Source: Mycobacteriales bacterium
Lineage (GTDB): Bacteria; Actinomycetota; Actinomycetes; JAFAQI01
Length of the DNA stretch: 64,000 nucleotides
Reading direction: 5' to 3'
NCBI GenBank assembly: GCA_035550055.1
Contig: DASZRO010000018.1
Span: 94,743 to 158,742, forward strand
Shown: positions 1-64,000 of the stretch, one piece after another
How the letters are laid out: each line of letters begins with the position of its first letter
Numbering within the stretch: the stretch's first letter is position 1
The notes under the pieces: model-generated
Databases searched by the model: none
The model's input: the letters and a program-made list of their open reading frames with translations, nothing else
Told to the model about the DNA's origin: nothing
Translations under genes and position numbers: made by a program

Positions 1-1140
1 GTGCTGGTCGGCGTCGTCAGGGAAGCTGCCGCCGGCGAGCGACGGGTCGCACTCACTCCTGACGCCACGCGCCGGCTGGTCGACGACGGCGTGCAGGTCG
101 TGGTCGAGTCCGGCGCCGGGAGCGGCGCCTGGTTCGACGACAGCCAGTACCTCGACGCGGGCGCTTCGACCGCCGACGCGGCGAGCCTTCGCCGCGACTG
201 TGACGTCCTGCTCTGCGTCGGACGTCCCGACTTCACCGCGATCCCCGACGGCAAGACCGTGATCGGCCTGCTCGCGCCGCTGCTCGATGCACCGCTGATG
301 GCACGAGTCGCGGCCCGCCGCATCACCGCGATCAGCCTCGACGGACTGCCGCGCACGTTGACCCGTGCGCAGGGCATGGATGCGCTGACCTCACAGGCGA
401 ACATCGCGGGGTACCGCGCAGTCCTCGTGGCGGCCGAGCATTTCGACCGGTTCTTCCCCCTGCTGATCACCGCTGCGGGAACCTCCAAGCCCGCAGAGGT
501 TCTGGTCCTGGGCGCCGGCGTCGCTGGCCTGTCCGCGATCGGTACGGCGCGACGTCTCGGCGCGATCGTCCGCGGCTACGACGTACGACCGGCCAGCAGC
601 GAGGAGATTCGCTCGCTCGGCGCGCAGCCGGTCGAGCTCACTTCGGTCGCCCAGGGAGCCGGTGAGGGCGGGTACGCACGAGCGCTTACCGACGACGAAC
701 AGCGAGCCCAACAAGACGAGTTGGCCGGCCACATCGCAAAGCACGACATCGTGATCACGACCGCCCATGTCCCCGGCCGCCGGCCCCCGCTGATGGTGAC
801 CGCTGCGGCGATCAATGCGATGCGCCGCGGCTCGGTGATCGTCGACATGGGTGCCTCCGACCTCGGCGGCAACGTCGAGGGATCGCAGCCTGGGGTGGTC
901 ACCGTCACAGACAACGGGGTGACGGTGGTCGGTGCGGGCGACCTGCCCTCACGCATGGCCACGGCAGCGAGTACGGCGTACGCCCGCAACATCAGCGGGC
1001 TGCTGCGTCACTTTCTGGTCGACGGCGTCGTCACGATCGATCTCAGCGACGAGATCACCGCGGGTGTCGTCGTCACCCACGACGGCGCCGTCGTACACGC
1101 CGCGACTGCGGCGTTGCTCGAGGAGAAGGGGCAGCAATGA
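1..1140 (+). CDS. pntAA: NAD(P) transhydrogenase subunit alpha part 1 (AlaDH/PNT dehydrogenase domain); GTG start at window edge
   Basis: Translation shows the Rossmann GAGVAG motif and AlaDH/PNT N- and C-domains. The N-terminus aligns with full-length PntA N-termini. ATGA overlap with the next gene. Confidence 0.85.
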   Translation: MLVGVVREAAAGERRVALTPDATRRLVDDGVQVVVESGAGSGAWFDDSQYLDAGASTADAASLRRDCDVLLCVGRPDFTAIPDGKTVIGLLAPLLDAPLMARVAARRITAISLDGLPRTLTRAQGMDALTSQANIAGYRAVLVAAEHFDRFFPLLITAAGTSKPAEVLVLGAGVAGLSAIGTARRLGAIVRGYDVRPASSEEIRSLGAQPVELTSVAQGAGEGGYARALTDDEQRAQQDELAGHIAKHDIVITTAHVPGRRPPLMVTAAAINAMRRGSVIVDMGASDLGGNVEGSQPGVVTVTDNGVTVVGAGDLPSRMATAASTAYARNISGLLRHFLVDGVVTIDLSDEITAGVVVTHDGAVVHAATAALLEEKGQQ

Positions 1141-1448
1141 CCGGCTCGTTCGTCGGGGACATGACCATCTTCGTGCTCGCTCTGCTCGTCGGGTTCGAGG
1201 TCATCAGCAAGGTCCCGGCGACGCTGCACACTCCGCTGATGTCGGGCGCCAACTCGATCCACGGCGTCGTCCTGGTGGGTGTGGTGATCCTCTCCGGCGA
1301 GACGCGCGGCCTGCTCGGCTACATCCTGTTGTTCGTCGCGGGTGCATTCGCGGCGGCGAACGTCGTCGGCGGCTACGTCGTCACTGACCGGATGCTTCAG
1401 ATGTTCAAGCGCCGTCCCGTCGTACCGGGCAAGGACCAGCCCTCGTGA
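1137..1448 (+). CDS. pntAB: NAD(P) transhydrogenase subunit alpha part 2 (membrane helices)
   Basis: 103 aa hydrophobic protein (MTGSFVGDMTIFVLALLVGFEVI...) typical of PntAB; translationally coupled between pntAA and pntB. Confidence 0.8.
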   Translation: MTGSFVGDMTIFVLALLVGFEVISKVPATLHTPLMSGANSIHGVVLVGVVILSGETRGLLGYILLFVAGAFAAANVVGGYVVTDRMLQMFKRRPVVPGKDQPS

Positions 1449-2854
1449 CGCACTGGGAGACCGGCATCCGGTTCGCCTCGCTGTTCGGCGCGGTCTGCTT
1501 CGTGCTCGGTCTGCACCTGATGAACTCCCCCGCGACGGCCCGGCGGGGCAACGAGCTGTCCGCGTTCGGCATGGTCGTCGCGGTCGCCGCGGTGTTGCTC
1601 AACGTCGGCCACGGCGACGACGGCGCGGTCATGACCGGCACCCGGTGGGCGGTCCTGCTCGCCGGCGCGGCGGTCGGCGGCGCGTGGGGTCTGTACGCCG
1701 CACGGACCGTCCGGATGACGTCGATGCCGCAGCTGGTGTCGTTGTTCAACGCGGTCGGCGGCGGCGCCGCGGCGCTCATCGCGATCGCCGAGTACGACAT
1801 CCACACTCACCCCAGCGCCGGCACCGCGACAGCAACGGTGCTCGACGTGGTGATCGGCGGGGTGACCTTCACCGGGTCGGTGCTCGCGGCCTTGAAGCTG
1901 CAAGGGCACCTGTCCCACCCCGTCGCGTTCCCGGGGGCCCGGCTCGCCTCCGGTCTGTTCGTCGCGGCCGCGGCGGCGGGCAGCGGCTGGGTGATCGCCG
2001 GAGCGGACCGCAAGCTCGTCCTGCTCGCCGTCGTGGTCGCGGCCATGATCTTCGGCGTGCTGATGGTGCTTCCGATCGGCGGCGCCGACATGCCCGTCGT
2101 CATCTCGTTGCTGAACGCGTTCACCGGGACCGCGGTCGCCATGGCCGGTTTCGTGTTGTCCAACGCGACGTTGACGATCGCCGGCGCTCTCGTCGGGGCA
2201 TCCGGTTCGATCCTGACCAAGCTGATGGCCGACGCGATGAACCGATCGGTGGTCAACATCATCGCCGGCGGGTTCGGCACCGGCGACGCCGGCGCGGACA
2301 CCGCCGGCGGCGCGAGCGGCCCGGTCAAGGCGATCGCGGTCGATGACGCTGCCCTCCAGCTCGCCTACGCGAGCAAAGTGATCATCGTGCCGGGCTACGG
2401 GCTGGCCGCCGCCCAGGCTCAGCACGAGTGCCGCGAGCTCGCCGAGGTCCTCGAGTCCCACGGCGTCGACGTCAGCTACGCGATCCATCCGGTCGCGGGA
2501 CGGATGCCGGGCCACATGAACGTGCTGCTCGCCGAGGCCAACGTTCCCTACGACCAGCTCAAGGAGATGGAGGAGATCAACTCGGAGTTCGACCGTACTG
2601 ACGTTGCGCTTGTCATCGGCGCCAACGACGTCACCAACCCGGCGGCGCGGCGGCCGGGCAACGCGGTCTCCGGGATGCCGATCCTCGACGTCGACCACGC
2701 GAAGTCGATCATCGTGATCAAGCGGTCGATGGCCTCCGGCTATGCCGGGATCGACAACGAGCTCTACAGCGACCCGAAGACCTCGATGTTCTTCGCGGAC
2801 GCGAAGCAAGGGCTTGCCGCCCTCGTGGCCGCCGCCAAGACACTGGTCGCCTAG
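1445..2854 (+). CDS. pntB: NAD(P) transhydrogenase subunit beta
   Basis: 469 aa with multiple TM helices then a C-terminal NADP(H)-binding domain (AVDDAALQLAYASKVIIVPGYGLAAAQAQ...GRMPGHMNVLLAEANVPYD) characteristic of PntB. Confidence 0.88.
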   Translation: MTHWETGIRFASLFGAVCFVLGLHLMNSPATARRGNELSAFGMVVAVAAVLLNVGHGDDGAVMTGTRWAVLLAGAAVGGAWGLYAARTVRMTSMPQLVSLFNAVGGGAAALIAIAEYDIHTHPSAGTATATVLDVVIGGVTFTGSVLAALKLQGHLSHPVAFPGARLASGLFVAAAAAGSGWVIAGADRKLVLLAVVVAAMIFGVLMVLPIGGADMPVVISLLNAFTGTAVAMAGFVLSNATLTIAGALVGASGSILTKLMADAMNRSVVNIIAGGFGTGDAGADTAGGASGPVKAIAVDDAALQLAYASKVIIVPGYGLAAAQAQHECRELAEVLESHGVDVSYAIHPVAGRMPGHMNVLLAEANVPYDQLKEMEEINSEFDRTDVALVIGANDVTNPAARRPGNAVSGMPILDVDHAKSIIVIKRSMASGYAGIDNELYSDPKTSMFFADAKQGLAALVAAAKTLVA

Positions 2855-2870
2855 CCGGCCGCTGCCCTTC

Positions 2871-4094
2871 TCAGCCTCGGCTGCCTGCGGCAGGGCTGAA
2901 CCGCACCGGCATCGACTCGTAACCCGACACGAAGTTCGCCGGACGGTACGCCGGCTCGGCGTCGTCGACCAGCGCGATGTCCGGGAGCCGCCGCAGCAGC
3001 GTCTCGAAGAAGCACACCAGCTCGAGGCGAGCCAGGTTGTTCCCGAGACAGAAGTGAGTCCCGATGCCGAACGCAACGTGGTCGTTCGGCGTACGCCCGA
3101 TGTCGAACCGGAACGGGTCGACGAAGACCGACGCGTCGCGGTTCGCCGAGGGATAGAGCAGCAGCAGCTTGTCGCCGGCGGCCAGCCGTTGGCCGCCGAC
3201 CTCGGTGTCGGCGACGACGGTGCGTGCCATGTTCTTGATCGGACTCACCCACCGCAGCATCTCCTCGACCGCCAGCGGGATCCGGGTCGGGTCGTCGATC
3301 AGGGTCTGTTTCGCCTCGGGGTTGCGTAGCAACTGGTAGAGCCCACCGCTGATCACGTGGCGAGTGGTCTCGTCACCGCCGATCAGGATGAGCAGGGCGT
3401 CGTGGATGACGTCTTCGAGGTTGACGTCCTCGCCGTCCGTGCCGCCCTGCACCAGCAGGCTCACCAGGTCTTCTCCCGGTGCGCGCCGCCGATCCTCGAT
3501 CGCCGCCGTCGCGAACTCGCGGAAGCCGGCGTAGGCCTGCGCCGCCGGCAGCATCGCCTCCGGGTCGGCGTTGCCGACGAGTGCCTTCAGCATGTCGTCT
3601 GACCACTCGAGCAGAGACCGCCGCTGCGACTCCGGGAAGCCGAGCATGTCGCCGATGACGTGCATCGGCAGCCACGCGGCGAGATCGCGGACCGCGTCGC
3701 ACTCGCCGCGTTCACAGACGTCGTCGATGATCCGTTCGCACCACGCGTTGATCGGCTCCACCGAGTCGGCGAGGCGGCGGGGCGTGAAGCCGCGGTTGAC
3801 CATGTTGCGGCGGCGTTTGTGCTCCGCACCGTCCTGGTCGATCATCATCGGGATCGCGGCGTTGTCGGGACGGATCCCCCCGCCGTTGCAGAACTGCTCC
3901 GGGTGCAACGAGACGTACTTGAGGTCGGCATGGCAGGCGATGCCCCACACCTGGCCGTCCCAATAGACCGGAGCGTTCTCCCGCAGCCAGGTGAGCTCCC
4001 CGTGCGGGTTTCGCCCCCAGAACTCGCCGCTGACGAGGTCGATCGCCGGATTGACCGGGTGGTCGCCCTTGGCGAGTGTCGTACCGGCGGTCAT
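2871..4094 (-). CDS. cytochrome P450, CYP142-like (steroid C26-monooxygenase family)
   Basis: Heme-binding loop AFGIGTHFCLGNNLARLEL plus motifs NGGGIRPD, PMMIDQD and VCERGECDAVRDLAA that closely recall mycobacterial CYP142. Last gene of the P450 operon; 4 nt overlap with the upstream SBP gene. Confidence 0.85.
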   Translation of the reverse strand: MTAGTTLAKGDHPVNPAIDLVSGEFWGRNPHGELTWLRENAPVYWDGQVWGIACHADLKYVSLHPEQFCNGGGIRPDNAAIPMMIDQDGAEHKRRRNMVNRGFTPRRLADSVEPINAWCERIIDDVCERGECDAVRDLAAWLPMHVIGDMLGFPESQRRSLLEWSDDMLKALVGNADPEAMLPAAQAYAGFREFATAAIEDRRRAPGEDLVSLLVQGGTDGEDVNLEDVIHDALLILIGGDETTRHVISGGLYQLLRNPEAKQTLIDDPTRIPLAVEEMLRWVSPIKNMARTVVADTEVGGQRLAAGDKLLLLYPSANRDASVFVDPFRFDIGRTPNDHVAFGIGTHFCLGNNLARLELVCFFETLLRRLPDIALVDDAEPAYRPANFVSGYESMPVRFSPAAGSRG

Positions 4095-5587
4095 CCGCCC
4101 GACCTCGGCAGGAAGCGGCCGTCGCAGCGGTAGCCGGTGGCAGGGTCGTCCACGCGCTCAAAGCCTCCGTTCTCGAGCTTCCACAGGATGTAACAGTGTG
4201 GCCCGCCCTTTGCGCTCGGATCGACCGGAGCGATCAAGCCGTTGGAGTCGAAGTTCTTGATCCGGCGCAGCGAGGCCAGCAGCGTCTTGCGGTCGAGAGT
4301 CGGTCCGGCGGTCTCGGCAGCCTGCTCCAGCATCCGGTCGTCGGCCCATGCGTACATCGCGTAGAGGTTGATCGGCTGTCCCGGATAGGTCCGCGTGAAC
4401 CAGTACTGGAAGAGCTTGACCTCCGGTGTCTCGTCGGCGGGGTCGGTGTTGAAGAACAGGGCGTAGGAGTTCCAGCCGAGGATTCCGTTGAGGTCGGACT
4501 TCGCTCCTGCGTAGTCGCTGAGGAACGCCTGGTCATAGGCGATCGGGATGATGTTGATCAGACTCGACGGGCAGCCCGCCTGGCGTTCGTTCTGGATCAT
4601 CGTCGCGGCATTGCCCGCCGGCTCGGTCAGCTCGAACAGCACCTGGATGTGCTCCTGCTGGCACAGCTTGACGAAGTCGCCCTGGAAGCTGCTGTTCGTC
4701 GGCTGCTCCAGGATGCTGTCGACGAAGTGCCATCCCTCTGCTTGCGCCGAGTGGACCATGTTGGCCTGTTGCGCGACCGCCGACGGGATGTTCTCGACGA
4801 TCGACCCCACGTGGTCGAGCTTCGTCCCGAACTTCTGCTTGTAGTAGCGGAACATGCCGGTGGAGAACCCGCTGCCGCCGGCGGAGATGTCGAAGTGGTT
4901 GGGCGGGGTGTAGGCGGTCGGATCGAGGGCGACGTGGATGTCGGCGACACCAGGGTTTGCCTTCACGATCGAGGCGCCGCAGCCGTCGTAGAGGGCGAAG
5001 GTGCCCGACAGCGCGAAGCTCCTCCCGATCAAGCTCTGTGTCGCGTTCTCGTCCTGCGTGCAGCTCGCCGCGTCGTCGACCACGTCCACCTTCACCTGCC
5101 GACCGCAGATGCCGCCGGAGGTGCTGTTCACGTAGTTCGCGAACGCCTCGCCGCCTTGGACTGCTCCTTCGAACAGCCCGGACACCGGGCCGCTGAGCGT
5201 CGCGACCTCGCCGAGGGTCATCGTCGTCGCGGTCAAGCCGACGTCGGTCCCGCCCGAACAGCTCTGCGCCACCGGAGCGGTCGCCACCGGTGTGGTTGAC
5301 GGACGTCCGGGATTCGCAGCCGAGCCGGTCGTCACACCTGCCGGCGCGCTGGGCTGCGACACAACGCCTGGTACGCCGGAGGGCGCGGCGGAGGCCACCG
5401 CGCTCGCCGACGCGACCGCAGCCACCGCCGGCGGCGGCGCGACCGCTCGGTCGTTCAGGACCGCGTGCTCTGCCTGGCTGCGCACGTCGCCGGGCAGCCG
5501 GGCGCCGCACGCAGTGGACAGCAGCCCGACCAGGGCGGCCGCCACGCGCAGCCGGCCACCGCGCCGCAGTCGGGTGCGGGTGCTCAT
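4091..5587 (-). CDS. lipoprotein, periplasmic solute-binding protein (type I PBP, LivK-like), orphan
   Basis: Signal peptide plus lipobox (LLSTAC), a long Ala/Pro/Ser/Thr-rich linker, then a PBP1 fold. No permease or ATPase genes nearby. Overlaps both neighbouring genes by 4 nt. Confidence 0.7.
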   Translation of the reverse strand: MSTRTRLRRGGRLRVAAALVGLLSTACGARLPGDVRSQAEHAVLNDRAVAPPPAVAAVASASAVASAAPSGVPGVVSQPSAPAGVTTGSAANPGRPSTTPVATAPVAQSCSGGTDVGLTATTMTLGEVATLSGPVSGLFEGAVQGGEAFANYVNSTSGGICGRQVKVDVVDDAASCTQDENATQSLIGRSFALSGTFALYDGCGASIVKANPGVADIHVALDPTAYTPPNHFDISAGGSGFSTGMFRYYKQKFGTKLDHVGSIVENIPSAVAQQANMVHSAQAEGWHFVDSILEQPTNSSFQGDFVKLCQQEHIQVLFELTEPAGNAATMIQNERQAGCPSSLINIIPIAYDQAFLSDYAGAKSDLNGILGWNSYALFFNTDPADETPEVKLFQYWFTRTYPGQPINLYAMYAWADDRMLEQAAETAGPTLDRKTLLASLRRIKNFDSNGLIAPVDPSAKGGPHCYILWKLENGGFERVDDPATGYRCDGRFLPRSGG

Positions 5588-6003
5588 CGCCGGTCGTCAC
5601 CGGATCCCGGAAAGGCACGCTTGGCGCCGCGACCGCGGTGCGCCGAGACCCGCTCCTCGACCACCCCGTTCAACGACGAACCCCGCGGCCAGCCCACGTA
5701 GTGGGTGAGGAAGACGACGACCTCACGCAGCTCGGCTGCGGTCATCTCGTCGTTGGACAAGATCGCGTCCACCTGGATCGGCAGCACCGACCATTCGCCG
5801 AGCGCCGCGATCACCCCGAGCAGCAGCATCCGGCGGTCGCGGATCGACAACCCGTCGCGCGACCAGACCTCTCCGAAGAGGTGGTCCACCGTCATCGCGA
5901 AGAAGTCACCCGCCACCTCGGGCACGTCGTCCCAGGCATAGACCTCTGCCATCCTCGCCTTGCCCTGCGCATGGCGCTGGGCGCGATCGACGTCCTCAGT
6001 CAT
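5584..6003 (-). CDS. carboxymuconolactone decarboxylase (AhpD-like) family protein
   Basis: ATG chosen internal to the track ORF (MTEDVDRAQ...). CMD-domain-like helical protein of about 139 aa. The longer N-terminal extension is Arg/Ser-rich and overlaps the upstream gene. Confidence 0.6.
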   Translation of the reverse strand: MTEDVDRAQRHAQGKARMAEVYAWDDVPEVAGDFFAMTVDHLFGEVWSRDGLSIRDRRMLLLGVIAALGEWSVLPIQVDAILSNDEMTAAELREVVVFLTHYVGWPRGSSLNGVVEERVSAHRGRGAKRAFPGSGDDRR

Positions 6004-6862
6004 GCGCACCCTCCCGAGGCACTCGCAGCGCCGCCGCCAGCGACGCCAGTCCGAGCCGCCCGAACGGCAGGTCCACGCCCAGCGCGGCGCCGAGGTCGAG
6101 GGCGTGTTGCAGGTCCTTCTCGCCGAGCTCGCGGGTGTGCTCGAAGATCGGCCGCAGCGGGTCGTCATCGGCGTACGGGTCCTGCGTCGGCGAGATCATG
6201 ACCACGGACGGGCCGCCGATGACGGCATCGCTGTGGCGGATCGCGGCGGCGAGATCGAGCACGTCGACGCCCGCGGCATGAGCGAGTCGCGCCACCTCGC
6301 CGGTCGCGGCGTAGCCGACGAACTGGAGCAGGTTTCGGACGACCTTCGCGCGGATTCCCGCTCCCGAAGCCCCGAAGTACAGCAACAGCGACGCCCAGCG
6401 TTCGAACACCGGCTTCGCCCGCTCGTAGGCAATGCGGTCTCCGCCCGCCATCGCGACGAGCTGCCCGGAGTCGGCACCCGCCGGGCCGCCGGTCAGCGCG
6501 ACGTCCAGGACCGCCACGCCGCGCTGCTCCCCGGCGGCGGCCAGTGCGGGCGCCGTCTCCACGTCGATCGTCGAGTGCACCGCGATCACAGTCCCCGGTG
6601 CCGCGTGCTCGATCAGCTCCTTGACGACCTCACGCACCTGCGCGTCGGTCAACACGACGACCGAGATCACGCTCGCGGCCGACGCCAGGTCACGCAGATC
6701 GCCAGCGGCTCGGGCGCCGGCATCGACGAGCGGAGTCGCGGCCGCCGGGTCGACGTCGTACACCGACAGACCACCAGGCCAGTCGATGAGGCGCTTTGCC
6801 AGCGCTCCGCCCATGTTGCCCAGCCCGACGACTCCGACGCCGACGGCCGCCGCCTCACTCAC
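5996..6862 (-). CDS. NAD(P)-dependent oxidoreductase, 3-hydroxyisobutyrate/6-phosphogluconate dehydrogenase family
   Basis: N-terminal GVVGLGNMGG Rossmann motif and the beta-hydroxyacid dehydrogenase fold. The GTG start at 6862 gives a GTGA overlap with the upstream NTF2-like gene. Confidence 0.75.
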   Translation of the reverse strand: MSEAAAVGVGVVGLGNMGGALAKRLIDWPGGLSVYDVDPAAATPLVDAGARAAGDLRDLASAASVISVVVLTDAQVREVVKELIEHAAPGTVIAVHSTIDVETAPALAAAGEQRGVAVLDVALTGGPAGADSGQLVAMAGGDRIAYERAKPVFERWASLLLYFGASGAGIRAKVVRNLLQFVGYAATGEVARLAHAAGVDVLDLAAAIRHSDAVIGGPSVVMISPTQDPYADDDPLRPIFEHTRELGEKDLQHALDLGAALGVDLPFGRLGLASLAAALRVPREGAHD

Positions 6863-7413
6863 GGCAGGGGCGGCCACAGCGGAGCGGGAAGCTCACCGCG
6901 GCGGTAGTGTCCCGGCAGCCGTTCGCCGCTGGCGGCGCGTTCCATCCGCGAGCGCATCCCGTCCGACAGCACGCCGGCGTTGATCATCTCGAAGAACAGC
7001 GAACCGGCGTTCATGTGGTCGAAGAAGTCCCGCTGCCAGGCCCACCCCTGCGGGCTGTAGCCGAACCAGCTCGCACCGAAGCCGGCGACTTCGTACGGCG
7101 AGCCGTCGGGTCGGGTCACGTCGGCGACCTGCTTCCAGAACCCGATGATCATCCCGGCACGGTCGTCGATCATCGTCGCCTGGTACGGGTAGCTCCACCC
7201 CTCGAGCCCTTCCATCTCGAGGCCGAGCGCCTTCTCCCGGATCTCGTCGCGACCGACCGCCATGAACTCGTCGTTCGCACCGCAGTTCCAGCCGTACGTC
7301 GCGTCGGGTGCGAAGAACTCGGCCAGCGCCGACCAGTCGCGATTCGCCTCGCACGACTTGTTGGCGTCCAGCCAGCGCTGCCAGAACGCCTCCATCTCGG
7401 TGCGGTCGGGCAT
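6859..7413 (-). CDS. NTF2-like / SnoaL-like (ketosteroid-isomerase fold) protein
   Basis: About 185 aa from the internal ATG (MPDRTEMEAFWQRWLDANKS...). NTF2-like cone fold signature. 1 nt TGATG overlap with the ferredoxin gene. Confidence 0.65.
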   Translation of the reverse strand: MPDRTEMEAFWQRWLDANKSCEANRDWSALAEFFAPDATYGWNCGANDEFMAVGRDEIREKALGLEMEGLEGWSYPYQATMIDDRAGMIIGFWKQVADVTRPDGSPYEVAGFGASWFGYSPQGWAWQRDFFDHMNAGSLFFEMINAGVLSDGMRSRMERAASGERLPGHYRRGELPAPLWPPLP

Positions 7414-7610
7414 CAGTAGCCTCCCTCGATCGTCAGCGCGCGTGTGGGGCAGTACGTCACCGCCAGCCGAACCGCCTCTTCGTGCTCGGGCGGCACGGAG
7501 TCGACGAGCAGCTCGACCTGGTCGGACCTGCCGACCTGGAAGACCTCGGGCGCCTCGAGCTCGCACATGGCATGGCCCTGACACAGGTCACGATCGACGC
7601 TGACTCTCAT
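7413..7610 (-). CDS. fdx: ferredoxin (single-cluster 3Fe-4S/4Fe-4S), P450 redox partner
   Basis: 65 aa with the CQGHAMC...CP cysteine pattern. Sits immediately downstream of cyp51 with a 4 nt overlap, as in the M. tuberculosis Rv0764c-Rv0763c pair. Confidence 0.85.
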   Translation of the reverse strand: MRVSVDRDLCQGHAMCELEAPEVFQVGRSDQVELLVDSVPPEHEEAVRLAVTYCPTRALTIEGGY

Positions 7611-8962
7611 GACGCCCTCCGGGGACGCACGCGAACGGCACAGGGCTGCTGGAGCTGGACCACCATCTTGGAATGATCATTGCGGTAGGAGTCGGCCGGC
7701 TGCGCCAGCTCGAAGCGGTAGTCGCGCAGCAGCACCGAGAAGATGGCCTTCAGCTGCATCATCGCGAACGCCGCTCCGACGCAGCGATGACGGCCACCAC
7801 CGAACGGGATCCAGGTCCACGGGTTGAGGTCGTCCTCGCGTCGCGGATCGAGATAGCGCGACGGATCGAAGGTGTCGGCGTCGGGAAAGTCCGGGGTGAG
7901 CCGGTTCGAGATCGCCGGGCTCGCCGCCACCAGGTCACCTTTGCGGACCGCGTAGCCACCGACCGCCAGGTCCTCGGTCGCGACACGCAGCAGCAGGATC
8001 AGGGGCGGATGCAGCCGAAGCGCTTCCTTGATCGCAGACTCGAGCCGCGGGATCTCCCGCAGGGCCTGGAAGCTGACAGCTGACCCGTCGGCGTACAGCT
8101 CGTCGAGCTCGGCGGTCACCGCGGCGAGCTCATCGGGATGGCGCAGCAGCTCGATCAGCGTCCAGGCCGCGGTGCCCGACGTCGTGTGGTGGCCGGCGAA
8201 CATCAGCGAGATGAACATCCCCGTGATCTCGTCGGCGGTGAACCGCGGCTGGTCGTCGACGGTGAGCGACATCAGTACGTCGAGCAGGTCTTTGTCGCCG
8301 GTCACCGCGCCCGACGTGCGGGCGGCCATGATGCCGACCACCAGGTCGACGAGCGCCAGCCGCGCTTCGTCTCGTCGACGGAAGCTTTCAATCGGCGCAT
8401 ACGCGTCGACGTAGGCGAGCGCGTCGGTTCCGCGCTCGAGATCGTGGTAGTAGCTCGCGAACCGGCCGTCGAGCTGCTCGCGGAACTTCTGCCCGATCAG
8501 GCAGGCCGAGGACGTGTAGATCGTGAGCTCGGCGAAGAAGTCGAGCAAGTCGATCGTCCGTTCACCCGACCAGTCGGCAACCGCCCGCTCGACTTCCGCC
8601 GCGATGACCTCGGCGTGGCCCTTCATCTGCGGGCCTCGCAGCGACGAGTTCTTCAGCATCTCGGCGCGGCGTTCGGGCGGCGCGTCGAACACCACGCCCT
8701 GACCGAAGATCGGGGTCATGAACGGGTACGCCGCGCCTTGGTCGAGCAGCTCGTCCGGTGCGCGGAAGTACCACTCGTTGACCTCCTTGCCGCAGACCAG
8801 CACGACGTCGCGGCCGGCCAGCTCGAAGCTGCCGACCTCACCGCACTCGTCGTGCACGCGACGCATCAACCCGATCGGGTCGCAGCGCAGCTCCTCGAGA
8901 TGGCCGTGTTCGTGCTCACCTCCGGACACCCGTGGTGGACGCGGCAGGGTCGGGCTCAGCAT
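7607..8962 (-). CDS. cyp51: sterol 14-alpha demethylase, cytochrome P450 CYP51
   Basis: FGGGRHRCVGAAFAMMQLKAIFSVLLRDYRFELAQPADSYRNDHSKMVVQL and long N-terminal stretches are near-identical to M. tuberculosis CYP51. Confidence 0.92.
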   Translation of the reverse strand: MLSPTLPRPPRVSGGEHEHGHLEELRCDPIGLMRRVHDECGEVGSFELAGRDVVLVCGKEVNEWYFRAPDELLDQGAAYPFMTPIFGQGVVFDAPPERRAEMLKNSSLRGPQMKGHAEVIAAEVERAVADWSGERTIDLLDFFAELTIYTSSACLIGQKFREQLDGRFASYYHDLERGTDALAYVDAYAPIESFRRRDEARLALVDLVVGIMAARTSGAVTGDKDLLDVLMSLTVDDQPRFTADEITGMFISLMFAGHHTTSGTAAWTLIELLRHPDELAAVTAELDELYADGSAVSFQALREIPRLESAIKEALRLHPPLILLLRVATEDLAVGGYAVRKGDLVAASPAISNRLTPDFPDADTFDPSRYLDPRREDDLNPWTWIPFGGGRHRCVGAAFAMMQLKAIFSVLLRDYRFELAQPADSYRNDHSKMVVQLQQPCAVRVRPRRAS

Positions 8963-9001
8963 TGCGCGGCCGCCGTCATCGCAGCTCCTCGTGGTCGGAT
9001 C

Positions 9002-10195
9002 TCATTGCAACGTCACCGACGTCGGCAGGTGCGCGAAGCCGCGCACGTTGACCGAATGGACCCGGTGCGCGTTCGCCTCGTCCACGTCGTAGCCCGAGAC
9101 GCGCGACACCAGCTGTTCGAGCACGACCTTCGCCTCGAGCCGGGCGAGTGAGGCTCCGAGACAGAAATGCCGGCCCGACCCGAAGCTGAGCAGTTCGGAG
9201 GTGTCACGGTCGAGGTCATACCGGTCGGGTTGCGGGAACACCCGCTCGTCCCGGTTCGCCGACCCGATGAGCAGCAACACCCGCGAGCCGGCGGGCATCG
9301 TCACGTCCGCGACCGTCACGTCGGTGGTCGTCGTACGCGCCAGCATCTGTGTCGAGTTGTCGTAGCGCAGCGTCTCCTCGACCCACGCCGCCACTGCGGC
9401 GCGGTCACCCAGCGGCTTGGCCAGCTGTTCGGGGTGACGCCATCCCCAGTACCAGCAGTGTCCGAGCAGCTTCGTCGTGGTCTCGTTGCCGGCCACGACC
9501 ATGAGGAACAGGAACGCGCCGAGCTCGTCGTCGCTGAGTCGTTCACCGTCGATCTCCACGTCGAGCAGCGCCGAGGTGAGGTCGTCTCGCGGTTGTCTGC
9601 GCCGGGTCGCAATCAGCTCCAGGTAGTAGACCGCGAGCTCGATCGAGGCGGCCGCTGCCGCTTGCGGCACGTCGTACACACCGTCGTCTCGGTGGACGAC
9701 GACGTCGGCGAGGCGCCGCAGCTCGGCCCGGTCCGCCGTGGGCACCCCCAGCAGCTCGGACACCACGTCCATCGGCACCTTGCCGGCAACGTCCTCGATG
9801 AAGTCGAACGTGCCCCGCTCCAGCGCCGGCATCAGATGTGCGTCCGTGATCGCGCGCACCCGCGGCTCCAGGTCCTGGACGCGCCGTGGCGTGAACCCCT
9901 TCGACACCAGCCGTCGCATCCGGCCGTGGCGCGGCTCGTCCATGGCGAGGAACGACATCACCCTGGCGGCCTGCGGTCCGGTCGCCGCCGGGTCGAGCGA
10001 GACCCCGTCGGCACTGGAGTACCGCTCGTCATCACGGAACGCCGCCGCCACGTCGGCGTGGCGGGAGATCGCATAGAACCCGTGGTCGGTGTTGCGGTAG
10101 ACCGGCGCGTGCGCGCGCAGCACCGCGTAAGTCGGATACGGGTCCTCGTGGATCGCATAGTCGTACGGGTCGTACGCCGGAACGGTCGACGTCAT
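9002..10195 (-). CDS. cytochrome P450 (CYP123-like)
   Basis: Heme loop FGSGRHFCLGASLARLE, EXXR and the P450 fold. The position upstream of cyp51 mirrors M. tuberculosis cyp123. Confidence 0.85.
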   Translation of the reverse strand: MTSTVPAYDPYDYAIHEDPYPTYAVLRAHAPVYRNTDHGFYAISRHADVAAAFRDDERYSSADGVSLDPAATGPQAARVMSFLAMDEPRHGRMRRLVSKGFTPRRVQDLEPRVRAITDAHLMPALERGTFDFIEDVAGKVPMDVVSELLGVPTADRAELRRLADVVVHRDDGVYDVPQAAAAASIELAVYYLELIATRRRQPRDDLTSALLDVEIDGERLSDDELGAFLFLMVVAGNETTTKLLGHCWYWGWRHPEQLAKPLGDRAAVAAWVEETLRYDNSTQMLARTTTTDVTVADVTMPAGSRVLLLIGSANRDERVFPQPDRYDLDRDTSELLSFGSGRHFCLGASLARLEAKVVLEQLVSRVSGYDVDEANAHRVHSVNVRGFAHLPTSVTLQ

Positions 10196-10785
10196 CGCGG
10201 TTCCGTCATCAACGCGGTTGCGTCCGCCATCAGCGAGGGCAGATCGTCGTACCTCGCATAACCCATGCCGGCCGAGAGCAGCGCCCCGATGAACGTGAAC
10301 GTCAGGACCGCAGCAACCCGAGAGTCCTCGTCGCGGCCGAGCGCGTCCGCGAGCCGCTTGCCGATCGCGGAGCCGATTCGGTCGCGCAGGACCTGCACGT
10401 CGGCGTCGTGCGCGAGCAGGGCCGTCGTGACGCCCGCGGCGAGCTCCGGCTCGTCCGCGACGAGCAACGCAACCGACCGCATCGCGTCAGCGACGCGATC
10501 CGCCCGCCGCTGACGTCGGCTCGGCGCCGGCGGGTCGAGCGCGTCGAGCCGGCGCCAGAAGACCTCCGTCAGCAGGTGCTCCTTGCTCGCGAAGTACGTG
10601 TACGCCGTCGCCGGCGACACCCCAGCCCGGCGCGCGACCGCGCGCACGGTCAGACCGTCGAAACCGGTCTCGGTGACCTCGGCCACCGCCGCGTCGACGA
10701 GTGCGGTCACGGTGTCCGCCTGCCGACGCGCGAGCGCCCGACGGGGCGCCTCCGAGGCGGCCGGACTGGACACGTGTCCAGACAC
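10192..10785 (-). CDS. TetR/AcrR family transcriptional regulator
   Basis: HTH segment LTVRAVARRAGVSPATAYTYFASKEHLL. Start uncertain: the GTG at 10785 avoids a 60 nt overlap, whereas the track ORF extends to 10854. 4 nt overlap with the downstream P450. Confidence 0.7.
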   Translation of the reverse strand: MSGHVSSPAASEAPRRALARRQADTVTALVDAAVAEVTETGFDGLTVRAVARRAGVSPATAYTYFASKEHLLTEVFWRRLDALDPPAPSRRQRRADRVADAMRSVALLVADEPELAAGVTTALLAHDADVQVLRDRIGSAIGKRLADALGRDEDSRVAAVLTFTFIGALLSAGMGYARYDDLPSLMADATALMTEPR

Positions 10786-10792
10786 TAGACCG

Positions 10793-12064
10793 TCAGGGCG
10801 AGGTTGTGAAGCCGGCCTGCCGGGAAGGCTCGCGGAACCGGAACGCGGCACCACTGCTGATCTTGGCGATGCTCAGCTCGGGCGGCTCGGCGATCGGCGC
10901 AGCCTCCGGGTCGAGCCGGATCCGATAGGAGTGGAGCTCGCCGGCAGCCGGCGTCGTCGGGGTCAGCCGGGCGTGAGGGTCGAACGCCGCGACGATCTGG
11001 GCGAGCGCGGCGTCGACCGCGCCACCGAGGGCAGTGACCCAGGTGAGCGCGTCACCCTCCTGCGCGGCCGCACAGTCGCGAAAGCCGAGCCGCACCGCGT
11101 CGCCGTCGATCTCGACCGAAGCTGCGACGTAGCGACGCGGGGCGAGCATCGGATGGAGCGCCAACATCGTCGCGAGCCCAGAAAGATCGCCGGCGAGGCC
11201 GAGTGCGTCGCGCAGCCGCTGCGCGGTCAGCCCGCACCAACCGGTCAGCAGCCGCGGCAGGATCTGCGCCGCCCGGTCTGCGCCGAGACGGCGACTCACG
11301 CTGAGCAAGAGAGAGCGCAGCAACAGGTGGCTCTGCAGCGCGAACTCCTCGCAAGCCACCTCGAGGGCGGACCGCGAGAAGTCCTCCAACCGAAGGTCCG
11401 GATCGAAAGGACCGCTGTAGTCGGTGCGTCCGGCGCCGCCGGCGGAGTCGGGCGAGCGGACGTCGAGCTGCGCTGCCCGGGACCGGGCGACCTCCGCTTC
11501 GAGCGGGTGCGGCGCGACAGGAGCAGCCGCGGCGGTGATGTCGATGCGCCAGTGGCAGTGGGGAGTGCGGCCGGCGGGGACGCGCGGCGGCCGGTGCAGC
11601 GGCCGGATGGCGGCACGCGGATTGGTCGCTGCTGCTGTCGCGTCGAACGTCGGATCCTCGATCGTGTGGCACATCCCGTGAACGAAGTCCACGCCCATCG
11701 GCTCGACGTCCATCAGCGCGCCGCAGTGCGCCAGCCAGAACTCCGCGTGCTCGGCGTCGATCAGCCGGAAGCGGAAGTCCATGAACTCGTGCGGCGCGCC
11801 GATGTCGAGCTGCAGGTTCTTGCAGATCGTCTCCACACCGTCGCCGGGGAAGCGCAGCGCCTGCTGCATCCGCCGCGAGTAGACCGGACTGGCTGCCATC
11901 CACTCGTCGATCGCGATCTGCTGCATCTCCTCGCGCCCGACGCTCTCCATCACCAGCGCCATGCCGACCCGGTCCTGCAGATGGCCGTGCAGCAACCACT
12001 CCCGTCCGAGCACCGCAAGGGTCGGGTGATCCAGATCGGACAGGTACGGCGCGGCCGGGCTCAC
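10793..12064 (-). CDS. hypothetical protein (423 aa, no recognisable domain)
   Basis: Long ORF in the coding-strand frame between the MFS and TetR genes. No motif I can assign. Confidence 0.5.
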   Translation of the reverse strand: MSPAAPYLSDLDHPTLAVLGREWLLHGHLQDRVGMALVMESVGREEMQQIAIDEWMAASPVYSRRMQQALRFPGDGVETICKNLQLDIGAPHEFMDFRFRLIDAEHAEFWLAHCGALMDVEPMGVDFVHGMCHTIEDPTFDATAAATNPRAAIRPLHRPPRVPAGRTPHCHWRIDITAAAAPVAPHPLEAEVARSRAAQLDVRSPDSAGGAGRTDYSGPFDPDLRLEDFSRSALEVACEEFALQSHLLLRSLLLSVSRRLGADRAAQILPRLLTGWCGLTAQRLRDALGLAGDLSGLATMLALHPMLAPRRYVAASVEIDGDAVRLGFRDCAAAQEGDALTWVTALGGAVDAALAQIVAAFDPHARLTPTTPAAGELHSYRIRLDPEAAPIAEPPELSIAKISSGAAFRFREPSRQAGFTTSP

Positions 12065-12087
12065 GGCTCCCGGACGCTAGTGGGCGG

Positions 12088-13500
12088 TCACTGCGCGAGC
12101 AAGCCGAAGCAGCCCAGGACGGCGAAGCCGACCAGCGGCCACGCCAGTCCGCCCGATGCGGTGAAGGTGAGCACGGCGAGCGCCGTACCGGCGGCCGTGC
12201 CGAGCCCGCGCGTCATGTTGAGCAGCCCGGCCACCGCGCCCGAGGTGCCGGTCGGCGCCGCGAGCATCACCGAGCGGTTGTTCGCCGGGGTGAACGTGCC
12301 GATGCCGAGTCCGACTGCACCCAGCGTCAGCGCGAGCACCGGGCCGGCCGGACGCGTCACGGCGGTGATCGCCAGCGCAGCGACCGTCAGCATCAGCCCT
12401 GATCGAGCCACTCGGCTCGGCATCCGGTCGGCGAGGCGACCGGCGAGCGGCGCCGCGACTCCGATGCCCAGCGGCAGTGCCGCGGTGAGCAAACCGACTG
12501 CGGTCGTGCCGAGATGACGATCGCGGGTCAGGAACAGCGGCACCACCACCAGCGTCCCGAACAGCGCGGCGTATCCGCACAACGCTGCCGACAGCCCTCG
12601 TCGCAGGCCTGGCGCGCTGAGGACGACCGGCTGCACGAGCGGCGCGGCGCTTCGACGCTGGTGTCGCCCGGTCACGATCGCGACGACGACCGCCGTCGCG
12701 CCCGCGACACCCGCCGCGACCCCGTCGCGCGACTGGCCGGCAAACGACATCGCCAGCAGCCCGACCGCGACCGCGGCGACGAACAGCGCGATGCCGCGCG
12801 GGTCGATCCGGCGGGCAGGTGCGAGGTCACGACTGCGCGGCAGCAGCATCGCAGCGGTGCCCAACCCGACGATCCCAGCGGGCACGTTGACGAGGAACAG
12901 CAGCCGCCAGCTGCCCGCTGACAGCAACAGCCCGCCGAGCGCCGGGCCTCCCGCGAGGCCGATCGCCTGCGCAGCTGCCTGCAGCCCGACCATTCGGCCC
13001 AGCCGGGCGCGCGGCGCCACCGCCGCGATCAGCGCGACACTGTTCGCCTGCATCAGCGCCGCGCCGACCGCCTGCACGACCCGGCAGCCGCACAGCGCGG
13101 GTAGGTCAGGGGCGATGGCGCATGCGGCACTGGCCGCGGCGAACACGGCGAAGCCGGCGATGTAGAGCGCCTTGCGGCCGACGCTGTCCGCCCACGCACC
13201 GATCGGCACGACCAGCGCGACGAGGGTCAGCACGTAGGACAACGACACCCACTCGACCGCTCCGACGCTCGCATGGAACGAGCCGGACATCCGGGGCAGC
13301 GCAACGCTGACGATGCTGGCGTCGAGTTGGCCCATGAACGCGCCGATGCACACCGTCGCGACGGCGAAGATCGGCGCTCGCGGCGATGCCGCGATCCGGC
13401 GGGGCCGGGCCGGCTCGAGCAAGCTGAGCAGGCGATAACCCGGCACACCCTGCGGTGGCCCGACCCTCCCGAGTCCAGCACCGACCGGCTGATTCTGCAT
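12088..13500 (-). CDS. MFS transporter, DHA2 (14-TMS drug:H+ antiporter) family
   Basis: 470 aa with about 14 hydrophobic segments and MFS motifs (GxLaDrxGrk-like). Divergent from a MarR gene. Confidence 0.8.
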   Translation of the reverse strand: MQNQPVGAGLGRVGPPQGVPGYRLLSLLEPARPRRIAASPRAPIFAVATVCIGAFMGQLDASIVSVALPRMSGSFHASVGAVEWVSLSYVLTLVALVVPIGAWADSVGRKALYIAGFAVFAAASAACAIAPDLPALCGCRVVQAVGAALMQANSVALIAAVAPRARLGRMVGLQAAAQAIGLAGGPALGGLLLSAGSWRLLFLVNVPAGIVGLGTAAMLLPRSRDLAPARRIDPRGIALFVAAVAVGLLAMSFAGQSRDGVAAGVAGATAVVVAIVTGRHQRRSAAPLVQPVVLSAPGLRRGLSAALCGYAALFGTLVVVPLFLTRDRHLGTTAVGLLTAALPLGIGVAAPLAGRLADRMPSRVARSGLMLTVAALAITAVTRPAGPVLALTLGAVGLGIGTFTPANNRSVMLAAPTGTSGAVAGLLNMTRGLGTAAGTALAVLTFTASGGLAWPLVGFAVLGCFGLLAQ

Positions 13501-13577
13501 ATTGATACTGTAACAGGATGTTTCTGCCTTAGGAATGCCCTGCGACCGAATAGCACCTGCGGCCGTACGATGCGCAG

Positions 13578-14042
13578 ATGCCCGCCTCCCGCCGGTCGAC
13601 CACCGCCGACCTGGACGCGCTGGCCGACGTCGTCACCAGGCTCCGGCGCGCGCTGCGCCGCGTCGTCCGCTCGGACCTGCCGTTCGAAACGCTGCCGATG
13701 GCTCAGATCGAGGTGATGCAGCTACTGGCTGAGCGACCAGGGCTGCGCGCCGGCGAGGTGGGCGAGGCGCTGCTGCTCGCGCCGACCACCGTCAGCACGC
13801 TGATCGGGACGTTGCTCGCGCAGGACCTGATCGATCGCCAGCCGGATCCGGCGGATCGCCGCGCGTGGCGGTTGGTGCTCACCGCGGAGGGTGAAGCCCG
13901 CCTCGCCGACTGGCAGCAGTCCAACCGCCGGGTCATGCGCTCAGCCGCGAGCGGCTTGGCCGACGAGGACCTGGTGGCGCTACGCAACGCACTGCCCGCG
14001 CTCACCCGGCTCGTCACGGAACTGGACGGAAACCGCCAGTGA
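13578..14042 (+). CDS. MarR family transcriptional regulator
   Basis: Winged-helix segment LPMAQIEVMQLLAERPGLRAGEVGEALLLAPTTVSTLIGTLLAQDLIDRQPDPADRRAWRL. Divergent from the MFS gene. Confidence 0.85.
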   Translation: MPASRRSTTADLDALADVVTRLRRALRRVVRSDLPFETLPMAQIEVMQLLAERPGLRAGEVGEALLLAPTTVSTLIGTLLAQDLIDRQPDPADRRAWRLVLTAEGEARLADWQQSNRRVMRSAASGLADEDLVALRNALPALTRLVTELDGNRQ

Positions 14043-14542
14043 GTCAGGGAGCCGATCCCAGCCGGTGGCCGGTCGACCCCGATGTGACGGCCGACGATGC
14101 CGCAGCGCCCCGGCACACGCTCATCGACGCGCGACGGGTGGCCGTCGTCTTCGCAGGTGGCCTGGTCGGCGGGTGTGCACGGTACGAAGCGGTCACCCAC
14201 TGGGCGAGCGCTGCGGGCCGGTTCCCGTGGTCCACGTTCGTCGTGAACACGGTGGGCGCGTTCGTTCTGGGCGTCCTGGTCGTCGTCGTGTCGGAGGTCC
14301 TCGGACCGTCGACGTACGCCCGACCGTTGATCGGCGCCGGGTTCTGCGGCGCGCTGACCACCTTCAGCTCCGTCGCGGTGCAGTTCGACGAGCTCGCCGC
14401 GCACGGACATCTCGGCCTCGGCTGCGGCTACCTGTTCGCAAGCCTCGTCGCCGGCCTCGTGGTCGCGGCGACAGGTGTGTGGTTCGCTCGCCGGCTGCCC
14501 CCGACCGCAGCGCGGCGCGCCCTGACCGCAGAGCCTGGCTGA
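14039..14542 (+). CDS. crcB: fluoride ion channel CrcB/FluC
   Basis: Motifs GGLVGGxxRY, FPWxTFxVNxxGAFxLG and GFCGALTTFSS. The N-terminal extension means the start may be later. Confidence 0.85.
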   Translation: MSQGADPSRWPVDPDVTADDAAAPRHTLIDARRVAVVFAGGLVGGCARYEAVTHWASAAGRFPWSTFVVNTVGAFVLGVLVVVVSEVLGPSTYARPLIGAGFCGALTTFSSVAVQFDELAAHGHLGLGCGYLFASLVAGLVVAATGVWFARRLPPTAARRALTAEPG

Positions 14543-14910
14543 TGGTCCTCGCGCTGCTCGTCTCGCTCGCCGCGGCACTCGGCGCGGTCGGCCGCTACAC
14601 GCTGGACACAGCGGTCCAACGCCGTCATCGATCCGCGCTGCCGTGGGGCACGTTCGTCATCAACGTGACGGGGTCGTTCGTACTAGGCCTCGTGACCGGC
14701 ATCGCCACTCATCACGGCTTCCCCAGCCGTGCGACGACGACCATCGGCACCGGCCTGTGCGGCGGTTACACCACCTGGAGCACCTTCCTCTGGGAGTCCT
14801 TCGCCCTCGCCGAGCAAGGCCGGCCGCTCGCTGCGGCGAACAATGTGCTCGGCAGCCTCACCATCGGATTGGCCGCCGCGGCTGCCGGGCTTGGTCTAGC
14901 TCTGCTTTAG
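14542..14910 (+). CDS. crcB: fluoride ion channel CrcB/FluC (second protomer)
   Basis: ATG overlaps the previous stop (TGATG). PWGTFVINVTGSFVLG and GLCGGYTTWSTF motifs. Confidence 0.85.
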   Translation: MVLALLVSLAAALGAVGRYTLDTAVQRRHRSALPWGTFVINVTGSFVLGLVTGIATHHGFPSRATTTIGTGLCGGYTTWSTFLWESFALAEQGRPLAAANNVLGSLTIGLAAAAAGLGLALL

Positions 14911-15273
14911 GTGCGGCGGGACCAGATGGTCCGGGAGCTCGTGGTCCACCCCGAGGTGCTCCTTGATGTGGTGCAGGTGGGCGAGCGCCTCGGCGTGGAG
15001 CTTCGAGGCGTGCATCGTGGTCAGTGACGTCGTCAGCAGCGAGAAGGTCGCCGCGAACAACGGAATGACCGTCAGCATCACGAGTACGGCGATGACCCGG
15101 CCGGTGCTCGTGTGCGGAGTGATGTCGCCGTACCCGACGGTCGTCGCGGTCGTGACCGACCAGTACAGCCCGGTGGCGACCGAGATGTTCTCGACGGCGG
15201 CGAACCAGATCGCGCCGATCACGTCGAAGCCGACCGCCGCGGCGATGGTGACCAGTGCGGCTCGGCGGTTCAT
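14896..15273 (-). CDS. 2-TM potassium channel (KcsA-like, Ion_trans_2)
   Basis: Selectivity filter TTVGYGD between two TM helices. ATG at 15273 (MNRRAALVTIAAAV...). Confidence 0.8.
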   Translation of the reverse strand: MNRRAALVTIAAAVGFDVIGAIWFAAVENISVATGLYWSVTTATTVGYGDITPHTSTGRVIAVLVMLTVIPLFAATFSLLTTSLTTMHASKLHAEALAHLHHIKEHLGVDHELPDHLVPPHLKQS

Positions 15274-15632
15274 GTGTCCGCCTTCACGGCCAGCGCGGCG
15301 TGGTGGGCGGCGTGCGCCTCCTCGACGCTGACCGGCCCGGCCGCCGGATGGTGCTTGCGGCACAACAGGTGCCCTGCCGCGGTCGGCCGTTTGAGCTGGA
15401 TCCGCGGGCAACCGGGGATCTCACAGTTGTGGTGGCGGATCAGCAGCACCAAGCCGCCGAGGAGAGGCAGGTCTCCGAGGATGATCGCGCCGGAACCCGA
15501 CTCGAACGCATACCAGCGACTCGCCTCGTTCTTCACGCCGAGGAACTGGATGAAGCCGTCCCACCAGACCACCATCGCGGCCAGGCCCACGACGACCAGC
15601 ACCAGCCCGACCGTCAGGTTTCGTTTGGGCAT
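15270..15632 (-). CDS. small membrane protein with Cys/His-rich C-terminus
   Basis: 120 aa with two TM helices and a tail CEIPGCPRIQLKRPTAAGHLLCRKHH. ATGA overlap with the K+ channel gene. Confidence 0.55.
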   Translation of the reverse strand: MPKRNLTVGLVLVVVGLAAMVVWWDGFIQFLGVKNEASRWYAFESGSGAIILGDLPLLGGLVLLIRHHNCEIPGCPRIQLKRPTAAGHLLCRKHHPAAGPVSVEEAHAAHHAALAVKADT

Positions 15633-15650
15633 GGCCTCAAAGTAAGGCCA

Positions 15651-16391
15651 TCAGCCAACGGTGGCGTGCATCTCCCACACCAGAATCTCCGCGTCCGACG
15701 ACGCCGTCACACGGCGTTCGCCGGCCGCGGTGAGCCGCGCCGCATCCCCTTCGGAGAGCACGCCCGTGGCCTCGACGTCGACCGAGCCGACCGGAACGAA
15801 CAGGTGAACGTAGGGCGCATCGGGCACCGTGACCGCCTCCCCCGGTCGCAGCCTCGCGGCGTACAGCGCGGCGTGACGGTTCCCGATCCGGATCGCGGCC
15901 TCGTCGCGATGGCGCGCCATGCCGGAGGCGACAATGGTCAGCCGTCCTTGCAGCTGATCCGGGGCAATCTCCAGCTGCTCGTAGCCCGGTGTGACGCCCG
16001 CGGTGTCAGGCAGCACCCACATCTGCACGAAGTGAACCGGCTCGTCGGCGCCGGGTGCCCTGACGTCGTTCTTCTCCGAGTGCAGGATGCCGGTTCCGGC
16101 GCTCATGCGCTGCGCGAGCCCCGGATAGAGCACCCCCGAGTTGCCTTCCGAGTCCTGATGCACCAGCGACCCACGCAACACCCACGTCACGATCTCCATG
16201 TCGCGGTGCGGGTGCGTCTCGAAGCCCGTGCCCGGCGCGACGATGTCGTCGTTGTTCACCAGCAGCAGCCCGTGATGGGTGTTCGTCGGGTCGTAGTGCG
16301 ACCCGAACGAGAAAGAGTGCTTCGAGTCCAGCCACGAGATCTTCGTACGATCCCGGTCGACGGCCCGGCGGATCTGCGTCATCTCCGGCAC
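15651..16391 (-). CDS. pirin family protein (bicupin)
   Basis: Metal-binding motif HPHRDMEIVTWVL...HSE and the conserved pirin N-terminus. Confidence 0.85.
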   Translation of the reverse strand: MPEMTQIRRAVDRDRTKISWLDSKHSFSFGSHYDPTNTHHGLLLVNNDDIVAPGTGFETHPHRDMEIVTWVLRGSLVHQDSEGNSGVLYPGLAQRMSAGTGILHSEKNDVRAPGADEPVHFVQMWVLPDTAGVTPGYEQLEIAPDQLQGRLTIVASGMARHRDEAAIRIGNRHAALYAARLRPGEAVTVPDAPYVHLFVPVGSVDVEATGVLSEGDAARLTAAGERRVTASSDAEILVWEMHATVG

Positions 16392-16427
16392 ACCCGGTCA
16401 ACCAAGACCGGGACGTGCACATTCCGG

Positions 16428-17777
16428 CTAGAGCAGGACTCCCGGGTTCAGCAGACCGGCGGGATCGAGGGCCGCCCTGATCGCCCGCATGACGGCGATC
16501 TCGTCGGCCGACCGAGACAGCCCCAGGTACTCCGCCTTCGCGCGGCCGACCCCGTGCTCCGCGCTGATCGAGCCGCCGAAGGCGGACACCAGCTCGAGGA
16601 CGGCGCCTTCCACCTCCGCGTCCCGATCGAGGGCGTCGAGGACGTTGACGTGCAGATTGCCCTCGTTGACGTGGCCGAACAGCACGAGGCGCGCGTTGGG
16701 CGCGGCCGCGGCGATCGCTCCGGGAAGGTCGTCGACGAGCTCGGCCAGCCGGCCGATCGGCACCGCGACGTCCAGCTTCACCGGCACGCCGTTGGCGTTG
16801 ATCGATTCGGTGTGCGCCTCGCGGTAGCGCCACAGCGCGGCGCGGCCTCGCGCGTCTCCCGCGACCGTCGCATCGAGTACGACGTCGCCCGCCTGCTCGA
16901 TCGCTGCGAGAAGCTCGTCGGACGGGTCTTCGCTCGCGGCGCACTCGAGGACGACGTACGCGCCGTGCTCGTCGGGGAACGGCGCCGGCAACCCGGTGTG
17001 CTCGCACACCATCGCCAGGCCCGTTGGGTAGAACAGCTCGGCCGCTTCGAGGTCCGGCAGCGCCCGGGCAGCGCGTACCAGCTCGACCGCGTCGGAGGTC
17101 GACCCCACGGCGACGAGGGCGACCGCGCGCGCAGAGTGCAGCGGATGCAACCGGAGCCGGACTCGGGTGAGGACGCCGAGCGTGCCCTCGGCACCGGCGA
17201 GCAGCGACATCAGGTCGTAGCCGGTGTTGTCCTTCGGCAATCCCGCCAGCCGGGTGAGCACGCTGCCGTCCGCCAGCACGGCCTCGATGCCGGCGACCTG
17301 AGCGCGCATCGTGCCGTACCGCAGCACGCGTTCGCCGCCTGCGTTGGTCGACACCATTCCGCCGATCGTGCACGACTCCCGCGCCGCGAAGTCCACACCG
17401 ACGTCGAAGCCGCTCGGCCGCACCGCTTGCTGCACGCTGGCCAGCGTCGCCCCGGCACCGACGGTGATCTGGGCGGCAGCCCGGTCGATCTCGTCCACCG
17501 CTGACAACCGTCTCGTGCTCAGCAGCACCGCGCCGTCGACCGGGACCGAGCCACCTACGAGCCCAGTGTTCCCGCCCTGCACGCACACCGCGACACCCGC
17601 CTGACGGCAGGTCGTCACGACCGCGGCCGTCTCGGCGGTGTCGGCCGGACGGACCACGAGTCGGGCGTTAGCGCTGAACCGGCCGGTCCAGTCCGACTCG
17701 TACGACGCGCGCATGTCCCCGTCGAGCAGCACGTGGGACTCGCCGACGATCTCGGCGAGCGTTGCCTCGAGGGTCAC
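16428..17777 (-). CDS. FAD-linked oxidase (GlcD/D-2-hydroxyacid dehydrogenase family)
   Basis: FAD_binding_4 N-domain (VVRPADTAETAAVVTTCRQAGVAVCVQGGNTGLVGGSVP) and a FAD-oxidase C-domain. Confidence 0.85.
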   Translation of the reverse strand: MTLEATLAEIVGESHVLLDGDMRASYESDWTGRFSANARLVVRPADTAETAAVVTTCRQAGVAVCVQGGNTGLVGGSVPVDGAVLLSTRRLSAVDEIDRAAAQITVGAGATLASVQQAVRPSGFDVGVDFAARESCTIGGMVSTNAGGERVLRYGTMRAQVAGIEAVLADGSVLTRLAGLPKDNTGYDLMSLLAGAEGTLGVLTRVRLRLHPLHSARAVALVAVGSTSDAVELVRAARALPDLEAAELFYPTGLAMVCEHTGLPAPFPDEHGAYVVLECAASEDPSDELLAAIEQAGDVVLDATVAGDARGRAALWRYREAHTESINANGVPVKLDVAVPIGRLAELVDDLPGAIAAAAPNARLVLFGHVNEGNLHVNVLDALDRDAEVEGAVLELVSAFGGSISAEHGVGRAKAEYLGLSRSADEIAVMRAIRAALDPAGLLNPGVLL

Positions 17778-18991
17778 GACAGGACGCGGAGCCGGACGGT
17801 CTCCGGCATGGCCGCGAGCTCGGCCGGCACGTCCGACGGATAGTCGACGCCGATGTCGGTGATCACGTAGCCGAGCTCACCGCGGGTCCCCAGCAGCTGT
17901 CCCTCGATGTTGACCTTGTTCTCCGCGAGGACGCCGTTGATCGTCGCCAGGACGCCGGGAACGTTCTGGTGGAGGTGCGCGATGCGGTGGCTGTCCGGTC
18001 GAGACGGCAGGACGAGATGCGGGAGGTTGACGCTCATCGTCGTCGTACCGTCGACGACGTAGTCACGCAGCTTGCCCGCGACGTAATGGCCGATGTCCTG
18101 CTGTGCCTCCTCGGTCGAGCCGCCGATGTGCGGCGTGAGGATGACGTTGGGCAAGTCGCGCAGCACCGAGACGAACTCGTCGCCCTGCGCCTTCGGCTCC
18201 TCGGGGAACACGTCGACCGCGGCACCCGCGATGTGCCCGCTCTCCAGATGCGCACGCAACGCGTCGTGGTCGACGAGGAAGCCACGGGACAGGTTGAGGA
18301 ACAGGCTGCCCGGCTTCATCAGCGCGAACTGGTTCTCGCCGAACATGTCGGCGTTCGTCGCCCGCCCGTCGACGTGAAGCGTGACGATGTCCGACGTGCT
18401 GAGCAGCTCGTCGAGTGAGCTGCAGCGGCGCGCGTTGCCGAGCGCCAGCTTGTCGGCGGTGTCGAAGTACGACACGGACATGCCGAGCGCCTCGGCGATC
18501 ACCGACAGCTGCGCGCCGATGTTGCCGTAACCGACGATCCCGATCCGACGGCCCCGAATCTCGTGCGCTCCCGTTGCCGACTTGTCCCACACCCCCGCGT
18601 GGAGGTCGGCGTTCTTCTGCGTCAGTCGGCGGGTGAGCGCGATGATCTCCGCGATCGCGAGCTCGACCACACTGCGGGTGTTGGAAAACGGCGCGTTGAA
18701 GACCGCGATCCCGCGCGACGATGCCGCCGGCAGGTCGATCTGGTTCGTGCCGATGCAGAACGCGCCGATCGCGAGCAAGGAGTCGGCGCCTTCGAGAGCT
18801 GCCTCGGTCACGTCGGTCTTCGAGCGGATCCCGAGCAGCGACACGCCGCGAAGGCGATCGGCGAGCTCCGCGGGGTCGAGCGCACCTTTGGCCGTCTCGA
18901 CGTCGAAGCCTTCGGCAGCGAGCGCGGACGCCGCGTCCGGATGCACGTTCTCGAGCAACAACGCGCGAAGCGGCCCAGCCTGTGCAGTCAA
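17774..18991 (-). CDS. serA: D-3-phosphoglycerate dehydrogenase-like 2-hydroxyacid dehydrogenase with C-terminal ACT-like domain
   Basis: NAD-binding GIVGYGNIGAQ and catalytic R/E/H residues. About 405 aa, the short SerA form. 4 nt overlap with the FAD oxidase gene. Confidence 0.75.
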   Translation of the reverse strand: MTAQAGPLRALLLENVHPDAASALAAEGFDVETAKGALDPAELADRLRGVSLLGIRSKTDVTEAALEGADSLLAIGAFCIGTNQIDLPAASSRGIAVFNAPFSNTRSVVELAIAEIIALTRRLTQKNADLHAGVWDKSATGAHEIRGRRIGIVGYGNIGAQLSVIAEALGMSVSYFDTADKLALGNARRCSSLDELLSTSDIVTLHVDGRATNADMFGENQFALMKPGSLFLNLSRGFLVDHDALRAHLESGHIAGAAVDVFPEEPKAQGDEFVSVLRDLPNVILTPHIGGSTEEAQQDIGHYVAGKLRDYVVDGTTTMSVNLPHLVLPSRPDSHRIAHLHQNVPGVLATINGVLAENKVNIEGQLLGTRGELGYVITDIGVDYPSDVPAELAAMPETVRLRVLS

Positions 18992-19066
18992 CGGATTTTC
19001 CCTTGGATCAAAGGCGTTTTCGAGCCTTCAATCCTACCCGTCGGGGGTCAGCCGACGGCCAGCGCA

Positions 19067-20305
19067 TTACGCGAGCTCGGCACCGATCGCCGGATCCACC
19101 CGGACGACGCCCGCCAGGTCGTTGAGCGGAACCGGCACGTACTCGACGTACTGCCCGGTGTGGGGTGCGACGACCATCATCCCGTTGCCCCAGTAGATCG
19201 CGACGTGGTCGACGTCGGTCGGATCGCTCTTGTTGTAGTGCCAGAACAGCAGGTCACCGGGCCGGGCGTCGGCGTACGGCACGTGTGGACCGGTGAAGAA
19301 CTGCTCCTCCGACACTCGCGGCATGGCGATACCGGCCTGCGCGAACGCCCACTGCACGAGCCCCGAGCAGTCGAAGGCGGACGGGCCGGCCGCGCCCCAG
19401 ACGTAGGGCAACCCGATGCGGCTCTTCGCCGCGTTGAGGAAGTTGTAGATCTGCAGCCGGGTCAGGAACTCGCCCGCGTCCCGGGTGACGATGACCTCAC
19501 GTAGCAGCTCGACGTGCACGCCGTGGCCCAGCATCTCCAGGGCCGTCTTGCGCAGCTTCAGCGGATCCGCTTTCGGCGCACTGATCAAGGCGCCGGTGTC
19601 GTCGGCCAGGCCGACCTGCGCCGCGCGCGCGGCGGACATCACGGCGTCGACCCCCGCCATGCCGACCGACGCGAACGCTCCGATCCGGATCGAGGTCAGG
19701 CCGCGGCGGCTGCCCACCGGCACGGTTCCGCCGAGCGGCAGGTTGGTGTTCTCCCCCATGTCGAAGGATGCGGCGAGCTCGCCTTGCTCGATGGTCTCCC
19801 ACAGCGGGTTGCTGTCGGCGGTCAGCTTCGGCGTCCAGGACCGGAACGTCGTCGGGTCCACGCCGAGGACGAACGCCTTGTGCCCTTCGATCTGCGCGTG
19901 ACCGGCCATCACCGTCTCCACCCGGCGTACCCCGGACAGCTTGTCGAGCCGTCGCACCTGGCGGGCGCTGAGCGGGCGCTTGTCGGAGACCAGCAGGGTC
20001 GCCGAGACGAGATGGCGGCGTTGATGAGCGGGCAGCGGTACGGGGGTCGAGCCGGGGGCTATCAGCTGGCCGAGGTCGCCGGCCGGCGCCGGCGGGAGCG
20101 GCTCGTCGGCGCTCGCGGTGTGGTGATGCTTCGTGACGAGGGCGGCGGTCACCGCCGTCGCGCCGGTCCCGACGGTGAGCACCGCGAGGAGCACAAGCAC
20201 GAGCCCACCGGTCGTGGTTCGCAGCGGCAGCCATCCGGACGCGTGGCGCCGCCACGCGTCACGGGCACCCGTCACGGCGCGGCGCGGCGAGGTGAACCTG
20301 GGCAT
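19067..20305 (-). CDS. NlpC/P60 family peptidoglycan endopeptidase
   Basis: C-terminal YVWGAAGPSAFDCSGLVQWAFAQAGIAMPR...H...H (Cys-His-His). N-terminal TM anchor. Confidence 0.85.
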   Translation of the reverse strand: MPRFTSPRRAVTGARDAWRRHASGWLPLRTTTGGLVLVLLAVLTVGTGATAVTAALVTKHHHTASADEPLPPAPAGDLGQLIAPGSTPVPLPAHQRRHLVSATLLVSDKRPLSARQVRRLDKLSGVRRVETVMAGHAQIEGHKAFVLGVDPTTFRSWTPKLTADSNPLWETIEQGELAASFDMGENTNLPLGGTVPVGSRRGLTSIRIGAFASVGMAGVDAVMSAARAAQVGLADDTGALISAPKADPLKLRKTALEMLGHGVHVELLREVIVTRDAGEFLTRLQIYNFLNAAKSRIGLPYVWGAAGPSAFDCSGLVQWAFAQAGIAMPRVSEEQFFTGPHVPYADARPGDLLFWHYNKSDPTDVDHVAIYWGNGMMVVAPHTGQYVEYVPVPLNDLAGVVRVDPAIGAELA

Positions 20306-20409
20306 CCGCGGCGCGAACCTCCTTGCCCCCGTAGCTCTGCGTCAATTACAACGGCAGATCTCGGCGAAGGTTGACCACAGCGCGTCGGAACCGGGCCGAT
20401 GAAGCGCCG

Positions 20410-21078
20410 CTACCCGGCCAGCGCGGATGCGGCGACTTTCAGATCTGCGACCAGTCCAGCGTATGCGGCGTCTCGGTCGTCGGCGCGCAGCACGGCCGAC
20501 GGATGCAGGGTTGCCATGGCGAACGCGGAGGCGGGCGCGCCGTCGTCGTCCAGGCCGGGAAACGCGTCGGGCTCGGCCGCGGATGCCGGCCACGGCATCA
20601 GGACGCCGCGGGAACGCGTCACCCGAAACGACGCTCCGAACAGCGCCCGTGCCGCGGTCGCGCCGAGCGCCACGACCACCTCCGGGGAGAGCACGGCGAA
20701 CTCGGCGAGCAGCCACGGGCGGCACGCCGCTATGTCGGCGACATCGGGCGTCTGATGGATACGCCGCTTGCCGACTCCCGCCGACCGGAACTTGAAGTGC
20801 TTGACCGCGTTCGTCGTGTAGACGCCGGCCGGATCGATGCCGGCGTCGGCCACGGCCTGGTCCAACATCTTCCCCGCCGGACCGACGAACGGCTCGCCCC
20901 GGCGGTCCTCGATGTCCCCCGGCTGCTCGCCGACGAACACCATGCGCGCCCCGACCGGACCCTTGCTGAAGACGGTCTGGGTGGTGCCCTTGTAGAGCTC
21001 GCACCCGGTGCAGCCCAATGCCGCCTTGCGTAGCTTGTCGATGGTCGCGCCGGGCGGGACGAACTCCGCGGCGCTCAC
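20410..21078 (-). CDS. uracil-DNA glycosylase, family 4
   Basis: GCTGCELYKGTTQTVFSKGPVGARMVFVGEQPGDIEDRRGEPFVGPAGKMLD; family 4 UDG with a 4Fe-4S cysteine pattern. Confidence 0.85.
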   Translation of the reverse strand: MSAAEFVPPGATIDKLRKAALGCTGCELYKGTTQTVFSKGPVGARMVFVGEQPGDIEDRRGEPFVGPAGKMLDQAVADAGIDPAGVYTTNAVKHFKFRSAGVGKRRIHQTPDVADIAACRPWLLAEFAVLSPEVVVALGATAARALFGASFRVTRSRGVLMPWPASAAEPDAFPGLDDDGAPASAFAMATLHPSAVLRADDRDAAYAGLVADLKVAASALAG

Positions 21079-22373
21079 GGGACCGGGTCCTGCGCGTCGT
21101 ACTTGGCGAACGACGGGTACTTGGCGACGAAGGCAAGCAGTCCCACGATGCAGGCGATACCCCCGGAGATCACCGAGAACTCGGTGCTGACCAGGCTGGC
21201 GACCGTCCCGGACTCCAAGTCGCCGATGCGCGGGCCGCCCGCGACGACGACCGTGAACACGCCCTGCAGCCGGCCGCGCAGCGCGTCAGGGGTCGCGACC
21301 TGGAGGATCGTGCTGCGGAAGACCGCGCTCACCATGTCCGCCGCACCGGCGACGGCCAGCAAGATGACGCCGAGCCAGAGCACGTGCGCCAAGCCGAACA
21401 ACGCGATCGCGGCGCCCCACACCGCGATGGAGACGATCACGGCGAGGCCTTGGCGGCGGACTCGCCCGGACCAACCCGAGAACGACGCTCCGAGGAACGC
21501 CCCGATCGACGGCGCGGCGTAGAGCACGCCGGCGGTCTCCGCGCCGCCGTGGAACACCCCCGAGGCGAGCGCGGGGAACAGCGCACGCGGCATTCCGAAC
21601 ACCATCGCCACGATGTCGACGAGGAAGGTCATCATCAGGTTCTTGCGAGGCGCCAGGAACTTGAAGCCTTCGCCAACCGACTTGAAGCCCGCCTTGTGAC
21701 TGACGCTGTCGGGTGGCAGCGGTGGCAGGCGCAGCACGGCGTAGAGCACCGCCGCGAACGACGCGACGTCGATCGCGTACGCCGCGCCGTACCCCGCGGC
21801 CCCGACGACGACGCCGGCCAGCAGCGGCCCGGCCGTCAGTGCGGTGTTCCAACCCAGCTGGCCGAGCGAGTTCGCCGCTGGGAGCAGGTCGGCGCGCACC
21901 AGCCGCGGGAGGGTCGCCCCGCGGGCAGCGGAGTCGACCGAGCTGACGCCCGCCTGCAGACCCAGCAACACGTAGATGATCGAGAGCCGGTTGAGGTGCG
22001 TATCGGCCTGGACCAGGAGCAGCGACGACGTCGTCAACATCACGAGGCTCGTCACCATGACGAGCTTTCGACGATCGACTGCGTCAGCGATCGACCCTCC
22101 GAGCAGGCCGAACACGATCAGCGGGACGACCGTCACCAGTCCGGTGATCCCCACGTCGAACGACGAGTGGGAGATGTGGAACACCTGGAGCTGCGCCGCG
22201 ACGATCGTGAGCTGGCTGCCGATGTTCGACACCGCGTAGCCCGCCCACCAGCGCCGGTAGGTCGGGCTCTCCCGCAACGGCGTGAGGTCGGCGAACAGCC
22301 GCCGGCGGGTGCGCTCCTGAGATCCGGCCGGATCGTCCGGTGATGGCTCGTCCGGCGGGGTGACGTCGCTCAC
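21075..22373 (-). CDS. MFS transporter (12 TMS)
   Basis: Multiple TM segments. Start moved to the GTG at 22373, which gives a GTGA overlap with pdxH; the track ORF extends to 22508. 4 nt overlap with the UDG gene. Confidence 0.7.
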   Translation of the reverse strand: MSDVTPPDEPSPDDPAGSQERTRRRLFADLTPLRESPTYRRWWAGYAVSNIGSQLTIVAAQLQVFHISHSSFDVGITGLVTVVPLIVFGLLGGSIADAVDRRKLVMVTSLVMLTTSSLLLVQADTHLNRLSIIYVLLGLQAGVSSVDSAARGATLPRLVRADLLPAANSLGQLGWNTALTAGPLLAGVVVGAAGYGAAYAIDVASFAAVLYAVLRLPPLPPDSVSHKAGFKSVGEGFKFLAPRKNLMMTFLVDIVAMVFGMPRALFPALASGVFHGGAETAGVLYAAPSIGAFLGASFSGWSGRVRRQGLAVIVSIAVWGAAIALFGLAHVLWLGVILLAVAGAADMVSAVFRSTILQVATPDALRGRLQGVFTVVVAGGPRIGDLESGTVASLVSTEFSVISGGIACIVGLLAFVAKYPSFAKYDAQDPVP

Positions 22374-23086
22374 GGGTTGAGCCGCTCCACACGCCATCCC
22401 GCGGGGTCGCGGAGGTAGCGCAGCCGGTCGTGCAAACGATCGTGACGACCCTGCCAGAACTCGATGGTCTCGGGCACGACCAGGTAGCCGCCCCAGTCCG
22501 GCGGACACGGCACGTCGACACCGTCGTACGCCGCGGCCGTCTCGGCGACTCGGCGCTCGAGAGCCTCGCGGTCGGTCACGACGCGGGACTGCGCGCTTGC
22601 GGTCGCCGACAGCTGGGCGCCGCGCGGGCGCGTGGCGAAGTACGCCTCGGAGTCCTCACGCGCGACCTTGTGGGCGACGCCGTTGACGATCACCTGGCGC
22701 GCCAACGCGTGCCAGGGGAACAACAGGGCGAGCGCCGGCTGCCCGGCGATCGCGACGCCTTTGCGGGAGGCGTAGTTCGTGAAGAACGTGAAGCCGCGTT
22801 CGTCGGCGGCCTTGCAGAGAACCGTTCGGATGCTCGGCCTGCCGTCGAGGTCGACCGTCGACACCACCATCGCGTTGGCTTCCGCGAGGCCGGCGGCCTG
22901 CGCGTCGGCCAGCCAGCGGCGCCACAGCTCGATCGGCTCGGCGGGCAGGTCGGCCCTGCTCAAGCCGGCCGATTGGTAGTCACTGCGCAGCCGCGCGAGA
23001 TCCACCGTCGACCCGGTCTCGCTCACGACTCCTGACGCTCTCACACGGGCACACAGCGCCTGCACCGGTTTGTTCCTGCCCGCCAT
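22370..23086 (-). CDS. pdxH: pyridoxamine 5'-phosphate oxidase
   Basis: LDGRPSIRTVLCK, FFTNYASRKG and the C-terminal IEFWQGRHDRLHDRLRY motif. ATG at 23086 (MAGRNKP...). Confidence 0.88.
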   Translation of the reverse strand: MAGRNKPVQALCARVRASGVVSETGSTVDLARLRSDYQSAGLSRADLPAEPIELWRRWLADAQAAGLAEANAMVVSTVDLDGRPSIRTVLCKAADERGFTFFTNYASRKGVAIAGQPALALLFPWHALARQVIVNGVAHKVAREDSEAYFATRPRGAQLSATASAQSRVVTDREALERRVAETAAAYDGVDVPCPPDWGGYLVVPETIEFWQGRHDRLHDRLRYLRDPAGWRVERLNP

Positions 23087-23155
23087 CACCGGTGCTACTC
23101 GCGAGTAGGAGAATGGGGGCAGCCCACGAGGCGACGCAACCGACAAGGAGTCGAC

Positions 23156-24259
23156 ATGGCCGACGAAACGGTCTTCAAGCCCGGACTGGAAGGCGTCATC
23201 GCCTTCGAAAGCGAGATCGCGGAGCCCGACAAGGAAGGTTCGGCGCTGCGCTACCGAGGCGTCGACATCGAAGATTTGGTCGGCCACGTGAGCTACGGCA
23301 ACGTGTGGGGCCTGCTGGTCGACGGCCGGTTCGCGCCGGGCCTACCGCCCGCCGAGCCGTTCCCGGTCCCCGTCCACTCCGGCGACATCCGGGTCGACGT
23401 ACAAAGCGCTCTGGCCACGTTGGCTCCGGCATGGGGGCTTCAGCAGCTGCTCGACATCGACGACGCGCAGGCGCGCGACGACCTGGCCCGCTGCTCGGTC
23501 ACCGCGATGTCCTTCGTCGCCCAGTCGGCGCGTGGCCTCGGCGAGCCCATGGTGCCGCAGAAGCGGATCGACGAGGCGTCCACCGTGGTCGAGCGGTTCA
23601 TGATCCGCTGGCGGGGCGAACCCGACCCGGCGCACACCAAGGCGGTCGACGCCTACTTCGTCTCGGCGGCGGAGCACGGCATGAACGCGTCCACGTTCAC
23701 CGCGCGGGTCATCGCCTCCACCGGCGCCGATGCGGCCGCGTGCCTGTCCGGAGCGGTCGGGGCGCTGTCCGGTCCCCTGCACGGCGGTGCGCCCTCCCGC
23801 GTCCTGAAGATGCTCGACGAGGTGGCGGCCGAAGGCGACGCGCGTCGCTACGTGAAGCGGCTCTTGGACTCCAAGGAGCGCCTCATGGGGTTCGGCCACC
23901 GCGTCTATCGCGCCGAGGATCCGCGCGCCCGGGTGCTTCGTCGTACCGCGAAGGAGCTCGGCGCTCCCCGCGTCGAGGTCGCGGAGGCGCTCGAGAACGC
24001 CGCGCTCGCCGAGCTGCGGGAGCGCTACCCCGACCGCGTTCTCGCGACCAACGTGGAGTTCTGGTCGGCGGTCGTCCTCGACTTCGCGCAGGTGCCGGCG
24101 CACATGTTCACGTCGATGTTCACCTGCGCCCGGGTGGCCGGCTGGAGCGCCCACATCCTCGAGCAGAAGCGGACCGGCCGGCTGATCCGGCCGTCGGCGA
24201 AGTACGTCGGCCCAGCCAACCGCCCCGTCTCCGCGGTAGAAGGCGCCGACCAGCTCTAA
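23156..24259 (+). CDS. citA: citrate synthase (CitA-type)
   Basis: Citrate synthase fold with the GFGHRVY catalytic His motif. 367 aa. Confidence 0.88.
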   Translation: MADETVFKPGLEGVIAFESEIAEPDKEGSALRYRGVDIEDLVGHVSYGNVWGLLVDGRFAPGLPPAEPFPVPVHSGDIRVDVQSALATLAPAWGLQQLLDIDDAQARDDLARCSVTAMSFVAQSARGLGEPMVPQKRIDEASTVVERFMIRWRGEPDPAHTKAVDAYFVSAAEHGMNASTFTARVIASTGADAAACLSGAVGALSGPLHGGAPSRVLKMLDEVAAEGDARRYVKRLLDSKERLMGFGHRVYRAEDPRARVLRRTAKELGAPRVEVAEALENAALAELRERYPDRVLATNVEFWSAVVLDFAQVPAHMFTSMFTCARVAGWSAHILEQKRTGRLIRPSAKYVGPANRPVSAVEGADQL

Positions 24260-24380
24260 CCCAGCAACGCTCCATTGCTGGGGCTCCCTCCCCAGCAACG
24301 CTGCGTTGCCGGGGGATTGGCCGGGCAACGCTGCGTTGCTGGGGGATAACCCCACGTAATGGAGCGTTGCTGGTCAGTAC
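24260..24380. repeat. tandem array (4 units) of palindromic intergenic repeat CCCCAGCAACGCTGCGTTGCTGGGG
   Basis: Read directly between the citA stop and the serC start. Units are about 25-35 bp, each with a 9 bp inverted arm pair. The same unit recurs at 56922-57014. Confidence 0.8.
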
Positions 24381-24389
24381 CCTTGGCGG

Positions 24390-25514
24390 GTGACTGACGC
24401 CACTCTCGAGATTCCCGCCGACCTGCGGCCAGGCGATGGCCGTTTCGGCTCTGGCCCGACGAAGGTCCGGCCGGAGCAGCTTGCAGCCCTTGCTGCGACC
24501 GGGACGTCCTACCTCGGTACGTCGCACCGGCAGGAGACCGTGCGCTCGGTCGTTCGGCGGGTCCGAGAGGGCATCGCGACGCTGTACGACCTGCCGGACG
24601 GATACGAGGTGATCCTCGGCAACGGCGGCGCGACGATCTTCTGGGACATCGCAACCCTCTGCCTGATCGAGCGTCGCTCGCAGCACATGGCGTTCGGTGA
24701 GTTCTCGACGAAGTTCGCAAAGGCGACCGCCGCGGCACCGCACCTCGAAGAGCCCTCGGTCCTCAAGGCCGACTACGGCCACGCCCCTGACGCCTTCGCG
24801 CCGGAGGCCGGGATCGACGCCTACTGCCTGCCGCACAACGAGACCTCCACCGGCGTGATGACCAGCATCCAGCGACCCGTCGGCGCGGACGCCGGAGCGC
24901 TGATGCTGGTGGATGCGACCAGCGCCGCGGGCGGTCTTCCCGTCGACCTGACGCAGACCGATGCCTATTACTTCGCGCCGCAGAAGGGCTTCGCCTCGGA
25001 CGGCGGGCTGTTCTTCGCGATCCTGTCACCCGCGGCGATCGAGCGCAGCGAGCGGCTCATCCCGCAGCGCTGGGTGCCGTCGACGCTGGACCTCGGAATC
25101 CACATCGAGCAATCGAGGCTCGAGCAGACCTACAACACACCCGCGCTCGCGACGGTGTTCCTCATGGCCGAGCAGGTCGAGTGGATGAACGCGCAGGGTG
25201 GGCTGGCCTGGGCAACCGAGCGCACTGGGGAGTCGGCGCGAATCCTCTACACGTGGGCGGACAAGGCGCCGTACGCCGAAGCCTTCGTCACCGACCCGGC
25301 GAAACGCTCGACCGTCGTCGGCACGATCCGGCTGGACGAGGCGATCGAGGCTGACAAGGTGGTCAAGGCACTGAAAGCCAACGGGATCCTCGACGTCGGC
25401 GCATACCGCGCGGCCGGGTACAACGGCCTGCGCGTCGGCATGTTCCCGGCGATCGATCCGGCAGACGTCGAAGCGCTCACCGCCTGCATCGACTGGGTGG
25501 TCGACCGGCTGTGA
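24390..25514 (+). CDS. serC: phosphoserine aminotransferase (actinobacterial SerC type)
   Basis: N-terminus FGSGPTKVRPEQL and the class-V aminotransferase fold. GTG start. Confidence 0.88.
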   Translation: MTDATLEIPADLRPGDGRFGSGPTKVRPEQLAALAATGTSYLGTSHRQETVRSVVRRVREGIATLYDLPDGYEVILGNGGATIFWDIATLCLIERRSQHMAFGEFSTKFAKATAAAPHLEEPSVLKADYGHAPDAFAPEAGIDAYCLPHNETSTGVMTSIQRPVGADAGALMLVDATSAAGGLPVDLTQTDAYYFAPQKGFASDGGLFFAILSPAAIERSERLIPQRWVPSTLDLGIHIEQSRLEQTYNTPALATVFLMAEQVEWMNAQGGLAWATERTGESARILYTWADKAPYAEAFVTDPAKRSTVVGTIRLDEAIEADKVVKALKANGILDVGAYRAAGYNGLRVGMFPAIDPADVEALTACIDWVVDRL

Positions 25515-27073
25515 CCCGTCGGGTACGCCTCGGCGGCATCGCCACCGCGCTGGCTGCGCTGCTGTCGGTCCTCGTCGTCGCGCTGCCACAGCCGGCAGCC
25601 GCCGCGCACCCGGCCGCCCGCCCCGCCGCCCGCCCCGCCGCGCGGAGCAAGGTGGCGAAGCTGCGCTGGGGCCTGTGCCCGTACTACCTGTACCCGGACC
25701 TGCGCCACAGCGGTGAGCAGTGCGCCCACCTCGATGTACCGCTCGACTACAGCCACCCCGGCGAAGGACACGTCACCCTCGAGCTGTCGATCCTTCGGCA
25801 CACGTCTTCGCACTACAAGGGGGTGATCCTCACCAACCCGGGCGGCCCGGGTGCCCCCGGTCTCGATCTGCCGGCCTCCCTCGAACCGTTCGTGCCACAC
25901 GGCGTCGGCGCGGACTACGACTGGGTCAGCTGGGACCCGCGAGGCGTCGGCGCGAGCAGCCCTGCGATGCACTGCCAGTCCAACTACTTCAAAGGCCCTC
26001 GCCGCCGCTACCAGACGACGAGCTCGAAGGTCCTGAAGTACTGGCTCGCCCGCACCAAGAAGTACGCCGCGGAGTGCGCGAAGAAGTACCCGCGGCTGAT
26101 CAACAACATCTCCACCCGGGACTCCGCCCGCGACATGGATCGGATTCGCCGCGCGCTCGGCGCCAACAAGATCAGCTTCTACGGCTTCTCCTACGGCACC
26201 TATCTCGGCGAGGTCTACTCGACGCTGTTCCCGTCGCACCTGAAGTACATGGTGCTCGACAGCACTGTCGATCCCCGCCGCGTGTGGTGGGGCGCGAACC
26301 TCGACCAGGACAAGACGTTCCAGCGCAACATCGGCATCTTCTTCTCCTGGGTGGCGAGCTACGACGACGTCTACCACCTCGGCTCGACCGAGCAGGAGGT
26401 GTCCACGCGCTACAACACCGAGCTCGCCCGGCTGACCGTCAAGCCGAAGGGCGAACTGGGTCCGGACGAGTTCGCGGACGCGATCACCGAGGCCGCCTAC
26501 TACCGGTTCGGGTGGACCGACCTCGCTCACGCGTGGCACCTGCTGGACGCGTCGGGCAAGCGAGCGCCGATGATCAAGCAGTACGTCGAGACCGACCAGC
26601 CCAGAAACGACAACGAGTTCGCGGTCTACTCGGCGGTGCAGTGCAGCGACGCGCACTGGCCCCGGTCATGGGCGAAGTGGGCGCGGGTCAACAAGGCGTA
26701 CAACGCGAAGTACCCGTTCCTCACCTGGAACAACGCGTGGTTCAACGCACCGTGCCTGTTCTGGCACGCCCGCCAGCAGCACCCGTTGAAGATCAACGGC
26801 CACCGCACCGCGAGTGTGCTGATGGTCGACGAAACGCTCGACGCCGCGACGCCGTACTCGGGCAGTGTCGAGGTCCGCAAGCTCTACCCGCACGCGAGTC
26901 TCATCGCGGAGCCGGGCGGAATGACCCACGCCGACTCGCTGTCGGGCGACGCGTGCGTCGACGACAAGATCGCGACGTACCTGCGCAGCGGCAAGCGGCC
27001 GGTACGGCGGCCGGGCCCCGGCCCCGACGCGCGGTGCAAGCCGCTGCCCAACCCGCGCCCGCACGCCGGGTGA
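25511..27073 (+). CDS. secreted alpha/beta hydrolase, tripeptidyl-aminopeptidase (S33 TAP) family
   Basis: Signal peptide, GFSYGT nucleophile elbow and the TAP C-terminal domain. GTGA overlap with serC. Confidence 0.8.
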   Translation: MTRRVRLGGIATALAALLSVLVVALPQPAAAAHPAARPAARPAARSKVAKLRWGLCPYYLYPDLRHSGEQCAHLDVPLDYSHPGEGHVTLELSILRHTSSHYKGVILTNPGGPGAPGLDLPASLEPFVPHGVGADYDWVSWDPRGVGASSPAMHCQSNYFKGPRRRYQTTSSKVLKYWLARTKKYAAECAKKYPRLINNISTRDSARDMDRIRRALGANKISFYGFSYGTYLGEVYSTLFPSHLKYMVLDSTVDPRRVWWGANLDQDKTFQRNIGIFFSWVASYDDVYHLGSTEQEVSTRYNTELARLTVKPKGELGPDEFADAITEAAYYRFGWTDLAHAWHLLDASGKRAPMIKQYVETDQPRNDNEFAVYSAVQCSDAHWPRSWAKWARVNKAYNAKYPFLTWNNAWFNAPCLFWHARQQHPLKINGHRTASVLMVDETLDAATPYSGSVEVRKLYPHASLIAEPGGMTHADSLSGDACVDDKIATYLRSGKRPVRRPGPGPDARCKPLPNPRPHAG

Positions 27074-27083
27074 CTCGCTTCGG

Positions 27084-28436
27084 CTAGCGGACCGCCAGCG
27101 TCCAGGCGAAGCTGTCGTGCCATGGCACGAACCCGTAGTACGGGCTTCCCGCCGGCAGCTGCAACCCGGACACGACCTTCGCCGCAGTCTGCAGACCAGG
27201 GCCGAGCAACCAGAGGGCACCTCGGCGTACGACGAGCATCGAGCCATCCGTCCCCCAGGTCGGCGCACTCGCCGCCTTGCCGGCCGACACCGCCGCGACC
27301 TGACCGCCCGACGACGCCGTCAGGATCCCGCCGCTGGCCTGCACCTGGTCGACGTAACTGATCCCGAAGCCGTGTTTCGGCGCGACGGCGCGATCCCGCA
27401 CGAACGCCAGCCGTCCGGAGGCGCCGAACGCCGGGTCGAAGCTGACCTGCTTCGCACCCTGCGCGATAGCGCGGCAGGCCGCGACGCTGCACACGACGAC
27501 GTGCTTGTGCTGCATGCTGATCTCGCGGTCGCCGCCGGCGATGAAGGCGACCTGGTTCGTCGCTGCCGATGTGGCGAGCCACTGGGAGTAGTCCAGCGCG
27601 ATCCGGCCGAGCTGGCGCTGCTTGCCGTCAGCCACCGAGACGTCGACCAGTGGCAGGCCGTCCGCCGCCAGCGACGCGGAGCCTTGCGGGTCCAACCGCG
27701 CAAGAATGCCCGATCCGTCGGGCCACCAGCCGGCAACGTCGATGACCTTCTCCGTCGCGGCGGTGACGAGGCGCTTGTGGTCGGTCGCGGCGTCGATCGT
27801 GACCAGGCGGCTGTTGAAGTTGCCCGGCGAGCGGACCAGCCGGTCGCTGGCGAAGGCAAGCTGCGAACCGTCCGGCGACCAGGCGAACCCGGAGATGTCC
27901 GGTGCGGCCAGCAACCCGTCCGCCACCCCGTCCGCCGGGTCGTAGAAGCTCAGCACGTCCCGGTCGTTGCTCGGGTTCTTGGCCTGCAACGTGTACGAGA
28001 CCGCGAGCCGGTCGGCGCCCGGCGACCACGCGGTCGTGACGTCGTACGCCTTCGTTCCGCGCGGGAACTCGCGGAGGACCTTCCCGCGCTGGCCGACGAC
28101 GGCCACGAAGCTCGGCTCCTGCTTGTAAGGGTTGTGCTTCGGTGGCGGCGGGGTCACCACCACCGAGAGCAGCTTGCCGTCGGCCGACCACTGCGGGTCG
28201 CTTGGCTGGTTTCCGAAGCCGACGTAGTGAACCCCACTCACCGGCCCACCGATCAGGAACAGCTCATGCGCATGGATCACCGCGAGCTCCCCGTGCCCGC
28301 TCATCGCTGAGGCACTCGCGGCGGGAGGATCGGGAGCATCCCGCTGTGGCGCCGCCGAAGCGCTCAACGGCGCGATCAGACCGGCGAACGAAAGGACGAC
28401 GGCGGAACCAACCAGCACACGCTTCACAACTCTCAC
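27084..28436 (-). CDS. secreted beta-propeller (TolB/WD40-like) protein
   Basis: Repeated xSPDGxxLAF blades and a signal peptide (VLVGSAVVLSFAGLIAPLSASA). Start is ambiguous among several GTGs (28427-28436); the track ORF extends to 28676. Confidence 0.6.
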   Translation of the reverse strand: MRVVKRVLVGSAVVLSFAGLIAPLSASAAPQRDAPDPPAASASAMSGHGELAVIHAHELFLIGGPVSGVHYVGFGNQPSDPQWSADGKLLSVVVTPPPPKHNPYKQEPSFVAVVGQRGKVLREFPRGTKAYDVTTAWSPGADRLAVSYTLQAKNPSNDRDVLSFYDPADGVADGLLAAPDISGFAWSPDGSQLAFASDRLVRSPGNFNSRLVTIDAATDHKRLVTAATEKVIDVAGWWPDGSGILARLDPQGSASLAADGLPLVDVSVADGKQRQLGRIALDYSQWLATSAATNQVAFIAGGDREISMQHKHVVVCSVAACRAIAQGAKQVSFDPAFGASGRLAFVRDRAVAPKHGFGISYVDQVQASGGILTASSGGQVAAVSAGKAASAPTWGTDGSMLVVRRGALWLLGPGLQTAAKVVSGLQLPAGSPYYGFVPWHDSFAWTLAVR

Positions 28437-28496
28437 GACGCCCGACGCTACGCCGCGGTTGTCGCAGCGCCACGTCGGGCCGGATACCGTCTCCCG

Positions 28497-29276
28497 GTGC
28501 TCATCCTGCTGCCGCCGAGCGAAGGCAAGGCGGCCGGTGGGTCCGAGCCGCCGGTCGATCTCGCCGGGATGTCGTGGCCCGAGCTCGCACCACATCGGCA
28601 ACGCGTGCTGAGCGCCCTCGTCGCGCTCTGCAAGACCAGCCCCGCGAAGGCCCGCGCGGTGCTGGGGCTGTCGCAAGCCCTCGACGCCGACCGCGCCGCG
28701 AACGCGATCGCGGACACCTCACCCACCATGCCCGCCGGCGCGCGGTACTCCGGGGTGTTGCACGACGCGCTCGGCTACCCGACGTTGAAGATCGCGGCGC
28801 GTCGGCGAGCCGACGCCTCGCTCGTGGTCTTCTCCGGCCTGTGGGGCGCGACCCGGCCGACCGATCTGCTGCCGGCGTACCGGATCGGCATCGCCACCAA
28901 GCTGCCGAAGATCGCAGCGCTGCCGGCGTACTGGCGCACCCCGCTGCTCGACGCGCTGGATGCGGACGTCGGTGAGCAGGGTGCGCTCGACCTTCGCTCG
29001 TCCGGCTACTCGCTCATGTATCGCCCGTCGAAGGCTGCGGCCGACCGGCTCGTGACGGTCAACGTCACCGGGGCCGACGGGAAACGCGCCGCGCCGAGCT
29101 ACCAGAGCAAGGTGGCCAAGGGGCGTCTCGTCCGCGCACTGCTCGAACAAGGCGAGCCGACCGCAGCGGCAGTCCCGGCGGCCGCCGAGGCGACCGGCCT
29201 CGAGCCGATCGAGACCGCGAACGGCTTCATCCTGAAGGCCCCGACCGGCTGGGGTCTGGTTGCCACGCGTCGCTAA
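28497..29276 (+). CDS. yaaA: peroxide stress protein YaaA (UPF0246/DUF328)
   Basis: N-terminus MLILLPPSEGK and conserved YaaA blocks. Confidence 0.8.
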   Translation: MLILLPPSEGKAAGGSEPPVDLAGMSWPELAPHRQRVLSALVALCKTSPAKARAVLGLSQALDADRAANAIADTSPTMPAGARYSGVLHDALGYPTLKIAARRRADASLVVFSGLWGATRPTDLLPAYRIGIATKLPKIAALPAYWRTPLLDALDADVGEQGALDLRSSGYSLMYRPSKAAADRLVTVNVTGADGKRAAPSYQSKVAKGRLVRALLEQGEPTAAAVPAAAEATGLEPIETANGFILKAPTGWGLVATRR

Positions 29277-29499
29277 CGTTGTCGCCGTGGAGGTGGACCC
29301 GCCCAACTCCCGCGAGGTCGAGGTGACCGTCGCGGGCATCGTGGCGTGGGTGCTCGCCTTCGTGCTGCTCGCCACCGTGTTCCACCACGACCTGCAGCGC
29401 CATCACGCCACGTGGTGGCTGTGGTCGTGCCCGTGCGGCGTCGTCCTCGGCTTGTACGGGCTGCGCACCGCGCTGCGCCGACGCAACCGCGCCAGCTAA
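29260..29499 (+). CDS. small 2-TM membrane protein (DUF2530-like)
   Basis: 79 aa with two hydrophobic helices. Start uncertain because it overlaps the yaaA end. Confidence 0.4.
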   Translation: MPRVANVVAVEVDPPNSREVEVTVAGIVAWVLAFVLLATVFHHDLQRHHATWWLWSCPCGVVLGLYGLRTALRRRNRAS

Positions 29500-30506
29500 G
29501 AGCGCTCTACCTCGGCGTCGACGTCGAGCTCGATCTCGGCTGCGGTGATGGCGTCGTCGGCGGGTACCGGCTCGTCCGCGGCGTCATCGGCCGCGTCGTC
29601 GGCGGCGTCATCAGCGACCGCGTCGTCGACAACCTCGGCGACCGCGTCGTCGACAACCTCGGCGACCGCTTCGATCACCTCACCGGGCTCGGCCGGCTCG
29701 ACGACGTCGTAGACCGCGTCATCGATCAGCGGCGGCGGCAGCGGCGCAGGCTCGGGCGCCACGATCGCCTCGGAGTGAGCGCCACAACCGTGGTCGACGG
29801 CGACGACCTTGCCGTCATCCGGAGCGAACGCGTTCGCGCAGGCCCCGAAGGCCGAGCGCAGTGCGCCCGACAGCGGCAGGAAGAACCCGCACGTGGCACA
29901 TGCGGCCGGAGCCGAGCGCGCCACCTCCGACCGTGGGCCGGGCGCGCCGGCGTACCACCGGTCCACCGTTTCGAGCCGTCCTTCGTAGGACAGGAGCCGC
30001 TCGCGTCCCAGGCCGATCTCGAAGGCGACCATGGCCGCCTCCTCGTCCTCGGTCGAGAAGTACGCCGGCGTCAGCCGCGGGTCGTCCGGCGCCGTGGGAA
30101 GCAGGTCACCGGCCCCCATGTCGCCGGGGCGCAGCCGCTCGCTCCACGGCAGCCACGCCGGAGCCAGCACCGCTTCCGCCCCCGGAAGCAGCACCACGTC
30201 GTCGACCGTCGCCACCTTGGACCGCGACGCGCGGGCAACGGTAACCGCCCAGCGCCACCCGACGTACGCCGGATCGAGGGTCGCGAAGTAGTGGACGACG
30301 ACTCGCTGCTCGTCGGGCTCGACCCCGAGATGCTCGCCGACCAGACCGGGGGCGTCCGCCTCAGCCGCCGCGCGAGCGAGGTCGACGGCTGCGGCCGCAA
30401 CCTCGTCGAGCACGAGCTCGACGGCAGGAGAGGCGTCCGGCGAGTCCACAGTCTGGACGTCGTCAGGCGCCACGTCGGTTTCGGTCACGTGTTTAGTCTC
30501 GCTCAT
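29496..30506 (-). CDS. DUF3027 domain protein with acidic repeat C-terminal tail
   Basis: Cys cluster CATCGFF...HGCGAH and the conserved DUF3027 core. ATG at 30506 (MSETKHV...). Tail DDAVAEVVDDAVADDAADDAADDAAD is encoded by 24 bp tandem repeats. Confidence 0.7.
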   Translation of the reverse strand: MSETKHVTETDVAPDDVQTVDSPDASPAVELVLDEVAAAAVDLARAAAEADAPGLVGEHLGVEPDEQRVVVHYFATLDPAYVGWRWAVTVARASRSKVATVDDVVLLPGAEAVLAPAWLPWSERLRPGDMGAGDLLPTAPDDPRLTPAYFSTEDEEAAMVAFEIGLGRERLLSYEGRLETVDRWYAGAPGPRSEVARSAPAACATCGFFLPLSGALRSAFGACANAFAPDDGKVVAVDHGCGAHSEAIVAPEPAPLPPPLIDDAVYDVVEPAEPGEVIEAVAEVVDDAVAEVVDDAVADDAADDAADDAADEPVPADDAITAAEIELDVDAEVERS

Positions 30507-31863
30507 GACCACCGACGCGGGCGAATCGCAGCGTCCCGATCCGGGCCGCTTCGCCGAGCAGGATGACCGCGTCGGTCCAGCGCTCGGCCACCTGGCGCGC
30601 GCGACCGCGGCGGCGACCGGGCGCGGCGCGCGGCGGCTGCGCGAGTGGAACCGCCGCGGCGGCGCCGGCGCCTCCGGTCTTGCCGGCCTGGTCGAGACGC
30701 ACGCGCTGCAGGCCGCGGGAGATGCCACCATCACGGTCGCTCTCGCCGGCTCGCTGTTCTTCTCCGTACCGACACACGAGGCCCGCAGCCGGGTCGCGCT
30801 CTACCTGCTCGTCACGATGGCACCGTTCGCCGTCGTCGCACCCGTCCTGGGACCGCTGCTCGACCGGTTGCGTCACGGCCGCCGGATCGCGCTCGCGGCA
30901 ACGATGATCGCCCGCGCGATCCTGGCGATCACCATCGCTCACAGCCTCGGCTCGCACGGCCACACCTCCGTGACGCAGGCGTTGACGCTCTACCCCGCGG
31001 CGCTCGGAGTCCTCGTCGCCAGCAAGGCGTACGGCGTGACGCGCAGCGCCGCGGTCCCCCGACTGCTGCCGCCCGACATGACGCTGGTCCAGGCGAACTC
31101 GCGACTGACCCTCGCCGGGGTGGTGGCACCGAGCGTCGCGGGCTCGCTGGCTGCCGCCGTGATCAAGGTGCTCGGCCACCACGTCGAGCTCGAGCTCGGC
31201 GCGGTGATCTACGTCGTCGCGGCGGTGACCGCCTTCCGGTTGCCCCGCCGCGCCGACGGCGGCGGCAAGGCGCGTCCGGCCGGCGCCCGGCGGACGGGAA
31301 TCCGGATGAACCGCGAGATCCTCGCGGCGCTGCGCACCGCTGCGGCGCTGCGCTGGCTTTCCGGGCTGCTGTTGCTGTTCGGCGCCTTCGTCGTACGCGT
31401 CCACCCGATCGGCGGGCTGTCGGCCAACATCTGTCTCGGCGAGCTCGCTCTCGGCATCGCCGCGGGTAACGTCGTCGGCACGCTCGTCGGTGCGCGCACC
31501 GCTTCCGCGGCCGGGGCCCGGCTGTCCGTCGTGCTGCTTGCGGCGACGATCGCGGTGTGCGCGTACGCCGCGCTCGCCTTCGGGGTGGTGTCGGTGTTCG
31601 CCGTCGCCTCCGTCGCGTCCGCGACCGCCGCGGTGTCGAAGCTCGCGCTCGATGCGACGATCCAGCGGCGCGTGGACGAGAACGTGCGGACGTCGACCTT
31701 CGCGCGATCCGAGACGGTGCTTCAGCTGTCCTGGGTGGTCGGCGGTGCGCTTGGCATCGTCATCCCGACCAAACCGATCGCCGGCTTCGGCCTCGCCGCC
31801 GTCGTACTCGCGGTGGCGCTGATCGCGGCGATCACCCGTCGCGGCAAGCCTGACGGCGCCTGA
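30505..31863 (+). CDS. MFS transporter
   Basis: About 12 TM segments. Its ATG shares the palindrome TCATGA with the divergent DUF3027 start, so the start is uncertain. Confidence 0.65.
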   Translation: MTTDAGESQRPDPGRFAEQDDRVGPALGHLARATAAATGRGARRLREWNRRGGAGASGLAGLVETHALQAAGDATITVALAGSLFFSVPTHEARSRVALYLLVTMAPFAVVAPVLGPLLDRLRHGRRIALAATMIARAILAITIAHSLGSHGHTSVTQALTLYPAALGVLVASKAYGVTRSAAVPRLLPPDMTLVQANSRLTLAGVVAPSVAGSLAAAVIKVLGHHVELELGAVIYVVAAVTAFRLPRRADGGGKARPAGARRTGIRMNREILAALRTAAALRWLSGLLLLFGAFVVRVHPIGGLSANICLGELALGIAAGNVVGTLVGARTASAAGARLSVVLLAATIAVCAYAALAFGVVSVFAVASVASATAAVSKLALDATIQRRVDENVRTSTFARSETVLQLSWVVGGALGIVIPTKPIAGFGLAAVVLAVALIAAITRRGKPDGA

Positions 31864-31867
31864 CCGG

Positions 31868-32254
31868 TCAGCCTTCGAGCTCGGCCGCGATCGCCCGCAT
31901 CATCTGCGCCAGGCGCGGCCCGGTTGTCTTGTCCGGGTAGCGGCCGCGACGCAGATCGGGCTGGACCTTCGCCTCGAAGAGCTTGATGAGGTCGTCGATC
32001 AGCCCGTGCAGCTCCTCGGCAGGCCGGCGCGTCGCGGCGGCAACCGACGGCAACGGGTCGAGCACCCGCACCGACAGCGCCTGCTCGCCGCGGCGACCTT
32101 CGGCGACCCCGAACTCCACCCGCGCGCCCGGCTTGAGCGTGGTCGCGTCGGGCAGCGACGAAGCGTGGACGTATACGTCGCTACCGCCGTCGTCACGGGA
32201 CAGGAAGCCGAAGCCCTTGTCCGTGTCGAACCACTTCACCTTGCCCGTGGGCAC
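31868..32254 (-). CDS. cold-shock protein with C-terminal extension (CspB-like)
   Basis: CSD motifs [15 protein letters not shown] and VYVHAS. 128 aa. Confidence 0.85.
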
Positions 32255-32329
32255 CGCTGACCTCTTCGCTCGCTGTTGGCATACCCCGACCGGTACGCCC
32301 GAACAAGGCTACTTGGAATATCGAAACGG

Positions 32330-33157
32330 TTATTCGCCGAGCGCTTCGTTCATCGAACCGGACCGAAACCCCCTCGGGTCCACCTCCACCGACGCGAATC
32401 CGGAGACCGCCGCGAGCAGGTCGCCCCGCCGCGCGAGTGAGGCCACCATGTCGGCATCCACCTCGACGCGGGCGACGTCGCCGAGATCACGAACTCGCAG
32501 GTCCCGTACATCGAGGCCGGCCTCGCGCAGGGCGGAGCGCAGGCCGGCCTCGGCCCGCTCGACGCGGGCCAGCCGGTACGGCGAGACCTCGATCCCATAG
32601 GCGATCCGGCTCGACAGGCAGGCCGCCGCCGGCTTGTCCCAGGTCGGCAGGTCCCACGCCCGGCTGAGCTCGCGGACCTGCGGCTTGGTGAGCCCCGCGT
32701 CCAGTAGCGGGGTGACTGCGCCGCGTTCGGCCGCGGCCCGGATCCCAGGACGGAACCCGGCGACGGCGTCGTCGGCGTTGGTGCCGGTCGCGACGTACGC
32801 CAGGCCGAGGTCATCCGCCAGCGGCGTGAGCACGTCGAGCAGCTCCGCCTTGCAGAAGAAGCAACGGTCGGCGCCGTTGGCCCGGTACCCCTCGCGCGAC
32901 ATCTCGTCGGTGCGCGGCGTCAGGTGACGTACGCCGAGGCCGGCCGCGAAGTCCCTGGCCTGGTCGAGCTCGCTGGCCGGCAGGCTCGCCGACACCGCGG
33001 TCGCCGCCGCGACCCGGTCGGCCCCGAGCGCGCGCGCCGCGGCGGCCACCAGGAACGCGGAGTCGGCGCCCCCGCTGAAGGCGACCAGCACGCTGCCGAG
33101 CTCGGCAAGCCGCGCCTGCAGGACCTCGAGCCTCTCGCGCGATCCGGCCGAACCCAC
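32330..33157 (-). CDS. larE: PP-loop ATP pyrophosphatase, LarE-type sacrificial sulfur transferase family
   Basis: SGGADS PP-loop plus CFFCK and the conserved LarE/TIGR00268 core. Confidence 0.75.
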   Translation of the reverse strand: MGSAGSRERLEVLQARLAELGSVLVAFSGGADSAFLVAAAARALGADRVAAATAVSASLPASELDQARDFAAGLGVRHLTPRTDEMSREGYRANGADRCFFCKAELLDVLTPLADDLGLAYVATGTNADDAVAGFRPGIRAAAERGAVTPLLDAGLTKPQVRELSRAWDLPTWDKPAAACLSSRIAYGIEVSPYRLARVERAEAGLRSALREAGLDVRDLRVRDLGDVARVEVDADMVASLARRGDLLAAVSGFASVEVDPRGFRSGSMNEALGE

Positions 33158-33215
33158 CCCGCGAGGCTATCCACCCCGCGCGGCTATCCACCCCGCGCGG
33201 CTATCCACCCCGCCG
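33153..33215. repeat. 17 bp tandem repeat GCTATCCACCCCGCGCG, 3-4 copies, first copy overlapping the larE start
   Basis: Direct reading of ccaccccgcg recurring with a 17 bp period. Confidence 0.7.
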
Positions 33216-33270
33216 AGCCCAACGTTGTTGGTCTCTCAGGGCCGTCGAAAGACCAACAACGTTGGGCTCG
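33211..33270. repeat. long perfect hairpin repeat (22 bp stem) CCGAGCCCAACGTTGTTGGTCT-15nt-AGACCAACAACGTTGGGCTCGG
   Basis: Perfect inverted repeat read in the sequence, followed by a G-rich tract. A second copy lies at about 53057-53115. Confidence 0.8.
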
Positions 33271-33302
33271 GCGTTGGGGGGCGGCGTTGGGAGGGCGGGG
33301 GG

Positions 33303-35315
33303 TCAGGCCAGGGCGGCGACGAGGGCCGGGGCGTTCGGCGTACCGAGGCCGGTCGAGTCGTCGTAGCCGGGCAACGCCTGCAAGGTTCCGAGTACGCCGA
33401 TCGTTCGCAGCGTGTAGATGACCGCGGACTTCGGGTTGTCCCCGGTCGTGTAGTCCGGCCGGACGTCGGCCAGGCGGGTCAGCGCACCGCGCTTGGCCAC
33501 CGGCACCGGGTCGTAGAACAGCCGCTGCCGCTGCGCCGCGGTGCGCGAGTCGGCGTACATCGTCGGTGTCACCAGCCCGAGCCGGTGATGCGCCTCGGCG
33601 TCCGCGAGCGCCAGCAAGCCGGTGAACAGCGGCGAGGCCAGACTGGTCCCGCCGATCCGGTACTCGCCATAGCGGGTCGCGCCATCGGCGAAGCTCTGCG
33701 TCAGCCCGAGCGCGATCCCGGTGGTCGGGTCGGCGACCATCGACACGTCCGGCTCGACGCGGCCCGGCTGCATCAACCCGCCGTACGTCGCCTCGTCAGC
33801 CGGCACGATCCCGTACTGCCAGGCCGGCTCGCGGAAGATCGTGCTGTCGCCGCCGCCCCCGCCGTACATGTAGACCTTGTGCTGGTAGTCCCACTTCCCC
33901 TTGGTGAACGGGATCTTCTGCGTCCCCCAGTACGACTCGGAGACGCGCGCTCCGGTTCGCCCGATCTGCAGCGTCGTGCCGCCGACCGTGACGACCCCGG
34001 GGCTGGTGGTCGGGAAGTCCGCGACCCGATGCCCGGTGAGGGCGAGCTCGTCGCCGTCGTCACCGGAGGAGAAGGCGATCGTGACACCTTCGGCGGCGGC
34101 CTCGTTCGTGATCGCGTTGAGCACCTGTACGTCGCCGAGCACGGTGTCTTCGCTGTCATCCCCCCACGAGTTGCTCACCAGGTCGACCTTGCCGCTCTCG
34201 ACGGCTTGCGCCAGCGCGAGCAGGAGGTTGTCGACGCCGACCCCGATGCCTGCGACCTCTTCGTACGGGAGGTTGGCGACGGCCGAGTAGTAGGCGATGC
34301 TCGCGTCGGGCGCCATCCCGTGAACCGCTTCGATGTCGAGGGTCTCCTCACCGGCCCAACCCTGTCCGTCGAGGATCGGTACGCCGAGCAACGACAGCTC
34401 CGGCAGGCTCGACTCACCGGGGAAGGTGTGCTGCGTGAGCTGGCCGGGCCGCAACCGCGGCAGCCCCATCCGCTGCGACCACGTGTCGACGTCGGACTCG
34501 ACGGTCGGCGAGGCGTAGGCGTCGACGATCCCGACGGTGACGCCGCGGCCGGTCGAGTGCACCTGGTTCACGCCGTACGCCGAACGGATCTGGCCCATCG
34601 TGTAGCCGCAGACCGCGTACGGCGCGTGCCGGCCCTGGTAGGAGGGCAGCGTCGAGGCGACCTTCTGCCCGTAGTAGCGCGAGCACGGATGCGCGTTGAT
34701 GTACCCCGTCGGTGGTGACGCGTCCGACACCGCCGGGGTCTGCGCGAGCCCGACCACTGTCGCCGCGAGCGGCCGCAGCGCAGTGGGCATCGTCGGCTGC
34801 GACAGCGGCGCGCGCAGCAGGCGGCCGGCGACGTCGAACAGGCCGAAGGTCGTGGCGAACACCTTCCCGACCAGCGCGGACGTGGCGTGTGCCGTGATCA
34901 GCGTGCCGCCGGGCGTCGTGTTGTCGATCGTGAACCCCGCGTGCCGCAGCCAGGTCCGCGCCGCGGCCGTCTCGGCCGGCGCCGGTCCGAACCGGCGGGC
35001 GAACTCGGCGCGGGTCAGGAAGTGCCGGTACGACGCCGACGTCGGGTCGCTGACCGCCGCGTCGAAGCGCCGCAACGCGGCCGGATGACGACCCTTCAGC
35101 AGCACCGAGAACTGCACCAGCGCGTCCGGCGACTCGAGCTTCGCCGGCAGGACGTCTCGCGCCCACGCCGGGATCGCCTCGATCACCGACGCGAGGCTCC
35201 GCACCGGTTGCGCGGTCGGGCCAGCGGCGAGCGCCGGCGCTTCCAGGGCGGTGACCGCGAGTACTGCGGCGGCCGCGGCGAGGCGCAGGGTCGACCCGGT
35301 CTTCACCCCGCTCAT
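33303..35315 (-). CDS. secreted S53 family peptidase (sedolisin) with pro-kumamolisin activation domain
   Basis: Signal peptide, N-terminal pro-kumamolisin activation domain, and a catalytic Ser in GGTSLASPLFTG. Confidence 0.85.
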   Translation of the reverse strand: MSGVKTGSTLRLAAAAAVLAVTALEAPALAAGPTAQPVRSLASVIEAIPAWARDVLPAKLESPDALVQFSVLLKGRHPAALRRFDAAVSDPTSASYRHFLTRAEFARRFGPAPAETAAARTWLRHAGFTIDNTTPGGTLITAHATSALVGKVFATTFGLFDVAGRLLRAPLSQPTMPTALRPLAATVVGLAQTPAVSDASPPTGYINAHPCSRYYGQKVASTLPSYQGRHAPYAVCGYTMGQIRSAYGVNQVHSTGRGVTVGIVDAYASPTVESDVDTWSQRMGLPRLRPGQLTQHTFPGESSLPELSLLGVPILDGQGWAGEETLDIEAVHGMAPDASIAYYSAVANLPYEEVAGIGVGVDNLLLALAQAVESGKVDLVSNSWGDDSEDTVLGDVQVLNAITNEAAAEGVTIAFSSGDDGDELALTGHRVADFPTTSPGVVTVGGTTLQIGRTGARVSESYWGTQKIPFTKGKWDYQHKVYMYGGGGGDSTIFREPAWQYGIVPADEATYGGLMQPGRVEPDVSMVADPTTGIALGLTQSFADGATRYGEYRIGGTSLASPLFTGLLALADAEAHHRLGLVTPTMYADSRTAAQRQRLFYDPVPVAKRGALTRLADVRPDYTTGDNPKSAVIYTLRTIGVLGTLQALPGYDDSTGLGTPNAPALVAALA

Positions 35316-37354
35316 CTTGCCGCCCGGCGCGGGCCGGCGTGCCCTCGCACGCCGGCCAGCGCCGCGACCAGCGGGCCGGCGTTCGGCGTACCGAGACCGG
35401 TCGAGTCGTCGTAACCACGCAGCGACTGGAGCGTGCCGAGGTTCGACAGGATCCGCAGGCTGTAGGCGACCGGCGACTTGGGGTTGTCGGTGGCGGTGTG
35501 GTCCGGCCGGACGTCAGCCAACGTCGACAGGTCGTCGCGCAGCGGCACCGTCACCGGGTCGTAGAACAACCGCTTGCGCTCGGCCGCCTTGCCGGCCTCG
35601 GCGTAGAGGGTGGGCGTGACCAGCCCGAGCCGCTGGTGGCGTTCGGCGGCCGCCAGCGCGAGCAGCCCGGAGAACAGCGGACACGACACGCTCGTCCCAC
35701 CGATCCGGAACTCGCCGTAGCGGTTCGAGCCGTCGGCGAAGTGCTCCGTCAGTCCGATCAGCATGCCGGTGGTGGTGTCGGCCACCATCGACACGTCGGG
35801 CACGACCCGACCCGGCGCGCTCAGCCCGCCGTACGTCGCCTCGGCCGGCGGGACGACGCCGCGCTGCCATGCCGGCTCGGCGTACGCCGTGCTCACGCCG
35901 CCTCCGGCGCCGGAGCTGAACGCCTTGTCCTTCAAGTCCCACGAACCCTTGTCCAGCTTCGCGATGTCGGTGCCCCAGTACGACTCGGAGATCCGCTTGC
36001 CGTTGGCGCCGACCTCCAGCGTGGTGCCGCCGACCGCCGTCACCTCGGGGCTGGTCGCCGGGAAGTCCGCCTGCCGCTTGCCGCTGGCGGCCAGCTCGTC
36101 GCCGGAGTCGCCGGAGGAGAAGTCGAGCGTGATGCCCTCCGCCGCGGCCTGGTTGGCGACGGCGTCGAAGATCTGCAGGTCGCCCGGGGTCAGGTGCTCG
36201 CCGGCCGCTCCCCAGGAGTTGCTGATGATCGCGACCTTGTCATCGGACACCGCCTGCGCCAGCGCGACGAACAGCGGCTCGATCCCGATCTCGAAGCCGA
36301 CCTCGTTGAGACCGATCGCTCCGCCAATCGCGGCGTAGTAGTCGATGTCGGCACCGGGCGCCATCGCGTGGACCGCCTCGACATCGAGGCTCTCCTCCGG
36401 CTCGACGTCCTGCGGGTCGATGATCGGCAGGACCACCGACACCTCCGGCAGGCTCGACAGACCCGGAAGGACGTGTTGGGTGAGCTGGCCGGACCGCAGC
36501 GCCGGAAGACCCATGTGACGCGACCAGGTGTCGACGTCGGACTCGATCGTCGGCGACGCGTACGGGTCGACGATGCCGACCGCGGCGCCCTTGCCGGTCG
36601 AGGCGACCTGGTTGACGCCGTACGCCGACCGCAGCTGCCCGGCGGTGTAGCCGCACAACGCGTAGGGCTGGTGCTTGCCGAGGTAGGTCGGCAGCGACTT
36701 GGCGATCTTCTGGCCGTAGAAGTGCGAGCACGGCCGGGCGTTCACGTACGCCGGCGCCGGCCCGGCGTCCGTCACGGCGCGGTTCTGGGCGAGTCCCATC
36801 ACGGCCGACACGAACGGGTGCAGCGCACCGGGCAGCGACGGCTCGGTCAGCGGCGAGCGCAGCAGCTCACCGGCCACCCGGAACAACCCGAACGTCGTGT
36901 CGAACACCTTGCCGACGACCGACGCCGCCGCGTGCGCGGTGATCAGCGACGTGCTCGTCGAGTCGATCACGAAGCCGGCGTCGCGAAGCCACGACGTGGC
37001 GGCGGCCACCTCGGCCGCAGTCGGGCCGAACCGCCGCTGGTACTCCGCCCTGGTCAGGAAGTGCCGGTACGACGGCGAGGCCGGGTCGCTGACCCGGGCC
37101 ACCAGCTCGTTGAGCGCGGCCGGGTGGCGGCCCTTCAACAGCAGCGAGACCTGGACCGGCGCGGCCGCGGGCTCGACCCGTGCCGGTGCCACGCCGCGGG
37201 CCCACGACGGGATGGCGTCGAGCACGGCGTCAAGCCGCGGCGCCGACCGGTCCGACGCGGTGGCGGCGAGTGCCGGCGCCCCTGTCGCGGCGATTGCGAC
37301 GACGGCCGCGACCGAGATGAAACGCATGGCGGGGCGAGGCTTCATCGGGCTCAT
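35312..37354 (-). CDS. secreted S53 family peptidase (sedolisin), tandem paralog
   Basis: Same architecture as the previous gene, with GGTSVSCPLFSG. ATGA overlap with the paralog. Confidence 0.85.
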   Translation of the reverse strand: MSPMKPRPAMRFISVAAVVAIAATGAPALAATASDRSAPRLDAVLDAIPSWARGVAPARVEPAAAPVQVSLLLKGRHPAALNELVARVSDPASPSYRHFLTRAEYQRRFGPTAAEVAAATSWLRDAGFVIDSTSTSLITAHAAASVVGKVFDTTFGLFRVAGELLRSPLTEPSLPGALHPFVSAVMGLAQNRAVTDAGPAPAYVNARPCSHFYGQKIAKSLPTYLGKHQPYALCGYTAGQLRSAYGVNQVASTGKGAAVGIVDPYASPTIESDVDTWSRHMGLPALRSGQLTQHVLPGLSSLPEVSVVLPIIDPQDVEPEESLDVEAVHAMAPGADIDYYAAIGGAIGLNEVGFEIGIEPLFVALAQAVSDDKVAIISNSWGAAGEHLTPGDLQIFDAVANQAAAEGITLDFSSGDSGDELAASGKRQADFPATSPEVTAVGGTTLEVGANGKRISESYWGTDIAKLDKGSWDLKDKAFSSGAGGGVSTAYAEPAWQRGVVPPAEATYGGLSAPGRVVPDVSMVADTTTGMLIGLTEHFADGSNRYGEFRIGGTSVSCPLFSGLLALAAAERHQRLGLVTPTLYAEAGKAAERKRLFYDPVTVPLRDDLSTLADVRPDHTATDNPKSPVAYSLRILSNLGTLQSLRGYDDSTGLGTPNAGPLVAALAGVRGHAGPRRAAR

Positions 37355-37393
37355 TTCGCTGGGTGGATCAGACCATCCTGCACGTGAAACGAC

Positions 37394-37429
37394 GAAAGGG
37401 ACCAGCCCGGTACGGGGCTGGTCCCTTTC
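37394..37429 (-). terminator. intrinsic terminator downstream of groEL2
   Basis: GAAAGGGACCAGCCC-ggtacg-GGGCTGGTCCCTTTC, a 15 bp perfect stem followed on the minus strand by a U-rich stretch (TTTCGTCGTTT). Confidence 0.7.
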
Positions 37430-37445
37430 GGGAGTTGGCTGGACT

Positions 37446-39210
<1,765 letters not shown>

Positions 39211-39218
39211 AGCCATTG

Positions 39219-39245
39219 TTAGCACTCGACCCGGTCGAGTGCAAG
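39219..39245. promoter_or_regulatory. CIRCE element (HrcA operator) 2 upstream of groEL2
   Basis: TTAGCACTC-N9-GAGTGCAAG. Confidence 0.75.
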
Positions 39246-39439
39246 CCGTCGGTCGGGGCCCGAAATCCCCGGTCGGTGAGCTCGCGGCGCGTCCCGCGTC
39301 ACGCCCGGCCGAACGTGTCGTTATTGTGTGCGGGCGCGCCCAACCGGGCGCGCGTCGCATTCGCACCGCCAAACCTGTCCGGCGAATGCGTCGCCTTCAA
39401 TCCCAGACGGACGGGGCCGGGGACCCAAAAGTTCTACCC

Positions 39440-39556
39440 AGCAACTGGAACGCGCACGCGCGTTTCACGGAGCGATTCGCTCCTTGGGGTGAAGCCGTCT
39501 CACGACGGCCGGGTGATCCACTCACCCGAACCCGACAGCTAACTCGGCAGGCGTCG
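39440..39556 (+). ncRNA. candidate ydaO-type (c-di-AMP) riboswitch in the NlpC/P60 leader
   Basis: Segments TTGGGGTGAAGCC, CCGGGTGATCC and ACCCGAACCCGACAGCTAACTCGGCAGGCG resemble conserved ydaO blocks. The SD sequence GGAG lies just downstream. Confidence 0.4.
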
Positions 39557-39567
39557 GAGTGGACTTC

Positions 39568-40377
39568 ATGCTGCCTTCGCATACCTGTGCCCGCTTTCGC
39601 ACCGTCGTACTCGCCGGCCTGACCGCCGGTTTGGTCGTGTCCGCCGCCGGTACTGCCTCCGCCGCCCCGACCGGGCGACCCACGAGCACCGCGACCGACA
39701 CCGAGACCCACTCGGGGACGAACTCCGGGTCCCACTCGGGGACGAACTCCGGGACGGCGAGCCCCGCCGACCCCACCCCGACCGACCCGACCACGACGAG
39801 CCCGTCCGACCCGACCGCGCCCACATCTCCTGGCGATCCGGGCGCGGCGACCGGCGATCCGAGCGATCCGACGACCGGCCCGACACTTCCGATCGACCCG
39901 AACCTGCCGGCCATCACCTTCGAGCTGCCGCAGGCCAGCGCCCACTTGCGCTACGAGCGCGCCCGGTTGCGCCGCCGCGAATGGCACCAGCACGCGGTGA
40001 GCGCGGTGCTCACGGAGGCGCGCCGCCAGGCCGGCAAGCCGTACGTCTACGGCGCAGCCGGACCGAGTTCCTTCGACTGCTCCGGGCTGGTCCGCTACGT
40101 CTTCGGCCACGCGATCGGTGACTGGCTGCCGCACAACGCCGCCGCGCAGTACGCCGTCATCGAACACATCAAGCGTCGTGACCTCGAGCCGGGCGACCTT
40201 GTCTTCCAGGAGTCGGGCGGCTACCCGTTCCACGTCGGGATCTACGCCGGCCACGACAAGTGGTGGCACGCGCCGCACACCGGCGCGGTCGTGCACAAGC
40301 AGACGATCTACCGCGGCCACCTGTTCTACGGCCGAGTCCTCACCAGCCGGATGGCCCGGCAGCGCACCCGCCACTAA
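39568..40377 (+). CDS. secreted NlpC/P60 family peptidoglycan hydrolase
   Basis: Signal peptide, a Thr/Pro/Ser-rich linker, and C-terminal YVYGAAGPSSFDCSGLVRYVFGHAIG...H...H. The ATG at 39568 has an RBS; the track's alternative start is at 39559. Confidence 0.8.
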   Translation: MLPSHTCARFRTVVLAGLTAGLVVSAAGTASAAPTGRPTSTATDTETHSGTNSGSHSGTNSGTASPADPTPTDPTTTSPSDPTAPTSPGDPGAATGDPSDPTTGPTLPIDPNLPAITFELPQASAHLRYERARLRRREWHQHAVSAVLTEARRQAGKPYVYGAAGPSSFDCSGLVRYVFGHAIGDWLPHNAAAQYAVIEHIKRRDLEPGDLVFQESGGYPFHVGIYAGHDKWWHAPHTGAVVHKQTIYRGHLFYGRVLTSRMARQRTRH

Positions 40378-40458
40378 GAAAACACAAACGTGACGCGTGA
40401 GCCCTCCTGAGGCGGGTCACCCACCTCAGGAGGCTGCTCTCGTCACGTTTGTGTTCGC
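40378..40458. repeat. nested palindrome P1: GAAAACACAAACGTGACG..[CCTCCTGAGG-loop-CCTCAGGAGG]..CGTCACGTTTGTGTTCGC
   Basis: 15 bp outer arms and 10 bp inner arms read directly. The right arm encodes the C-terminus of the 40426-41352 gene. Confidence 0.8.
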
Positions 40459-41352
40459 TTCGGCACCGAGGTCGAGCAGCCGGCGTACCGCGGTCACGAC
40501 GTACGCCGGATCCTGCGTGACGTCGAACCACGTCACGACGGCAAGGCGCCAGCCGGCGGCGGTGATCGCCGTCCAACGACGCCGATCCCGGCGGAAGTAC
40601 TCGCGCGAGGAGTGATAGGCGTAGCCGTCGCATTCGAGTACGGCGCGCAGCTGCGGCCAGGCGAAGTCGACGAAGCCGACCCAGCCGGTTGCGCTGCTCT
40701 TCAACGAGAGCTGAGTGACCGGGATCGGCAGCCCTTCGCGCCAGAGCAGGACGCGGGTCAGTGACTCGAGCACCGAGCCGCTGAGCGGATCGACCAGGCC
40801 GGCGACGGTCTGGATGCGCAGCCGGCCCGGCCCTTTGGCGCCGCGAGCGACCGCCGCGAACTCCGCGTCGGTGAAGTGGCGCTGCCGGATGAAGGCATCG
40901 ATGATCGCGACCGCCTGGTCGATCGGTGCGTGCCGGGCGATGTCGAGACAGGTACGCAGCGGCGTCGTCACCAGGGCGCCGTTGCGGAACTCGACGTCGG
41001 TGCGCGCAAGGTCCGCACGGTGCAGCCGGACGCCTGCCACCGCCTCGGCGTACCGCCCTCGATGGCGCGGCACCGTCACGTGGATCTGGGTCAACGGCGT
41101 CGGCAGGTCGACGCCGTGCCAGGCGACCGCGGATTGGTAGCTGATCACGGCGTACCAGCCGTTGGCGATCCGACGCGGCTCGGGCAGCGGGTCGCCGACG
41201 GCGTACACCCCGCGTGCGATGCGGGCGACCGAGCCGGTGCTCACGAGCTCACTCAGCACCCGGGCGCTGACCCCGGTCGCGAGCACTTGCGAGCGGGTCA
41301 GGACCCCGCCGTTGTCACGCGCGATCGGGGCGATGAGGGTGAGCGCATCCAC
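40426..41352 (-). CDS. AbiEi_4 (type IV TA antitoxin-like N-domain) plus DUF559 (Vsr/PD-(D/E)xK-like endonuclease fold) protein
   Basis: N-terminal segment GVLTRSQVLATGVSARVLSELVSTGSVARIARGVYAV and C-terminal segment VDFAWPQLRAVLECDGYAYHSSREYFRRDRRRWTAITAAGWRLAVVTWFDV. Confidence 0.75.
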   Translation of the reverse strand: MDALTLIAPIARDNGGVLTRSQVLATGVSARVLSELVSTGSVARIARGVYAVGDPLPEPRRIANGWYAVISYQSAVAWHGVDLPTPLTQIHVTVPRHRGRYAEAVAGVRLHRADLARTDVEFRNGALVTTPLRTCLDIARHAPIDQAVAIIDAFIRQRHFTDAEFAAVARGAKGPGRLRIQTVAGLVDPLSGSVLESLTRVLLWREGLPIPVTQLSLKSSATGWVGFVDFAWPQLRAVLECDGYAYHSSREYFRRDRRRWTAITAAGWRLAVVTWFDVTQDPAYVVTAVRRLLDLGAEANTNVTRAAS

Positions 41353-41439
41353 GGCGGCAACCGTGACGGAGGCAACCTGCGCCGCCCAGACCCAATCGCC
41401 CCCCTGTGGAAATCACCCGCAGGGCGCCCCGGTACGCAA

Positions 41440-41520
41440 GGAAACACAAACGTTGCGGAATCCCGTTATCGCGTTGGAGGTCGCTGGCGAGAACGTGATT
41501 CCTGCAACGTTTGTGTTTCC
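41440..41520. repeat. nested palindrome P2: GGAAACACAAACGTTGC..[GGAATCCCGTT..AACGTGATTCC]..GCAACGTTTGTGTTTCC
   Basis: 17 bp perfect outer arms sharing the AACACAAACGT core with P1. Confidence 0.8.
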
Positions 41521-41577
41521 TTCGGTACGTCGAAGGGCTACGGCGGGTACGGCGGGTCAGCCGGCGGGTACGGCGGG

Positions 41578-41853
41578 TCAGCCGCCGGCTACGGCGGGGA
41601 TGATCGACACCGATGCGCCGTCGGGCGTTGGCGTCTGCAGGCCTTCGGCGAAGCGGACGTCGTCGTCGTTGACGTAGACGTTGACGAACCTGCGGAGCTT
41701 GCCGTCCTCGTCGAGCACCCGCGCCCGGATGCCGGTGTGGTCGGCTTCGAGGGCGTCGAGTACGTCGGCGAGGGTCGCACCCTCCGCGGTGACCTCGGCC
41801 GCGCCGCCGGTCAGCGATCGCAGGATCGTGGGCACGCGCACTGTCACTGCCAT
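41578..41853 (-). CDS. MoaD/ThiS-family sulfur-carrier protein (CysO/MetO-like), C-terminal GG
   Basis: MAVTVRVPTILRSLTGG...RFVNVYVNDDDVRFAEGLQTPTPDGASVSIIPAVAGG* closely parallels M. tuberculosis CysO. Confidence 0.8.
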   Translation of the reverse strand: MAVTVRVPTILRSLTGGAAEVTAEGATLADVLDALEADHTGIRARVLDEDGKLRRFVNVYVNDDDVRFAEGLQTPTPDGASVSIIPAVAGG

Positions 41854-41908
41854 GTCGAGGCCCCCGCGAAGTCGTGGCGCGCGCCGAGACGACGGCGTCG
41901 GATGTCGG

Positions 41909-43165
41909 TCATTGGTGCAATCCTGCCGCACGGAACGCGTCGAGCGTCGCCGGGATCGTCGCCGTCGGCCGGGCGACCGGCTCGACCGCGTCGAGGGTCT
42001 TTAGGCCGTCGCCGGTGTTGAGGATCACCGTCTCGGCCGCTGGGTCGAGCTGGCCCGACGCGAGCAGCTTGCGCAGCGTCGCGACGGTCACCCCGCCGGC
42101 GGTCTCGCCGAAGATGCCGGTCGTCCGCGCGAGCAGCTGGATGCCCTCGACCACCTCGTCGTCGCTGACGTCCTCGATCGCGCCACCGGTACGACGTGCC
42201 ACGTCGAGCGCGTAGGGCCCGTCCGCCGGGTTGCCGATCGCGAGCGACTTCGCGATGCCGCTCGGGCGCACCGGCTGCACGACGTCGTGCCCAGCCCGGA
42301 AGGCGGTCGCCACCGGAGAGCACCCGGACGACTGCGCGCCGAACACCTTGTACGGCGTCGCGTCGACCAGCCCGAGCTTGCCGAGCTCGCGCCAGGCCTT
42401 GTCGACCTTGGTGAGCAGCGAACCCGACGCGATCGGGATGACGACCTGCTCGGGCAACCGCCAGCCGAGCTGTTCGGCGATCTCGTAGCCGACGGTCTTG
42501 GAGCCTTCGGCGTAGAACGGCCGGACGTTGACGTTGACGAACGCCCACGGCAGCTCGCCCGCGACCTCCGCACACAGCCGGTTCACGTCGTCGTAGGAGC
42601 CTTCGACGGCGACGAGCGTGCCGCCGTACACCGCCGTCGTGACGACCTTGCCCGCCTCGAGGTCGTGCGGGATGAACACGACCGACTTCATCCCGCAGCT
42701 GGCGGCAGCGGCGGCGACGGCGTTGGCCAGGTTGCCCGTCGACGCGCAGGACAGTACGTCGAAGCCGAGCGCACGGGCAGCGTTGGCCGCGACGCCGACC
42801 ACCCGGTCCTTGAACGAGTGCGTCGGGTTGCCGCTGTCGTCTTTGACCCACAGCGTCTTCATGCCGAGCTCACGGGCGAGGTTGTCCGCCCGCACCAGTC
42901 GTGTCATGCCGACCTGCAGGTCGACGACCGGCGCGGCCGGCAGCAGGCCGGCGTAGCGCCACATCGTCTGCGGGCCGGCCGCGACCGACTCGCGGGTGAC
43001 CAGGCGTTGCAGGTCCTCGTCATAGGCGATCTCGAGCGGGCCGAAACACATCTCGCAGACGTGCGACGGACCGATCTCGTACTGCGTGCCGCACTCGCGA
43101 CAGACCAGGTGGGACGCCGAGCCGAAGGCAGCGGCGCGCTCTAGCACCGAAGTGGGTGACATCAA
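41909..43165 (-). CDS. threonine synthase homolog with N-terminal zinc ribbon (ThrC/MetM-like PLP fold-II enzyme)
   Basis: Zn ribbon CRECGTQYE...CEMC and the PLP-lysine motif HSFKDR. This is not the canonical thrC type. The sulfur-carrier gene is 55 nt downstream. Confidence 0.8.
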   Translation of the reverse strand: MMSPTSVLERAAAFGSASHLVCRECGTQYEIGPSHVCEMCFGPLEIAYDEDLQRLVTRESVAAGPQTMWRYAGLLPAAPVVDLQVGMTRLVRADNLARELGMKTLWVKDDSGNPTHSFKDRVVGVAANAARALGFDVLSCASTGNLANAVAAAAASCGMKSVVFIPHDLEAGKVVTTAVYGGTLVAVEGSYDDVNRLCAEVAGELPWAFVNVNVRPFYAEGSKTVGYEIAEQLGWRLPEQVVIPIASGSLLTKVDKAWRELGKLGLVDATPYKVFGAQSSGCSPVATAFRAGHDVVQPVRPSGIAKSLAIGNPADGPYALDVARRTGGAIEDVSDDEVVEGIQLLARTTGIFGETAGGVTVATLRKLLASGQLDPAAETVILNTGDGLKTLDAVEPVARPTATIPATLDAFRAAGLHQ

Positions 43166-43288
43166 AGAGGCCTTCCGTCCTCATCTTCCCCCCGGACGGT
43201 TGCCCGAAGGCCGGATGTGGCACCTGCCCGAGACGGGTGGTTGCCGGGGCTTCAACGGGCCGGTTCCCTCAGCCCCTCTTGATGAGAG

Positions 43289-44767
43289 GTGCGCCCGCCC
43301 GAAAGCGGGTGCAGTGATCAGTTTGCCATACGCCGGCCGGCGACAGCCGCCGGGTTTCTTTCGGCTCCTAGTCTTTTGGTCGTGGCAAGCGCCTCGGTTG
43401 TCATCGCGTCGAACCGCGGGCCGCTGTCGTTCTCACGCGACGACGACGGCCGAACCACGTCGCGGCGAGGCGGCGGGGGGCTGGTCTCCGCCATGGCGAT
43501 CGCGGCCGCGGCGCCCGGCGCCGTCTGGGTGTGCGCCGCGTTGTCCGACACCGACCGCGAGGTCGCAGCTGCCGCCGAAGGCGGGCGGGTCGATCTCGCC
43601 GGGTTCGACACCGAAGGCGCCGCGGTACGCATGCTCGGCATCGACGCAGGGGTGCTCGACGGCGCGTACACATCTATCTCGAACTCGACGCTGTGGCCGC
43701 TCAACCACGGCCTCGGGAAGCCGGCGGCGTACGACGAGCGGTGGCGCGAGGACTGGCAGCGCTACGTCGCCTACAACGAGACGTTCGCCGCGGCGATCGC
43801 CGAGGAAGCCGAGCCGCACGCCCGGATCCTGGTGCAGGACTACCACCTGAACCTGGTGCCCGCGGCGCTGCGGGAGCGGCGTCCCGACCTGCGAATCGCG
43901 CACTTCACCCACACGCCGTGGGCGGCTCCCCGAGACTTCGCAACGCTGCCGGACGACGTCGCGCGCGCGGTGATCGAGGGCCTGCTCGGTGCCGACTCTC
44001 TCGGCTTCCACTCCCCGCGCTGGGCCGCGGAGTTCGCGGAGTGCGCGTCGGCACTGGGCATCGAGGTCGCGGTGCCGCTGCGCGTCCATCCGCTGGGGGT
44101 CGACGCAGCGCCGCTGCGCGCCCGGGCAAGCGAGCCTGACGTCGCGCAGCGGCGCGCGGAGCTTCGCGCCGAGGTGGGCGGGGCACGCATCATCGGCCGC
44201 GTCGACCGCACGGAACCGGCGAAGAACATCCATCGCGGGCTGCTGGCCTTCGCCGACCTGCTGCGCCGTCATCCGGAGCACGTCGGCAACGTCGTCCACG
44301 TTGCGCTCGCCTATCCCAGTCGGCAGGACGTCGCGGAGTACCGCGACTACACCGACCTGTGCCGCCAGACCGCGGCGGCGATCAACGCCGAGCTCGGTGA
44401 CGGCGGCTGGCAACCGGTCCACCTCGACGTCAAGGACGACTACGCGCGCTCGCTGGCGACCCTGTCGTCCGCCGACGTCCTGCTGGTGAACTCGTTGCGC
44501 GACGGGATGAACCTCGTCGCCAAGGAAGGTGTGCTCCTCAACGACTGCGCCGGTCTCGTGCTGTCACGGGAGACCGGCGCCGCCGACGAGATGACCGAGG
44601 CGCTGCTGGTCGATCCGCTCGACGTCGAGGCGACCACGGCGGCGATGCACGCCGCGCTGACGATGCCGGACGGCGAGCGCGCCGCTCGCTATGCCGAGCT
44701 CGCCCGGGTCGCGGCCGCCCTGCCGCCGCGCGAGTGGCTCCAGCAGCAGCTCGACGTACTGGGTTGA
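43289..44767 (+). CDS. otsA: alpha,alpha-trehalose-phosphate synthase
   Basis: GT20 signatures (VVIASNRGP, LVQDYHL, GADSLGFHSPRWA, NSLRDGMNLVAKE). An alternative GTG start lies near 43382. Confidence 0.85.
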   Translation: MRPPESGCSDQFAIRRPATAAGFLSAPSLLVVASASVVIASNRGPLSFSRDDDGRTTSRRGGGGLVSAMAIAAAAPGAVWVCAALSDTDREVAAAAEGGRVDLAGFDTEGAAVRMLGIDAGVLDGAYTSISNSTLWPLNHGLGKPAAYDERWREDWQRYVAYNETFAAAIAEEAEPHARILVQDYHLNLVPAALRERRPDLRIAHFTHTPWAAPRDFATLPDDVARAVIEGLLGADSLGFHSPRWAAEFAECASALGIEVAVPLRVHPLGVDAAPLRARASEPDVAQRRAELRAEVGGARIIGRVDRTEPAKNIHRGLLAFADLLRRHPEHVGNVVHVALAYPSRQDVAEYRDYTDLCRQTAAAINAELGDGGWQPVHLDVKDDYARSLATLSSADVLLVNSLRDGMNLVAKEGVLLNDCAGLVLSRETGAADEMTEALLVDPLDVEATTAAMHAALTMPDGERAARYAELARVAAALPPREWLQQQLDVLG

Positions 44768-44768
44768 G

Positions 44769-45578
44769 TCAGCCGGCGTCGAGCATGTCGGCCAGACCGG
44801 CCAGCCACGCGACCGCCGCAACCGGACCCGCCAGCACGAGGTCGGCGCGTGCCGCCACCTCCCGCGGCGAGTCCGGGTCCGCGGGGTCGGCGACCGCCAC
44901 CGTCAAGCCCGACACCGCCGCGTCGCGACGCAGCCGTTCCACCTCGGCGTACGCCGGCAGGTCGCCGAGGTCGTCGCCGAGGTAGATCACCGTTCGCGCG
45001 CCGGAGTCGGTGACCAGCCGGCGCAGCGCCTCCCCCTTGTCGACCCCGCGCGGGCGCAGCTCGATGACATAGCGGCCGGGCACCGCCTCCAGGTCGCAGT
45101 CGGCCGCGAGCTCCAGCAGCGCCGGGCGCAGCGCCGCGAGCGCTGCGGTCGGGTCGGCGGCGCCCCGGGTGTGGACCGCGACCGAGTGCGTCTTGTCCTC
45201 CGTCTGTACGCCGGGATCGGCCGTCGCGAGCAGCTCGGCCAGCCGGGCGCGGGCACGTCCGACGCCTTCGACCGGCGCAGGCGTGGTCAGCGAACCCTCG
45301 CGCCAGCTCTGCAAGCCGTAGTGGCCGAGCACCTGGATCCCGGACTGCGCGGTCAGCCCGGCGAGGCCGAGGACCTCCTCGGCGGCCCGACCGCTGACGA
45401 TCGCGACGGCGCCGATCCGGGCCGCGAGTGCGGTCAGCGCGTCGACCGCACCGGGCGCCGGCCGGGCGTCCTGCGGGCGGGACACGATCGGAGCCAGGGT
45501 CCCGTCGAAGTCCACCGCCACAACCGCCGACGACGGGTCGGCCAGCAACGCCGCAACGGCATCAGACGTGACCGCCAT
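44769..45578 (-). CDS. otsB: trehalose-phosphate phosphatase (HAD-IIB)
   Basis: HAD motif I VAVDFDGTL and the conserved OtsB core. Confidence 0.85.
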   Translation of the reverse strand: MAVTSDAVAALLADPSSAVVAVDFDGTLAPIVSRPQDARPAPGAVDALTALAARIGAVAIVSGRAAEEVLGLAGLTAQSGIQVLGHYGLQSWREGSLTTPAPVEGVGRARARLAELLATADPGVQTEDKTHSVAVHTRGAADPTAALAALRPALLELAADCDLEAVPGRYVIELRPRGVDKGEALRRLVTDSGARTVIYLGDDLGDLPAYAEVERLRRDAAVSGLTVAVADPADPDSPREVAARADLVLAGPVAAVAWLAGLADMLDAG

Positions 45579-45588
45579 CGTCGTCGGT

Positions 45589-46134
45589 CTAGTCGTGCCA
45601 GGAGGCGGTCAGGATCAAGGTGAGCCCGCTGAAGGTGATGCCGGCGGCGGAGTCCGGCACGACCCGCTGGATCCCGGAGAACTCGCCGGCCAGGTGCTGC
45701 GCGGCGGCATGCAGACCCGGCGCGTAGTACAGCGTGGTCAGTGACGAGGCGCCGCTGACGTTGCCGACGTCGATCACGGTCCAGCCGCGCGCCTGGATCT
45801 CCTCGGCGACGTGATGGGCCAAGCCGGTGATCGTGGTGCTGTTGTAGACCCGCACCGGCGCCATGGCGGTCTGATCGGGCTTGGGCTTCGGCTTGGCCGC
45901 AGGCGCGGTGTGCCGGGCCGGTGGACTCGCCGGGCGACTCGCGGTCGGGGTCGGACCAGCGCTGCTCGCGGTCACCGTGGGCGTCGGGTCGGGTGTCAGT
46001 GTCGGCGTCGTCGCCGCCGTGACCACGCCGGGACCGGGGCCCTTGCCCGACGAGTGGCCGTTTACCTTGTACACGACGAGGACGACGGCAGCGACCGCCA
46101 CGACGGCAACCACCGGCGCGACGAGGCGCACCAT
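45589..46134 (-). CDS. LytR_C (LytR cell-envelope C-terminal) domain membrane-anchored protein
   Basis: N-terminal TM helix, a Pro/Thr-rich linker, and a C-terminal LytR_C-like block (VRVYNSTTITGLAHHVAEEIQARGWTV). Confidence 0.65.
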   Translation of the reverse strand: MVRLVAPVVAVVAVAAVVLVVYKVNGHSSGKGPGPGVVTAATTPTLTPDPTPTVTASSAGPTPTASRPASPPARHTAPAAKPKPKPDQTAMAPVRVYNSTTITGLAHHVAEEIQARGWTVIDVGNVSGASSLTTLYYAPGLHAAAQHLAGEFSGIQRVVPDSAAGITFSGLTLILTASWHD

Positions 46135-46227
46135 GACCCTGCGAACGGCGCTCGGCGGCGCGCGATGCCTACCGACCCACGGCCCTTTCGAGCCCGAGCC
46201 CCGCGGTGCGATGGCGAAAGCCTTGGG

Positions 46228-46521
46228 TCAGGCCTCGAAGCCGAGGCGGCGCGCCGAACGCTGACGCTGCCGGGCAGCCCGCATCCGGCGCAGCCGCTTG
46301 ACCAGCATCGGGTCGGCAGCCAGCGCCTCCGGCCGGTCGAGCAGGGCGTTGAGGACCTGGTAGTAGCGCGTGGCCGACATGTCGAACAGGTCGCGGATCG
46401 CCTGCTCCTTGGCTCCGGCGTACTTCCACCACTGCCGCTCGAACTCCAGAATCGCGCTGTCGCGCTCAGAGAGCTCGCCGTTGGCGGGTTCGCGGTCAGA
46501 GACCGCTCCAACAACGCTCAT
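46228..46521 (-). CDS. DUF3263 domain protein
   Basis: 97 aa matching the conserved actinobacterial DUF3263 pattern (LSERDSAILEFERQWWKYAGAKEQAIRDLF). Confidence 0.65.
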   Translation of the reverse strand: MSVVGAVSDREPANGELSERDSAILEFERQWWKYAGAKEQAIRDLFDMSATRYYQVLNALLDRPEALAADPMLVKRLRRMRAARQRQRSARRLGFEA

Positions 46522-46607
46522 GGCAGACTCCTGCGATCGTTCGGCGCCGAACTACAGCGATGTCATTCTGGCACGCCTGGGCTCACAGGTCACGCAACAG
46601 GGGCCCG

Positions 46608-47879
46608 TCACGGGTAGAGACCGCGGATCTGATGCGCCTCCGCCACCCGCCCGACGGCGATGATCTGCGCCGCGATCCGCTTGGACACCCCCCGTTCGCG
46701 CGCCACGGCGGCGACGTCGGCGTACGAGCGCTCCATGATCGCCTTCATCCGGTTGACCACCTCTTGCTCGGACCACCAGTACACCTGGATGTCCTGCACC
46801 CACTCGAAGTAGGACACCGCCACCCCGCCCGAGTTGGCCAGGATGTCGGGTACGACGACGGTGCCCTTGCTCTCGAGCACCGCGTCCGCGTCGGGCGTGG
46901 TCGGGCCGTTGGCGCCCTCGACCACGAACCGCGCCTTGATCGCGTCGGCGTTGCCGTTGTGGATCACGCCTTCGAGCGCTGCCGGCACGAGTACGTCGAC
47001 GTCGAGGGTCAGCAGGTCCTCGTTGGTGATCGAGTCCGTGCCCGGATAGCCCGCGACCGTGGCCAGCCCGCCGCGGACGTCGCGGAGCATCGCGGCGGGA
47101 TCGAGTCCGGCCGCGTTGTAGGCACCGCCCCCCACATCGGAGACCGCGACCACCTTGCAGCCGGCTTCCTGAAGGAACTGTGCGGCCAGCCCCCCGACCT
47201 TGCCGAAGCCCTGCACCGCGACGGTCGCGCCGACCGGGTCGACGCCCGCCTCGCGCAGCGCTGCGAAGACCGCGATCTGCACCCCACGGCTGGTCGCACC
47301 GCCGCGGCCTTCGGACCCGCCGACGCTGAGCGGCTTGCCGGTGACCACCCCAGGGGTGGTGTAGCCCTTCTGCACCGAGAAGGTGTCCATGAACCACGCC
47401 ATGGTCTGCTCGTCGGTGCCGACGTCAGGCGCCGGGATGTCCTTTTCCGGACCGACGATCGGGAACAGCTCGCTGGCGTAACGCCGCGTCACCCGTTCCA
47501 GCTCGTAGTGGCTGTAACGGCGCGGGTCGATCGTGACGCCGCCCTTGGCGCCGCCGTACGGGATGCCGATCAACGCGCACTTCCAGGTCATCCACATCGC
47601 GAGGGCGCGCACCTCGTCGATGTCGGTGGACGGGTGATAGCGGATCCCGCCCTTGGCCGGGCCCCGCGCGTCGTTGTGCTGGACGCGATAGCCGCGCAGT
47701 ACCTCTACGTTGCCGTCGTCTCGGCGCAGCGGAATGGCCACCGTCAGCTCACGCCGAGGCGTCGCGAGCGTCCGGTACATCCCGTCGTCGAGCCCGAGGT
47801 GCTTGACCGCCTCCGCGAGCTGCAGCTGCGCCGACTGCCACGCCGACTGCCGGACCGGTTGGGACGTCTGATCGGCCAC
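46608..47879 (-). CDS. gdh: NAD(P)-specific glutamate dehydrogenase (Glu/Leu/Phe/Val dehydrogenase family)
   Basis: KGGIRYHP, GGAKGGV and the GxGxxG NAD domain. GTG start. Confidence 0.88.
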   Translation of the reverse strand: MADQTSQPVRQSAWQSAQLQLAEAVKHLGLDDGMYRTLATPRRELTVAIPLRRDDGNVEVLRGYRVQHNDARGPAKGGIRYHPSTDIDEVRALAMWMTWKCALIGIPYGGAKGGVTIDPRRYSHYELERVTRRYASELFPIVGPEKDIPAPDVGTDEQTMAWFMDTFSVQKGYTTPGVVTGKPLSVGGSEGRGGATSRGVQIAVFAALREAGVDPVGATVAVQGFGKVGGLAAQFLQEAGCKVVAVSDVGGGAYNAAGLDPAAMLRDVRGGLATVAGYPGTDSITNEDLLTLDVDVLVPAALEGVIHNGNADAIKARFVVEGANGPTTPDADAVLESKGTVVVPDILANSGGVAVSYFEWVQDIQVYWWSEQEVVNRMKAIMERSYADVAAVARERGVSKRIAAQIIAVGRVAEAHQIRGLYP

Positions 47880-47909
47880 GGGCTCATCCTGCCACCGACG
47901 ACAGCACCG

Positions 47910-47982
47910 AGCCCCGTGTCCGGATTGAACGGACGACCGCTCGCTTACAAGGCGAGTGCTCTACCACTGAGCTAACGGGGCA
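47910..47982 (-). tRNA. tRNA-Thr (anticodon UGU)
   Basis: Cloverleaf read on the minus strand: GCCCCGT-TA-GCTC-AGTGGT-AGAGC-A-CTCGC-CTTGTAA-GCGAG-CGGTC-GTCCG-TTCAATC-CGGAC-ACGGGGC-T. No encoded CCA. Confidence 0.85.
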
Positions 47983-47995
47983 AGCGCCCCAAGGT

Positions 47996-48162
47996 TAGGG
48001 AATCACTGATCCATGCATGTCCTGCTGCGCGTCGCCCGGATCGACGGCTGGACCGCGTTGTCGTCGTCGGCGGTAGCGCTGCTACCGCGCTCCTCCTCCG
48101 CCTTGCCAGCCGCCGCCCGGATCGCCGCTCGCGACGGACGGCATTAATCAGTGATTCCCTAG
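47996..48162. repeat. 167 bp segment bounded by 16 bp inverted repeats TTAGGGAATCACTGAT / ATCAGTGATTCCCTAG, containing a 44-codon ORF
   Basis: Inverted repeats read directly (15/16 match). The ORF ATG (about 48014) through TAA (about 48147) fits exactly between them. Lower GC than the surroundings. Confidence 0.7.
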
Positions 48163-48209
48163 AGCGCGGCGGCTGCCAACCGAATCGGCGCTTCGAGAGT
48201 CTTCTGTGC

Positions 48210-49799
48210 ATGCCGGGGGTGCCGCTGACTCGTCGGCGGGCGCTCGGCCTGCTGGCGGGGACGGGAGCGGCGGGCGTCCTCGCCGCGTGCAGTGGCGGCT
48301 CCGGCCGGCCGGTGGCGCCGAGCGGTACGCGGGCCCCGACACCGACGCCCAAGCCGCCGAGCGCCCCCGCCACCGCAGCCGCCACCGACTGGCGGGCGCT
48401 GCGACAGGCCATGACCGGTGAGCTGCGACGGCGTGGTGAGGCGGGGTACGAGGAGGCTTCCCTGCTCTTCGACCCCCGCTTCGACCACGTCCGCCCGGCG
48501 GCCGTCGCGACGGTCGCGACCGAGAGCGACGTCGCGGCATGCGTCGCGTTCGCGCACCGGTTCGGTCTGCCGCTGTCGATCAGGTCCGGCGGCCACTCCT
48601 ACATCGGTGCCTCCACCGGACCCGGGCTGGTGATCGACCTGCGTGGGCTGCACGACATCGACGTCGGCGACGGCACCGCGACGATCGGCGCCGGCGCGGC
48701 GCTGGTCGACGTGTACGCCGGCCTCGCTGCGCAGGGTGTCGCGATCCCTGCGGGGTCCTGCCCGTCCGTCGGGTTGTCCGGGCTGGCACTCGGCGGCGGG
48801 GTCGGAGTCGTCACCCGCAAGTACGGCCTGACCTGTGACCGGATCGCCGCCGCCCGGGTAATCACCGCCGACAGCACGGCGCAGACCGTCGACGCCGACC
48901 ACGACGGCGAGCTCTTCTGGGCACTGCGCGGCGGCGGTGGCAGCTTCGGCGTGGTGACCTCGCTGACCGTGCAGACCCATCCGACCGAAGCGCTCTCGCA
49001 CGCCTTCCTGGTCTGGCCGTGGTCGGCGGCCGCCGACGTGGTGAGCGCCTGGCAGGCGTTCGCCGTCGCGGCGCCCCGCGAGCTGTGGTCGGCCTGCCAC
49101 GTCCTCGCGCCCGACACCAAGTCGGCCGGCCCGAACGTGTCGGTCGTCGCGGTCCACGTCGGTCCGAGCAGCGCCCTGTCGGGCCACCTCGACAGCTTGC
49201 TTGCCGCGGTGCCGCTCGCGCCGACGACCCGCTCGATCACCGACGACGACTACGAGTCGACGATGCTGCTCGAAGCGGGGTGCGCCGACCTCACGCTCGC
49301 GCAATGCCACGTCGGCGCCGAGACGCCGGGCGGCACGCTGCCGCGCGCGGCGTTCCTCGGCGCCTCGGACTACTTCCACGACCCGATCCCCGCGGCAGGC
49401 ATCGCGGCGATGGTGCAAGCCGTCGAACGCCGCGCGGCCGATCCACTCCTCGGCAACGGCGGCGTGTCGCTCGACGCGCTCGGCGGCGCGGTCGACGACC
49501 TCGCCCCCGACGCCACGGCGTACGTCCATCGGGGTGCGCTGTTCAACGCGCAGTACACGGCGGGATGGCGCGGCGGCGGCGATGCAGCGCTGGCCCGCAA
49601 CCGGTCGTCGCTGGCCGCGATTCATGCGACGCTGCGGCCCTACGGCACCGGCCAGGCGTACCAGAACTACGCGGACGCGACGCTGGTCGACCCGCAGCGG
49701 GCGTACTACGGCGCGAACCTGCCGCGGCTGGTCGAAGTCAAACGGAGCTACGACCGGCGCAACGTCTTCGACCAACCTCAGGGCATCAAGCCCCGGTGA
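48210..49799 (+). CDS. Tat-secreted lipoprotein, FAD-linked oxidoreductase of the BBE/VAO family
   Basis: Twin-arginine signal TRRRALGLLAGTGAAGVLAAC. FAD_binding_4 with the covalent-His motif RSGGHSY, and a BBE-like C-terminus. Confidence 0.85.
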   Translation: MPGVPLTRRRALGLLAGTGAAGVLAACSGGSGRPVAPSGTRAPTPTPKPPSAPATAAATDWRALRQAMTGELRRRGEAGYEEASLLFDPRFDHVRPAAVATVATESDVAACVAFAHRFGLPLSIRSGGHSYIGASTGPGLVIDLRGLHDIDVGDGTATIGAGAALVDVYAGLAAQGVAIPAGSCPSVGLSGLALGGGVGVVTRKYGLTCDRIAAARVITADSTAQTVDADHDGELFWALRGGGGSFGVVTSLTVQTHPTEALSHAFLVWPWSAAADVVSAWQAFAVAAPRELWSACHVLAPDTKSAGPNVSVVAVHVGPSSALSGHLDSLLAAVPLAPTTRSITDDDYESTMLLEAGCADLTLAQCHVGAETPGGTLPRAAFLGASDYFHDPIPAAGIAAMVQAVERRAADPLLGNGGVSLDALGGAVDDLAPDATAYVHRGALFNAQYTAGWRGGGDAALARNRSSLAAIHATLRPYGTGQAYQNYADATLVDPQRAYYGANLPRLVEVKRSYDRRNVFDQPQGIKPR

Positions 49800-50462
49800 T
49801 CACGACGCGTCAGCGATCTCCCGCGCCCGCAGGTGACCGTCGAGCTTGCGCTTGATCCGCTGCAGCGCGTTGTCGATCGACTTCACGTGCCGGTCGAGCA
49901 CCGCCGCGATCTCGTGGTAGCTCTTGCCGTCGATGTAGAGCCGCAGCACCTCGGCTTCGAGGTCGGACAGCGCCGCGTCGAAGTGGGCCTGCAGCGCCCG
50001 GATCCGCTCGGCGGAGATCACCAGGTCGGCTGGGTCGCAGACCGCGGTCATCGGGAGTACGTCGGCGAGCGTGCGGTCCCCGTCCTCGTCAGCGACGACC
50101 GGGCGGGAGAACGAGACGTAGTTGTTCAGCGGTCCGTGCTTCTGGCGGGTCGCGGTCTTGATCGCGGTGATGATCTGGCGGGTCACGCAGAGCTCGGCGA
50201 AGGCGCGAAAGCTCGACGTGAGCTCCGGGTTGAAGTCGCGGATCGCCTTGTAGAGGCCGATCATGCCCTCCTGGACGATGTCCTCGTGGTCGGCCCCGAC
50301 CAGGAAGTAGGAGCGTGCCTTCGACCGGGCGAAGCCGCGGTACTTGGTGAGCAGGTCGCTGAGTGCGTAGTCGTCGCCCGCCCGGGCGGCGGCGACGAGC
50401 GCGTCGTCGTCGTCCTCACGGCGTGCCACGGGCGCAACCGGGTGCACCCTCGCTGAACGCAT
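49800..50462 (-). CDS. RNA polymerase sigma factor, Bacillus SigH (Spo0H)-like sigma-70 family
   Basis: Regions 2-4 (KARSYFLVGADHEDIVQEGMIGLYKAIRDF, FAELCVTRQIITAIKTATRQKH, RHVKSIDNALQRIKRKL) are almost identical to B. subtilis SigH. Confidence 0.8.
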   Translation of the reverse strand: MRSARVHPVAPVARREDDDDALVAAARAGDDYALSDLLTKYRGFARSKARSYFLVGADHEDIVQEGMIGLYKAIRDFNPELTSSFRAFAELCVTRQIITAIKTATRQKHGPLNNYVSFSRPVVADEDGDRTLADVLPMTAVCDPADLVISAERIRALQAHFDAALSDLEAEVLRLYIDGKSYHEIAAVLDRHVKSIDNALQRIKRKLDGHLRAREIADAS

Positions 50463-50726
50463 AGGTCAGGCCTCTCAACGCTGGGCAACTGGCACGACCA
50501 GTGACGAATCGTAGGTTCGTGACCGGCCGGTGAACATCGGGCCTCGTCACAACAACGAGCGAGCGACCTTGGAGTTGCGGGCGGATAAATCCGACTTTTC
50601 GGACAAAACCCTGTGACCCGGGTCTCACCGGGAAAATGCCCCTCGTCGCGTCTCACAAGATCGGCGAGGAAAACCGGCCGCGCCGGCCGGCCCTACCGGG
50701 CCCGCTGCACCGAGCGCTGACCGCCC

Positions 50727-51656
50727 TCAGCCGCGCCGGCGACGGGCCACTTCGGCGAGTGCGATCCCGGCGGCGACCGAGGCGTTGAGCGACTCCACCG
50801 GCCCGGCCAGCGGGATCCGCAGGGTGAGGTCGCAGCGCTCCCGGACCAGTCGCGACAGCCCCGCGCCCTCGGCGCCGACCACCACGACCAGGGGCCCGGT
50901 CGCCAGCTCGAAGCCGTCGAGGTCGAGCTCGCCCCGGCCGTCGAGACCGACGACCATCAGCCCGGCGTCGGCGTACGACGTGAGCGCCCGGACCAGGTTC
51001 GTCGCGCGAGCGACCGGCAACCGGGCGAGCGCCCCCGCGCTCGCCTTCCACGCCGACGGCGTCACCCCCACCGACCTGCGCTGCGGCAGCAGCACGCCGT
51101 GGGCGCCGAACGCCGCAGCCGAGCGCACCACCGCGCCGAGGTTGTGCGGGTCCGTCACCCCGTCGAGTGCCACGACGAGCGGCGCATCGGTCGACTCGAG
51201 CACCCGGCGCAGCAAGTCGTCGGGATGGGCGTAGTCGAACGGACGCACCGCGAGCGCGATGCCTTGGTGCGCAGCGCCGCCACTGAGCCGGTCGAGCTCC
51301 GGGCGGCCGGTCTCGATGATCGCGATCTCGTGCTCCTTGGCCAGCCGGGCCGCCTCGATCAGCCGATCGTCGCGGTCCAGGCCTGACGCGAGGTACATCG
51401 TCGTGGCCGGCACCGCGGCGCGCAGCGCCTCGACGACCGCGTTGCGGCCGGCGACCACGTCCGCGGCGCCCTCGCGGCGACGGGTGTCCTGGCGGGCCGG
51501 GCGCGGCTGGGCCGTCGCTCGCTTGGCCGCCGCCCGGGCCCGGCGAGCGGCCGGATGCTTCGTCCGGTCCTCTGCCTTCGGGGTCGGGCCGCGGCCCTGC
51601 AGCTTGCGACGGCCGTGACCTCCGGTGCCGCTGGTCGGACCCTTCTTGCTCGCCAC
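50727..51656 (-). CDS. rlmB: 23S rRNA (guanosine-2'-O)-methyltransferase RlmB (SpoU/TrmH family)
   Basis: Lys/Arg-rich N-terminus, a SpoU substrate-binding domain, and SPOUT motifs ([40 protein letters not shown]). Confidence 0.85.
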
Positions 51657-51660
51657 GGCG

Positions 51661-53037
<1,377 letters not shown>

Positions 53038-53056
53038 CGACCCACCCTATTGATCC

Positions 53057-53115
53057 GCCGAGCCCAACGTTGTTGGTCTTTCGCGGCGCCCGAAAGACCA
53101 AAAAGGTTGGGCTCG
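53057..53115. repeat. second copy of the long hairpin repeat GAGCCCAACGTTGTTGGTCTTTCG-7nt-CGAAAGACCAAAAAGGTTGGGCTC
   Basis: Read directly. Shares CCGCCGAGCCCAACGTTGTTGGTCT with the copy at 33211-33270. Confidence 0.75.
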
Positions 53116-53119
53116 ACGC

Positions 53120-53629
53120 TTAGACGGCGACGAGGAGGGCGGTGGCGATGGCCGCGAGGCCCTCGCCGCGACCGGTCAGCCCGAGACCGTCGGTGGTCGT
53201 CGCCGACACCGAGACCGGCGCCCCGATGGCACTGGACAGGGCAGCCTCCGCCTCGACGCGGCGGGAGCCGAGCTTGGGCGTCTCGCCGATCAGCTGCACC
53301 GCGACGTTGCCGATCGCCCAACCCGCCACGATGAGCCGGCGGGCGGTCTCGGTCAGCAGCGCCACGCCGGAGGCGCCCGCCCACCGGGGATCCCCGGTCC
53401 CGAACTGTGCGCCGAGGTCGCCCATGCCCGCCGCCGACAGCAACGCGTCGCACGCGGCGTGCGCGACGACGTCCCCGTCCGAATGACCGGCGAGCCCTCG
53501 CTCGCCCGGCCAGGCCAGCCCGGCGAGAGCGAGCGGACGATCGTCGGCGAACGGATGCACGTCGACCCCGATGCCGATTCGGGGTACGCCGGCCAACGCC
53601 TGGTTGAGCGGGACGACCTCCTCGCTCAT
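53120..53629 (-). CDS. ispF: 2-C-methyl-D-erythritol 2,4-cyclodiphosphate synthase
   Basis: [20 protein letters not shown] and the full IspF fold. 169 aa. Confidence 0.9.
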
Positions 53630-54750
53630 GCTCCTGCCTTGGCCGCCGGCGCCGGCCCGGTCACGTCCCCGAAGACCAGACGCCCGTTGGCGGTCACGAC
53701 CACACTGCTGATGCGCACCGTCACATCCTTGCCGACCAGCGAGCGACCTCGCTCGACCACGACCATCGTGCCGTCGTCGAGATACCCGACACCCTGTCCC
53801 GCCTCACGCCCGGGCTTCGTGACCTGGACGGTCACGTCCTCGCCGACCACCACCGGTGGGCGCAGCGCGAGGGAGAGGGCGTGGAAGTTGAGGACGGCAA
53901 CCCCGGAGATCGCGGCCGACTTCGCCAGGTTCGAGTCCAGCGTGAGCAACGCGTAGTCGAGGTCGAGGCAGGTCCGGACCAGCTTCTCGTCGACGGCGTC
54001 GACCTCGGGCTGCGGGTCGGGGATCACGTCGAGGTCCACGAACGGCTCACGACGCAGCGTCTCCAGGACCTCGATGCCGCGCCGGCCGCGGCTGCGGCGG
54101 GTCGGGTCCGAGGTCTTGACGAGCCGATCGAGCTCGTCGAGCACAGGCTGAATCACGACGAACCGGCCGTGGACGAACCCGGCGCGGACCACGTCGACGA
54201 TCCGCCCGTCGATCGCCACCGAGGTGTCGACCAGCTTCACCAGCGCGGAGCCCGAGACCCGCCGCGGCATGACCCCGGTGCGGAACCCGATGACCCCGAG
54301 CACCTCGTCGCGCTTGGCGGCGCCCACTCGGAAGCCGACGTAGGCGAGCAGTACGACGACGATGCTGAACAGCGACACCGCAAGGGCGAGCCCTGGGATG
54401 AAGAACAGCGGCCAGCCGGTGACCACGCCGATGAGCGCACCGACCAGCGCACCGAAGCTGCCGGCGACAAGGGTGTCGGCCGAGACCTCACGCAGGACCG
54501 CCTCGGTGCGGTCCGCGGTGGTCGCGGCGGTTCGCCCGAGGATGCCGCCGACGACGTACCCGACCCCCGAGCCGACGATGACGCCGAGCCCGGCGCCGCG
54601 GAACGGGCCGATCGAGACGTTGTGCAGATGGCGCGAGCTGACCTGGCCGACCTCGACCCCGAGGCCGATGAAGAACACGACCGTGAGCAGCCGCAGTACC
54701 TCGACAAGGCTGTTCGGGGTACGGCGGCTCGGCACGCGGGTCCGGCTCAC
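53626..54750 (-). CDS. membrane-anchored PIN plus TRAM domain protein (YacL-like)
   Basis: N-terminal TM helices, a PIN domain ([15 protein letters not shown]), and a C-terminal TRAM beta-barrel. 4 nt overlap with ispF. Confidence 0.7.
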
Positions 54751-54816
54751 CTAGCGATTCTCGGCCTCTCGGGCCCTCGCCACTTCACCCAGAAGGGCTA
54801 ATCAAGATCGCGGCGG

Positions 54817-55299
54817 CTAGCTGGCGAGGACCTCGTCCAGAATGGCTTCGGCCTTGTCCTCGTTGGTGCCTTCGGCGAGCGCGAGCTCGCTGACCAGGAT
54901 CTGGCGGGCCTTGGCGAGCATCCGCTTCTCGCCCGCCGACAGGCCGCGCTCCCGGTCCCGCCGCCACAGGTCGCGGACCACCTCGGCGACCTTGTTCACG
55001 TCACCCGATGCGATCTTCTCGACGTTGGCCTTGTACCGGCGCGACCAGTTCGTCGGCTCCTCGGTGTGGGGGGCCTTGAGGATCTCGAAGACCCGCTCCA
55101 GGCCGTCCGCGCCGACGACGTCACGGACCCCGACGTACTCGGCGTTGTCGGCGGGAACCCGGACCGTCAGGTCGCCCTGCGCAACCTTCAGGACGAGGTA
55201 GGTCTTCTCCTCGCCCTTGATGGTCCTGGTCTCGATTGCCTCGATGAGCGCCGCCCCGTGGTGGGGGTAAACGACAGTCTCGCCGACCGTGAACGTCAT
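54817..55299 (-). CDS. carD: RNA polymerase-binding transcription factor CarD
   Basis: [32 protein letters not shown].... 162 aa from the ATG at 55299. Confidence 0.9.
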
Positions 55300-55429
55300 G
55301 CGCGTTGATCCCTTCGCTGACCTCCAGGATATCACGCAAAATCGCTGCCCCGACCGGCCGCCAAAGAGCAAAACCGCAGGTCAGAGGCCTGTTCTGCGCA
55401 AATCCAGGTCTTGACAGGACGTCCGGCAC

Positions 55430-56263
55430 GTGCATGTGCACAACGCTGGGGACGACCTCGATCTGGTGTGTTCAGGGTATGTCGCGACAGCGACATCGAG
55501 CGCATACTCGAACCCGATGCGGGACGACGACGACCGACCGGGTGAGGCGGCACATGCCGCTGATGAGAGCTGGGCGGACCTCGTCGTACCCGACGACATC
55601 TCCGAGCTGGCAGCCGACATCGCCGCCTACCACCGCGAGCTGCGGCGCGCCCGCCGGGGCCGGCGGTTCACCCGCTCGAATGCCCGCCGCGCGACCGGCC
55701 CGATCTTCGCGCTGGCCCTCGCCACCGCGTTGGCCGGCCTCGTGGCCTTGATGCTGACCGTGATGGCGCCGCAAGCCGTGCAACCGCCGTCGGCCGCGCC
55801 GCTGGCCGCCCCGACCGTTGCCGACGGCTCGGTCGGCGGGCTGCTGCCCGAGGTGACGTTGACCGGCCCGAACGGACCGGTCGACTCTCGCGCGGTTGCG
55901 TTGCGTCCGGCGGTGTTCGCTCTCGTGCCGGTCGGCTGTGCGTGCAAGGCGTTGCTCGATGGGCTCGGCGGGGAGGCGTACAGCGAAGGGCTACCGCTGG
56001 CCGTCGTCGTACCGTCCGCCAGCGACCCGAGCACAGCCGCGGTGGTCGCCTCGCTGGACCGCGGGGTGACGCTGTATCTCGACCCGAGCGCGGCGCTCGC
56101 GACCGCCGTGACCGGCAGCGCCGCGCCTGACCCGACCGCGATCTCGGCCACCGTCGTCGTCGTGAACAAGGACGGCACGATCTACGACATCGACCGCGAC
56201 GTCAGCAACGCCTCGCAGTCCTCACTGGAGGCGGAGCTGCAGAGCATGCTGGTGCGCCACTAG
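55430..56263 (+). CDS. hypothetical membrane-anchored protein
   Basis: Coding-frame ORF with one TM segment (IFALALATALAGLVALMLTV). No assignable domain. Start uncertain. Confidence 0.45.
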   Translation: MHVHNAGDDLDLVCSGYVATATSSAYSNPMRDDDDRPGEAAHAADESWADLVVPDDISELAADIAAYHRELRRARRGRRFTRSNARRATGPIFALALATALAGLVALMLTVMAPQAVQPPSAAPLAAPTVADGSVGGLLPEVTLTGPNGPVDSRAVALRPAVFALVPVGCACKALLDGLGGEAYSEGLPLAVVVPSASDPSTAAVVASLDRGVTLYLDPSAALATAVTGSAAPDPTAISATVVVVNKDGTIYDIDRDVSNASQSSLEAELQSMLVRH

Positions 56264-56357
56264 CGAGGTGGCGGGTCCGCCTCCGGCCTCGCACGGGCAC
56301 CTCAGTAGGCTGGCCGCGCCTGCCAAGTAGGCAACGCCGGACCGGAGGACTCGAGGA

Positions 56358-56921
56358 GTGTCTGTGATCGCGCGCCGTGCCACACAGCGCAGCATCGCCG
56401 CGGGCGCGCTCGCGCTCGTGCTGCCTGTCCTTGCCGGATGCGGCATGGAGGCCAAGGACGAGACGAGCAAGGAACACACCCAGATCCAGGCCGCGAGCAA
56501 CCACATCGGCGCGATCAAGATCCGCAACGCATTCCTCACGACGCTGCCCTCGGCGACGTCGGTCGACTCCGGCACGACCTACCTCGTGGTCACCCTCGTC
56601 AACGACGGCCGGACCCCGGACGCCCTCACGGGTGTCACCACGCCACTGGGCACCGCATCCCTTCAGGGCGGGCCGGTGACGCTGCCACCCGGAGTCGTCG
56701 TCTCGATCAGCGACCCGGAGCTCGACCCGAGCGCGACCACGCTCGCCGTCACTACGGCGACCGCGCCGACGGTGGGGACGACCGAGCCGGTGTCCTTCAG
56801 CTTCGCGACCGCGGGAACCACCGAGAACCTCGACGTACCGGTGGTCGCGCCCGGCGGCAGCCTCTCACCCGACCAGGTGATCCCGACCACCCAGGCCACG
56901 GTCGCCACCCCCATCGTCTGA
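56358..56921 (+). CDS. lipoprotein of unknown function
   Basis: Signal peptide plus lipobox LAGC. A Thr/Val-rich beta-rich body. Confidence 0.55.
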   Translation: MSVIARRATQRSIAAGALALVLPVLAGCGMEAKDETSKEHTQIQAASNHIGAIKIRNAFLTTLPSATSVDSGTTYLVVTLVNDGRTPDALTGVTTPLGTASLQGGPVTLPPGVVVSISDPELDPSATTLAVTTATAPTVGTTEPVSFSFATAGTTENLDVPVVAPGGSLSPDQVIPTTQATVATPIV

Positions 56922-57014
56922 CCTTCCCCCCAGCAACGCTGCGTTGCTGGGGGATCTCCCGGGCGACGCTGCGTTGCTGGGCAAAAAGCCGAGGCAACGC
57001 TGCGTTGCTGGGGT
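56922..57014. repeat. tandem array (3 units) of palindromic repeat CCCCAGCAACGCTGCGTTGCTGGGG
   Basis: Same unit as at 24260-24380, between convergent genes. Confidence 0.8.
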
Positions 57015-57052
57015 GGGGTGGGGGTCGGGGTGGGGTGGGGGTGGGGTGGGGT
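57014..57052 (+). repeat. GGGGT-type G-tract (8 runs of G4-5), potential G-quadruplex, abutting the gpmA stop
   Basis: TGGGGTGGGGTGGGGGTCGGGGTGGGGTGGGGGTGGGGTGGGGTC read directly. Confidence 0.75.
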
Positions 57053-57798
57053 CAGCGGCCTTGGTTGGCGACGGCTTCCGCCGCGGCCTTGGCGGCGTCG
57101 GCGTCGAGATAGGTCCCACCCGCGACCAGCGGCCTCAGCTGGTCGTCGAGCTCGTACGCCAGCGGGATGCCGGTCGGGATGTTGAGCTCGACGATCGCCT
57201 TGTCGCTGATCCCGTCGAGGTGCTTGACCATCGCCCGCAGCGAGTTCCCGTGCGCCACCACGAGCACCGTCTTGCCGGTACGCAGGTCCGGCACGATCGC
57301 GTCGTACCAGTACGGCAGCATCCGCGCGATCACGTCGGCGAGGCACTCGGTACGCGGCACGATCTCCGGTGGCAGCGACGCGTACCGCGGATCGCCGACC
57401 TGAGAGAACTCGTCGTCATCAGGCAGCGGCGGCGGCGGGGTGTCGAACGAACGCCGCCACACCATGAACTGGTCGTCGCCGAACTCCGCCCGCACCTGCG
57501 CCTTGTCCTTGCCCTGCAACGCCCCGTAGTGGCGCTCGTTGAGCCGCCAGCTCCGGCGTACCGGAATCCACTGCCGGTCGCAGGCGACCAGTGCGTTGCC
57601 GGCCGTGACGATCGCGCGCTTGAGCACGGACGTGTGAAGTACGTCGGGAAGCAGCCCGTGCTCGGCGAGCAGCTCACCCGCGCGGACCGCCTCGGCGAAT
57701 CCCTTGTCCGTCAGCCCGACGTCGACCCAGCCGGTGAACAGGTTCTTCGAGTTCCACTCGCTCTCGCCGTGGCGAAGCAAGACCAGCCGTCCCGTCAC
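57052..57798 (-). CDS. gpmA: 2,3-bisphosphoglycerate-dependent phosphoglycerate mutase
   Basis: [12 protein letters not shown]... and HGNSLRA. GTG at 57798 gives a GTGA overlap with the upstream gene; the track ORF extends to 57909. Confidence 0.85.
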
Positions 57799-58328
57799 GG
57801 GGTGCCATTCTGCTGTGCGCCGCGAGCCGCCCGGTTGTCGGGATCGGCGAAGCGCGCGAACGCGGCGAGATTCGCCAGCGACTCGCCCCGTTTCACCCGC
57901 CAGTCCCATTCCCGTTCGATCGAGGTGCGGAAGCCGATTTCGAGGGCGGTGTCGAACAGGTCGTCGGAAGCGGTGAGTACGGCGCCGAGCACCCGGTCGA
58001 TCTCCTCCGGGGTCACCGACGACAGCGGCAGCCGCCCGACGAGGTAGACGTCACCGAGCAGGTCCACCGAGAACGCGACGGCGTAGAGCTTCGCGTTGCG
58101 TTCGAGCAGCCACCGCCAGAACCGCTCCTCGTTCTCGTCCGGCTTGCGGCAGAAGAACGCTTCGACGTGCAGCGAATGGTCGCCGATGACCAGCCACGTC
58201 ATGGTGGCGAGCTTGTGCGAGCCAGGCAGCTTGACGAAGAACGCGCCCGGGTTGGGCTCTTCGAACTCGAGTTCTCGCTCGCCGAGCTCCTCGCGCAGCA
58301 CCGCCGCCAGGCGGTCGACGTCGGTCAT
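57795..58328 (-). CDS. YbjN domain-containing protein
   Basis: Conserved actinobacterial YbjN-family pattern, as in the M. tuberculosis mshA-downstream gene. ATGA overlap with mshA. Confidence 0.65.
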
Positions 58329-59563
58329 GGCACGACGGAGGTGTAGACCTCGAGGACCCGCTCGACGGTCGCGCCCCACCCGAACCGTTCGGCGTGGCGG
58401 ATCGCTCCTTCGGCCAGGGCGAGCCGGCTCGCCGGCTGGGCGAGCAGGCCGCCGAGCACCCGGGCGTAGTCCCGCGGATCGTGACCGTCGATGAGCAGAC
58501 CCGAGCCGCCGTCACACACGGCCGTGACGAGCCCGCCGACCCGGGCCGCGACCACCGGCGTCCCGCAGGCCTGCGACTCCAGCGCCACCAGACCGAACGA
58601 CTCGTTGTACGACGGGACGACGGTCACGTCGGCCGCCCGGTAGTAGTCGGCGAGCAGCGCGCGCGGCGCGGGTCGCTCGAAACGGACCAGGTCCGCGATG
58701 CCGAGGGAGACCGCGAGCTTCGACAGCTCTTCGGGCTTGTCCAGCCCGTTGCCCGACGGGCCGCCGACCACCAGCACCACTAGCCGGTCGCGAAGCGCGG
58801 GGTCGGCCTCGACCAGTCCGGCGGCGGCACGCAGGAGGACGTCCGGCGCCTTGAGCGGTTGGATCCGCCCGACGAACAGCAGCACGTGGGCGTCGGCCGC
58901 GATGCCCAGCGCGAGCCGGGCGAGGACCCGGTCACCAGGCGTGAAGGTCTCGAGGTCGACCCCGGGGGCCACCACGTCGACCTTCGCGGCGTCCGCGCCG
59001 TACAGCTCGACCAGCTGCGTCGCCTCGTCGGTGGTGGAGGCGATCAGCCGGTCGGCGGCCTCGACCACCTGCGCCTCACCGATCGCCCGCATCGCGGGCT
59101 CCGGCGCGTCGCCGTCGGCCAGCAGCGCGTTCTTGACCTTCGCCATGGTGTGCATCGTGTGGACCAGCGGGACGCCCCAGCGTTCCTTCGCCAGCCACCC
59201 GACCTGGCCGGACAGCCAGTAGTGGGAGTGGACCAGGTCGTACCAGCCGGGTTCGTGCGCGGCCTCCTCGCGCAGCACCGCGCTGGTGAAGGCGCACAGC
59301 TGCGCCGGCAGGTCGTTCTTGTGGAGGCCCTCATACGGGCCGGCCGTCACGTGGCGGACGAGTACGCCGGGCGAGAGCTCCACGGTGGGCGGCAGCTCGC
59401 TGCTCGTCGCCCGGGTGAAGATCTCGACGCTGATGCCGTGCTCGGCGAGGCGGCGGCTCACCTCGGTGACGTAGACGTTCATTCCGCCGGCGTCGCCGCA
59501 CCCAGGCTGCTCCAGCGGGGAGGTGTGGACCGACAGCGTCGCGACCCGACGTGGCAGTCCCAT
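58325..59563 (-). CDS. mshA: D-inositol-3-phosphate glycosyltransferase (mycothiol biosynthesis)
   Basis: GT4 fold with the characteristic N-terminus [29 protein letters not shown] at 59563. Confidence 0.88.
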
Positions 59564-59637
59564 GCTCTCAATCCTGCCCGAAAGGCCCGGTTCGCTCACC
59601 TGGCCGGCCGCGGCAGCCCGACTCATAGGCTCGTCCT

Positions 59638-60381
59638 GTGCAACGAACCGCTGTCGTGACCGGGGCGAGCAGCGGCATCGGCGCCGCGACCGCTCGCCGG
59701 CTGGCCGCCGAGGGGTACGACGTGATCGCCGCGGCGCGCCGCCTCGACCGACTGGAGGCGCTCGCCGCCGAAGCCGGCGTGCGACCGGTCGTGCTCGACG
59801 TCACCGACGAGGCCTCGGTACGCGCCCTCGCCGACTCGCTGGCCACCTGTCATGTCCTGGTCAACAACGCGGGCGGGGCTTTCGGTCTCGAGCCGGTCGC
59901 CGACGCCGACGAAGCCGCCTGGCGACAGATGTGGGAGACCAACGTCCTCGGCATGATGCGCGTGACCCGCGCGTTGCTCCCGGCGCTCGAGCGCAGCGGC
60001 GACGGGGTGGTCGTCACGGTGACCTCCGTCGCCGGGCACATCGTTTACGAAAACGGTGCGGGGTACGCCGCGGCGAAGCATGCGGAGCGCGCGGTGTCGG
60101 AGACGCTGCGCCTCGAGGTGTTCGGCAAGCCGATCCGCGTAGTGGAGGTCGCGCCGGGCATGGTCGCCACGGAGGAGTTCTCACTAAATCGGTTGGGCGG
60201 GGACCGCGCCAAGGCGGATGCTGTCTACGCCGGAGTGCCCGGGCCGCTGTCCGCCGACGACGTCGCCGACTGCATCGCGTGGGCCGCCACCCGGCCGTGG
60301 AACGTCAACGTCGACCTCCTCGTGGTGCGCCCTCGCGCGCAAGCCGCGCAACACAAGCTCTACCGGGAGACGACAGCGTGA
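59638..60381 (+). CDS. SDR family NAD(P)-dependent oxidoreductase
   Basis: [12 protein letters not shown] and YxxxK motifs. Confidence 0.85.
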
Positions 60382-60836
60382 CCGAACCGACACCGGCGGC
60401 AGGCGACCACACCCACGTCGTACACAACGGCAAACGCGAGCTGACCATCGACGAGCTCGCCCTGATGCAGCCGGGCATGGACCGGCTGATGGCGGAGGTC
60501 GGCCAGCGGACCCACCGGCTCTACTACGCCGCGAAGGCCGGCAACTGGAAGCTCGCGGAGTACTTCTACACCTCCACGTACAAGCAGCTGCGGCTGTGCG
60601 CCACCAGCCGGCCGAAGTACGCCGAGGACATGGCCGCCTACCTCGAGCAGGACTGCGCGCCGGTCCGCGAGGCGTTGCGCAACCGCGACCAGGACGCCTT
60701 CGACGTGGCCTACCAGCGACTCGTCGACCGCGCCAACCACTACCACGACGTGTGGAAGAAGCCCTGGCTGCACTGGGTGACACCGGACAGCCCGCCCAAC
60801 GACCTCGACCTCACCGCCGGCATCGAGGACCAGTGA
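60378..60836 (+). CDS. hypothetical protein (152 aa)
   Basis: GTG start inside a GTGA overlap with the SDR stop. Coding frame continues into the next GTGA overlap. No domain assigned. Confidence 0.5.
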   Translation: MTEPTPAAGDHTHVVHNGKRELTIDELALMQPGMDRLMAEVGQRTHRLYYAAKAGNWKLAEYFYTSTYKQLRLCATSRPKYAEDMAAYLEQDCAPVREALRNRDQDAFDVAYQRLVDRANHYHDVWKKPWLHWVTPDSPPNDLDLTAGIEDQ

Positions 60837-61564
60837 CCACCCCCGCGTACGCAGAGCTCGTCAGCGCCGTCCGGCGCGAGGGTGAGGCACTCGTCGCCGC
60901 CGCCCGGCAGGGCAGCGAAGCCGCCGTGCCGACGTGCGGGGCGTGGACCGTCGCCGACCTCGCCCGCCACGTCTGGCAGGTCTACGCCAACGTCACGATG
61001 TACGTGACGACGCGCGCCACACGACGTCCGGACCAGTTCCCGGAGCTGCCCGACGGCGACCCCGTCGACCTGCTCGAGGCACAGCTCGACCAGCTGGTCG
61101 CCGCGTTGAGCGACGTGGCTGCCGACACCCCGATCTGGACGTGGGTGTTCGACGCTCCCGCGGGCGCGGTGTTCTGGGCGCGACGGATGGCCCACGAGTC
61201 GGCGGTGCACCGGTTCGACGCCCAGAACGCCCACGGCATCCAGGAGCCGATCAACGCGGAGCTGGCGGGCGACGGGATCGACGAGCTGGTCGACGTCATC
61301 GCGCCTCGGGTCTACGGTCGCGACGAGCTCAGCGGCCCGACCGGCTCGCTGGCCCTGCACTCCACCGACGGCGACGCCTGGTTCCTGGAGCTGCATCCGA
61401 GCGGGGTGCGCAAGGTGGAGCGGCTCGAGTCACCGGCCGTGACCGCGACCGGCACCAGCAGCGGGCTGCTGCTGACCGTCTACGGCCGCGTCCCGATCAG
61501 CACGGTCGAGGTCACTGGCGACGCGTCGCTGCTCGAAGCCTGGACCGACGTCCTCAACTTCTGA
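60833..61564 (+). CDS. maleylpyruvate isomerase-family mycothiol-dependent enzyme (DinB/TIGR03083-like)
   Basis: N-terminal WTVADLARHV and a conserved His pattern. GTGA overlap with the upstream gene. Confidence 0.65.
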   Translation: MTTPAYAELVSAVRREGEALVAAARQGSEAAVPTCGAWTVADLARHVWQVYANVTMYVTTRATRRPDQFPELPDGDPVDLLEAQLDQLVAALSDVAADTPIWTWVFDAPAGAVFWARRMAHESAVHRFDAQNAHGIQEPINAELAGDGIDELVDVIAPRVYGRDELSGPTGSLALHSTDGDAWFLELHPSGVRKVERLESPAVTATGTSSGLLLTVYGRVPISTVEVTGDASLLEAWTDVLNF

Positions 61565-62063
61565 GGGCGCGGGCGAACTCGTCGTACGCGTCCTGGCTGA
61601 ACAGCACGAACCGTACGTCGGTCACGTCCGTCGGGGTCGCCGTCACGGTCGCCACAGCGATGTCGGCCGCCGAGGCCATCGGCCAGCCGTACACCCCGGC
61701 GGAGACCGCCGGGAACGCGACGCTTGCCGCGCCGAGCTCGTCGGCGACCCGCAGCGCCTCCCGGTAGCAGGACGCCAGCAGCTCGGAGCGGTCCGTCGTC
61801 CGGCTGTAGACCGGCCCGACGACGTGGATCACCCAGCGGCAGCGCATGTCGCCGGCGTCGGTGGCGGCCGCCTGCCCCGCCGGTAGCGAGCCGATCCGGT
61901 CGCGCAGCTCGCGACGGGCCTCCAGCTGCGCGTCGCCGCCGGCGCGCAGGATCGCGCCGTCGACGCCACCGCCACCCATCAGGCCGCTGTTCGCGGCGTT
62001 GACGACGGCGTCCACCTCCTGCTCGACGATGTCGCCGAGGACGAGACTGATCTGTGCTGTCAC
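61554..62063 (-). CDS. macro domain protein (O-acetyl-ADP-ribose deacetylase-like)
   Basis: DAVVNAANSGLMGGGGVDGAILRAGG...VIHVVGPVY. Confidence 0.85.
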   Translation of the reverse strand: MTAQISLVLGDIVEQEVDAVVNAANSGLMGGGGVDGAILRAGGDAQLEARRELRDRIGSLPAGQAAATDAGDMRCRWVIHVVGPVYSRTTDRSELLASCYREALRVADELGAASVAFPAVSAGVYGWPMASAADIAVATVTATPTDVTDVRFVLFSQDAYDEFARALRS

Positions 62064-63211
62064 GCCGTCGCGGTGAGCAGCGGCACGAGCAGCTCCTCAT
62101 CGGTCAGCGCTCCGTGATGGCCGGGCAGCGCCGACATCCGCGACTCGCGCTTGCGCTGGACGATGCCGAGGCGGCCCTGCGCGATCGCGACGACGTCACC
62201 GATCCGCGCCCGCGCGGTCGGCGTGACCACCGCGCCGAACAACCCGGCCGCGATCGCGGTCTCGGCGTCCAGGACCCACGCCCGGTCGCCGAGCACCGCA
62301 CGCCAGGTGGCGAGTACGTCGGCGGCGGCCCCGGGTTTCGCGTGGACGTGTCTCATCCGGGGCTCGCCGGCGATCGCGACGACGCCTTCCCGCAGCGGCG
62401 AGTTCGGCTCGTCCGCGTCGACCGCCTCGTCCTGCGCGACGTCCGTCATGCCGTGATCTGCGGTGACGAACAACGACGTGCCCGTCGGCAGCCGCTCGGC
62501 GAGCAGCTGGATCCGCCGGTCGATCAACGACAGCTGCGCCGACCACGAGTCACTCGACGGCCCCCGGATGTGACCGACGAAGTCGAGCTCGGAGGCGTAG
62601 GTGTAGACCAGCGAGCGATGACCGCGGTCGGCCGCGTCGGCGGCGAGCGCAACCATGTCACCGCCGGTCGTCACCCCGCGAAACCCACCGCCGCGAAACA
62701 CCGCCCGGGTCAGGCCGGTTCCCTCGAAGTCGCGCGAGCTCGCAATCGTCACCGAGACACCGGCGTCGGCGGCCTGCTGCCAGACCGTGGTGCGGGACTG
62801 GATCTCCTCGGGTTCGAGGACCTCGCGCAAGTCGTCCTTGCCGGACAGCTGACGCCACGACAGCCAGTTGACCGGCTCGCCGACCTCGGCGACGTAGGAC
62901 GAGTAGCCGGTCATGGCGTGCTCACCGGCCGGCAGGCCGGTCGACAGCGAGGCGAGGGAGGTGACGGTGGTCGACGGGAACCCAGCCGTCAGCTCGCGGC
63001 AGGCCAGTGACGACAGGAACGGCGCCGCCGCCGCGCCCGCCTGCATCCCCACCAGGCCCATTCCGTCGACCAGCACGACGACCGCCCGGGCGGTGTCGGG
63101 CAGGCCCAGCCGGTTGTCCTCGCCGACGCCGAGCGCCGCAAGCACCGACGGCATGACGTCGCAGAGCGAGGCTTCGCCGTAGCGCGGCACAGGCATCGCG
63201 GCGTCGGTCAC
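62060..63211 (-). CDS. alkaline phosphatase family protein (type I phosphodiesterase/nucleotide pyrophosphatase-like)
   Basis: VVLVDGMG, GFPSTTVTSLASLSTG and a metal-ligand pattern. Confidence 0.7.
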   Translation of the reverse strand: MTDAAMPVPRYGEASLCDVMPSVLAALGVGEDNRLGLPDTARAVVVLVDGMGLVGMQAGAAAAPFLSSLACRELTAGFPSTTVTSLASLSTGLPAGEHAMTGYSSYVAEVGEPVNWLSWRQLSGKDDLREVLEPEEIQSRTTVWQQAADAGVSVTIASSRDFEGTGLTRAVFRGGGFRGVTTGGDMVALAADAADRGHRSLVYTYASELDFVGHIRGPSSDSWSAQLSLIDRRIQLLAERLPTGTSLFVTADHGMTDVAQDEAVDADEPNSPLREGVVAIAGEPRMRHVHAKPGAAADVLATWRAVLGDRAWVLDAETAIAAGLFGAVVTPTARARIGDVVAIAQGRLGIVQRKRESRMSALPGHHGALTDEELLVPLLTATA

Positions 63212-63927
63212 TGTGGCAGCCGCACTCTGAGCCTGCGAAACCCTTTGCCTTTGTTCTCGATCTTGACTACCTCGATCGCACCGATCTGCCGGGTCGACGC
63301 GACGTGAGTACCACCGTCGGCCTGGGTGTCGAGCCCGACGATGTCGACGATCCGCACCTCGGACAGACCTGGCGGCAACAGGTTCGTCGCCGTGCGGATG
63401 ATGTCCGGGATCGCGAAGGCCTCGTCGTAGGGCAGGACCTTCACCTCGATCCGGCGGTCGGCGGCGATCTCGGTTGCGCAGGCCTCGGCGATCGCGTCGC
63501 GGAAGCCGTCCGGCACCTCGGGAAGGTTGAAGTCCATCCGTGCCTCGAGCGGTTCCATGTTGCCGCCGGTGACCAGTGCGCCGTAGTCGCGGAACACGAC
63601 ACCGGCCAGCAGGTGCAGCGCCGAGTGGGTGCGCATGAGAGCGGTACGTCGCTCGTCGTCGATCGCCCCCTGCACCGCGGTGCCGACGGCGGGCAGCGGC
63701 TCACCATCGACCGGGATCAGGTAGACGTCGTCACCGGTCTTGCGTGCGCCGGCGATTTTCGTCTGGACCCCGCCCCAGAGGAGGACGCCCTCATCCGGTG
63801 GCTGTCCCCCGCCGCCGGGGTAGAACGCCGAGCGATCGAGGACGAGGCCCTCGTCGTCCGCACGGAGCACGACCGCCTGCCACTCGCGAAGAGTCGCATC
63901 TGCCAGCTCGAGACGGTCGGTCGCCAT
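63208..63927 (-). CDS. alaX: alanyl-tRNA editing protein AlaX-M (Ser-tRNA(Ala) deacylase)
   Basis: HSALHLL...GGTHV zinc-binding motifs of the AlaRS editing domain. Confidence 0.8.
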   Translation of the reverse strand: MATDRLELADATLREWQAVVLRADDEGLVLDRSAFYPGGGGQPPDEGVLLWGGVQTKIAGARKTGDDVYLIPVDGEPLPAVGTAVQGAIDDERRTALMRTHSALHLLAGVVFRDYGALVTGGNMEPLEARMDFNLPEVPDGFRDAIAEACATEIAADRRIEVKVLPYDEAFAIPDIIRTATNLLPPGLSEVRIVDIVGLDTQADGGTHVASTRQIGAIEVVKIENKGKGFRRLRVRLPQ

Positions 63928-64000
63928 CGGTGCTGAGAGTACGGGAACCTTGTGGCGGGTACCGACGTCTGACGACCATGAGGTGGCGCATGAACGGCGT

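Follow-up and report, generated by a model that had tools for sequence, protein, structure and literature searches.

In the 64-kb window (the whole stretch of DNA that we analysed), a nuclease gene lies between two palindromes, P1 and P2 (Table 1). The arrangement raises the question of whether the palindromes belong to the gene, as cognate sites of its protein or as the ends of a mobile or selfish cassette, or whether they are ordinary terminators that occur at many unrelated gene ends.

Two copies of one repeat bracket the gene

The palindromes claimed in the preliminary description are real. The sequence AACACAAACGT occurs four times in the window, once in each arm of P1 (40381-40391 and 40445-40455) and of P2 (41443-41453 and 41507-41517), as compared to a chance expectation of 0.13; none of 100 shuffles reached four copies. 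P1 and P2 share the core layout AACACAAACGT-N53-ACGTTTGTGTT, with an arm-to-arm spacing of 63 bp and an offset of 1062 between the palindromes for either arm. An exact common core does exist, AAACACAAACGT, while the GAAACACAAACGT proposed earlier is exact in P2 alone. P1 is a near-continuous inverted repeat of 42 nt with 81% complementarity, and the outer arms of P2 measure 25 nt with 92% complementarity. Folded as single strands, both form long hairpins (-56 to -67 kcal/mol, z -7.3 to -8.6). The CTTCGG(C/T)AC tail previously noted in both was found to form part of the outer stem, and thus the elements extend beyond their cores to the limits given in Table 1. Nesting of the palindromes was only partly borne out. 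P1 contains an inner palindrome (interior z -5.9), but this is not a family trait, as the P2 interior gave z -1.8 and most 52-53-nt interiors fold like shuffles (median z -0.5 across copies).

Table 1. Features of the bracketed locus, in window coordinates
Feature	Position	Strand	Description and evidence
P1	40366-40470	none	3' (downstream) fam1 copy; core 40381-40455 plus outer-stem flanks; nhmmer E 1e-22
Nuclease gene	40426-41352	-	308-aa AbiEi-like/Vsr-DUF559 protein; Pfam, PADLOC, 54-homologue alignment, AlphaFold2, Foldseek
DnaA-box-like motif	41404-41413	-	coding strand ATTTCCACAG; starts 58 nt 5' of the GTG start
P2	41427-41534	none	5' (upstream) fam1 copy; core 41443-41517; nhmmer E 9e-14

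The core of P1 begins 4 nt past the stop codon of an NlpC/P60 gene (39559-40377, plus strand). As had been described, P1 also encodes the C terminus of the nuclease protein, with the last 10 codons (ANTNVTRAAS) and the stop codon inside it. P2 is placed between the stop codon of a ThiS-like gene (41578-41931, minus strand) and the leader of the nuclease gene. Searches with a profile of the repeat family, termed fam1, identified P1 and P2 as its sole copies in the window, and no solo copies of the other repeat families described below were found there. No Rfam family covered P1 or P2, either in the whole window at gathering thresholds or in 40300-41600 at E <= 1, where only chance-level miRNA and snoRNA matches appeared.

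The gene encodes an AbiEi-like module fused to a Vsr/DUF559 nuclease

The minus-strand gene encodes the fusion that the preliminary description had read from it. Pfam detected AbiEi_4 (E 4e-10), with MTES_1575 and DUF559 matches scoring under the gathering thresholds, and PADLOC AbiEi models matched at E 3e-23. Residues ~8-170 form an AbiEi-like module (winged helix-turn-helix plus AbiEi C-domain) and residues ~190-295 a Vsr/DUF559/MTES_1575 nuclease domain; Pfam, NCBIfam, PADLOC, PDB sequence and fold searches revealed no further domain. Foldseek matched the AlphaFold2 model (pLDDT 91) to AbiEi (6y8q), Rv2827c (1zel), the Vsr-like EDxHD homing endonuclease I-Bth0305I (3r3p, target TM 0.75), and the DUF559 protein NGO0050 (3hrl, target TM 0.62), and the C-domain of the model superposes on the last two. 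The tail encoded by P1 (residues 300-308) is predicted to be disordered.

An alignment of 54 homologues showed that the active-site residues are intact: D229, E240, D242, D256, R258, and R259 are invariant, H247 is kept in at least 90% of sequences, and the nuclease domain carries an E-x-D...H motif. Fold, conserved acidic residues, and histidine thus place the domain in the Vsr/DUF559 superfamily. The family of ~300-aa AbiEi-wHTH/Vsr-like nuclease proteins comprises ~2,000 clusters (50% identity, E <= 1e-30). AbiEi_4-DUF559 fusions are numerous in high-G+C bacteria, where they are annotated as antitoxins, "very-short-patch-repair endonucleases", or "regulators of viral defence" and have no known function.

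We rejected assignment to the AbiE type IV toxin-antitoxin systems, in which AbiEi stands beside the DUF1814 nucleotidyltransferase AbiEii. No AbiEii gene was present in any locus examined, and the window neighbors are the NlpC/P60 and ThiS genes. The protein resembles the AbiEi antitoxin in sequence and fold over its N-terminal 170 residues, but it has a fused nuclease instead of an AbiEii partner.

P1 and P2 belong to a dispersed repeat family

Scanning species-representative genomes with the pattern ACACAAACGT-N38-68-ACGTTTGTGT, we obtained 70 loci, ~58 of them in about ten related Frankiaceae/Mycobacteriales MAGs, with spacers of 52-54 nt (all except one 52-53). In about ten such MAGs, exact-core copies numbered 64, with ~20 at most per MAG, and 52 copies were solo, that is, far from any homologue of the nuclease gene. 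Each copy spans ~103 bp and consists of ~25-bp imperfect terminal inverted arms, the invariant ACACAAACGT core, and a variable 52-53-bp interior. Outer arms are uniform inside one genome and differ between genomes.

RNAalifold analysis of the 64 copies detected consensus pairing only in the invariant arms and in two co-varying flanking pairs, with no conserved structure in the interior. Since the arms are invariant and shuffles fold as well as most interiors do, what is conserved in fam1 is sequence rather than structure. We therefore dropped the reading of the repeats as a structured RNA gene or a conserved long hairpin.

These properties bear on the possibility that the palindromes are ordinary, possibly bidirectional, terminators or mRNA-stabilizing hairpins that spread as a repeat, and that the position of P1 and P2 beside the nuclease gene reflects no more than the need to insulate it from its close neighbors, NlpC/P60 and ThiS. 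Indeed, the genes on either side of P1 converge on it, P2 comes after the ThiS stop codon, both fold very stably, and the arms are A-rich 5' and T-rich 3' like those of bidirectional terminators. Moreover, a convergent gene pair encloses 19 of the 53 classifiable copies, and some copies are found 17-19 nt past tRNA-Gln and tRNA-Arg genes. Yet 20 copies lie between tandem and 14 between divergent genes, and a scan with promoter and terminator consensus sequences returned nothing, with no terminator-like site. An intrinsic terminator is defined by its structure, a G+C-rich stem-loop followed by a U-tract, whereas here the arms are invariant in sequence. We consider this explanation quite unlikely, also in view of the bracketing and of the similarity of the flanking copies described below. 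A host function of fam1, for example in termination or insulation, is nevertheless conceivable.

Several solo copies occupy orthologous positions in different genomes, which points to a slow turnover; at these positions the core is retained and the interior replaced. Fold-back symmetrization as the origin of half-replaced interiors found no support when L040 and L073 were checked by eye. No DUF559 pseudogene remnants were found beside solo copies. Neither a target-site duplication nor exact element ends could be defined from the flanks of ~45 copies or from an alignment of occupied and empty carD-side sites, as the intergenic DNA is too diverged. One comparison that might have revealed a site lacking its solo copy (L023 and ~53040-53120 of the window) was uninformative, since the window has a different hairpin there and the downstream genes differ.

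Repeats bracket the nuclease family in several contexts and lineages

Copies of fam1 enclose close homologues of 50-68% identity in L067, L007, L063, and L029, where the gene occupies the syntenic NlpC/ThiS site. Bracketing by fam1 was also found at non-syntenic sites, beside a THAP4_heme-bd gene (L059, L076, and L077) and beside a glycosyltransferase gene (L036), so that bracketed close homologues are known from at least three genomic contexts. Among 11 pairs of fam1 copies ~1 kb apart, 10 enclose a member of the nuclease gene family and one an unrelated DinB/MDMPI gene. According to the preliminary description, ordinary terminators would be expected at many unrelated convergent gene ends without enrichment near DUF559 genes. 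The first half of this expectation agrees with the 52 solo copies, some of them between convergent genes; the second is contradicted by the close pairs.

The association extends beyond fam1. Aligning the two flanks of each locus with one another, we obtained scores of at least 25 (shuffle maximum 17.5) in 38 of 74 homologous loci and in none of 74 displaced controls; terminators would not need matching copies on either side of a gene. Distant homologues bear their own lineage-specific bracketing repeats: a paralogue in the same MAG (L079) is flanked by a different hairpin of 81 nt, and other protein clades are accompanied by CTACCTACAAACG repeats, CTGAACACAACC repeats, or double-hairpin repeats. 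The homologue of a cultured Tsukamurella is bracketed as well; Tsukamurella tyrosinosolvens NCTC13231 is one cultured carrier. Thus, repeat families follow the protein lineages and change together with the bracketed clade. About one-third of homologous loci have no flanking repeat, and in L074 a close orthologue and its leader motif persist although both repeat copies have been lost, which indicates that the repeats are dispensable for retention of the gene.

An independent hint of a repeat-nuclease partnership comes from published work in which "DUF559 domain-containing protein" was 14-fold enriched among predicted targets of inverted-repeat-flanked inversions (PMC9881135).

Conserved ends around a variable interior, a gene found in either orientation, and the pair enclosing the DinB/MDMPI gene might together suggest that the repeats are recombination sites of an unlinked recombinase, comparable to integron attC sites or Xer/pdif modules, with the nuclease gene as no more than their most frequent cassette cargo. 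We regard this as very unlikely. No integrase or recombinase gene adjoins the nuclease gene in any locus examined, no cassette arrays were seen, and repeat families change in step with the protein clade. By our estimate, the single pair with other cargo is about what chance would give, against ten enclosing the same protein family. An integron cassette (attC of the form RYYYAAC...GTTRRRY, arrays, IntI) was rejected specifically, as the ACACAAACGT and ACGTTTGTGT cores do not follow that pattern and the loci contain neither arrays nor integrase.

The position of the repeats relative to the gene allows a further alternative to be weighed. The promoter of the AbiEi antitoxin gene contains paired inverted repeats to which the antitoxin itself binds. 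By analogy, the AbiEi-like module would be expected to recognize inverted-repeat DNA, and the repeats could be operators only, through which the module represses its own gene with nothing mobile involved. The extent of the AbiEi homology and the placement of the upstream copy (median distance to the start codon, 125 nt) would fit such a role. Against it, repeats are not limited to the promoter: a second copy regularly lies just past the stop codon (median 9 nt), and 52 copies are solo. Whole units also vary in presence and orientation between genomes, and the protein carries a fused nuclease domain with conserved catalytic residues. A purely regulatory role therefore seems improbable.

The unit varies in presence and orientation, and its flanking copies resemble each other

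The gene and its repeats form a unit of ~1.2-1.4 kb. A site on the carD side is occupied in L080 and L170-179 and empty in the window (54751-54816), where no repeat copy is present. In L166-169, the gene occupies the NlpC/ThiS site in reverse orientation. Across the 38 bracketed loci, the two flanking copies are in direct orientation in 19 and inverted in 19. Copies inside a locus were 99% and 95% identical, as compared to 78-83% between orthologous loci. This homogenization of the flanking copies would not be expected of terminators. Synteny of the gene extends over at least six lineages, each repeat family appears to have a single copy of it, and only one match was found in 72,556 plasmid records.

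Occupied and empty sites, the use of the same sites in both orientations, and the superposition of the catalytic domain on I-Bth0305I could also indicate a free-standing gene of the homing-endonuclease type. Such a selfish gene, arguably always embedded between repeat copies, would copy itself into cleaved palindromes by double-strand-break repair, and solo copies would be unoccupied targets rather than products. However, the empty carD-side site has no repeat, each end of the unit carries a complete repeat and not one half of a split target, and the gene looks single-copy and syntenic instead of invading the many solo copies on offer. We judge homing of this kind unlikely.

The preliminary description had offered cognate sites and a mobile or selfish cassette as alternatives. 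Both are favored over chance by the several genomic contexts, the bracketing relative to controls, and the polymorphism in presence and orientation; binding by the protein, autoregulation, and mobility are all putative. The dispersal of the repeat, the generality of the bracketing across the protein family, and the leader motif described below had not been anticipated in that description.

The leader contains a conserved DnaA-box-like motif

The leader of the gene carries a motif with the family consensus G-Y-T-G-TCCACA-G-G. A match to the actinobacterial DnaA box, (Y)TGTCCACAG, was located 5' of the start codon in 54 of 90 homologous loci, with TCCACAG expected only 0.005 times per 200 nt. 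The motif lies on the sense strand and is practically confined to the upstream side; near solo fam1 copies it was found in only 2 of 52 cases. Its consensus YTGTCCACA agrees with the DnaA-box 9-mer TT(G/A)TCCACA. In M. tuberculosis and S. coelicolor, the high-affinity DnaA box reads TTGTCCACA (PMC4285127); of 63 motif instances, 13 match the published box perfectly and 30 with one mismatch. Judged by its sequence, the motif is a putative DnaA box; the resemblance could be coincidental, with the motif being the operator of the nuclease protein itself or a promoter element.

A candidate repeat-nuclease partnership

We propose that P1 and P2 are copies of a ~103-bp repeat partnered with the nuclease gene that they bracket, and that the whole is a mostly vertically inherited, REP/RAYT-like unit whose nuclease would recognize the flanking repeats. 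We give this reading an even chance. In such a partnership, the AbiEi-like module would bind the inverted arms, which lie on the same face of the duplex, as 63 bp corresponds to about six helical turns. The nuclease domain would then nick or cut at or near the arms. Through a gene-conversion or transposition step, cutting may keep both flanking copies alike, occasionally invert or move the repeat-gene-repeat unit, and seed or maintain solo copies in intergenic DNA. The putative DnaA box in the leader may link the replication initiator of the host to expression of the gene or to the reaction as such.

The closest parallel is with REP/REPIN-RAYT systems. According to the literature on them that was available to us, a short palindromic repeat lies on either side of a gene and is also scattered through intergenic DNA, as is the case here. 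RAYT genes are single-copy, mostly vertically inherited, and rare on plasmids, as our gene appears to be, and paralogues within one genome pair with different repeat families, again as here. In contrast, RAYTs are HUH/Y1 (IS200/IS605-like) tyrosine transposases, whereas our protein joins an AbiEi-type winged helix to a Vsr/DUF559 PD-(D/E)XK-like nuclease. The repeats differ as well, in that they measure ~60-105 bp with a variable interior and reach at most ~20 exact-core copies per MAG, not hundreds. The leader motif is a further difference, and the catalytic link between gene and repeat is here a putative one.

The unit also recalls IS200/IS605 elements and MITEs as a small one-gene unit with structured or inverted ends and no obvious target duplication, and the solo copies resemble non-autonomous derivatives. 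Its repeat ends (inverted in half of the bracketed loci) and its occupied and empty sites would suit an insertion sequence. Unlike such elements, the unit has no transposase domain of any recognized family, its ends are complete repeat copies that may be direct or inverted, and it is conserved in synteny with no sign of multiple identical gene copies per genome; no target duplication was identified in the diverged intergenic DNA. The likeness to I-Bth0305I and NGO0050 concerns the C-terminal catalytic fold and the E-x-D...H motif, while the gene lies outside any intron or intein, is bracketed by repeats, and encodes a different DNA-binding module. A DnaA box at the outside end of IS50/Tn5 is a host-factor site in a transposon end. 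Similarly, our unit has a DnaA-box-type sequence just inside one end; here, however, it is a single putative DnaA site in a gene leader, always on the sense strand.

More tentatively, and with less confidence than for the partnership at this locus, we suggest that the ~300-aa AbiEi-wHTH/Vsr-like family may provide the enzymes of an unrecognized class of repeat-propagating or self-mobilizing elements. Its members would recognize and cut the lineage-specific, structured repeats that bound their genes, solo repeats would be their non-autonomous offspring, and a DnaA box would couple their activity to replication. Next to the REPIN/RAYT symbiosis, such a class would form a second counterpart with an unrelated mechanism, built on a PD-(D/E)XK-type nuclease. 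In the literature on DUF559, on AbiEi and inverted repeats, and on RAYT/REPIN in Actinobacteria, we found no description of a repeat-nuclease association, and the partnership is apparently undescribed.

If true, the partnership would give a large orphan family a testable function, sequence-specific action on its own flanking repeats, and would account for a class of actinobacterial intergenic palindromes. It would also explain the enrichment of DUF559 proteins among predicted inverted-repeat-flanked inversions (PMC9881135). The family could yield new sequence- or structure-specific nucleases, and the conserved DnaA-box-like leader suggests a directly testable link between the element and the replication initiator. 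Last, the partnership would represent a second, enzymatically different case of a long-term association between a repeat and an enzyme, for which REPIN/RAYT has so far been the only example.

Palindromes with a common core bracket the nuclease gene

We inspected region 40200-41700 of the window by direct reading. The 64-kb window contains four occurrences of the core AACACAAACGT, all of them arms of P1 and P2, the two palindromes on either side of the minus-strand nuclease gene. Only 0.13 occurrences are expected, and 0 of 100 shuffles reached four. Together with the identical arm-to-arm spacing in P1 and P2, this confirms that palindromes with a shared core bracket the AbiEi/DUF559 gene, as the preliminary description had proposed. 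Two further features that it reported are also present: CTTCGG(C/T)AC comes after the core in both palindromes, and the C-terminus of the protein is encoded in P1, which contains the final 10 codons and the stop codon of the ORF. Alignment of the two elements on both strands revealed a common outer stem, roughly GTRCCGAAGGAA-ACACAAACGT; because this stem is shared by both, each element was taken to span the whole interval listed in the table. Folded as single strands, P1 and P2 each give a hairpin of ~40 bp (-56 to -67 kcal/mol, z -7.3 to -8.6).

The unit is preceded on one side by GroEL and an NlpC/P60 gene led by a c-di-AMP riboswitch; the stop codon of the NlpC/P60 gene lies 4 nt ahead of the P1 core. 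On the other side are a ThiS-like gene, a PALP enzyme gene with a SAM riboswitch ahead of it, and OtsA. Abutting the outer arm of P2 is a tandem repeat (2.8 copies, 94% matches) of the final 21 nt of the ThiS-like gene, stop codon included. At this junction in the comparison locus L063, the ThiS 3' end has been duplicated in tandem independently (GGCTGACGCCGTC, two copies); L067, L007, and L029 show no such duplication. These duplications may be traces of repair where the element meets its flank.

Positions of the features in the window
Feature	Position	Strand	Remark
c-di-AMP (ydaO-type) riboswitch	39382-39568	+	precedes NlpC/P60 gene; above Rfam gathering score
P1, whole element	~40366-40470		
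P1 left arm	40381-40391		AACACAAACGT
P1 right arm	40445-40455		AACACAAACGT
CCTNAGG sites	40407-40413, 40426-40432		
Nuclease ORF	40426-41352	-	AbiEi_4 above threshold; MTES_1575 and DUF559 below threshold
ORF portion read into repeat	40426-40455		
Leader motif	41404-41413 (+ strand coordinates)	-	reads ATTTCCACAG
P2, whole element	~41427-41534		
P2 left arm	41443-41453		AACACAAACGT
P2 right arm	41507-41517		AACACAAACGT
Tandem repeat of ThiS 3' end	41541-41598		
SAM riboswitch	43178-43288	-	precedes PALP-ThiS operon ending at P2; above Rfam gathering score
Perfect-stem hairpin	53060-53116		downstream of cysS
PIN/TRAM-type gene	53626-54750	-	
Interval between carD and PIN/TRAM-type gene	54751-54816		66 bp
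carD	54817-55371	-	

The protein combines an AbiEi-like module with a Vsr-like nuclease domain

The AlphaFold2 model of the protein (pLDDT 91.4, pTM 0.89) is confident except for residues 300-308, the tail encoded by the repeat. Foldseek matches for the N-terminal part were the AbiEi antitoxin (6y8q) and Rv2827c (1zel); those for the C-terminal domain were the DUF559 protein NGO0050 (3hrl) and, with a target TM of 0.75 and an rmsd of 2.8 Å, the catalytic domain of the Vsr-like homing endonuclease I-Bth0305I (3r3p). A profile search against PDB sequences agreed with these matches, and PADLOC AbiEi models span residues 8-170. Among 54 homologues, D229, E240, D242, G243, D256, R258, and R259 never vary and at least 90% retain H247, consistent with an active nuclease. 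An AbiE toxin-antitoxin pair was rejected because no AbiEii partner gene is present.

Many homologues end with (N/H)TNV(T/A)R.AS (alignment A3). This tail, predicted to be disordered, is simply the translated arm of the repeat (AACACAAACGTGAC...): the ORF reads into the repeat up to the first stop codon.

P1 and P2 belong to a dispersed repeat family

P1 and P2 are copies of fam1, a repeat of ~103 bp with conserved inverted arms around a variable interior; a family-profile search detected no other copies in the 64-kb window. A single scan of species-representative genomes with the pattern ACACAAACGT-N38-68-ACGTTTGTGT returned 70 loci. Twelve were chance-type matches, scattered over unrelated phyla with assorted spacers, while the other 58 came from about ten related Frankiaceae/Mycobacteriales MAGs. 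In these 58, the spacer measures 52-54 nt (52-53 nt in all but one). Each MAG carries up to about 20 loci, which, given the exact-core pattern, is a lower bound. The genomes compared throughout are MAGs or metagenomic contigs, with the sole exception of one Tsukamurella record.

In an alignment of 64 copies, the cores were invariant, but the search pattern demanded them. The interiors, however, are only ~50-60% consensus-like, so the 20 intact core positions exceed what ascertainment alone would give; thus, the arms are probably under constraint. The outer arm of ~15 nt is alike within a genome and unlike between genomes, with CCGGTRCGGAAGAGA and AACCCYCGAAG.AAC as group-specific variants. The interior varies strongly from copy to copy around a weak palindromic consensus, TGCGnGGGTnGCCTCCTGAGGC...GCCTCAGGAGGC.ACCC.CGCA. 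RNAalifold paired the arms alone, and the interiors of most copies folded no better than shuffles (median z -0.5; z < -2 in only 9 of 64, with the P1 interior among the exceptions). Thus, the hallmark of fam1 is not a long hairpin but a pair of conserved inverted arms with a fixed spacing of 63 bp. The interior consensus also contains two symmetric CCTNAGG sites (CCTGAGG and CCTCAGG), exemplified in the table.

Solo copies lie away from nuclease homologues. According to a crude, heuristic GC3-based gene call, fam1 copies lie between convergent (19), tandem (20), or divergent (14) gene pairs. No remnants of a nuclease homologue were found beside the 52 solo copies. Several solo copies are orthologously placed in different genomes, with the cores kept and half or all of the interior different; in one such pair, L008/L016, the flanks are 88% identical. 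Four solo copies lie downstream of tRNAs (L005 3232-3304, L020 4830-4902, L035 2810-2881, L051 6506-6577): 17-64 nt 3' of tRNA-Gln(ttg), orthologously in three genomes, and 18 nt 3' of tRNA-Arg(cct). For some of them, next to tRNA-Gln and tRNA-Arg genes alike, the distance is 17-19 nt. A 57-nt perfect-stem hairpin in the window (GAGCCCAAC...GTTGGGCTC) is unrelated to fam1; in a related genome (L023), a fam1 copy occupies its position.

In MAG SMAG_U6086 and a close relative, a fam1 subfamily has one asymmetric interior half in common (GACACGCCCGGGAAACGTCACTCCTTC) and a variable second half (L010, L016, L039, L058, L061, and L072; in opposite orientation L011, L015, L033, L049, and L051). This half is absent from orthologous copies in other genomes, as in L008 compared with L016, which suggests that half-elements are copied or converted within a genome.

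Bracketing repeats are lineage specific across the protein family

The fam1 repeat is associated specifically with the nuclease gene. A tblastn search with the window protein against all repeat-bearing loci identified six in which a homologue (50-68% identity) adjoins the repeat. Four share synteny with the window, in the order NlpC/P60 - repeat - gene - repeat - ThiS - PALP - OtsA; the other two, L036 and L059, do not. Among loci fetched via protein homologues, L076 and L077 have the nuclease homologue next to a THAP4_heme-bd gene with differing left-hand neighbors; two fam1 copies bracket the gene, and the ORF runs into the downstream copy in both. L083 has the THAP4_heme-bd context too, and its flanking repeat is a close variant, GCACACAAYCG. 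A family-profile search detected 11 fam1 pairs ~1 kb apart, 10 of which enclose a member of the AbiEi-DUF559 gene family. The remaining pair (L046 3937-4046 and 4823-4929) encloses a DinB/MDMPI gene downstream of a ClpC-like gene; by our own estimate, chance adjacency would produce about one such pair, given a few dozen copies and several thousand intergenic regions in about ten genomes.

More distant members are bracketed by other repeats. A paralogue from the same MAG as the window (L079, 49% identity) is flanked by two direct, 99% identical copies of an 81-nt hairpin, CGAAGTAGCACACAACCCG...CGGGTTGTGTGCTACTTCG (fam2), unlike fam1. L078 likewise has two direct copies, 95% identical, while in L085, the orthologue of L079, the two are inverted to each other. 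Between loci, the L079 and L078 copies are only 78-83% identical to those of L085. Other clades carry CTACCTACAAACG (L080 and L170) or CTGAACACAACC (L082). A CACAAC/ACAAAC theme is common to the repeat families and weakens as protein distance grows.

We then locally aligned the upstream with the downstream flank in 80 metagenomic loci with homologues at 27-57% identity, 74 of which were testable. The score reached at least 25 in 38 of the 74 (shuffle maximum 17.5), and no control window pair displaced by one unit length exceeded 16 (0 of 74). These repeats are single or double hairpins (median length 70 nt, median identity 85%), with equal numbers of direct and inverted pairs (19 loci each). 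The median gap is 125 nt between the upstream repeat and the start codon and 9 nt between the stop codon and the downstream repeat. In cultured Tsukamurella tyrosinosolvens, too, inverted hairpins bracket the homologue. The protein family comprises 2,076 clusters (50% identity) at E <= 1e-30 and 21,396 at E <= 1e-10.

Plain terminators or pure autoregulatory operators would explain part of these observations, as would a homing-endonuclease gene targeting the palindrome or cassette sites for an unlinked recombinase. However, each of the four leaves the two-sided, lineage-specific bracketing unexplained.

A DnaA box-like motif precedes the gene

K-mer enrichment identified TCCACAG within 200 nt upstream of 54 of 90 homologues (background, 0.005 per 200 nt). 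It is a sense-strand motif beginning 39-127 nt (mostly 53-115) before the start codon, in the stretch that separates the upstream repeat from the gene. Of 78 loci, 44 have it in the upstream region, 4 in the gene body, and 1 in the downstream region; only 2 of the 52 solo copies have it nearby. The logo reads G-Y-T-G-TCCACA-G-G, with 13 perfect instances of TT(G/A/T)TCCACA and 30 with one mismatch. In M. tuberculosis and S. coelicolor, the published high-affinity DnaA box reads TTGTCCACA (PMC4285127). The leader motif could be a DnaA box, the nuclease's own operator, or a promoter element.

Locus comparisons suggest that repeats and gene act as a unit

Differences between loci in occupancy and orientation, together with the likeness of flanking copies, are signs of such behavior. 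In L080, a 1.47-kb repeat-gene-repeat segment lies between carD and a downstream PIN/TRAM-type gene. A CarD fragment lies upstream in L174, and L170 has the same repeat family as L080; L170-179 appear to share this carD-side site. The window has no repeat between its carD and PIN/TRAM-type genes, and this interval is the empty counterpart of the occupied site. At the NlpC/ThiS site of L166-169, the nuclease gene is oriented opposite to that of the window, and in L166, the one locus of these that was checked, fam1-type copies still flank the inverted gene. The fam2 copies of L079 and L078, more alike within each locus than they are to those of the orthologous locus L085, point to homogenization. 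Loss is seen in a close orthologue (L074/L075), which retains the gene and leader motif without repeats.

Across lineages in which the gene is syntenic, the PALP neighbor is 92-94% identical and the nuclease only 59-70%. Among 72,556 plasmid records, we found one match to the nuclease family. In their synteny and near-absence from plasmids, these genes resemble domesticated RAYT genes more than insertion sequences.

The simplest account, to which we give about even odds, is a sequence-specific nuclease partnered with the repeats that flank its gene and that also survive as solo copies. This account is weakest on binding, on cleavage, and on how the solo copies arose, all of which we infer. The 14-fold enrichment of "DUF559 domain-containing protein" among predicted inversion targets flanked by inverted repeats (PMC9881135) is independent and fits this partnership. 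In the open literature, we found no description of AbiEi-DUF559 genes bracketed by repeats, of the dispersed actinobacterial fam1 repeat, or of the DnaA box-like leader. The closest system in population behavior is REPIN/RAYT, although its enzyme is unrelated. We classify the unit as a REP/RAYT-type association of repeat and enzyme built on a different enzyme, with a substantial possibility that it represents a new class of element.

Follow-up and report, generated by a model that had tools for sequence, protein, structure and literature searches.

In Mycobacterium tuberculosis, the CysM/CysO/Mec system reportedly passes sulfur, in the form of a protein thiocarboxylate, to a fold-type II PLP enzyme that acts on an O-phospho amino acid. 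In Wolinella succinogenes, the HcyS/HcyF/HcyD/MetY system is said to take the sulfur of homocysteine from a ThiS-like thiocarboxylate; the enzyme there is an O-acetylhomoserine sulfhydrylase of the MetY type (fold-type I), and the E1 and protease genes are clustered with it.

For the actinobacteria, MetM/MetO-mediated synthesis of homocysteine from O-phospho-L-homoserine (OPH) has been described in Streptomyces albulus (Hasebe, Adachi, Maruyama, Hamano 2024, Appl Environ Microbiol 90:e01247-24). As that work is relayed by a later paper (PMC12172450), metM of S. albulus has a SAM riboswitch upstream and metO adjacent to it, and prevents methionine auxotrophy. The GapMind preprint of 2026 lists MetO, Mec, MoeZ, and MetM in the pathway and points out that threonine synthase is a frequent misannotation of MetM. 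For S. coelicolor, the sulfate-assimilation genes are listed together with SCO4293 ('thrC') and SCO4294, which change in step with them (PMC2267785). A 'moonlighting ThrC' of Microcystis aeruginosa, on the other hand, is reported to act as threonine synthase and deaminase in vitro, with no rise of methionine in vivo (PMC12172450).

Here a pair of genes of this kind is analysed in a 64-kb stretch of DNA (hereafter the window) from an uncultured lineage of the GTDB-Mycobacteriales. The best explanation of the locus, and a very probable one, is a SAM-repressed metM-metO operon for the synthesis of homocysteine from OPH, leading to methionine. The pathway itself is already known (Streptomyces, 2024), and the pair in the window is an ordinary further case of a routinely mis-annotated locus. 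The original prediction, which had named this MetM/MetO-type route, is supported by the riboswitch in 80 of 80 loci, by the clade shared with Streptomyces, and by the likeness of the carriers. It had, however, confined the unit to 41578-43165 and thereby left the strongest evidence, the riboswitch, outside.

Organization of the locus

The features of the locus are collected in Table 1.

Table 1. Features of the metM-metO locus, in order of transcription (window coordinates)
Feature	Position	Strand	Evidence
SAM-I (S-box) riboswitch aptamer, operon leader	43178..43288	-	Rfam RF00162
Linker from the P1 3' strand to the start codon, with purine-rich GGAAGG (43171-43176)	43166..43177	-	sequence reading
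metM-like gene, 417 aa; ThrC-homologous fold-type II PLP enzyme, putative MetO-thiocarboxylate-dependent homocysteine synthase	41909..43162	-	PALP, orthologues, tree, AF2 model
N-terminal Zn-ribbon-like motif, Cys21-x2-Cys24 ... Cys36-x2-Cys39	43046..43102	-	alignments
Lys118 codon, predicted PLP Schiff-base lysine in NPTHSFKDRV	42809..42811	-	alignments
metM-metO intergenic spacer, 55 nt	41854..41908	-	alignment with L002 and L003
metO-like gene, 91 aa; ThiS/MoaD-fold sulfur carrier ending IPAVAGG-stop	41578..41853	-	ThiS PF02597, CysO matches, tree

The identities of the two genes and of the riboswitch were computed here, as were the orthology to the riboswitch-linked pair of Streptomyces and the absence of partner enzymes from the window. 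The reaction chemistry is taken by analogy from the literature, that is, from Hasebe et al. (2024) as described in papers citing it.

The SAM-I riboswitch leader

The leader matches RF00162 of Rfam over the full length of the model (1-108/108), scoring 81.6 bits where the gathering score is 44.4 (E = 1.1e-17), and the aptamer ends 15 nt from the metM ATG on the same strand. A SAM-I element lies upstream of the orthologous enzyme in all 80 genome loci (Actinomycetota, with about 30 Streptomyces species among them). It likewise precedes the orthologue in two close relatives (L002 and L003), which makes 83 of 83 actinobacterial members in all; an Rfam check of the riboswitch in related loci confirmed 10 of 10. 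The riboswitch therefore places the operon in the methionine/SAM regulon. Moreover, an OFF-switch responding to SAM fits an enzyme of the methionine branch and not a threonine synthase, a competitor for OPH.

When the 80 riboswitch sequences are aligned, pairing holds in 98.3% of the cells and compensatory changes occur in 17 pairs, a level reached in none of 500 shuffles. Covariation is strong in P3 and P4, and P1 is invariant in sequence across the 80 loci. The distance from the aptamer to the start is 9-25 nt in 77 of the 83 loci. The invariant P1 together with this short distance supports a model in which the ribosome-binding site lies in or next to P1, and GGAAGG in the linker is presumably the regulated site. 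No terminator was found between the aptamer and metM, where the 12-15 nt available leave too little room for one. The minimum free energy folds of the leader are ambiguous, with two alternative pairings: that of the start codon with the P1 5' strand, and a GAGG/CCUC hairpin. The switch is thus presumed to be translational on comparative evidence, not on folding. A terminator-like hairpin on the plus strand (43337-43353) was disregarded, since 0.8 such sites per region are expected by chance.

The metM-like enzyme

The enzyme had been described as a 418-aa ThrC-like fold-type II PLP protein. An open reading frame of 418 aa does exist (41909-43165, minus strand) if read from TTG. The next codon, however, is the ATG at 43162, which is the start used by an identical 417-aa database protein (P0001) and by close relatives, and 417 aa is therefore the likelier product. 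The PALP domain of the enzyme (Pfam, E = 1.9e-65), the ThiS domain of the carrier (PF02597, E = 3.3e-17), and the GC3 values of the two frames (0.92 and 0.84, respectively) indicate that both are real genes and not chance reading frames.

The enzyme is 61-73% identical to 80 actinobacterial orthologues, including those of Streptomyces, 73% being the best among the genome matches listed. In about 30 Streptomyces species there is a single homologue linked to both riboswitch and carrier, with 63-67% tblastn identity to the window enzyme. Orthology to MetM of S. albulus is presumed through these other Streptomyces species, taken as a proxy in the sequence comparisons. The phylogeny that had been suggested as a check, against MetM, CysM, and ThrC, was accordingly made with Streptomyces homologues. 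In the neighbor-joining tree the enzyme falls within a tight actinobacterial clade with them (65-72% identity over the trimmed alignment), apart from the canonical ThrC of B. subtilis, T. thermophilus, A. aeolicus, and M. tuberculosis (33-37%). A CysM-like identity of the enzyme was ruled out, as the PDB search matched no CysM or CysK at E<=1e-10. Identity to B. subtilis ThrC is 33%, the same value as is reported for S. albulus MetM in the accounts that cite it.

The AF2 model (pLDDT 93.2) has the ThrC fold, with a TM of ~0.9 to solved threonine synthases. Lys118 is invariant in two alignments, one of the closest eight sequences and one of 37 diverse sequences, and it aligns with the SFKDRG lysine of the solved ThrC structures. 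The earlier assignment to the Zn-ribbon type of ThrC homologue, as distinct from canonical thrC, agrees with the N-terminus: every one of the 83 relatives examined has the motif CxxC-x11-CxxC, and the region that carries it is missing from canonical ThrC, whose alignments begin at residue ~64-78. None of the four cysteines varies among the closest eight; over the 37 diverse sequences this still holds for C21 and C36, and almost holds for C24 and C39. There is also a weak Pfam match to a NinF-type zinc ribbon at residues 22-45. The motif is Zn-ribbon-like and a putative metal site. Foldseek against the PDB returned no solved Zn-ribbon ThrC-like structure.

The active site differs from that of canonical ThrC in a consistent manner. 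At the positions aligned with T88, S155, N157, R160, and N188 of T. thermophilus ThrC, the clade has invariant L145, N212, R214, Y217, and S246, respectively. Among the 21 clade members compared, at most one deviates at any of the positions L145, N212, Y217, and S246, and the residues that these four replace are invariant in the solved ThrC structures. T88, S155, R160, and N188 presumably surround the substrate phosphate in the T. thermophilus enzyme. Such clade-wide substitutions could explain a switch of reaction specificity from ThrC to MetM.

It is noteworthy that all the relatives bear the name 'threonine synthase' in the databases. The window enzyme scores above the cut-off of TIGR00260, the NCBIfam equivalog model of thrC (264.7 bits, cut-off 167.1), and the closest model is NF006050, with a score below its cut-off (274.8 bits, cut-off 303).

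The metO-like carrier and the spacer

The product of the second gene, read from the ATG at 41853, has the sequence MAVTVRVPTILR...IPAVAGG, so that the mature Gly-Gly C-terminus is encoded directly. The 91-aa MoaD/ThiS protein ending AVAGG that had been placed 55 nt downstream of the enzyme was verified in all respects, i.e., reading frame, spacer, and ThiS match. It aligns from residue 1 with all its homologues and with the solved CysO structures. A longer reading frame (41578-41931, 117 aa, from GTG at 41931) was rejected, since the homologues all start at MAVTV and the extension stems from a lineage-specific insertion.

The carrier has full-length matches to CysO of A. orientalis (4n6e_B, 2.8e-28) and of M. 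tuberculosis (3dwg_C, 6.8e-27). Its likeness to CysO was thus rightly noticed. Identity to M. tuberculosis CysO is 58%, however, as compared with 78% to a metM-linked carrier of Streptomyces, and the metM-linked carriers of about 30 Streptomyces species range from 73 to 79%. In the carrier tree the window protein groups with metM-linked carriers, and the two solved CysO proteins form a separate branch. The carrier also exceeds the cut-off of the SAMP1 model NF041918 (66.2 bits, cut-off 60), with no E1 nearby; the fact that the host is a bacterium and the setting within the operon suggest a sulfur carrier. Among the 66 carriers retrieved, the C-terminus is GG in 44 and GG-Cys in 17. The latter are in keeping with the '[MetO]-L-cysteine hydrolase Mec' step of the published pathway.

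In L002 and L003 metM and metO overlap by ATGA, and relative to these the window has an insertion of ~57 nt, which leaves 55 nt between the enzyme stop and the carrier start. The spacer was considered as an unusual trait and rejected as such, because gaps of anything from -4 to 174 nt occur across the 66 loci.

Genomic context and distribution

Pfam scans of the ~58 called genes of the window gave no E1 (ThiF/MoeZ), rhodanese, JAB/JAMM/Mec, CysM/CysK, or canonical met gene. The earlier remark that no E1-like or JAMM gene is adjacent can therefore be extended to the whole 64 kb. Neither hom nor thrB is found in the window, and across 15 diverse related loci no E1 or peptidase gene recurs as a neighbour. 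Canonical met genes elsewhere in the genome would bear only on the essentiality of the pair, not on its function.

The module was matched in at least 589 species genomes, with 80 genome loci examined in detail. The carrier gene directly follows the enzyme gene in 62 of these 80, including every Streptomyces locus. Another ~13 related loci, none of them truncated, have riboswitch and enzyme and no adjacent carrier, which suggests that the carrier may not be obligatory.

Weighing of alternative explanations

The fold, with its TM of ~0.9 to solved threonine synthases, and the TIGR00260 score are what would be expected of a genuine threonine synthase, possibly bifunctional as synthase and deaminase, in a divergent 'unique ThrC' lineage, to which the small protein would be unrelated or accessory. 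The Microcystis homologue, which shares 51.6% identity with MetM and likewise has a MetO-like gene beside it, is reported to have such activities in vitro (PMC12172450). This explanation is nevertheless very unlikely. A SAM OFF-riboswitch on 83 of 83 actinobacterial members is the wrong regulatory logic for a threonine synthase, the gene is tightly linked to a GG-terminal sulfur carrier, and, at 33-37% identity to canonical ThrC, ThrC-invariant positions are substituted throughout the clade. It is also opposed by the listing of the S. coelicolor pair with sulfate-assimilation genes (PMC2267785) and by the S. albulus genetics, as cited in PMC12172450. The Microcystis gene has no riboswitch and may have diverged in role.

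The small protein, for its part, might be the CysO of the organism, serving CysM and merely parked beside a ThrC-like gene, or shared by CysM and MetM. Its highly significant matches to structurally characterised CysO agree with this, and 58% identity, taken alone, is compatible with a paralogue; the several lineages with riboswitch and metM and no adjacent carrier imply, moreover, that MetM can be served by a carrier whose gene lies elsewhere. Such a role is improbable, however, considering that the 64 kb have no cysM or mec, that the gene is part of an operon under SAM control and in close relatives shares an ATGA overlap with metM, and that it groups with metM-linked carriers and not with the two CysO proteins. 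In addition, the cysM-SCO2911-SCO2912 cluster of S. coelicolor is distinct from SCO4293/4294 (PMC2267785); SCO2911 is presumably CysO. The same ~13 carrier-less loci may be read in favor of free sulfide or another small donor for MetM, the carrier being dispensable or having a SAMP/Urm1-like role in sulfur transfer or protein modification; the SAMP1 score is in line with the latter, and in the Microcystis study Na2S was used to mimic MetM activity, with reference to Hasebe et al. (PMC12172450). Against this stand the AVAGG(C) tail conserved among metM-linked carriers, the arrangement of the pair as predicted co-transcribed and often translationally coupled genes in 62 of 80 genome loci, and the GapMind preprint (2026), which calls MetM 'MetO-thiocarboxylate-dependent'. 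A small donor is likewise very unlikely. MetM/MetO-type homocysteine synthesis is therefore the supported and most likely function, with the putative chemistry of the enzyme assigned by likeness to the Streptomyces pair.

A model of the pathway and its control

Under the MetM/MetO reading, the carrier MetO (91 aa, with the Gly-Gly end already present) would be adenylated and then converted to its C-terminal thiocarboxylate, presumably by a MoeZ-type E1/rhodanese whose gene lies elsewhere in the genome and which probably serves other sulfur carriers as well. MetM, the ThrC-like PLP enzyme, would bind OPH at Lys118-PLP and eliminate the gamma-phosphate. The MetO thiocarboxylate would then attack C-gamma, whereas threonine synthase adds water at C-beta. 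Homocysteine might be released directly, or through the cutting of a putative MetO-homocysteine adduct by a Mec-type JAMM hydrolase, likewise encoded elsewhere, and would be methylated by MetE or MetH. When SAM is abundant, its binding to the leader aptamer would stabilise helix P1 and shut off translation; the ribosome-binding region would lie 8-15 nt ahead of the AUG and consist of the P1 3' strand (GAUGAGGA) with GGAAGG next to it.

A broader view may be put forward tentatively, and it is rather doubtful as a whole. SAM-riboswitch-metM(-metO) may be an ancient module of the Actinomycetota, fixed in position between otsA and groEL2 and not a peculiarity of Streptomyces, and perhaps the principal source of homocysteine, or even the sole one, in lineages like this uncultured member of the Mycobacteriales. 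Its switch would be an unusually compact translational SAM-I switch, in which the invariant P1 3' strand doubles as ribosome-binding region. Its enzyme would be a ThrC paralogue with a rebuilt phosphate pocket (T88L, S155N, R160Y, N188S, and the new Arg214) that redirects the attack, from water at C-beta to a protein thiocarboxylate at C-gamma.

The scientific value of the case is modest, as the pathway was published in 2024. What is added here is that the module is phylum-wide, with a SAM riboswitch at every locus examined and sometimes without a carrier, and that the MetM clade has a consistent set of active-site substitutions. As the clade goes by the name of 'threonine synthase' across public databases, metabolic reconstructions of Actinomycetota gain a spurious second thrC and miss a route to methionine. 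A simple rule for re-annotation can be built on three marks: the riboswitch, a GG carrier next to the enzyme, and the residues specific to the clade.

Comparison with known systems

In canonical ThrC (PDB 6CGQ, 1UIM, 2ZSJ, 2D1F), the fold, the SFKDR motif of the PLP lysine, and the expected substrate, OPH, are those of the window enzyme, which differs in the extra N-terminus of ~65 residues with the Zn-ribbon motif and in its linkage to carrier and riboswitch. The context is also distinct: canonical thrC belongs to hom-thrC-thrB and is not SAM-repressed, whereas the window gene stands without hom or thrB and behind a SAM riboswitch. The Microcystis ThrC shares the Zn-ribbon ThrC-like family with the window enzyme, but it is without the SAM riboswitch and is reported as threonine synthase/deaminase, not as homocysteine synthase (PMC12172450).

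The M. tuberculosis CysM/CysO/Mec system resembles the locus in its carrier, with the same PAVAGG tail (PDB 3DWG). In contrast, the partner in the window is ThrC-like and under SAM-riboswitch control, with no adjacent mec; by analogy, its expected substrate would be OPH instead of O-phosphoserine, and the reaction a gamma- and not a beta-replacement. With the Wolinella route the locus would share a ThiS-like thiocarboxylate as sulfur donor for homocysteine, although the window enzyme is ThrC-like, with OPH as its expected substrate, and has no E1 or protease nearby.

The closest likeness is to MetM/MetO of S. albulus, which, as known from papers citing that work, has the same order of riboswitch, ThrC-homologous PLP enzyme, and ThiS/MoaD-fold GG carrier. 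In the pathway as presented in the GapMind preprint (2026), MoeZ and Mec are listed separately, with which the lack of both from the window agrees. Several differences remain within this likeness. The three-part locus here belongs to an uncultured lineage of the GTDB-Mycobacteriales and not to Streptomyces. The window carrier ends in GG, whereas many of the 17 carriers with GG-Cys ends are from Streptomyces. The 55-nt spacer takes the place of the ATGA overlap of the closest relatives, and downstream of the pair an AbiEi-type gene is inserted, unlike in the known metM-metO locus.

The metM-metO reading and the enzyme

The best-supported reading of the window is that it holds a putative SAM-repressed metM-metO operon, with a metM-like gene for a ThrC-homologous PLP enzyme and a metO-like gene for a small ThiS/MoaD-fold carrier. 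The MetM/MetO-type homocysteine synthesis originally proposed for it is supported by the clade that the enzyme shares with Streptomyces homologues, by a SAM-I riboswitch upstream, and by the linked carrier gene.

Features of the window, with positions and strands
Feature	Position	Strand	Remark
Cytochrome P450 genes (three, within 8 kb)	2871-4094, 7607-8962, 9002-10195	- (all)
SerA-like D-3-phosphoglycerate dehydrogenase	17774-18991	-	ACT domain
Class-V aminotransferase (SerC-like)	24390-25514	+	adjoins citrate synthase
Tandem pro-kumamolisin/sedolisin-type (S53/S8) secreted peptidases	33303-35315, 35312-37354	-
groEL	37446-39155	-
c-di-AMP (ydaO-type) riboswitch	39382-39568	+	RF00379, 70.8 bits
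NlpC/P60 cell-wall hydrolase gene	39559-40377	+	preceded by c-di-AMP riboswitch
AbiEi-type gene, antitoxin-like	40426-41352	-	308 aa; AbiEi_4/AbiEi_1/MTES_1575 domains
Perfect 17-bp inverted repeat GGAAACACAAACGTTGC	41440-41456 + 41504-41520		arms 47 nt apart
Carrier ORF	open from GTG 41931; ATG 41853 gives 91 aa	-	MAVTVRVPTILR...IPAVAGG
Insertion (~57 nt), just after ancestral ATGA overlap	41854-41911	-	alignment with L002, L003
Enzyme ORF	41909-43165	-	418 aa from TTG
SAM-I riboswitch aptamer, full-length	43178-43288	-	Rfam scan of whole window
tRNA-Thr (anticodon TGT)	47909-47981	-	just upstream of glutamate dehydrogenase gene
Cysteinyl-tRNA synthetase	51661-53037	-

The enzyme gene has a coding-type GC3 (0.92), and its product matches Pfam PALP (1.9e-65) and carries a CxxC-x11-CxxC motif at residues 21-39. 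Therefore, with coordinates that also agree, its description as a 418-aa Zn-ribbon ThrC-like protein is correct except for a one-codon question at the start, TTG or ATG. An ATG (43162) is the codon right after the TTG, the identical protein on record (P0001) has 417 aa, and MSPTSV is the start point of close relatives too. The motif is found in all 83 relatives examined; canonical threonine synthases are without it, and their alignments begin at residue ~64-78. The database proteins nearest to it (80-100% identical) are without exception labelled threonine synthase, and all belong to MAGs of uncultured 'Mycobacteriales bacterium'. The AlphaFold model (pLDDT 93.2) resembles solved threonine synthases (target-normalised TM ~0.9, 30-35% identity); Foldseek against the PDB found no solved structure of a Zn-ribbon ThrC-like protein, and CysM is not among the PDB matches at E<=1e-10.

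In a neighbour-joining tree (398 trimmed columns) the enzyme lies inside a tight actinobacterial clade with Streptomyces homologues (65-72% identity), surrounded by more distant Zn-ribbon relatives (34-55%). The canonical ThrC of B. subtilis, T. thermophilus, A. aeolicus and M. tuberculosis (33-37%; 33% for B. subtilis) form a separate clade. Seven T. thermophilus positions invariant in these four bacterial ThrCs (G58, G64, T88, S155, N157, R160 and N188) are replaced across the clade (21 members compared), their counterparts being, in order, H115, V121, L145, N212, R214, Y217 and S246. Four of them (T88, S155, R160 and N188) we take to hold the substrate/product phosphate that directs water to C-beta (structures of Omi et al. 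2003; Murakawa et al. 2011). If these residue roles are correct, the threonine-synthase specificity pocket would have been rebuilt in the clade.

The SAM-I riboswitch

The SAM-I aptamer (81.6 bits against a gathering score of 44.4, E=1.1e-17) lies upstream of the enzyme gene, with its 3' end 15 nt from the ATG. It lies outside the region of the original prediction, which missed it. It is the most informative single fact on the locus, since riboswitches of this kind regulate the metabolism of methionine and SAM.

With a covariance model made from three riboswitches, the aptamer is found immediately 5' of the enzyme gene, and on its strand, in each of the best 80 of at least 589 confirmed relatives; Rfam's own model confirms it in 10 of 10 loci checked. 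Of 83 loci, 77 have the start codon 9-25 nt from the aptamer, and in the other six the start seems to have been picked wrongly. No terminator was found, and none fits, between aptamer and gene. Across the 80 loci, P1 (CUCAUC:GAUGAG) is sequence-invariant, while P4 and distal P3 show compensatory changes at every pair. Start distance, lack of a terminator, and invariant P1 beside covarying P3/P4 together point to control that is probably translational. The invariance is as expected if the 3' strand of P1, GAUGAGGA, followed by G(A)AAGG, doubles as the ribosome-binding region. Single-sequence folding does not settle the SAM-free alternative structure of the leader, so that this role of P1 is one we infer.

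The carrier

Read as 91 aa, the carrier matches every homologue, and also two solved CysO structures, from its first residue onward. Its gene has a coding-type GC3 (0.84) and a Pfam ThiS match (3.3e-17), and its ATG lies 55 nt from the enzyme stop; this spacing, the length of 91 aa and the AVAGG end are as predicted. The likeness to CysO also holds, because the matches to the A. orientalis (2.8e-28) and M. tuberculosis (6.8e-27) proteins are full-length, at 58% identity. Identity to a Streptomyces metM-linked carrier is 78%, and in the carrier tree the two CysO proteins branch away from all metM-linked carriers.

Among the 66 carriers retrieved, 44 end in AVAGG and 17 in AVAGGC. The latter tails explain the '[MetO]-L-cysteine hydrolase Mec' listed in the published pathway (GapMind 2026); the window carrier, ending AVAGG, would not need trimming by a Mec-type hydrolase.

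A 21-nt tandem repeat (41541-41598, 2.8 copies, 94% match) covers the last seven carrier codons and the stop; after the coding PAVAGG-stop come a degenerate copy, which reads PAVPAG-stop, and part of a third.

Related loci and gene order

Two long contigs of close relatives, L002 (82% identity) and L003 (94%), have the gene order of the window and the same SAM riboswitch. In both, the enzyme and carrier genes overlap by ATGA, and relative to them the ~57-nt insertion accounts for the 55-nt spacer of the window. The ancestral carrier ATG no longer shares the reading frame, and its place is taken by a new one (41853); thus, translational coupling has been lost in the window lineage.

The best 80 relatives (61-73% identity; one genome per species scanned) include Streptomyces (~30 species), Kitasatospora, Streptosporangium, Nonomuraea, Actinomadura, Kribbella, Nocardioides, Blastococcus, Jatrophihabitans, Lentzea and others. 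The carrier gene immediately follows the enzyme gene in 62 of these 80, including every Streptomyces locus, with gaps of -4 to 174 nt across loci. About 13 non-truncated loci are without an adjacent carrier (Blastococcus/Trujillonella, Jatrophihabitans, Sporichthyaceae, Lentzea and some MAGs); their readable downstream flanks usually hold a cold-shock gene and/or groEL, and in some cases unrelated ORFs. Riboswitch and metM-like gene without adjacent carrier are seen in loci L006, L009, L022, L027, L029, L039, L041, L043, L046, L049, L057, L060, L070 and L078, which implies a carrier encoded elsewhere or another sulfur donor.

In the flanks of 15 diverse loci, the Pfam domains that recur are OtsA (11), GroEL (11), OtsB (8), DUF3263 (5) and LytR_C (4). 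Therefore, the place of the module, between otsA and groEL2, is old and fixed. No recurrent E1, JAMM or met enzymes were seen in these flanks, and therefore the genes of its partner enzymes as a rule lie elsewhere. The predicted absence of an adjacent E1 or JAMM gene extends to the entire 64 kb: about 58 genes, called by GC3 and scanned against Pfam, include no ThiF/MoeZ-type E1, rhodanese, JAB/Mec or CysM/CysK, and no MetX/Y/B/C/E/H, Hom or ThrB.

The window has a G+C content of 68-74%. Beyond the SAM riboswitch lie a divergent otsA, then otsB, LytR_C, DUF3263, glutamate dehydrogenase and tRNA-Thr; L002 and L003 likewise have a tRNA gene close to the one for glutamate dehydrogenase. Both relatives also have the pairing of c-di-AMP riboswitch and NlpC/P60 gene. 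The AbiEi-type gene, inserted between the carrier and NlpC/P60 genes, is present in L003 and not in L002; no cognate AbiEii toxin gene is seen beside it. Between its start and the carrier stop is the inverted repeat, AT-richer than its surroundings and with a chance expectation of none, which occurs only in the window and the identical contig L001 (absent from the other 82 loci) and might serve to terminate the operon or as an operator for AbiEi. The tandem peptidases are ~670-680 aa each, with a 4-nt gene overlap, and the P450 genes are accompanied by periplasmic-binding-protein, SnoaL-like and dehydrogenase genes. The SerA-like, SerC-like and cysteinyl-tRNA synthetase genes are housekeeping genes outside the metM unit.

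Comparison with known systems

Under the proposed mechanism, metM-metO would form an operon repressed by SAM, and MetO would receive its thiocarboxylate from a MoeZ-type enzyme whose gene lies elsewhere. MetM would eliminate phosphate from PLP-bound O-phosphohomoserine and then take the thiocarboxylate at C-gamma; homocysteine would be released, possibly through a MetO adduct cut by Mec.

PMC12172450 describes MetM as a novel homocysteine synthase in Streptomyces that prevents methionine auxotrophy, with a SAM riboswitch upstream of S. albulus metM and with metO as a sulfur-carrier gene. It cites the original study (Hasebe et al. 2024, Appl Environ Microbiol 90:e01247-24). From the same text comes the dissenting evidence: a Microcystis homologue, 51.6% identical to MetM and with a MetO-like neighbour but without a riboswitch, for which in vitro threonine synthase/deaminase activity is reported. 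In S. coelicolor, SCO4293 ('thrC') and SCO4294 are listed and co-vary with the sulfate-assimilation genes (transcriptome, PMC2267785). GapMind 2026, which also cites the original study, names MetO, Mec, MoeZ and MetM and states that MetM is frequently annotated wrongly as threonine synthase; a third citing text, a 2026 preprint, repeats this description and also reports 33% identity between S. albulus MetM and B. subtilis ThrC, the value found for the window enzyme.

The window locus, from an uncultured Mycobacteriales-type actinobacterium, is thus predicted from comparative sequence data to be orthologous to the pathway published in 2024, and helps to correct the systematic 'threonine synthase' annotation. 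To the Streptomyces system the comparison adds SAM-riboswitch control in all loci examined, fixed synteny, carrier-less variants, GG versus GG-Cys tails, and clade-specific active-site substitutions.

Follow-up and report, generated by a model that had tools for sequence, protein, structure and literature searches.

Tourist MITEs of eukaryotes are mobilised by PIF/Harbinger transposases, and PIF/Harbinger is related to IS5. In bacteria, miniature inverted-repeat elements (MITEs) are small, carry terminal inverted repeats (TIRs) and a terminal TA, have the capacity to form stem-loops, and exist in long and internally deleted forms (PMC2229807). The closest described bacterial families are Correia/NEMIS of Neisseria, RUP of pneumococcus and ERIC of enterobacteria, and the segment described here resembles them in its size (they measure 100-200 bp), its TIRs and terminal TA, its numerous dispersed intergenic copies, its potential to form one long stem-loop, its chance or fused ORFs, and the coexistence of long and internally deleted forms (PMC2229807). 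It differs from RUP, which is linked to IS630-Spn1, in having IS5-group ends, and in showing no sign of RNase III processing, IHF sites or promoter activity. It also resembles the Tourist MITEs, short derivatives with TIRs that IS5-like DDE transposases mobilise in trans, whose target is centred on TA and which often lie near genes; Tourist elements are nonetheless eukaryotic, generate a 3-bp TAA/TTA duplication and are unrelated in sequence. We analysed the segment within its window, i.e., the whole 64-kb stretch of DNA under study, and conclude that it is very probably a non-autonomous transposable element (a MITE) with IS5-group TIRs. It would be an ordinary element of this kind, a transposase-less relative of the IS5-group insertion sequences (ISs).

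The segment lies, as an earlier note on this DNA had described, in a divergent arrangement between the minus-strand tRNA-Thr(UGU) gene (47909-47981, anticodon TGT) and a plus-strand FAD_binding_4/BBE oxidoreductase gene (48210-49799) whose product carries the twin-arginine motif TRRRAL. The tRNA gene was detected by ARAGORN and by the Rfam tRNA model (67.9 bits), is kept in the orthologous loci L019, L020 and L128, and is the single tRNA detected in the window. It is a neighbour of the MITE and no part of it. A perfect 15-bp inverted repeat, TAGGGAATCACTGAT, bounds the segment at 47996-48010 (plus strand) and 48147-48161 (minus strand), with a chance expectation of 0.02; the first three bases of the left copy belong to the target tetranucleotide. 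The 16-bp arms that had been reported are present, with TTAGGGAATCACTGAT at 47995-48010 and its complement at 48147-48162 (15 of 16 positions complementary, 15 of them perfect from 47996), and the coordinates first given for them were one base off. None of 100 shuffles gave two matches to the 16-bp arm, and no third copy of the repeat was found in the 64-kb window. The body of the MITE measures 160 bp (47999-48158, from GGAATCACTGAT to ATCAGTGATTCC), and the repeat-bounded segment lies 13 nt upstream of the tRNA gene. The description of the segment as lower in GC did not survive measurement: its interior (48011-48146) has 72.1% GC against 70.5% in the window, and the 16-bp arms alone are AT-rich (37.5% GC).

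The MITE folds into a single long imperfect hairpin, with folding energies of -84.6 and -99.4 kcal/mol (z-scores of -5.1 and -7.4). The whole element has this fold in both of its diverged subfamilies, and 5 pairs are changed on both sides, a comparison of two lineages only. This long hairpin, together with the small size, the TIRs and the terminal TA, supports the MITE assignment by shape, as these are the features of bacterial MITEs (PMC2229807). Within the body, a conserved internal box, CGCCTTGCCA (48099-48108, plus strand; TGGCAAGGCG on the other strand), stands ~54 nt from the right end, and it is found at equal distance in MITEs of Nocardioides and in an otherwise unrelated MITE with the same ends (L045). 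An Rfam search of 47500-48600, even at E<=10, returned the tRNA as the one convincing match and no hit inside the MITE.

Among the options that had been raised for the segment, a miniature inverted-repeat element beside a tRNA was the first, and it is borne out by dispersed copies, target tetranucleotides, an empty site and full-length relatives. A genome-collection scan with the 20-nt end gave 14 loci. In the Mycobacteriales MAG SMAG_U5970, whole copies 97.6-98.2% identical to the window copy sit in different flanks (L015 7124-7289 and L017 7-172), and another copy, L006, is cut by a contig end and is 99% identical, so that this MAG carries at least 3 near-identical copies. The 98% identity between the window and SMAG_U5970 copies is not taken here as a sign of horizontal transfer. 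In a further MAG, SMAG_U6086, forms of 60-66 bp are clean internal deletions (L012, L016), with at least 3 short forms present, and Nocardioides sp. GXZ039 has three 167-bp copies and one 65-bp form. The interior of the Nocardioides copies is 60-61% identical to that of the window copy, compared to 50.8 +/- 2.6% for shuffles. In 10 actinobacterial loci the unit lies away from tRNA genes. In a short-read assembly from the same organism the sequence is interrupted exactly at the element, where two contigs overlap by 141 nt (48025-48165), and we attribute such breaks in short-read assemblies of the source organism to the presence of the MITE there. The breaks argue for more than one copy in the source genome, of which the 64-kb window holds a single one.

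Other searches gave little. The exact 20-mer end had 0 matches in viral contigs and three single ends in metagenome contigs, which were chance-like or solo-end-like; one locus assigned to Clostridia (L009) has two ends without a transposase. A plasmid search with the whole element returned GC-rich noise only, plasmid searches with two synthetic end-pairs returned no element, and a literature search for the repeat sequence found unrelated matches only.

The flanks of the MITE are the tetranucleotides TTAG on the left (47995-47998) and CTAG on the right (48159-48162), both of the form YTAR, which also flanks the other copies. The left one was identified from the sequence, from the break in homology and from the single TTAG of the L128 empty site; the right one from the sequence and from comparison with other copies. 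The two match at 3 of 4 bases, such that the 4-bp duplication is imperfect and the TA strictly duplicated. The TA is duplicated in 16/16 elements examined and the full 4-bp YTAR in 10/16; in six elements the flanks differ at one base and the element-adjacent base is still complementary (G...C or A...T). Three elements show perfect duplications of non-palindromic sites, namely CTAA/CTAA in L091 and TTAG/TTAG in two elements of L014. IS5 is reported to duplicate 5'-YTAR-3' (PMC5009759).

Comparison with orthologous tRNA-Thr loci that lack the segment, which had been suggested as a check, revealed the empty site. In L128 only 60 nt separate the BBE gene from tRNA-Thr, with a single TTAG at the position that the element occupies in the window. 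The junction in L128 and L129 is GGTTGGCAGC-N10-TTAG-CCTGGGTCGCGCTT-tRNA; that of the window, given for the same strand, is GGTTGGCAGC-N9-CTAG-[element]-CTAA-CCTTGGGGCGCTT-tRNA. The comparison is one between species and not strains, GDH of the L128 lineage being only 83% identical. Consistent with this, no element is present upstream of the tRNA in L019 and L020, and BLAST homology of these loci to the window ends at 47998-47999. L019 and L020 have an aquaporin (MIP) gene between the BBE gene and tRNA-Thr, and we considered a recombination between two MITEs that would have deleted it; this reading is unnecessary because L128 and L129 have the BBE gene adjoining tRNA-Thr without any element.

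The ends were linked to the IS5 family through full-length relatives. A scan with the degenerate end recovered ~17 elements, 1185-1269 bp in length, that carry these ends on both sides, and all of those tested encode IS5-type transposases, which are mutually 43-100% identical. The ORF of one of these (L026) matches the NCBIfam model NF033581 (transpos_IS5_4) with E 1e-107 and 360 bits (cutoff 140), and its transposase is 100% identical to one annotated as belonging to the IS5-like ISBmu23 family; the ISBmu23-type transposase is in turn 52.8% identical to InsH of E. coli IS5. The ends of these ~1.2-kb IS5-family elements read TAGGGAAACGCTGAT. The full-length elements all come from a viral/prophage contig collection, and their ends differ at 2/17 positions; put the other way, the window ends (GGAATCACTGATCAATG-type) and the ISBmu23-like ends (GGAAACGCTGATCAATG) are identical at 15/17 bases. 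The window MITE further resembles the IS5-group ISs (IS5 of E. coli and the ISBmu23-like elements of Burkholderia and Ralstonia) in its YTAR flanks and in its insertion in non-coding DNA. It differs from them in that they are ~1.2 kb long with a gene of ~320 aa whereas the window MITE is 160 bp without a transposase, in that the two cannot be aligned past the first ~20 nt, and in its hosts, which are high-GC Actinomycetota that yielded no cognate IS. Neither an IS5 homologue nor a transposase of the IS5 group flanked by exactly these ends turned up in the window or in the fetched actinobacterial loci.

We first took the occurrence of the flanking TA in CTAG as a sign of IS630/Tc1-mariner origin, a reading dropped once the full-length elements proved to be of the IS5 family. 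A MITE of that type (Stowaway-like) would insert at TA, preferably in CTAG, and duplicate TA alone, and in every copy the TA is indeed the sole part of the flanks that the left and right sides share; the six elements with a one-base mismatch and a complementary element-adjacent base point the same way. Moreover, the duplication made by IS630 elements is TA, and IS630 has a preference for a TA inside CTAG (PMC2170065). Against these observations, every full-length element tested with these ends encodes an IS5-family transposase and none an IS630-family enzyme, and duplication of TA alone would not give the perfect 4-bp non-palindromic duplications of L091 and L014. An IS630/Tc1-mariner origin is thus very unlikely, and we continue with a MITE that has IS5-group ends.

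The sole coding capacity of the 160-bp MITE is a 44-codon ORF (48013-48147, plus strand), and it exists with the translation that had been given for it. The ORF had been said to end with a TAA inside the right repeat; its overlap with the 16-bp right arm amounts to one base only, and the TAA itself lies in an imperfect inner extension of the repeat. Both the ATG and the TAA derive from repeat sequence: the repeat contains ...GATNNATG, and its complement at the opposite end is CATNNATC, which yields TAA or TGA. The ORF is incidental, a by-product of the TIRs. We had also considered that it joins the N- and C-termini of an internally deleted transposase gene, which we rejected: it has no similarity to IS5 transposase (blastp, no match at E<=100), and the transposase gene of the full-length ISs neither starts nor stops in the repeats.

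These observations bear on two other options that had been raised for the segment, a small-protein gene with a paired operator and a leader-peptide or operator module for the BBE gene. For a 44-aa small-protein or leader-peptide gene lying between two operators at which a regulator of the BBE gene would bind, the layout has some appeal, as the ORF fills the interval between the arms, its GC3 (0.84) exceeds its GC2 (0.64), and each arm includes a small palindrome, ATCAnTGAT. The copies tell against a gene: the ATG is changed to AGG in L015, the interior of the ORF is deleted in the short forms (L012, L016, L013), and the frame is unkept in the Nocardioides copies. ATG-initiated ORFs of at least 44 aa occur at 3.8 per kb in the window, the frame stays open in 60% of shuffles of the 43 internal codons, a search of 5.8 billion protein clusters gave no homologue, and the nearest purine-rich stretch, AGGGA, precedes the ATG by 12 nt, a distance too great for it to serve as a ribosome-binding site. 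In addition, the arms and the interior recur jointly at unrelated loci without a BBE gene, which speaks against an operator module. The small-protein or leader-peptide reading is therefore highly improbable, and we do not consider the ORF to be a gene. Annotations of this DNA should mask the element as a repeat, call no gene for the 44-aa ORF and not take the arms for an operator pair.

The adjacent tRNA gene could also suggest an integrative element that targets tRNA genes, with the segment as its remnant or its attachment site. The MITE, however, lies at the 5' (promoter) side of the tRNA and not at its 3' end, no stretch of the tRNA is repeated, the called genes within ~4.5 kb on each side include no integrase, and in the 10 actinobacterial loci mentioned above the unit occurs away from tRNA genes. 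Such an origin is already contradicted by these data and has next to no probability. The absence of an integrase had been noticed before, and the judgement that a classical tRNA-integrated island is unlikely holds.

In actinobacteria, the consensus of the promoter -10 element is TANNNT. The minus strand of the window has a -10-like hexamer, TAACCT (47992-47997), which precedes the mature 5' end of the tRNA by 10 nt and on the basis of this consensus is a putative promoter -10. The hexamer at the equivalent position is TAGCCT in L019 and L128 and TAATCT in L020 (conserved TANNCT), and its first two bases in the window are the TA of the target site. A scan of 47850-48300 for a consensus promoter and a terminator gave no match in or around the MITE. 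YTAR is ~tenfold depleted in the window (34 sites vs 349 expected), and outside the MITE the stretch from 46000 to 50500 has no YTAR other than the two copies that flank the MITE and one within the tRNA.

Taken together, the following mechanism may be proposed. An IS5-group element located elsewhere would supply a DDE transposase, and this enzyme would bind the ~16-20-bp ends and move the 160-bp unit in trans in the source host. Insertion would occur into a 5'-YTAR-3' site, with YTAR then flanking the MITE on both sides, and the site used here was the sole YTAR in the ~60-bp divergent promoter region that extends from the BBE gene to tRNA-Thr(UGU). The target TA opens the -10-like hexamer, and the duplication has therefore left a complete hexamer, TAACCT, beside the tRNA. 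Two identical MITE ends have replaced the prior upstream sequence of both genes.

Such a position invites the reading that the MITE has been co-opted, with its ends serving as promoter or operator of both genes, or with a transcribed hairpin acting on the tRNA precursor or the BBE mRNA. Insertion within a 60-bp divergent promoter region, where it regenerates a -10-like hexamer upstream of the tRNA, is consistent with this. Furthermore, the tRNA is the only one in the window and presumably needed, and its transcription must therefore still work with a MITE end upstream. Some bacterial MITEs have putative promoters or act on mRNA via stem-loops (PMC2229807), and the hairpin is formed in both diverged subfamilies with its 5 pairs changed on both sides. 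On the other hand, that covariation comes from two lineages only, a hairpin is the typical shape of MITEs whether co-opted or not, and the promoter, terminator and Rfam searches found nothing in the MITE that would serve these functions. We regard co-option as unlikely, and the preferred reading remains that of a mobile element that came to lie between two genes. There is likewise a slim chance that the insertion, which split the 60-bp divergent promoter region right at the shared TA of the -10 region, is non-neutral, with the same IS5-type end standing upstream of both the presumably essential tRNA-Thr(UGU) gene and the gene of the secreted flavoprotein and the two being driven or co-regulated via the MITE, and that the family is constrained beyond transposition. 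Such a constraint, e.g., a host-factor site or a structured transcript, is hinted at by the ~160-nt hairpin and the box TGGCAAGGCG, which are kept at ~60% interior identity.

The copies together form a family of MITEs that have IS5-group ends and occur in Mycobacteriales MAGs and Nocardioides, which are high-GC Actinomycetota, and in this family long and internally deleted forms coexist. The locus illustrates clearly how elements of this type are steered into promoter -10 regions when YTAR sites are scarce, as they are in a genome of 70% GC. Should the expression of tRNA-Thr or of the BBE gene be altered by the insertion, the locus would be a minor natural instance of a MITE rewiring a promoter.

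The segment between the tRNA-Thr(TGT) gene (47909-47981, minus strand; ARAGORN; Rfam tRNA, 67.9 bits) and the divergent gene for an FAD_binding_4/BBE oxidoreductase with a twin-arginine signal (BBE; 48210-49799, plus strand) is real, and is a miniature inverted-repeat transposable element (MITE). Of the three identities offered in the earlier note, namely a MITE beside a tRNA gene, a leader-peptide or operator module, or a small-protein gene with a paired operator, the first was the best guess and is right. The left arm, TTAGGGAATCACTGAT (47995-48010), is repeated in reverse complement at 48147-48162 with a single mismatch, at the outermost base, an arm pair with a chance expectation of 0.02; no third copy was found in the 64-kb window, even at ≤3 mismatches. 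The inverted repeat is present, but the segment is not of lower GC: its interior is 72.1% GC compared to 70.5% for the window, with arms at 37.5%. A literature search found no description of the element sequence.

When the 20-nt end TAGGGAATCACTGATNNATG was used to scan one genome per species, 14 loci were returned, with copies in other contexts among them. The Mycobacteriales MAG SMAG_U5970 carries the complete unit in two further contexts (L015 and L017, 97.6–98.2% identical) and another copy that a contig end truncates (L006, 99% identical), while MAG SMAG_U6086 has 60–66-bp forms that keep ~25–30 nt of each end and lack ~105 nt of the interior. In Nocardioides sp. GXZ039 there are three copies of 167 bp and a single deletion form of 65 bp; these copies can be aligned end to end with that of the window, at an interior identity of 60–61% (50.8 ± 2.6 when interiors are shuffled). 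Short elements that share the ends but have unrelated interiors occur in MAGs of Synergistaceae, Clostridia and Coriobacteriales. No actinobacterial copy from the scan adjoins a tRNA-Thr gene, and one locus has a tRNA-Ser gene ~3.7 kb away. A short-read assembly of the same organism, GCA_964558155.1, is 100% identical to the window over 9 kb, and two of its contigs end inside the element with an overlap of exactly 141 nt (L001 1-141 and L003 1-141, window 48025-48165). Such breaks are the usual behaviour of assemblers at a repeat or polymorphic site; a Logan contig (L002) also begins inside the element, at window 48125, and the SMAG_U5970 contig L006 begins within another copy.

Viral and prophage contigs were scanned with the degenerate end TARGGAANCNCTGATYNAT, giving 101 loci, ~17 of which have two ends in inverted orientation 1185–1269 bp apart. 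One such element (L026 7091-8306) holds one long ORF that matches the IS5 family transposase model NCBIfam NF033581 (E 1e-107; 360 bits, where the cutoff is 140). The ORF shares 100% identity with a Burkholderia plasmid gene annotated ‘IS5-like element ISBmu23 family transposase’, and 52.8% with E. coli IS5 InsH. Since the transposases of the other bounded elements are 43–86% identical to it, the ends are a property of the IS5 group and not of one IS. Of 17 positions, 15 are shared by the window end, GGAATCACTGAT(C/T)(C/A)ATG, and the end of ISBmu23 type, GGAAACGCTGATCAATG, and through its ends and target site the MITE can be putatively assigned to this group. No IS5 homologue was found in the window or among the actinobacterial loci fetched. 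MITEs with these ends cluster at 157–168 bp across hosts of very different GC content (L014 4269-4435; L080 11522-11689 and 13847-14010; L045 131-287; L004 3311-3477; window 47996-48161), and deletion forms of 60–66 bp occur alongside full MITEs in at least three genomes. Three or four of them lie within a few kb on MAG contigs of Clostridia and Synergistaceae (L014 612-4435, L007 1046-2882, L009 949-4517), which suggests very high copy numbers in these hosts.

All elements examined, 16/16 short and 8/8 full-length, have TA within YTAR at their flanks. CTAG is commonest and, being palindromic, leaves the duplication length ambiguous between 2 and 4 bp; a 4-bp duplication is seen at the non-palindromic flanks of L091 (CTAA/CTAA) and of two L014 elements (TTAG/TTAG), which agrees with a report that IS5 duplicates 5'-YTAR-3' (PMC5009759). 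The window flanks, TTAG (47995-47998) and CTAG (48159-48162), differ at one base. Unequal copies of this kind were seen in six elements (window, L026 7089-8308, L013, L007, L014 and L076), where the element-adjacent base is always the one that preserves the G...C or A...T symmetry, a pattern to be expected were the element to carry one flanking base along from its donor site. Orthologous tRNA-Thr loci provided the comparison that the earlier note had called for. In L128/L129 (glutamate dehydrogenase, GDH, 83% identical) the element is absent, a single TTAG is present, and BBE and tRNA-Thr diverge across 60 nt, compared to 228 nt in the window. Read on the tRNA strand, L128 is GGTTGGCAGC-GCGCGACGAT-TTAG-CCTGGGTCGCGCTT-tRNA and the window is GGTTGGCAGC-CGCCGCGCT-CTAG-[160 bp]-CTAA-CCTTGGGGCGCTT-tRNA. 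The BLAST homology of two further orthologous loci, L019 and L020, to the window stops at 47998-47999.

The surroundings vary. In the window the GDH gene (46608-47879, minus strand) is next after tRNA-Thr, and the BBE stop codon ends at 49799, with no spacer to a convergent sigma-70-family factor ORF (49800-50462, minus strand) that ends at 49800. The BBE-GDH interval of other relatives holds different genes (aquaporin, VapBC, peptidase-like): aquaporin, tRNA-Thr and VapBC in L019 (653-2500), aquaporin and tRNA-Thr in L020 (1-532), and tRNA-Thr and three peptidase-like genes in L128 (86-2500), with no tRNA gene in some loci (L021 and L025 were also inspected upstream of GDH). This stretch is a variable cassette among relatives; despite this, the window arrangement is explicable without any deletion.

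A small-protein gene was proposed from the 44-codon ORF, which exists as described (48013-48147). Its ATG lies within the conserved inner left end (...GATCCATG) and its TAA within the complement of the left-end motif at the right end (CATTAATC...), so that start and stop are two views of a single repeat. The frame stays open in 60% of shuffles between start and stop, ORFs of such length occur at 3.8 per kb in the window, and GC by codon position is 0.69/0.64/0.84 versus ~0.71/0.43–0.58/0.88–0.93 for real genes here. The start is changed to AGG in the L015 copy, the short forms are without the ORF interior, and the Nocardioides copies do not keep the frame. No member of a 5.8-billion-cluster protein collection had even three 5-mers in common with the ORF, and it has no similarity to the IS5 transposase. 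Chance ORFs of this kind are common in bacterial MITEs, of which long stem-loops are also a general property (PMC2229807). Both strands of the element fold into a single long imperfect hairpin (–84.6 and –99.4 kcal/mol; z –5.1 and –7.4), as does the Nocardioides version (–92.6 kcal/mol, z –7.5). The consensus fold of six copies kept 47 pairs, five with both sides changed; as only two lineages contribute, this is weak evidence of covariation, and an Rfam search matched no family within the element. Three MITE lineages whose interiors otherwise align poorly or not at all share a box, TGGCAAGGCG, located 51–63 nt from one end (window 48099-48108; nt 54-63 of each element in L004, L008 and L011; L045 10579-10588). 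A looser version, GGCCAAGGGCG, occupies nt 45-55 of the right end in the ISBmu23-like IS.

A hexamer is conserved 10–11 nt upstream of the mature tRNA 5' end and overlaps the target tetranucleotide (TAACCT in the window, TAGCCT in L019 and L128, TAATCT in L020). The actinobacterial –10 consensus is TANNNT, which the hexamer fits as a putative –10 element; neither a sigma-70-type promoter nor an intrinsic terminator was detected in a consensus scan of 47850-48300. Duplication of the target leaves the hexamer intact beside the tRNA. Upstream of it, all sequence is now MITE end, and likewise, mirrored, on the BBE side; the symmetry that suggests a paired operator comes from MITE ends lying upstream of both divergent genes. 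YTAR is depleted ~tenfold in the window (34 observed versus 349 expected from base composition), and CTAG makes up half of these sites. Between 46000 and 50500 there are four: one in the tRNA gene, one in the element and the two flanking copies. Given this scarcity, the best explanation for the tRNA-adjacent position is that an AT-richer promoter offered an available target, and not tRNA targeting.

Follow-up and report, generated by a model that had tools for sequence, protein, structure and literature searches.

A 64-kb stretch of DNA from an uncultured soil actinobacterium (the window; GC content, 70%) contains a 130-nt spacer between the stop codons of gpmA and of an LpqE-like lipoprotein gene, and this spacer consists of a palindromic array followed by a G-rich tract. 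The first-pass annotation had read the spacer as a likely structured terminator and insulator between two convergent transcripts. The question raised by this locus is whether the spacer is an element of that kind or whether its two parts have another origin.

A palindromic array and a G-rich tract between convergent genes

The features of the locus are as follows.

56364 to 56921, plus strand: LpqE-like (PF04314) lipoprotein gene, an open reading frame with its TGA stop at 56919-21
56927 to 56953: palindromic unit 1, CCCCCAGCAACGC-T-GCGTTGCTGGGGG, with 13 bp paired perfectly around a 1-nt loop
56958 to 56981: palindromic unit 2, CCCGGGCGACGCTGCGTTGCTGGG, with 8/9 core pairs
56989 to 57013: palindromic unit 3, CCGAGGCAACGCTGCGTTGCTGGGG, whose last five bases, TGGGG, are the first microsatellite unit
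57009/57010 to 57051, plus strand: (TGGGG)n tract with eight runs of 4 to 5 G, abutting the gpmA stop at 57052-54; on the minus strand, a C-rich tail
57052 to 57798, minus strand: gpmA (2,3-bisphosphoglycerate-dependent phosphoglycerate mutase, 248 aa), with its stop (TCA) at 57052-54

The stop codons of gpmA (minus strand) and of the LpqE-like gene (plus strand) both face the spacer, so the gene pair is convergent. The 248-aa GpmA is 100% identical to the phosphoglyceromutase of a metagenome-assembled genome (MAG) named "Mycobacteriales bacterium," and the same 185-aa LpqE-like gene, with PF04314, was called in two further assemblies, GCA_964558155.1 (L014) and Logan SRR12170510 (L015). In both of these, the 130-nt spacer is base-for-base identical to that of the window. 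This identity bears on whether the spacer is an assembly or sequencing artifact of a metagenome-assembled genome. Short-read platforms are error prone on G-rich repeats, and MAG contigs can be chimeric at repeats; however, the same 130 nt are found in three assemblies, the tract (42 nt) is shorter than a read, and the flanking gene order is conserved in all relatives examined. The recurrence of the spacer in two further assemblies indicates that it is not an artifact, and we regard the chance that it is one as negligible. A coding reading of the spacer was also rejected, since its frames are parts of long spurious ORFs typical of 70% GC DNA and the gpmA and lpqE stops are both at positions conserved across relatives.

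Three units of the palindrome CAGCAACGC-T-GCGTTGCTG lie within 56927-57013 at a period of 30 to 31 nt, as the first-pass annotation had counted; TRF reports the array with a period of 30 and 2.6 copies. For the 19-mer CAGCAACGCTGCGTTGCTG, the three matches in this array are at 56931-49 without mismatches, at 56961-79 with 3, and at 56992-57010 with 2; it also matches at 24262-24341, and 11 matches were found on both strands of the window, compared to 0.02 expected from shuffles. Core pairing is 8 to 9 of 9 pairs in these three units, and the units of the family differ mainly by changes that preserve pairing. At gathering thresholds, no Rfam family was found at the spacer. Matches obtained in the Rfam E-value mode were attributed to chance, as they were sub-threshold hits to generic hairpin models (eukaryotic miRNA precursors and the ybhL leader, the latter at 28 bits versus a threshold of 50). 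A CRISPR was ruled out because the spacers between the palindrome units are only 4 to 8 nt long, and a MIRU-type minisatellite was ruled out because the conserved part is the palindrome and the inter-unit spacers differ.

The G-rich tract comprises runs of 4, 4, 5, 4, 4, 5, 4, and 4 G separated by T loops and one TC loop. The eight runs and their end at the gpmA stop had been described correctly, and the string quoted for them is exact at 57010-57051. The assignment of strands was also right: the gpmA mRNA receives a C-rich tail from the tract, and the lipoprotein transcript receives a G-rich one. TRF resolves a period of 5 (TGGGG, 8.2 copies, 87% matches) and a period of 17 (2.7 copies), and positions 57009-29 and 57026-46 are 90% identical, representing a 16/17-nt higher-order duplication. 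The tract is a microsatellite in that it consists of head-to-tail copies of a 5-nt unit. It also has the sequence pattern of a predicted G-quadruplex (G4) former, defined as at least four runs of at least 3 G with loops of 1 to 7 nt and a high G4Hunter score, with eight runs of 4 to 5 G and loops of 1 to 2 nt.

The prediction of G4 formation that the first-pass annotation had called for came out strongly. The tract has a G4Hunter score of 3.21 and is the sole region of the window above 2.5 (the next best scores 2.4), and it is the only putative quadruplex sequence with runs of at least 4 G in the 64 kb. When G4s were enabled in RNAfold (-g), two tandem, stacked, four-layer quadruplexes were predicted within the tract. 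In about 135 kb of related loci, nothing exceeds 2.2 except the same spacer in L014. G4Hunter hits at a threshold of 1.2 are common in Actinobacteria (2.8 per kb), and 97.9% of the hits in all bacterial genomes of one study score only 1.2 to 1.4 (PMC6539912); 3.2 across 42 nt is an extreme value. The G4-forming potential of the tract is thus extreme as a prediction.

The tract had also been called rare, and this was upheld by searches of larger collections. Among 2.9 million viral contigs, 59 contain (GGGGT)3GGGG, with a longest tract of seven runs; no eight-run tract, no copy of the palindrome, and no copy of the 26-nt core of the G tract were found there. An 18-mer spanning the junction of array and tract gave 46 matches in metagenome contigs, all attributable to chance, mostly coding for ...ALLGWG..., and none with the palindrome. 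The composite of palindrome and G tract does not recur in the metagenome contig collection scanned with this 18-mer. At positions 100-160 of an unrelated metagenome contig with 55% GC (L032), GCGTTGCT is followed by (GGGGT)4GGGT with no palindrome. This tract is a chance match to the search pattern, and pentanucleotide tracts occur elsewhere too.

Related junctions and other palindromic elements

The gpmA/lpqE junction was recovered from nine other lineages with 83 to 89% GpmA identity by exact-protein look-ups. The spacers between the two stop codons are as follows.

L016 (89% GpmA identity): 6 nt
L020: 11 nt
L073: 23 nt
L022: 24 nt
L072: 2 nt
L023: 0 nt
L017-19: 83 nt, containing a different palindrome, GGGCAATGT-G-ACATTGCCC, twice
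L071: 52 nt, with half-sites of the GGGCAATGT-G-ACATTGCCC type
L024: 70 nt, with another inverted repeat

The G tract is present at the junction in none of these nine lineages. Every related lineage examined lacks the 130-nt spacer in its entirety, so the gene pair works without it. By this comparison of sequences, the spacer is a recent, species-specific insertion and the junction is a hot spot for palindromic elements. In the L017 palindrome, 5 of the 9 stem pairs of the window palindrome are kept, and the remaining 4 have changes in each arm that leave them paired; this pattern suggests that the two are related families that diverged while remaining palindromic. Two of the MAGs, GCA_035547515.1 (L016/L071) and GCA_035548125.1 (L022/L023), each carry two different gpmA loci in the same neighborhood, so each of these bins probably mixes two related genomes. 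In L024, identical 59-nt perfect hairpins with 27-bp stems at 3090-3148 and 6084-6142 bracket a two-gene insertion (RCC1/beta-propeller proteins) in this related MAG. The hairpins resemble the termini of a mobile or a duplicated segment.

Two further palindromic sites were found in the window.

24260 to 24373: a second array of the same palindrome family, with four units at a 30- to 31-nt period and no G tract
33154 to 33302: a second palindrome family (33.2-kb site), with a 19-bp-arm hairpin at 33215-33269 and tandem duplications in both flanks

The window holds 7 units of the first family in 2 arrays over 64 kb, and the few kb that another assembly adds contain no more arrays. The array at 24260-24373 separates serC from a citrate-synthase-like gene encoded on the same strand; its outer units are inverted and form 53-nt arms that are 81% complementary. 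The array fills the whole gap (24260-24390) from the stop of the citrate-synthase-like gene to about 16 nt before the serC GTG start. Because the space is filled in this way, cotranscription of serC probably passes through the array, much as it passes through intra-operon REPs of E. coli.

Outside the window, the exact 19-mer gave 13 hits among 185,579 species genomes (one genome per species). Twelve of these were rejected as chance matches, isolated and in unrelated phyla. The only real hit of the palindrome family among these genomes lies in another Mycobacteriales MAG (L008), where four units in the same 30- to 31-nt phase are located between a convergent O-methyltransferase gene and glgC. 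Across the two window arrays and this one, core pairing is 6 to 9 of 9. At one end, the L008 array (4560-4702) runs into a G-rich tail of degenerate sequence, TGGGG AGGGG TTGGG TAGG, which directly adjoins the glgC stop. The first palindrome unit of this array contains the O-methyltransferase stop (CCC-ACC-CAG-TAA).

The second palindrome family, which is unrelated to the first, has the arms GAGCCCAACGTTGTTGGTC and GACCAACAACGTTGGGCTC with a 17-nt loop and occurs in two copies, one at 33215-33269 after the stop of a 670-aa gene and one at 53060-53114 between ispF and cysS. The family is absent from the ispF-cysS spacers of relatives. One flank of the 33.2-kb hairpin has 3.5 copies of a 17-mer; the other flank has about 2.6 copies of a 13-mer that comes from the arm end (CGTTGGGCTCGG, CGTTGGGGGGCGG, and CGTTGGGAGGGCGG). 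This G-rich side (33270-33302) runs exactly to the minus-strand stop at 33303-05, and the 13-mer flank is the second-highest G4Hunter region of the window. Rfam matches above gathering thresholds in the window include a c-di-AMP riboswitch (39382-39568, plus strand), a SAM riboswitch (43178-43288, minus strand), and a tRNA (47910-47981, minus strand). Just after the c-di-AMP riboswitch, positions 39707-39880 are full of short tandem repeats and form the most C-rich plus-strand stretch of the window.

The perfect 9-1-9 palindromes and their regular spacing of 30 to 31 nt, about three helical turns, would also suit a row of operators bound by a dimeric DNA-binding protein, in which case the G tract would be an unrelated spacer. 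However, the arrays are located at gene 3' ends and at an operon-like junction rather than at promoters, their units vary by pairing-preserving changes instead of keeping a fixed sequence, and the arrays are species-specific insertions. An operator array is therefore highly improbable.

Origin of the tract and candidate roles at the 3' ends

The anatomy of the spacer and its comparison with relatives suggest how it may have formed. In this species alone, a REP/BIME-like palindrome cluster would have entered a junction at which gpmA and the LpqE-like gene had ancestrally lain almost in contact. The G tract would then be not a separate element but a microsatellite grown by replication slippage from the 3' end of the last repeat (...GCGTTGC-TGGGG), first by TGGGG units and then by a 16/17-nt block, until the space up to the gpmA stop was filled. 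We infer an order in which the palindrome came first and the tract second. That the tract ends "exactly" at the gpmA stop would follow from everything between the palindrome and the coding sequence being expansion.

Several observations point to this origin. The first period-5 TGGGG unit detected by TRF begins at 57009, inside palindromic unit 3, and the family has further units with this ending, ...TTGC(T/C)GGGG(G). The 16/17-nt period over the 5-nt period indicates a second round of duplication. The tail of the L008 array looks, from its sequence, like a decayed version of the same growth, and the second palindrome family at 33.2 kb has the same arm-end tandem duplication. Repeats of this type are prone to slippage: in E. 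coli, (G4T)4 lost one unit by primer-template slippage at about 5e-5 (PMC10530614). The start of the tract within unit 3, the 16/17-nt repeat, the L008 tail, the 33.2-kb case, and the slippage of (G4T)4 together make slippage from the palindrome end the most economical origin. The locus is probably a REP-like array, specific to this species, from whose end a microsatellite has grown by slippage. Three points run counter to this reading. The units lack the GTAG/CGTC tags of the two large REP superfamilies (PMC3733652). A slippage-prone tract might be expected to vary, whereas its length is the same in the three assemblies, which may sample one population. In addition, G-rich tails abut an opposite-strand stop beside three palindromic elements (57.0 kb, 33.3 kb, and L008), which could mean that the layout is selected.

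An array and tract of this origin would have side effects, as both transcripts would gain structured 3' ends. The spacer would contribute three GC-rich hairpins, and REP hairpins stabilize upstream mRNA and attenuate read-through. The gpmA mRNA would gain, directly after its stop, a 42-nt poly(C)-like, G-poor tail of the composition preferred for Rho loading, and the lipoprotein transcript and the nontemplate strand would gain a strong G4-capable tail. Since the spacer layout is not conserved, such 3'-end roles would be incidental or very recent; we infer that any activity is incidental or recently co-opted rather than a conserved function.

Neither strand of 56000-58000 contains a hairpin followed by a T run, and no canonical terminators or promoters were found in this interval. 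The only T5 (56977-56985 region, minus strand) lies 5 nt after a stem and serves as an inter-unit loop. With no hairpin-U tract on either strand, the spacer is not a canonical intrinsic terminator. The composition of the gpmA tail is unusual. The 78 nt after the stop contain 48 C and 10 G (5.9 sd), the top C>G skew on either strand of the 64 kb. Overall GC skew is weak (-0.01 to -0.04) in the window, and an inference of the replication strand was rejected. In a set of 53 crude gene calls, the C content after the stop is 0.775 for gpmA, 0.525 for the gene at 33303, and at most 0.275 for all others, and both of these strongly C-rich tails run into palindromic elements. The gpmA mRNA is predicted to carry a 42-nt, almost G-free tail that is unpaired in the minimum free energy (MFE) fold, followed by three hairpins. 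In composition alone, the tail matches a Rho-dependent terminator in being C-rich, G-poor, and predicted to be unstructured.

These data bear on whether the spacer is a selected, Rho-dependent 3'-end module in which the poly(C)-like tail loads Rho and the downstream palindromic hairpins pause polymerase, with the G-richness of the other strand as the mere complement of the tail. The gpmA tail is the strongest C>G stretch of the window, only 2 of the 53 genes, gpmA included, have strongly C-rich tails and both tails lead into palindromic elements, and the glgC tail of L008 is arranged in the same way. A C>G bias is found in the Rut sites of M. tuberculosis Rho (PMC13650167). In E. coli, attenuation by REP/BIME is partly Rho dependent; REP325 is both a partly Rho-dependent terminator and an mRNA stabilizer, and REPs situated between convergent genes are associated with higher expression of the two (bioRxiv 10.64898/2026.03.23.713779). 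However, the layout is not conserved at orthologous sites, the three instances are explained equally well by palindrome-end duplication, and the 42-nt tract is shorter than the ~70 to 80 nt usually bound by a Rho hexamer. Selection for Rho loading is possible but doubtful.

A second form of selection would act on the G-rich strand, where a double G4 in the DNA or in the lipoprotein transcript would block RNA polymerase or exonucleases and thereby keep the convergent transcription units apart. The extreme predicted potential (3.21; two four-layer G4s), the placement of the tract exactly between two stop codons, and its rarity all speak for such a terminator or insulator. Repeats in E. coli that switch between G4 and hairpin are likewise intergenic, near 3' ends and between convergent genes (PMC5100583). 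Yet the tract occurs in none of the nine related lineages, most of which have almost no spacer, and its anatomy points to slippage from the repeat end. RNA G4 regions are, moreover, reportedly depleted from bacterial transcriptomes and harmful when expressed, a finding credited to Guo and Bartel in 2016. The C-rich leader CCUUCCCCCC is predicted to be able to pair with the G tract, which would be an alternative to the G4. Published (G4T)4 repeats folded in E. coli when the DNA was single stranded, not in supercoiled duplex or on transcription, and they mainly slipped (PMC10530614). A selected G4 terminator or insulator is quite unlikely.

The first-pass proposal was only partly supported, and a dedicated terminator or insulator was not: the whole spacer is missing in relatives, there is no hairpin-U tract, the tract resembles a lengthened version of the TGGGG with which the repeat ends, and the published (G4T)4 repeats did not fold in supercoiled duplex or on transcription. 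A terminator role that combines the hairpins, a poly(C)-like tail that could load Rho, and a G4 on the opposite transcript is plausible as a prediction, but it is not conserved. It is improbable that, in this lineage, a strand-asymmetric 3'-end module arises again and again by duplication of palindrome ends and is then retained by selection. In such a module, a poly(C)-like tail starting at the stop codon would load Rho (gpmA, the 670-aa gene ending at 33303, and glgC of L008), the palindromic hairpins would pause polymerase and protect the RNA end, and the complementary G4-capable tract would be a roadblock for the opposing transcript.

If the reading as a REP-like array with a slippage-grown microsatellite is true, the locus shows clearly how, in nature, a small palindromic repeat can seed a microsatellite, and it illustrates how a near-spacerless gene junction can suddenly gain 130 nt of highly structured DNA. 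It would also document REP-like families in an uncultured Mycobacteriales lineage, a group in which such elements have hardly been described. If the layout is instead a selected module, mobile palindromes would build bidirectional terminators between genes that otherwise abut. The 42-mer would be a good natural substrate for studies of G4, i-motif, and slippage, and the spacer, placed in both orientations, would be a test piece for REP hairpins plus a poly(C) tail as a terminator in high-GC actinobacteria. On present evidence, no new regulatory system is revealed and the practical value is limited. The recurrent G-rich growth from palindrome ends, abutting a stop codon each time, is the part most worth attention genome-wide.

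Comparison with known repeat systems

The MIRU and VNTR minisatellites of mycobacteria resemble the present arrays in being intergenic tandem repeats of Mycobacteriales that fill the space from a stop codon to the next gene. MIRU units are direct repeats of 46 to 101 bp and are not palindromes, whereas the period here is 30 to 31 nt, the palindrome is conserved, and the inter-unit spacers differ. As a natural G4-type microsatellite in the extreme tail of G4Hunter scores, the tract can be compared with (GGGGTGT)58 of Microcystis aeruginosa, which has another unit and length and no link to a palindrome (PMC6539912). The (G4T)n model repeats share the unit of the tract and are known for a very stable G4 in single-stranded DNA and for the frequent loss of one unit by primer-template slippage (PMC10530614). 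These were synthesized and cloned into a reporter gene as four units or as two blocks of four, whereas the tract described here is natural and chromosomal, with eight runs at a gene 3' end.

The HPG1/HPG2 repeats of E. coli, described as a "G-quadruplex-hairpin-duplex switch," are likewise intergenic, near 3' ends, and often between convergent genes (PMC5100583). Their G-rich and C-rich halves pair as a hairpin or form a G4, and here the CCUUCCCCCC leader and the G tract are predicted to have the corresponding alternatives. The G runs of the HPG1/HPG2 motifs are only three long, and these motifs belong to a repeat family as conserved members; in contrast, the G tract here is a unique tandem pentanucleotide beside the palindromes and outside the repeated unit.

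The REP/BIME elements of Enterobacteria and Pseudomonas, which are associated with RAYT transposases, share further features with the palindromes of the window. They are imperfect palindromes of 20 to 40 nt, they are extragenic, located at 3' ends, operon junctions, and convergent gene pairs, and they form regularly spaced clusters of species-specific sequence whose presence varies between relatives. In E. coli they stabilize upstream mRNA and attenuate transcription partly via Rho. REP/BIME elements are dispersed over a genome in about 100 copies or more; the count here is 7 units in 64 kb. The units described here are correspondingly short, near-perfect, and capable of forming stem-loops, and all three arrays of the first family fill intergenic spacers directly after stop codons. 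The alternating orientation of REP/BIME is unreadable in these units, which are almost perfect palindromes; their spacing is a regular 30 to 31 nt in all arrays. Unlike REP/BIME, one array carries a microsatellite that has probably grown from its end, and the host is an uncultured Mycobacteriales lineage rather than a member of the Enterobacteria or Pseudomonas. GTAG or CGTC tags define two large REP superfamilies (PMC3733652), and the units, CCCCAGCAACGC-T-GCGTTGCTGGGG, have neither tag at either end. Because the units are without these tags and were counted over 64 kb, we describe this palindrome family as REP-like rather than as proven REP.
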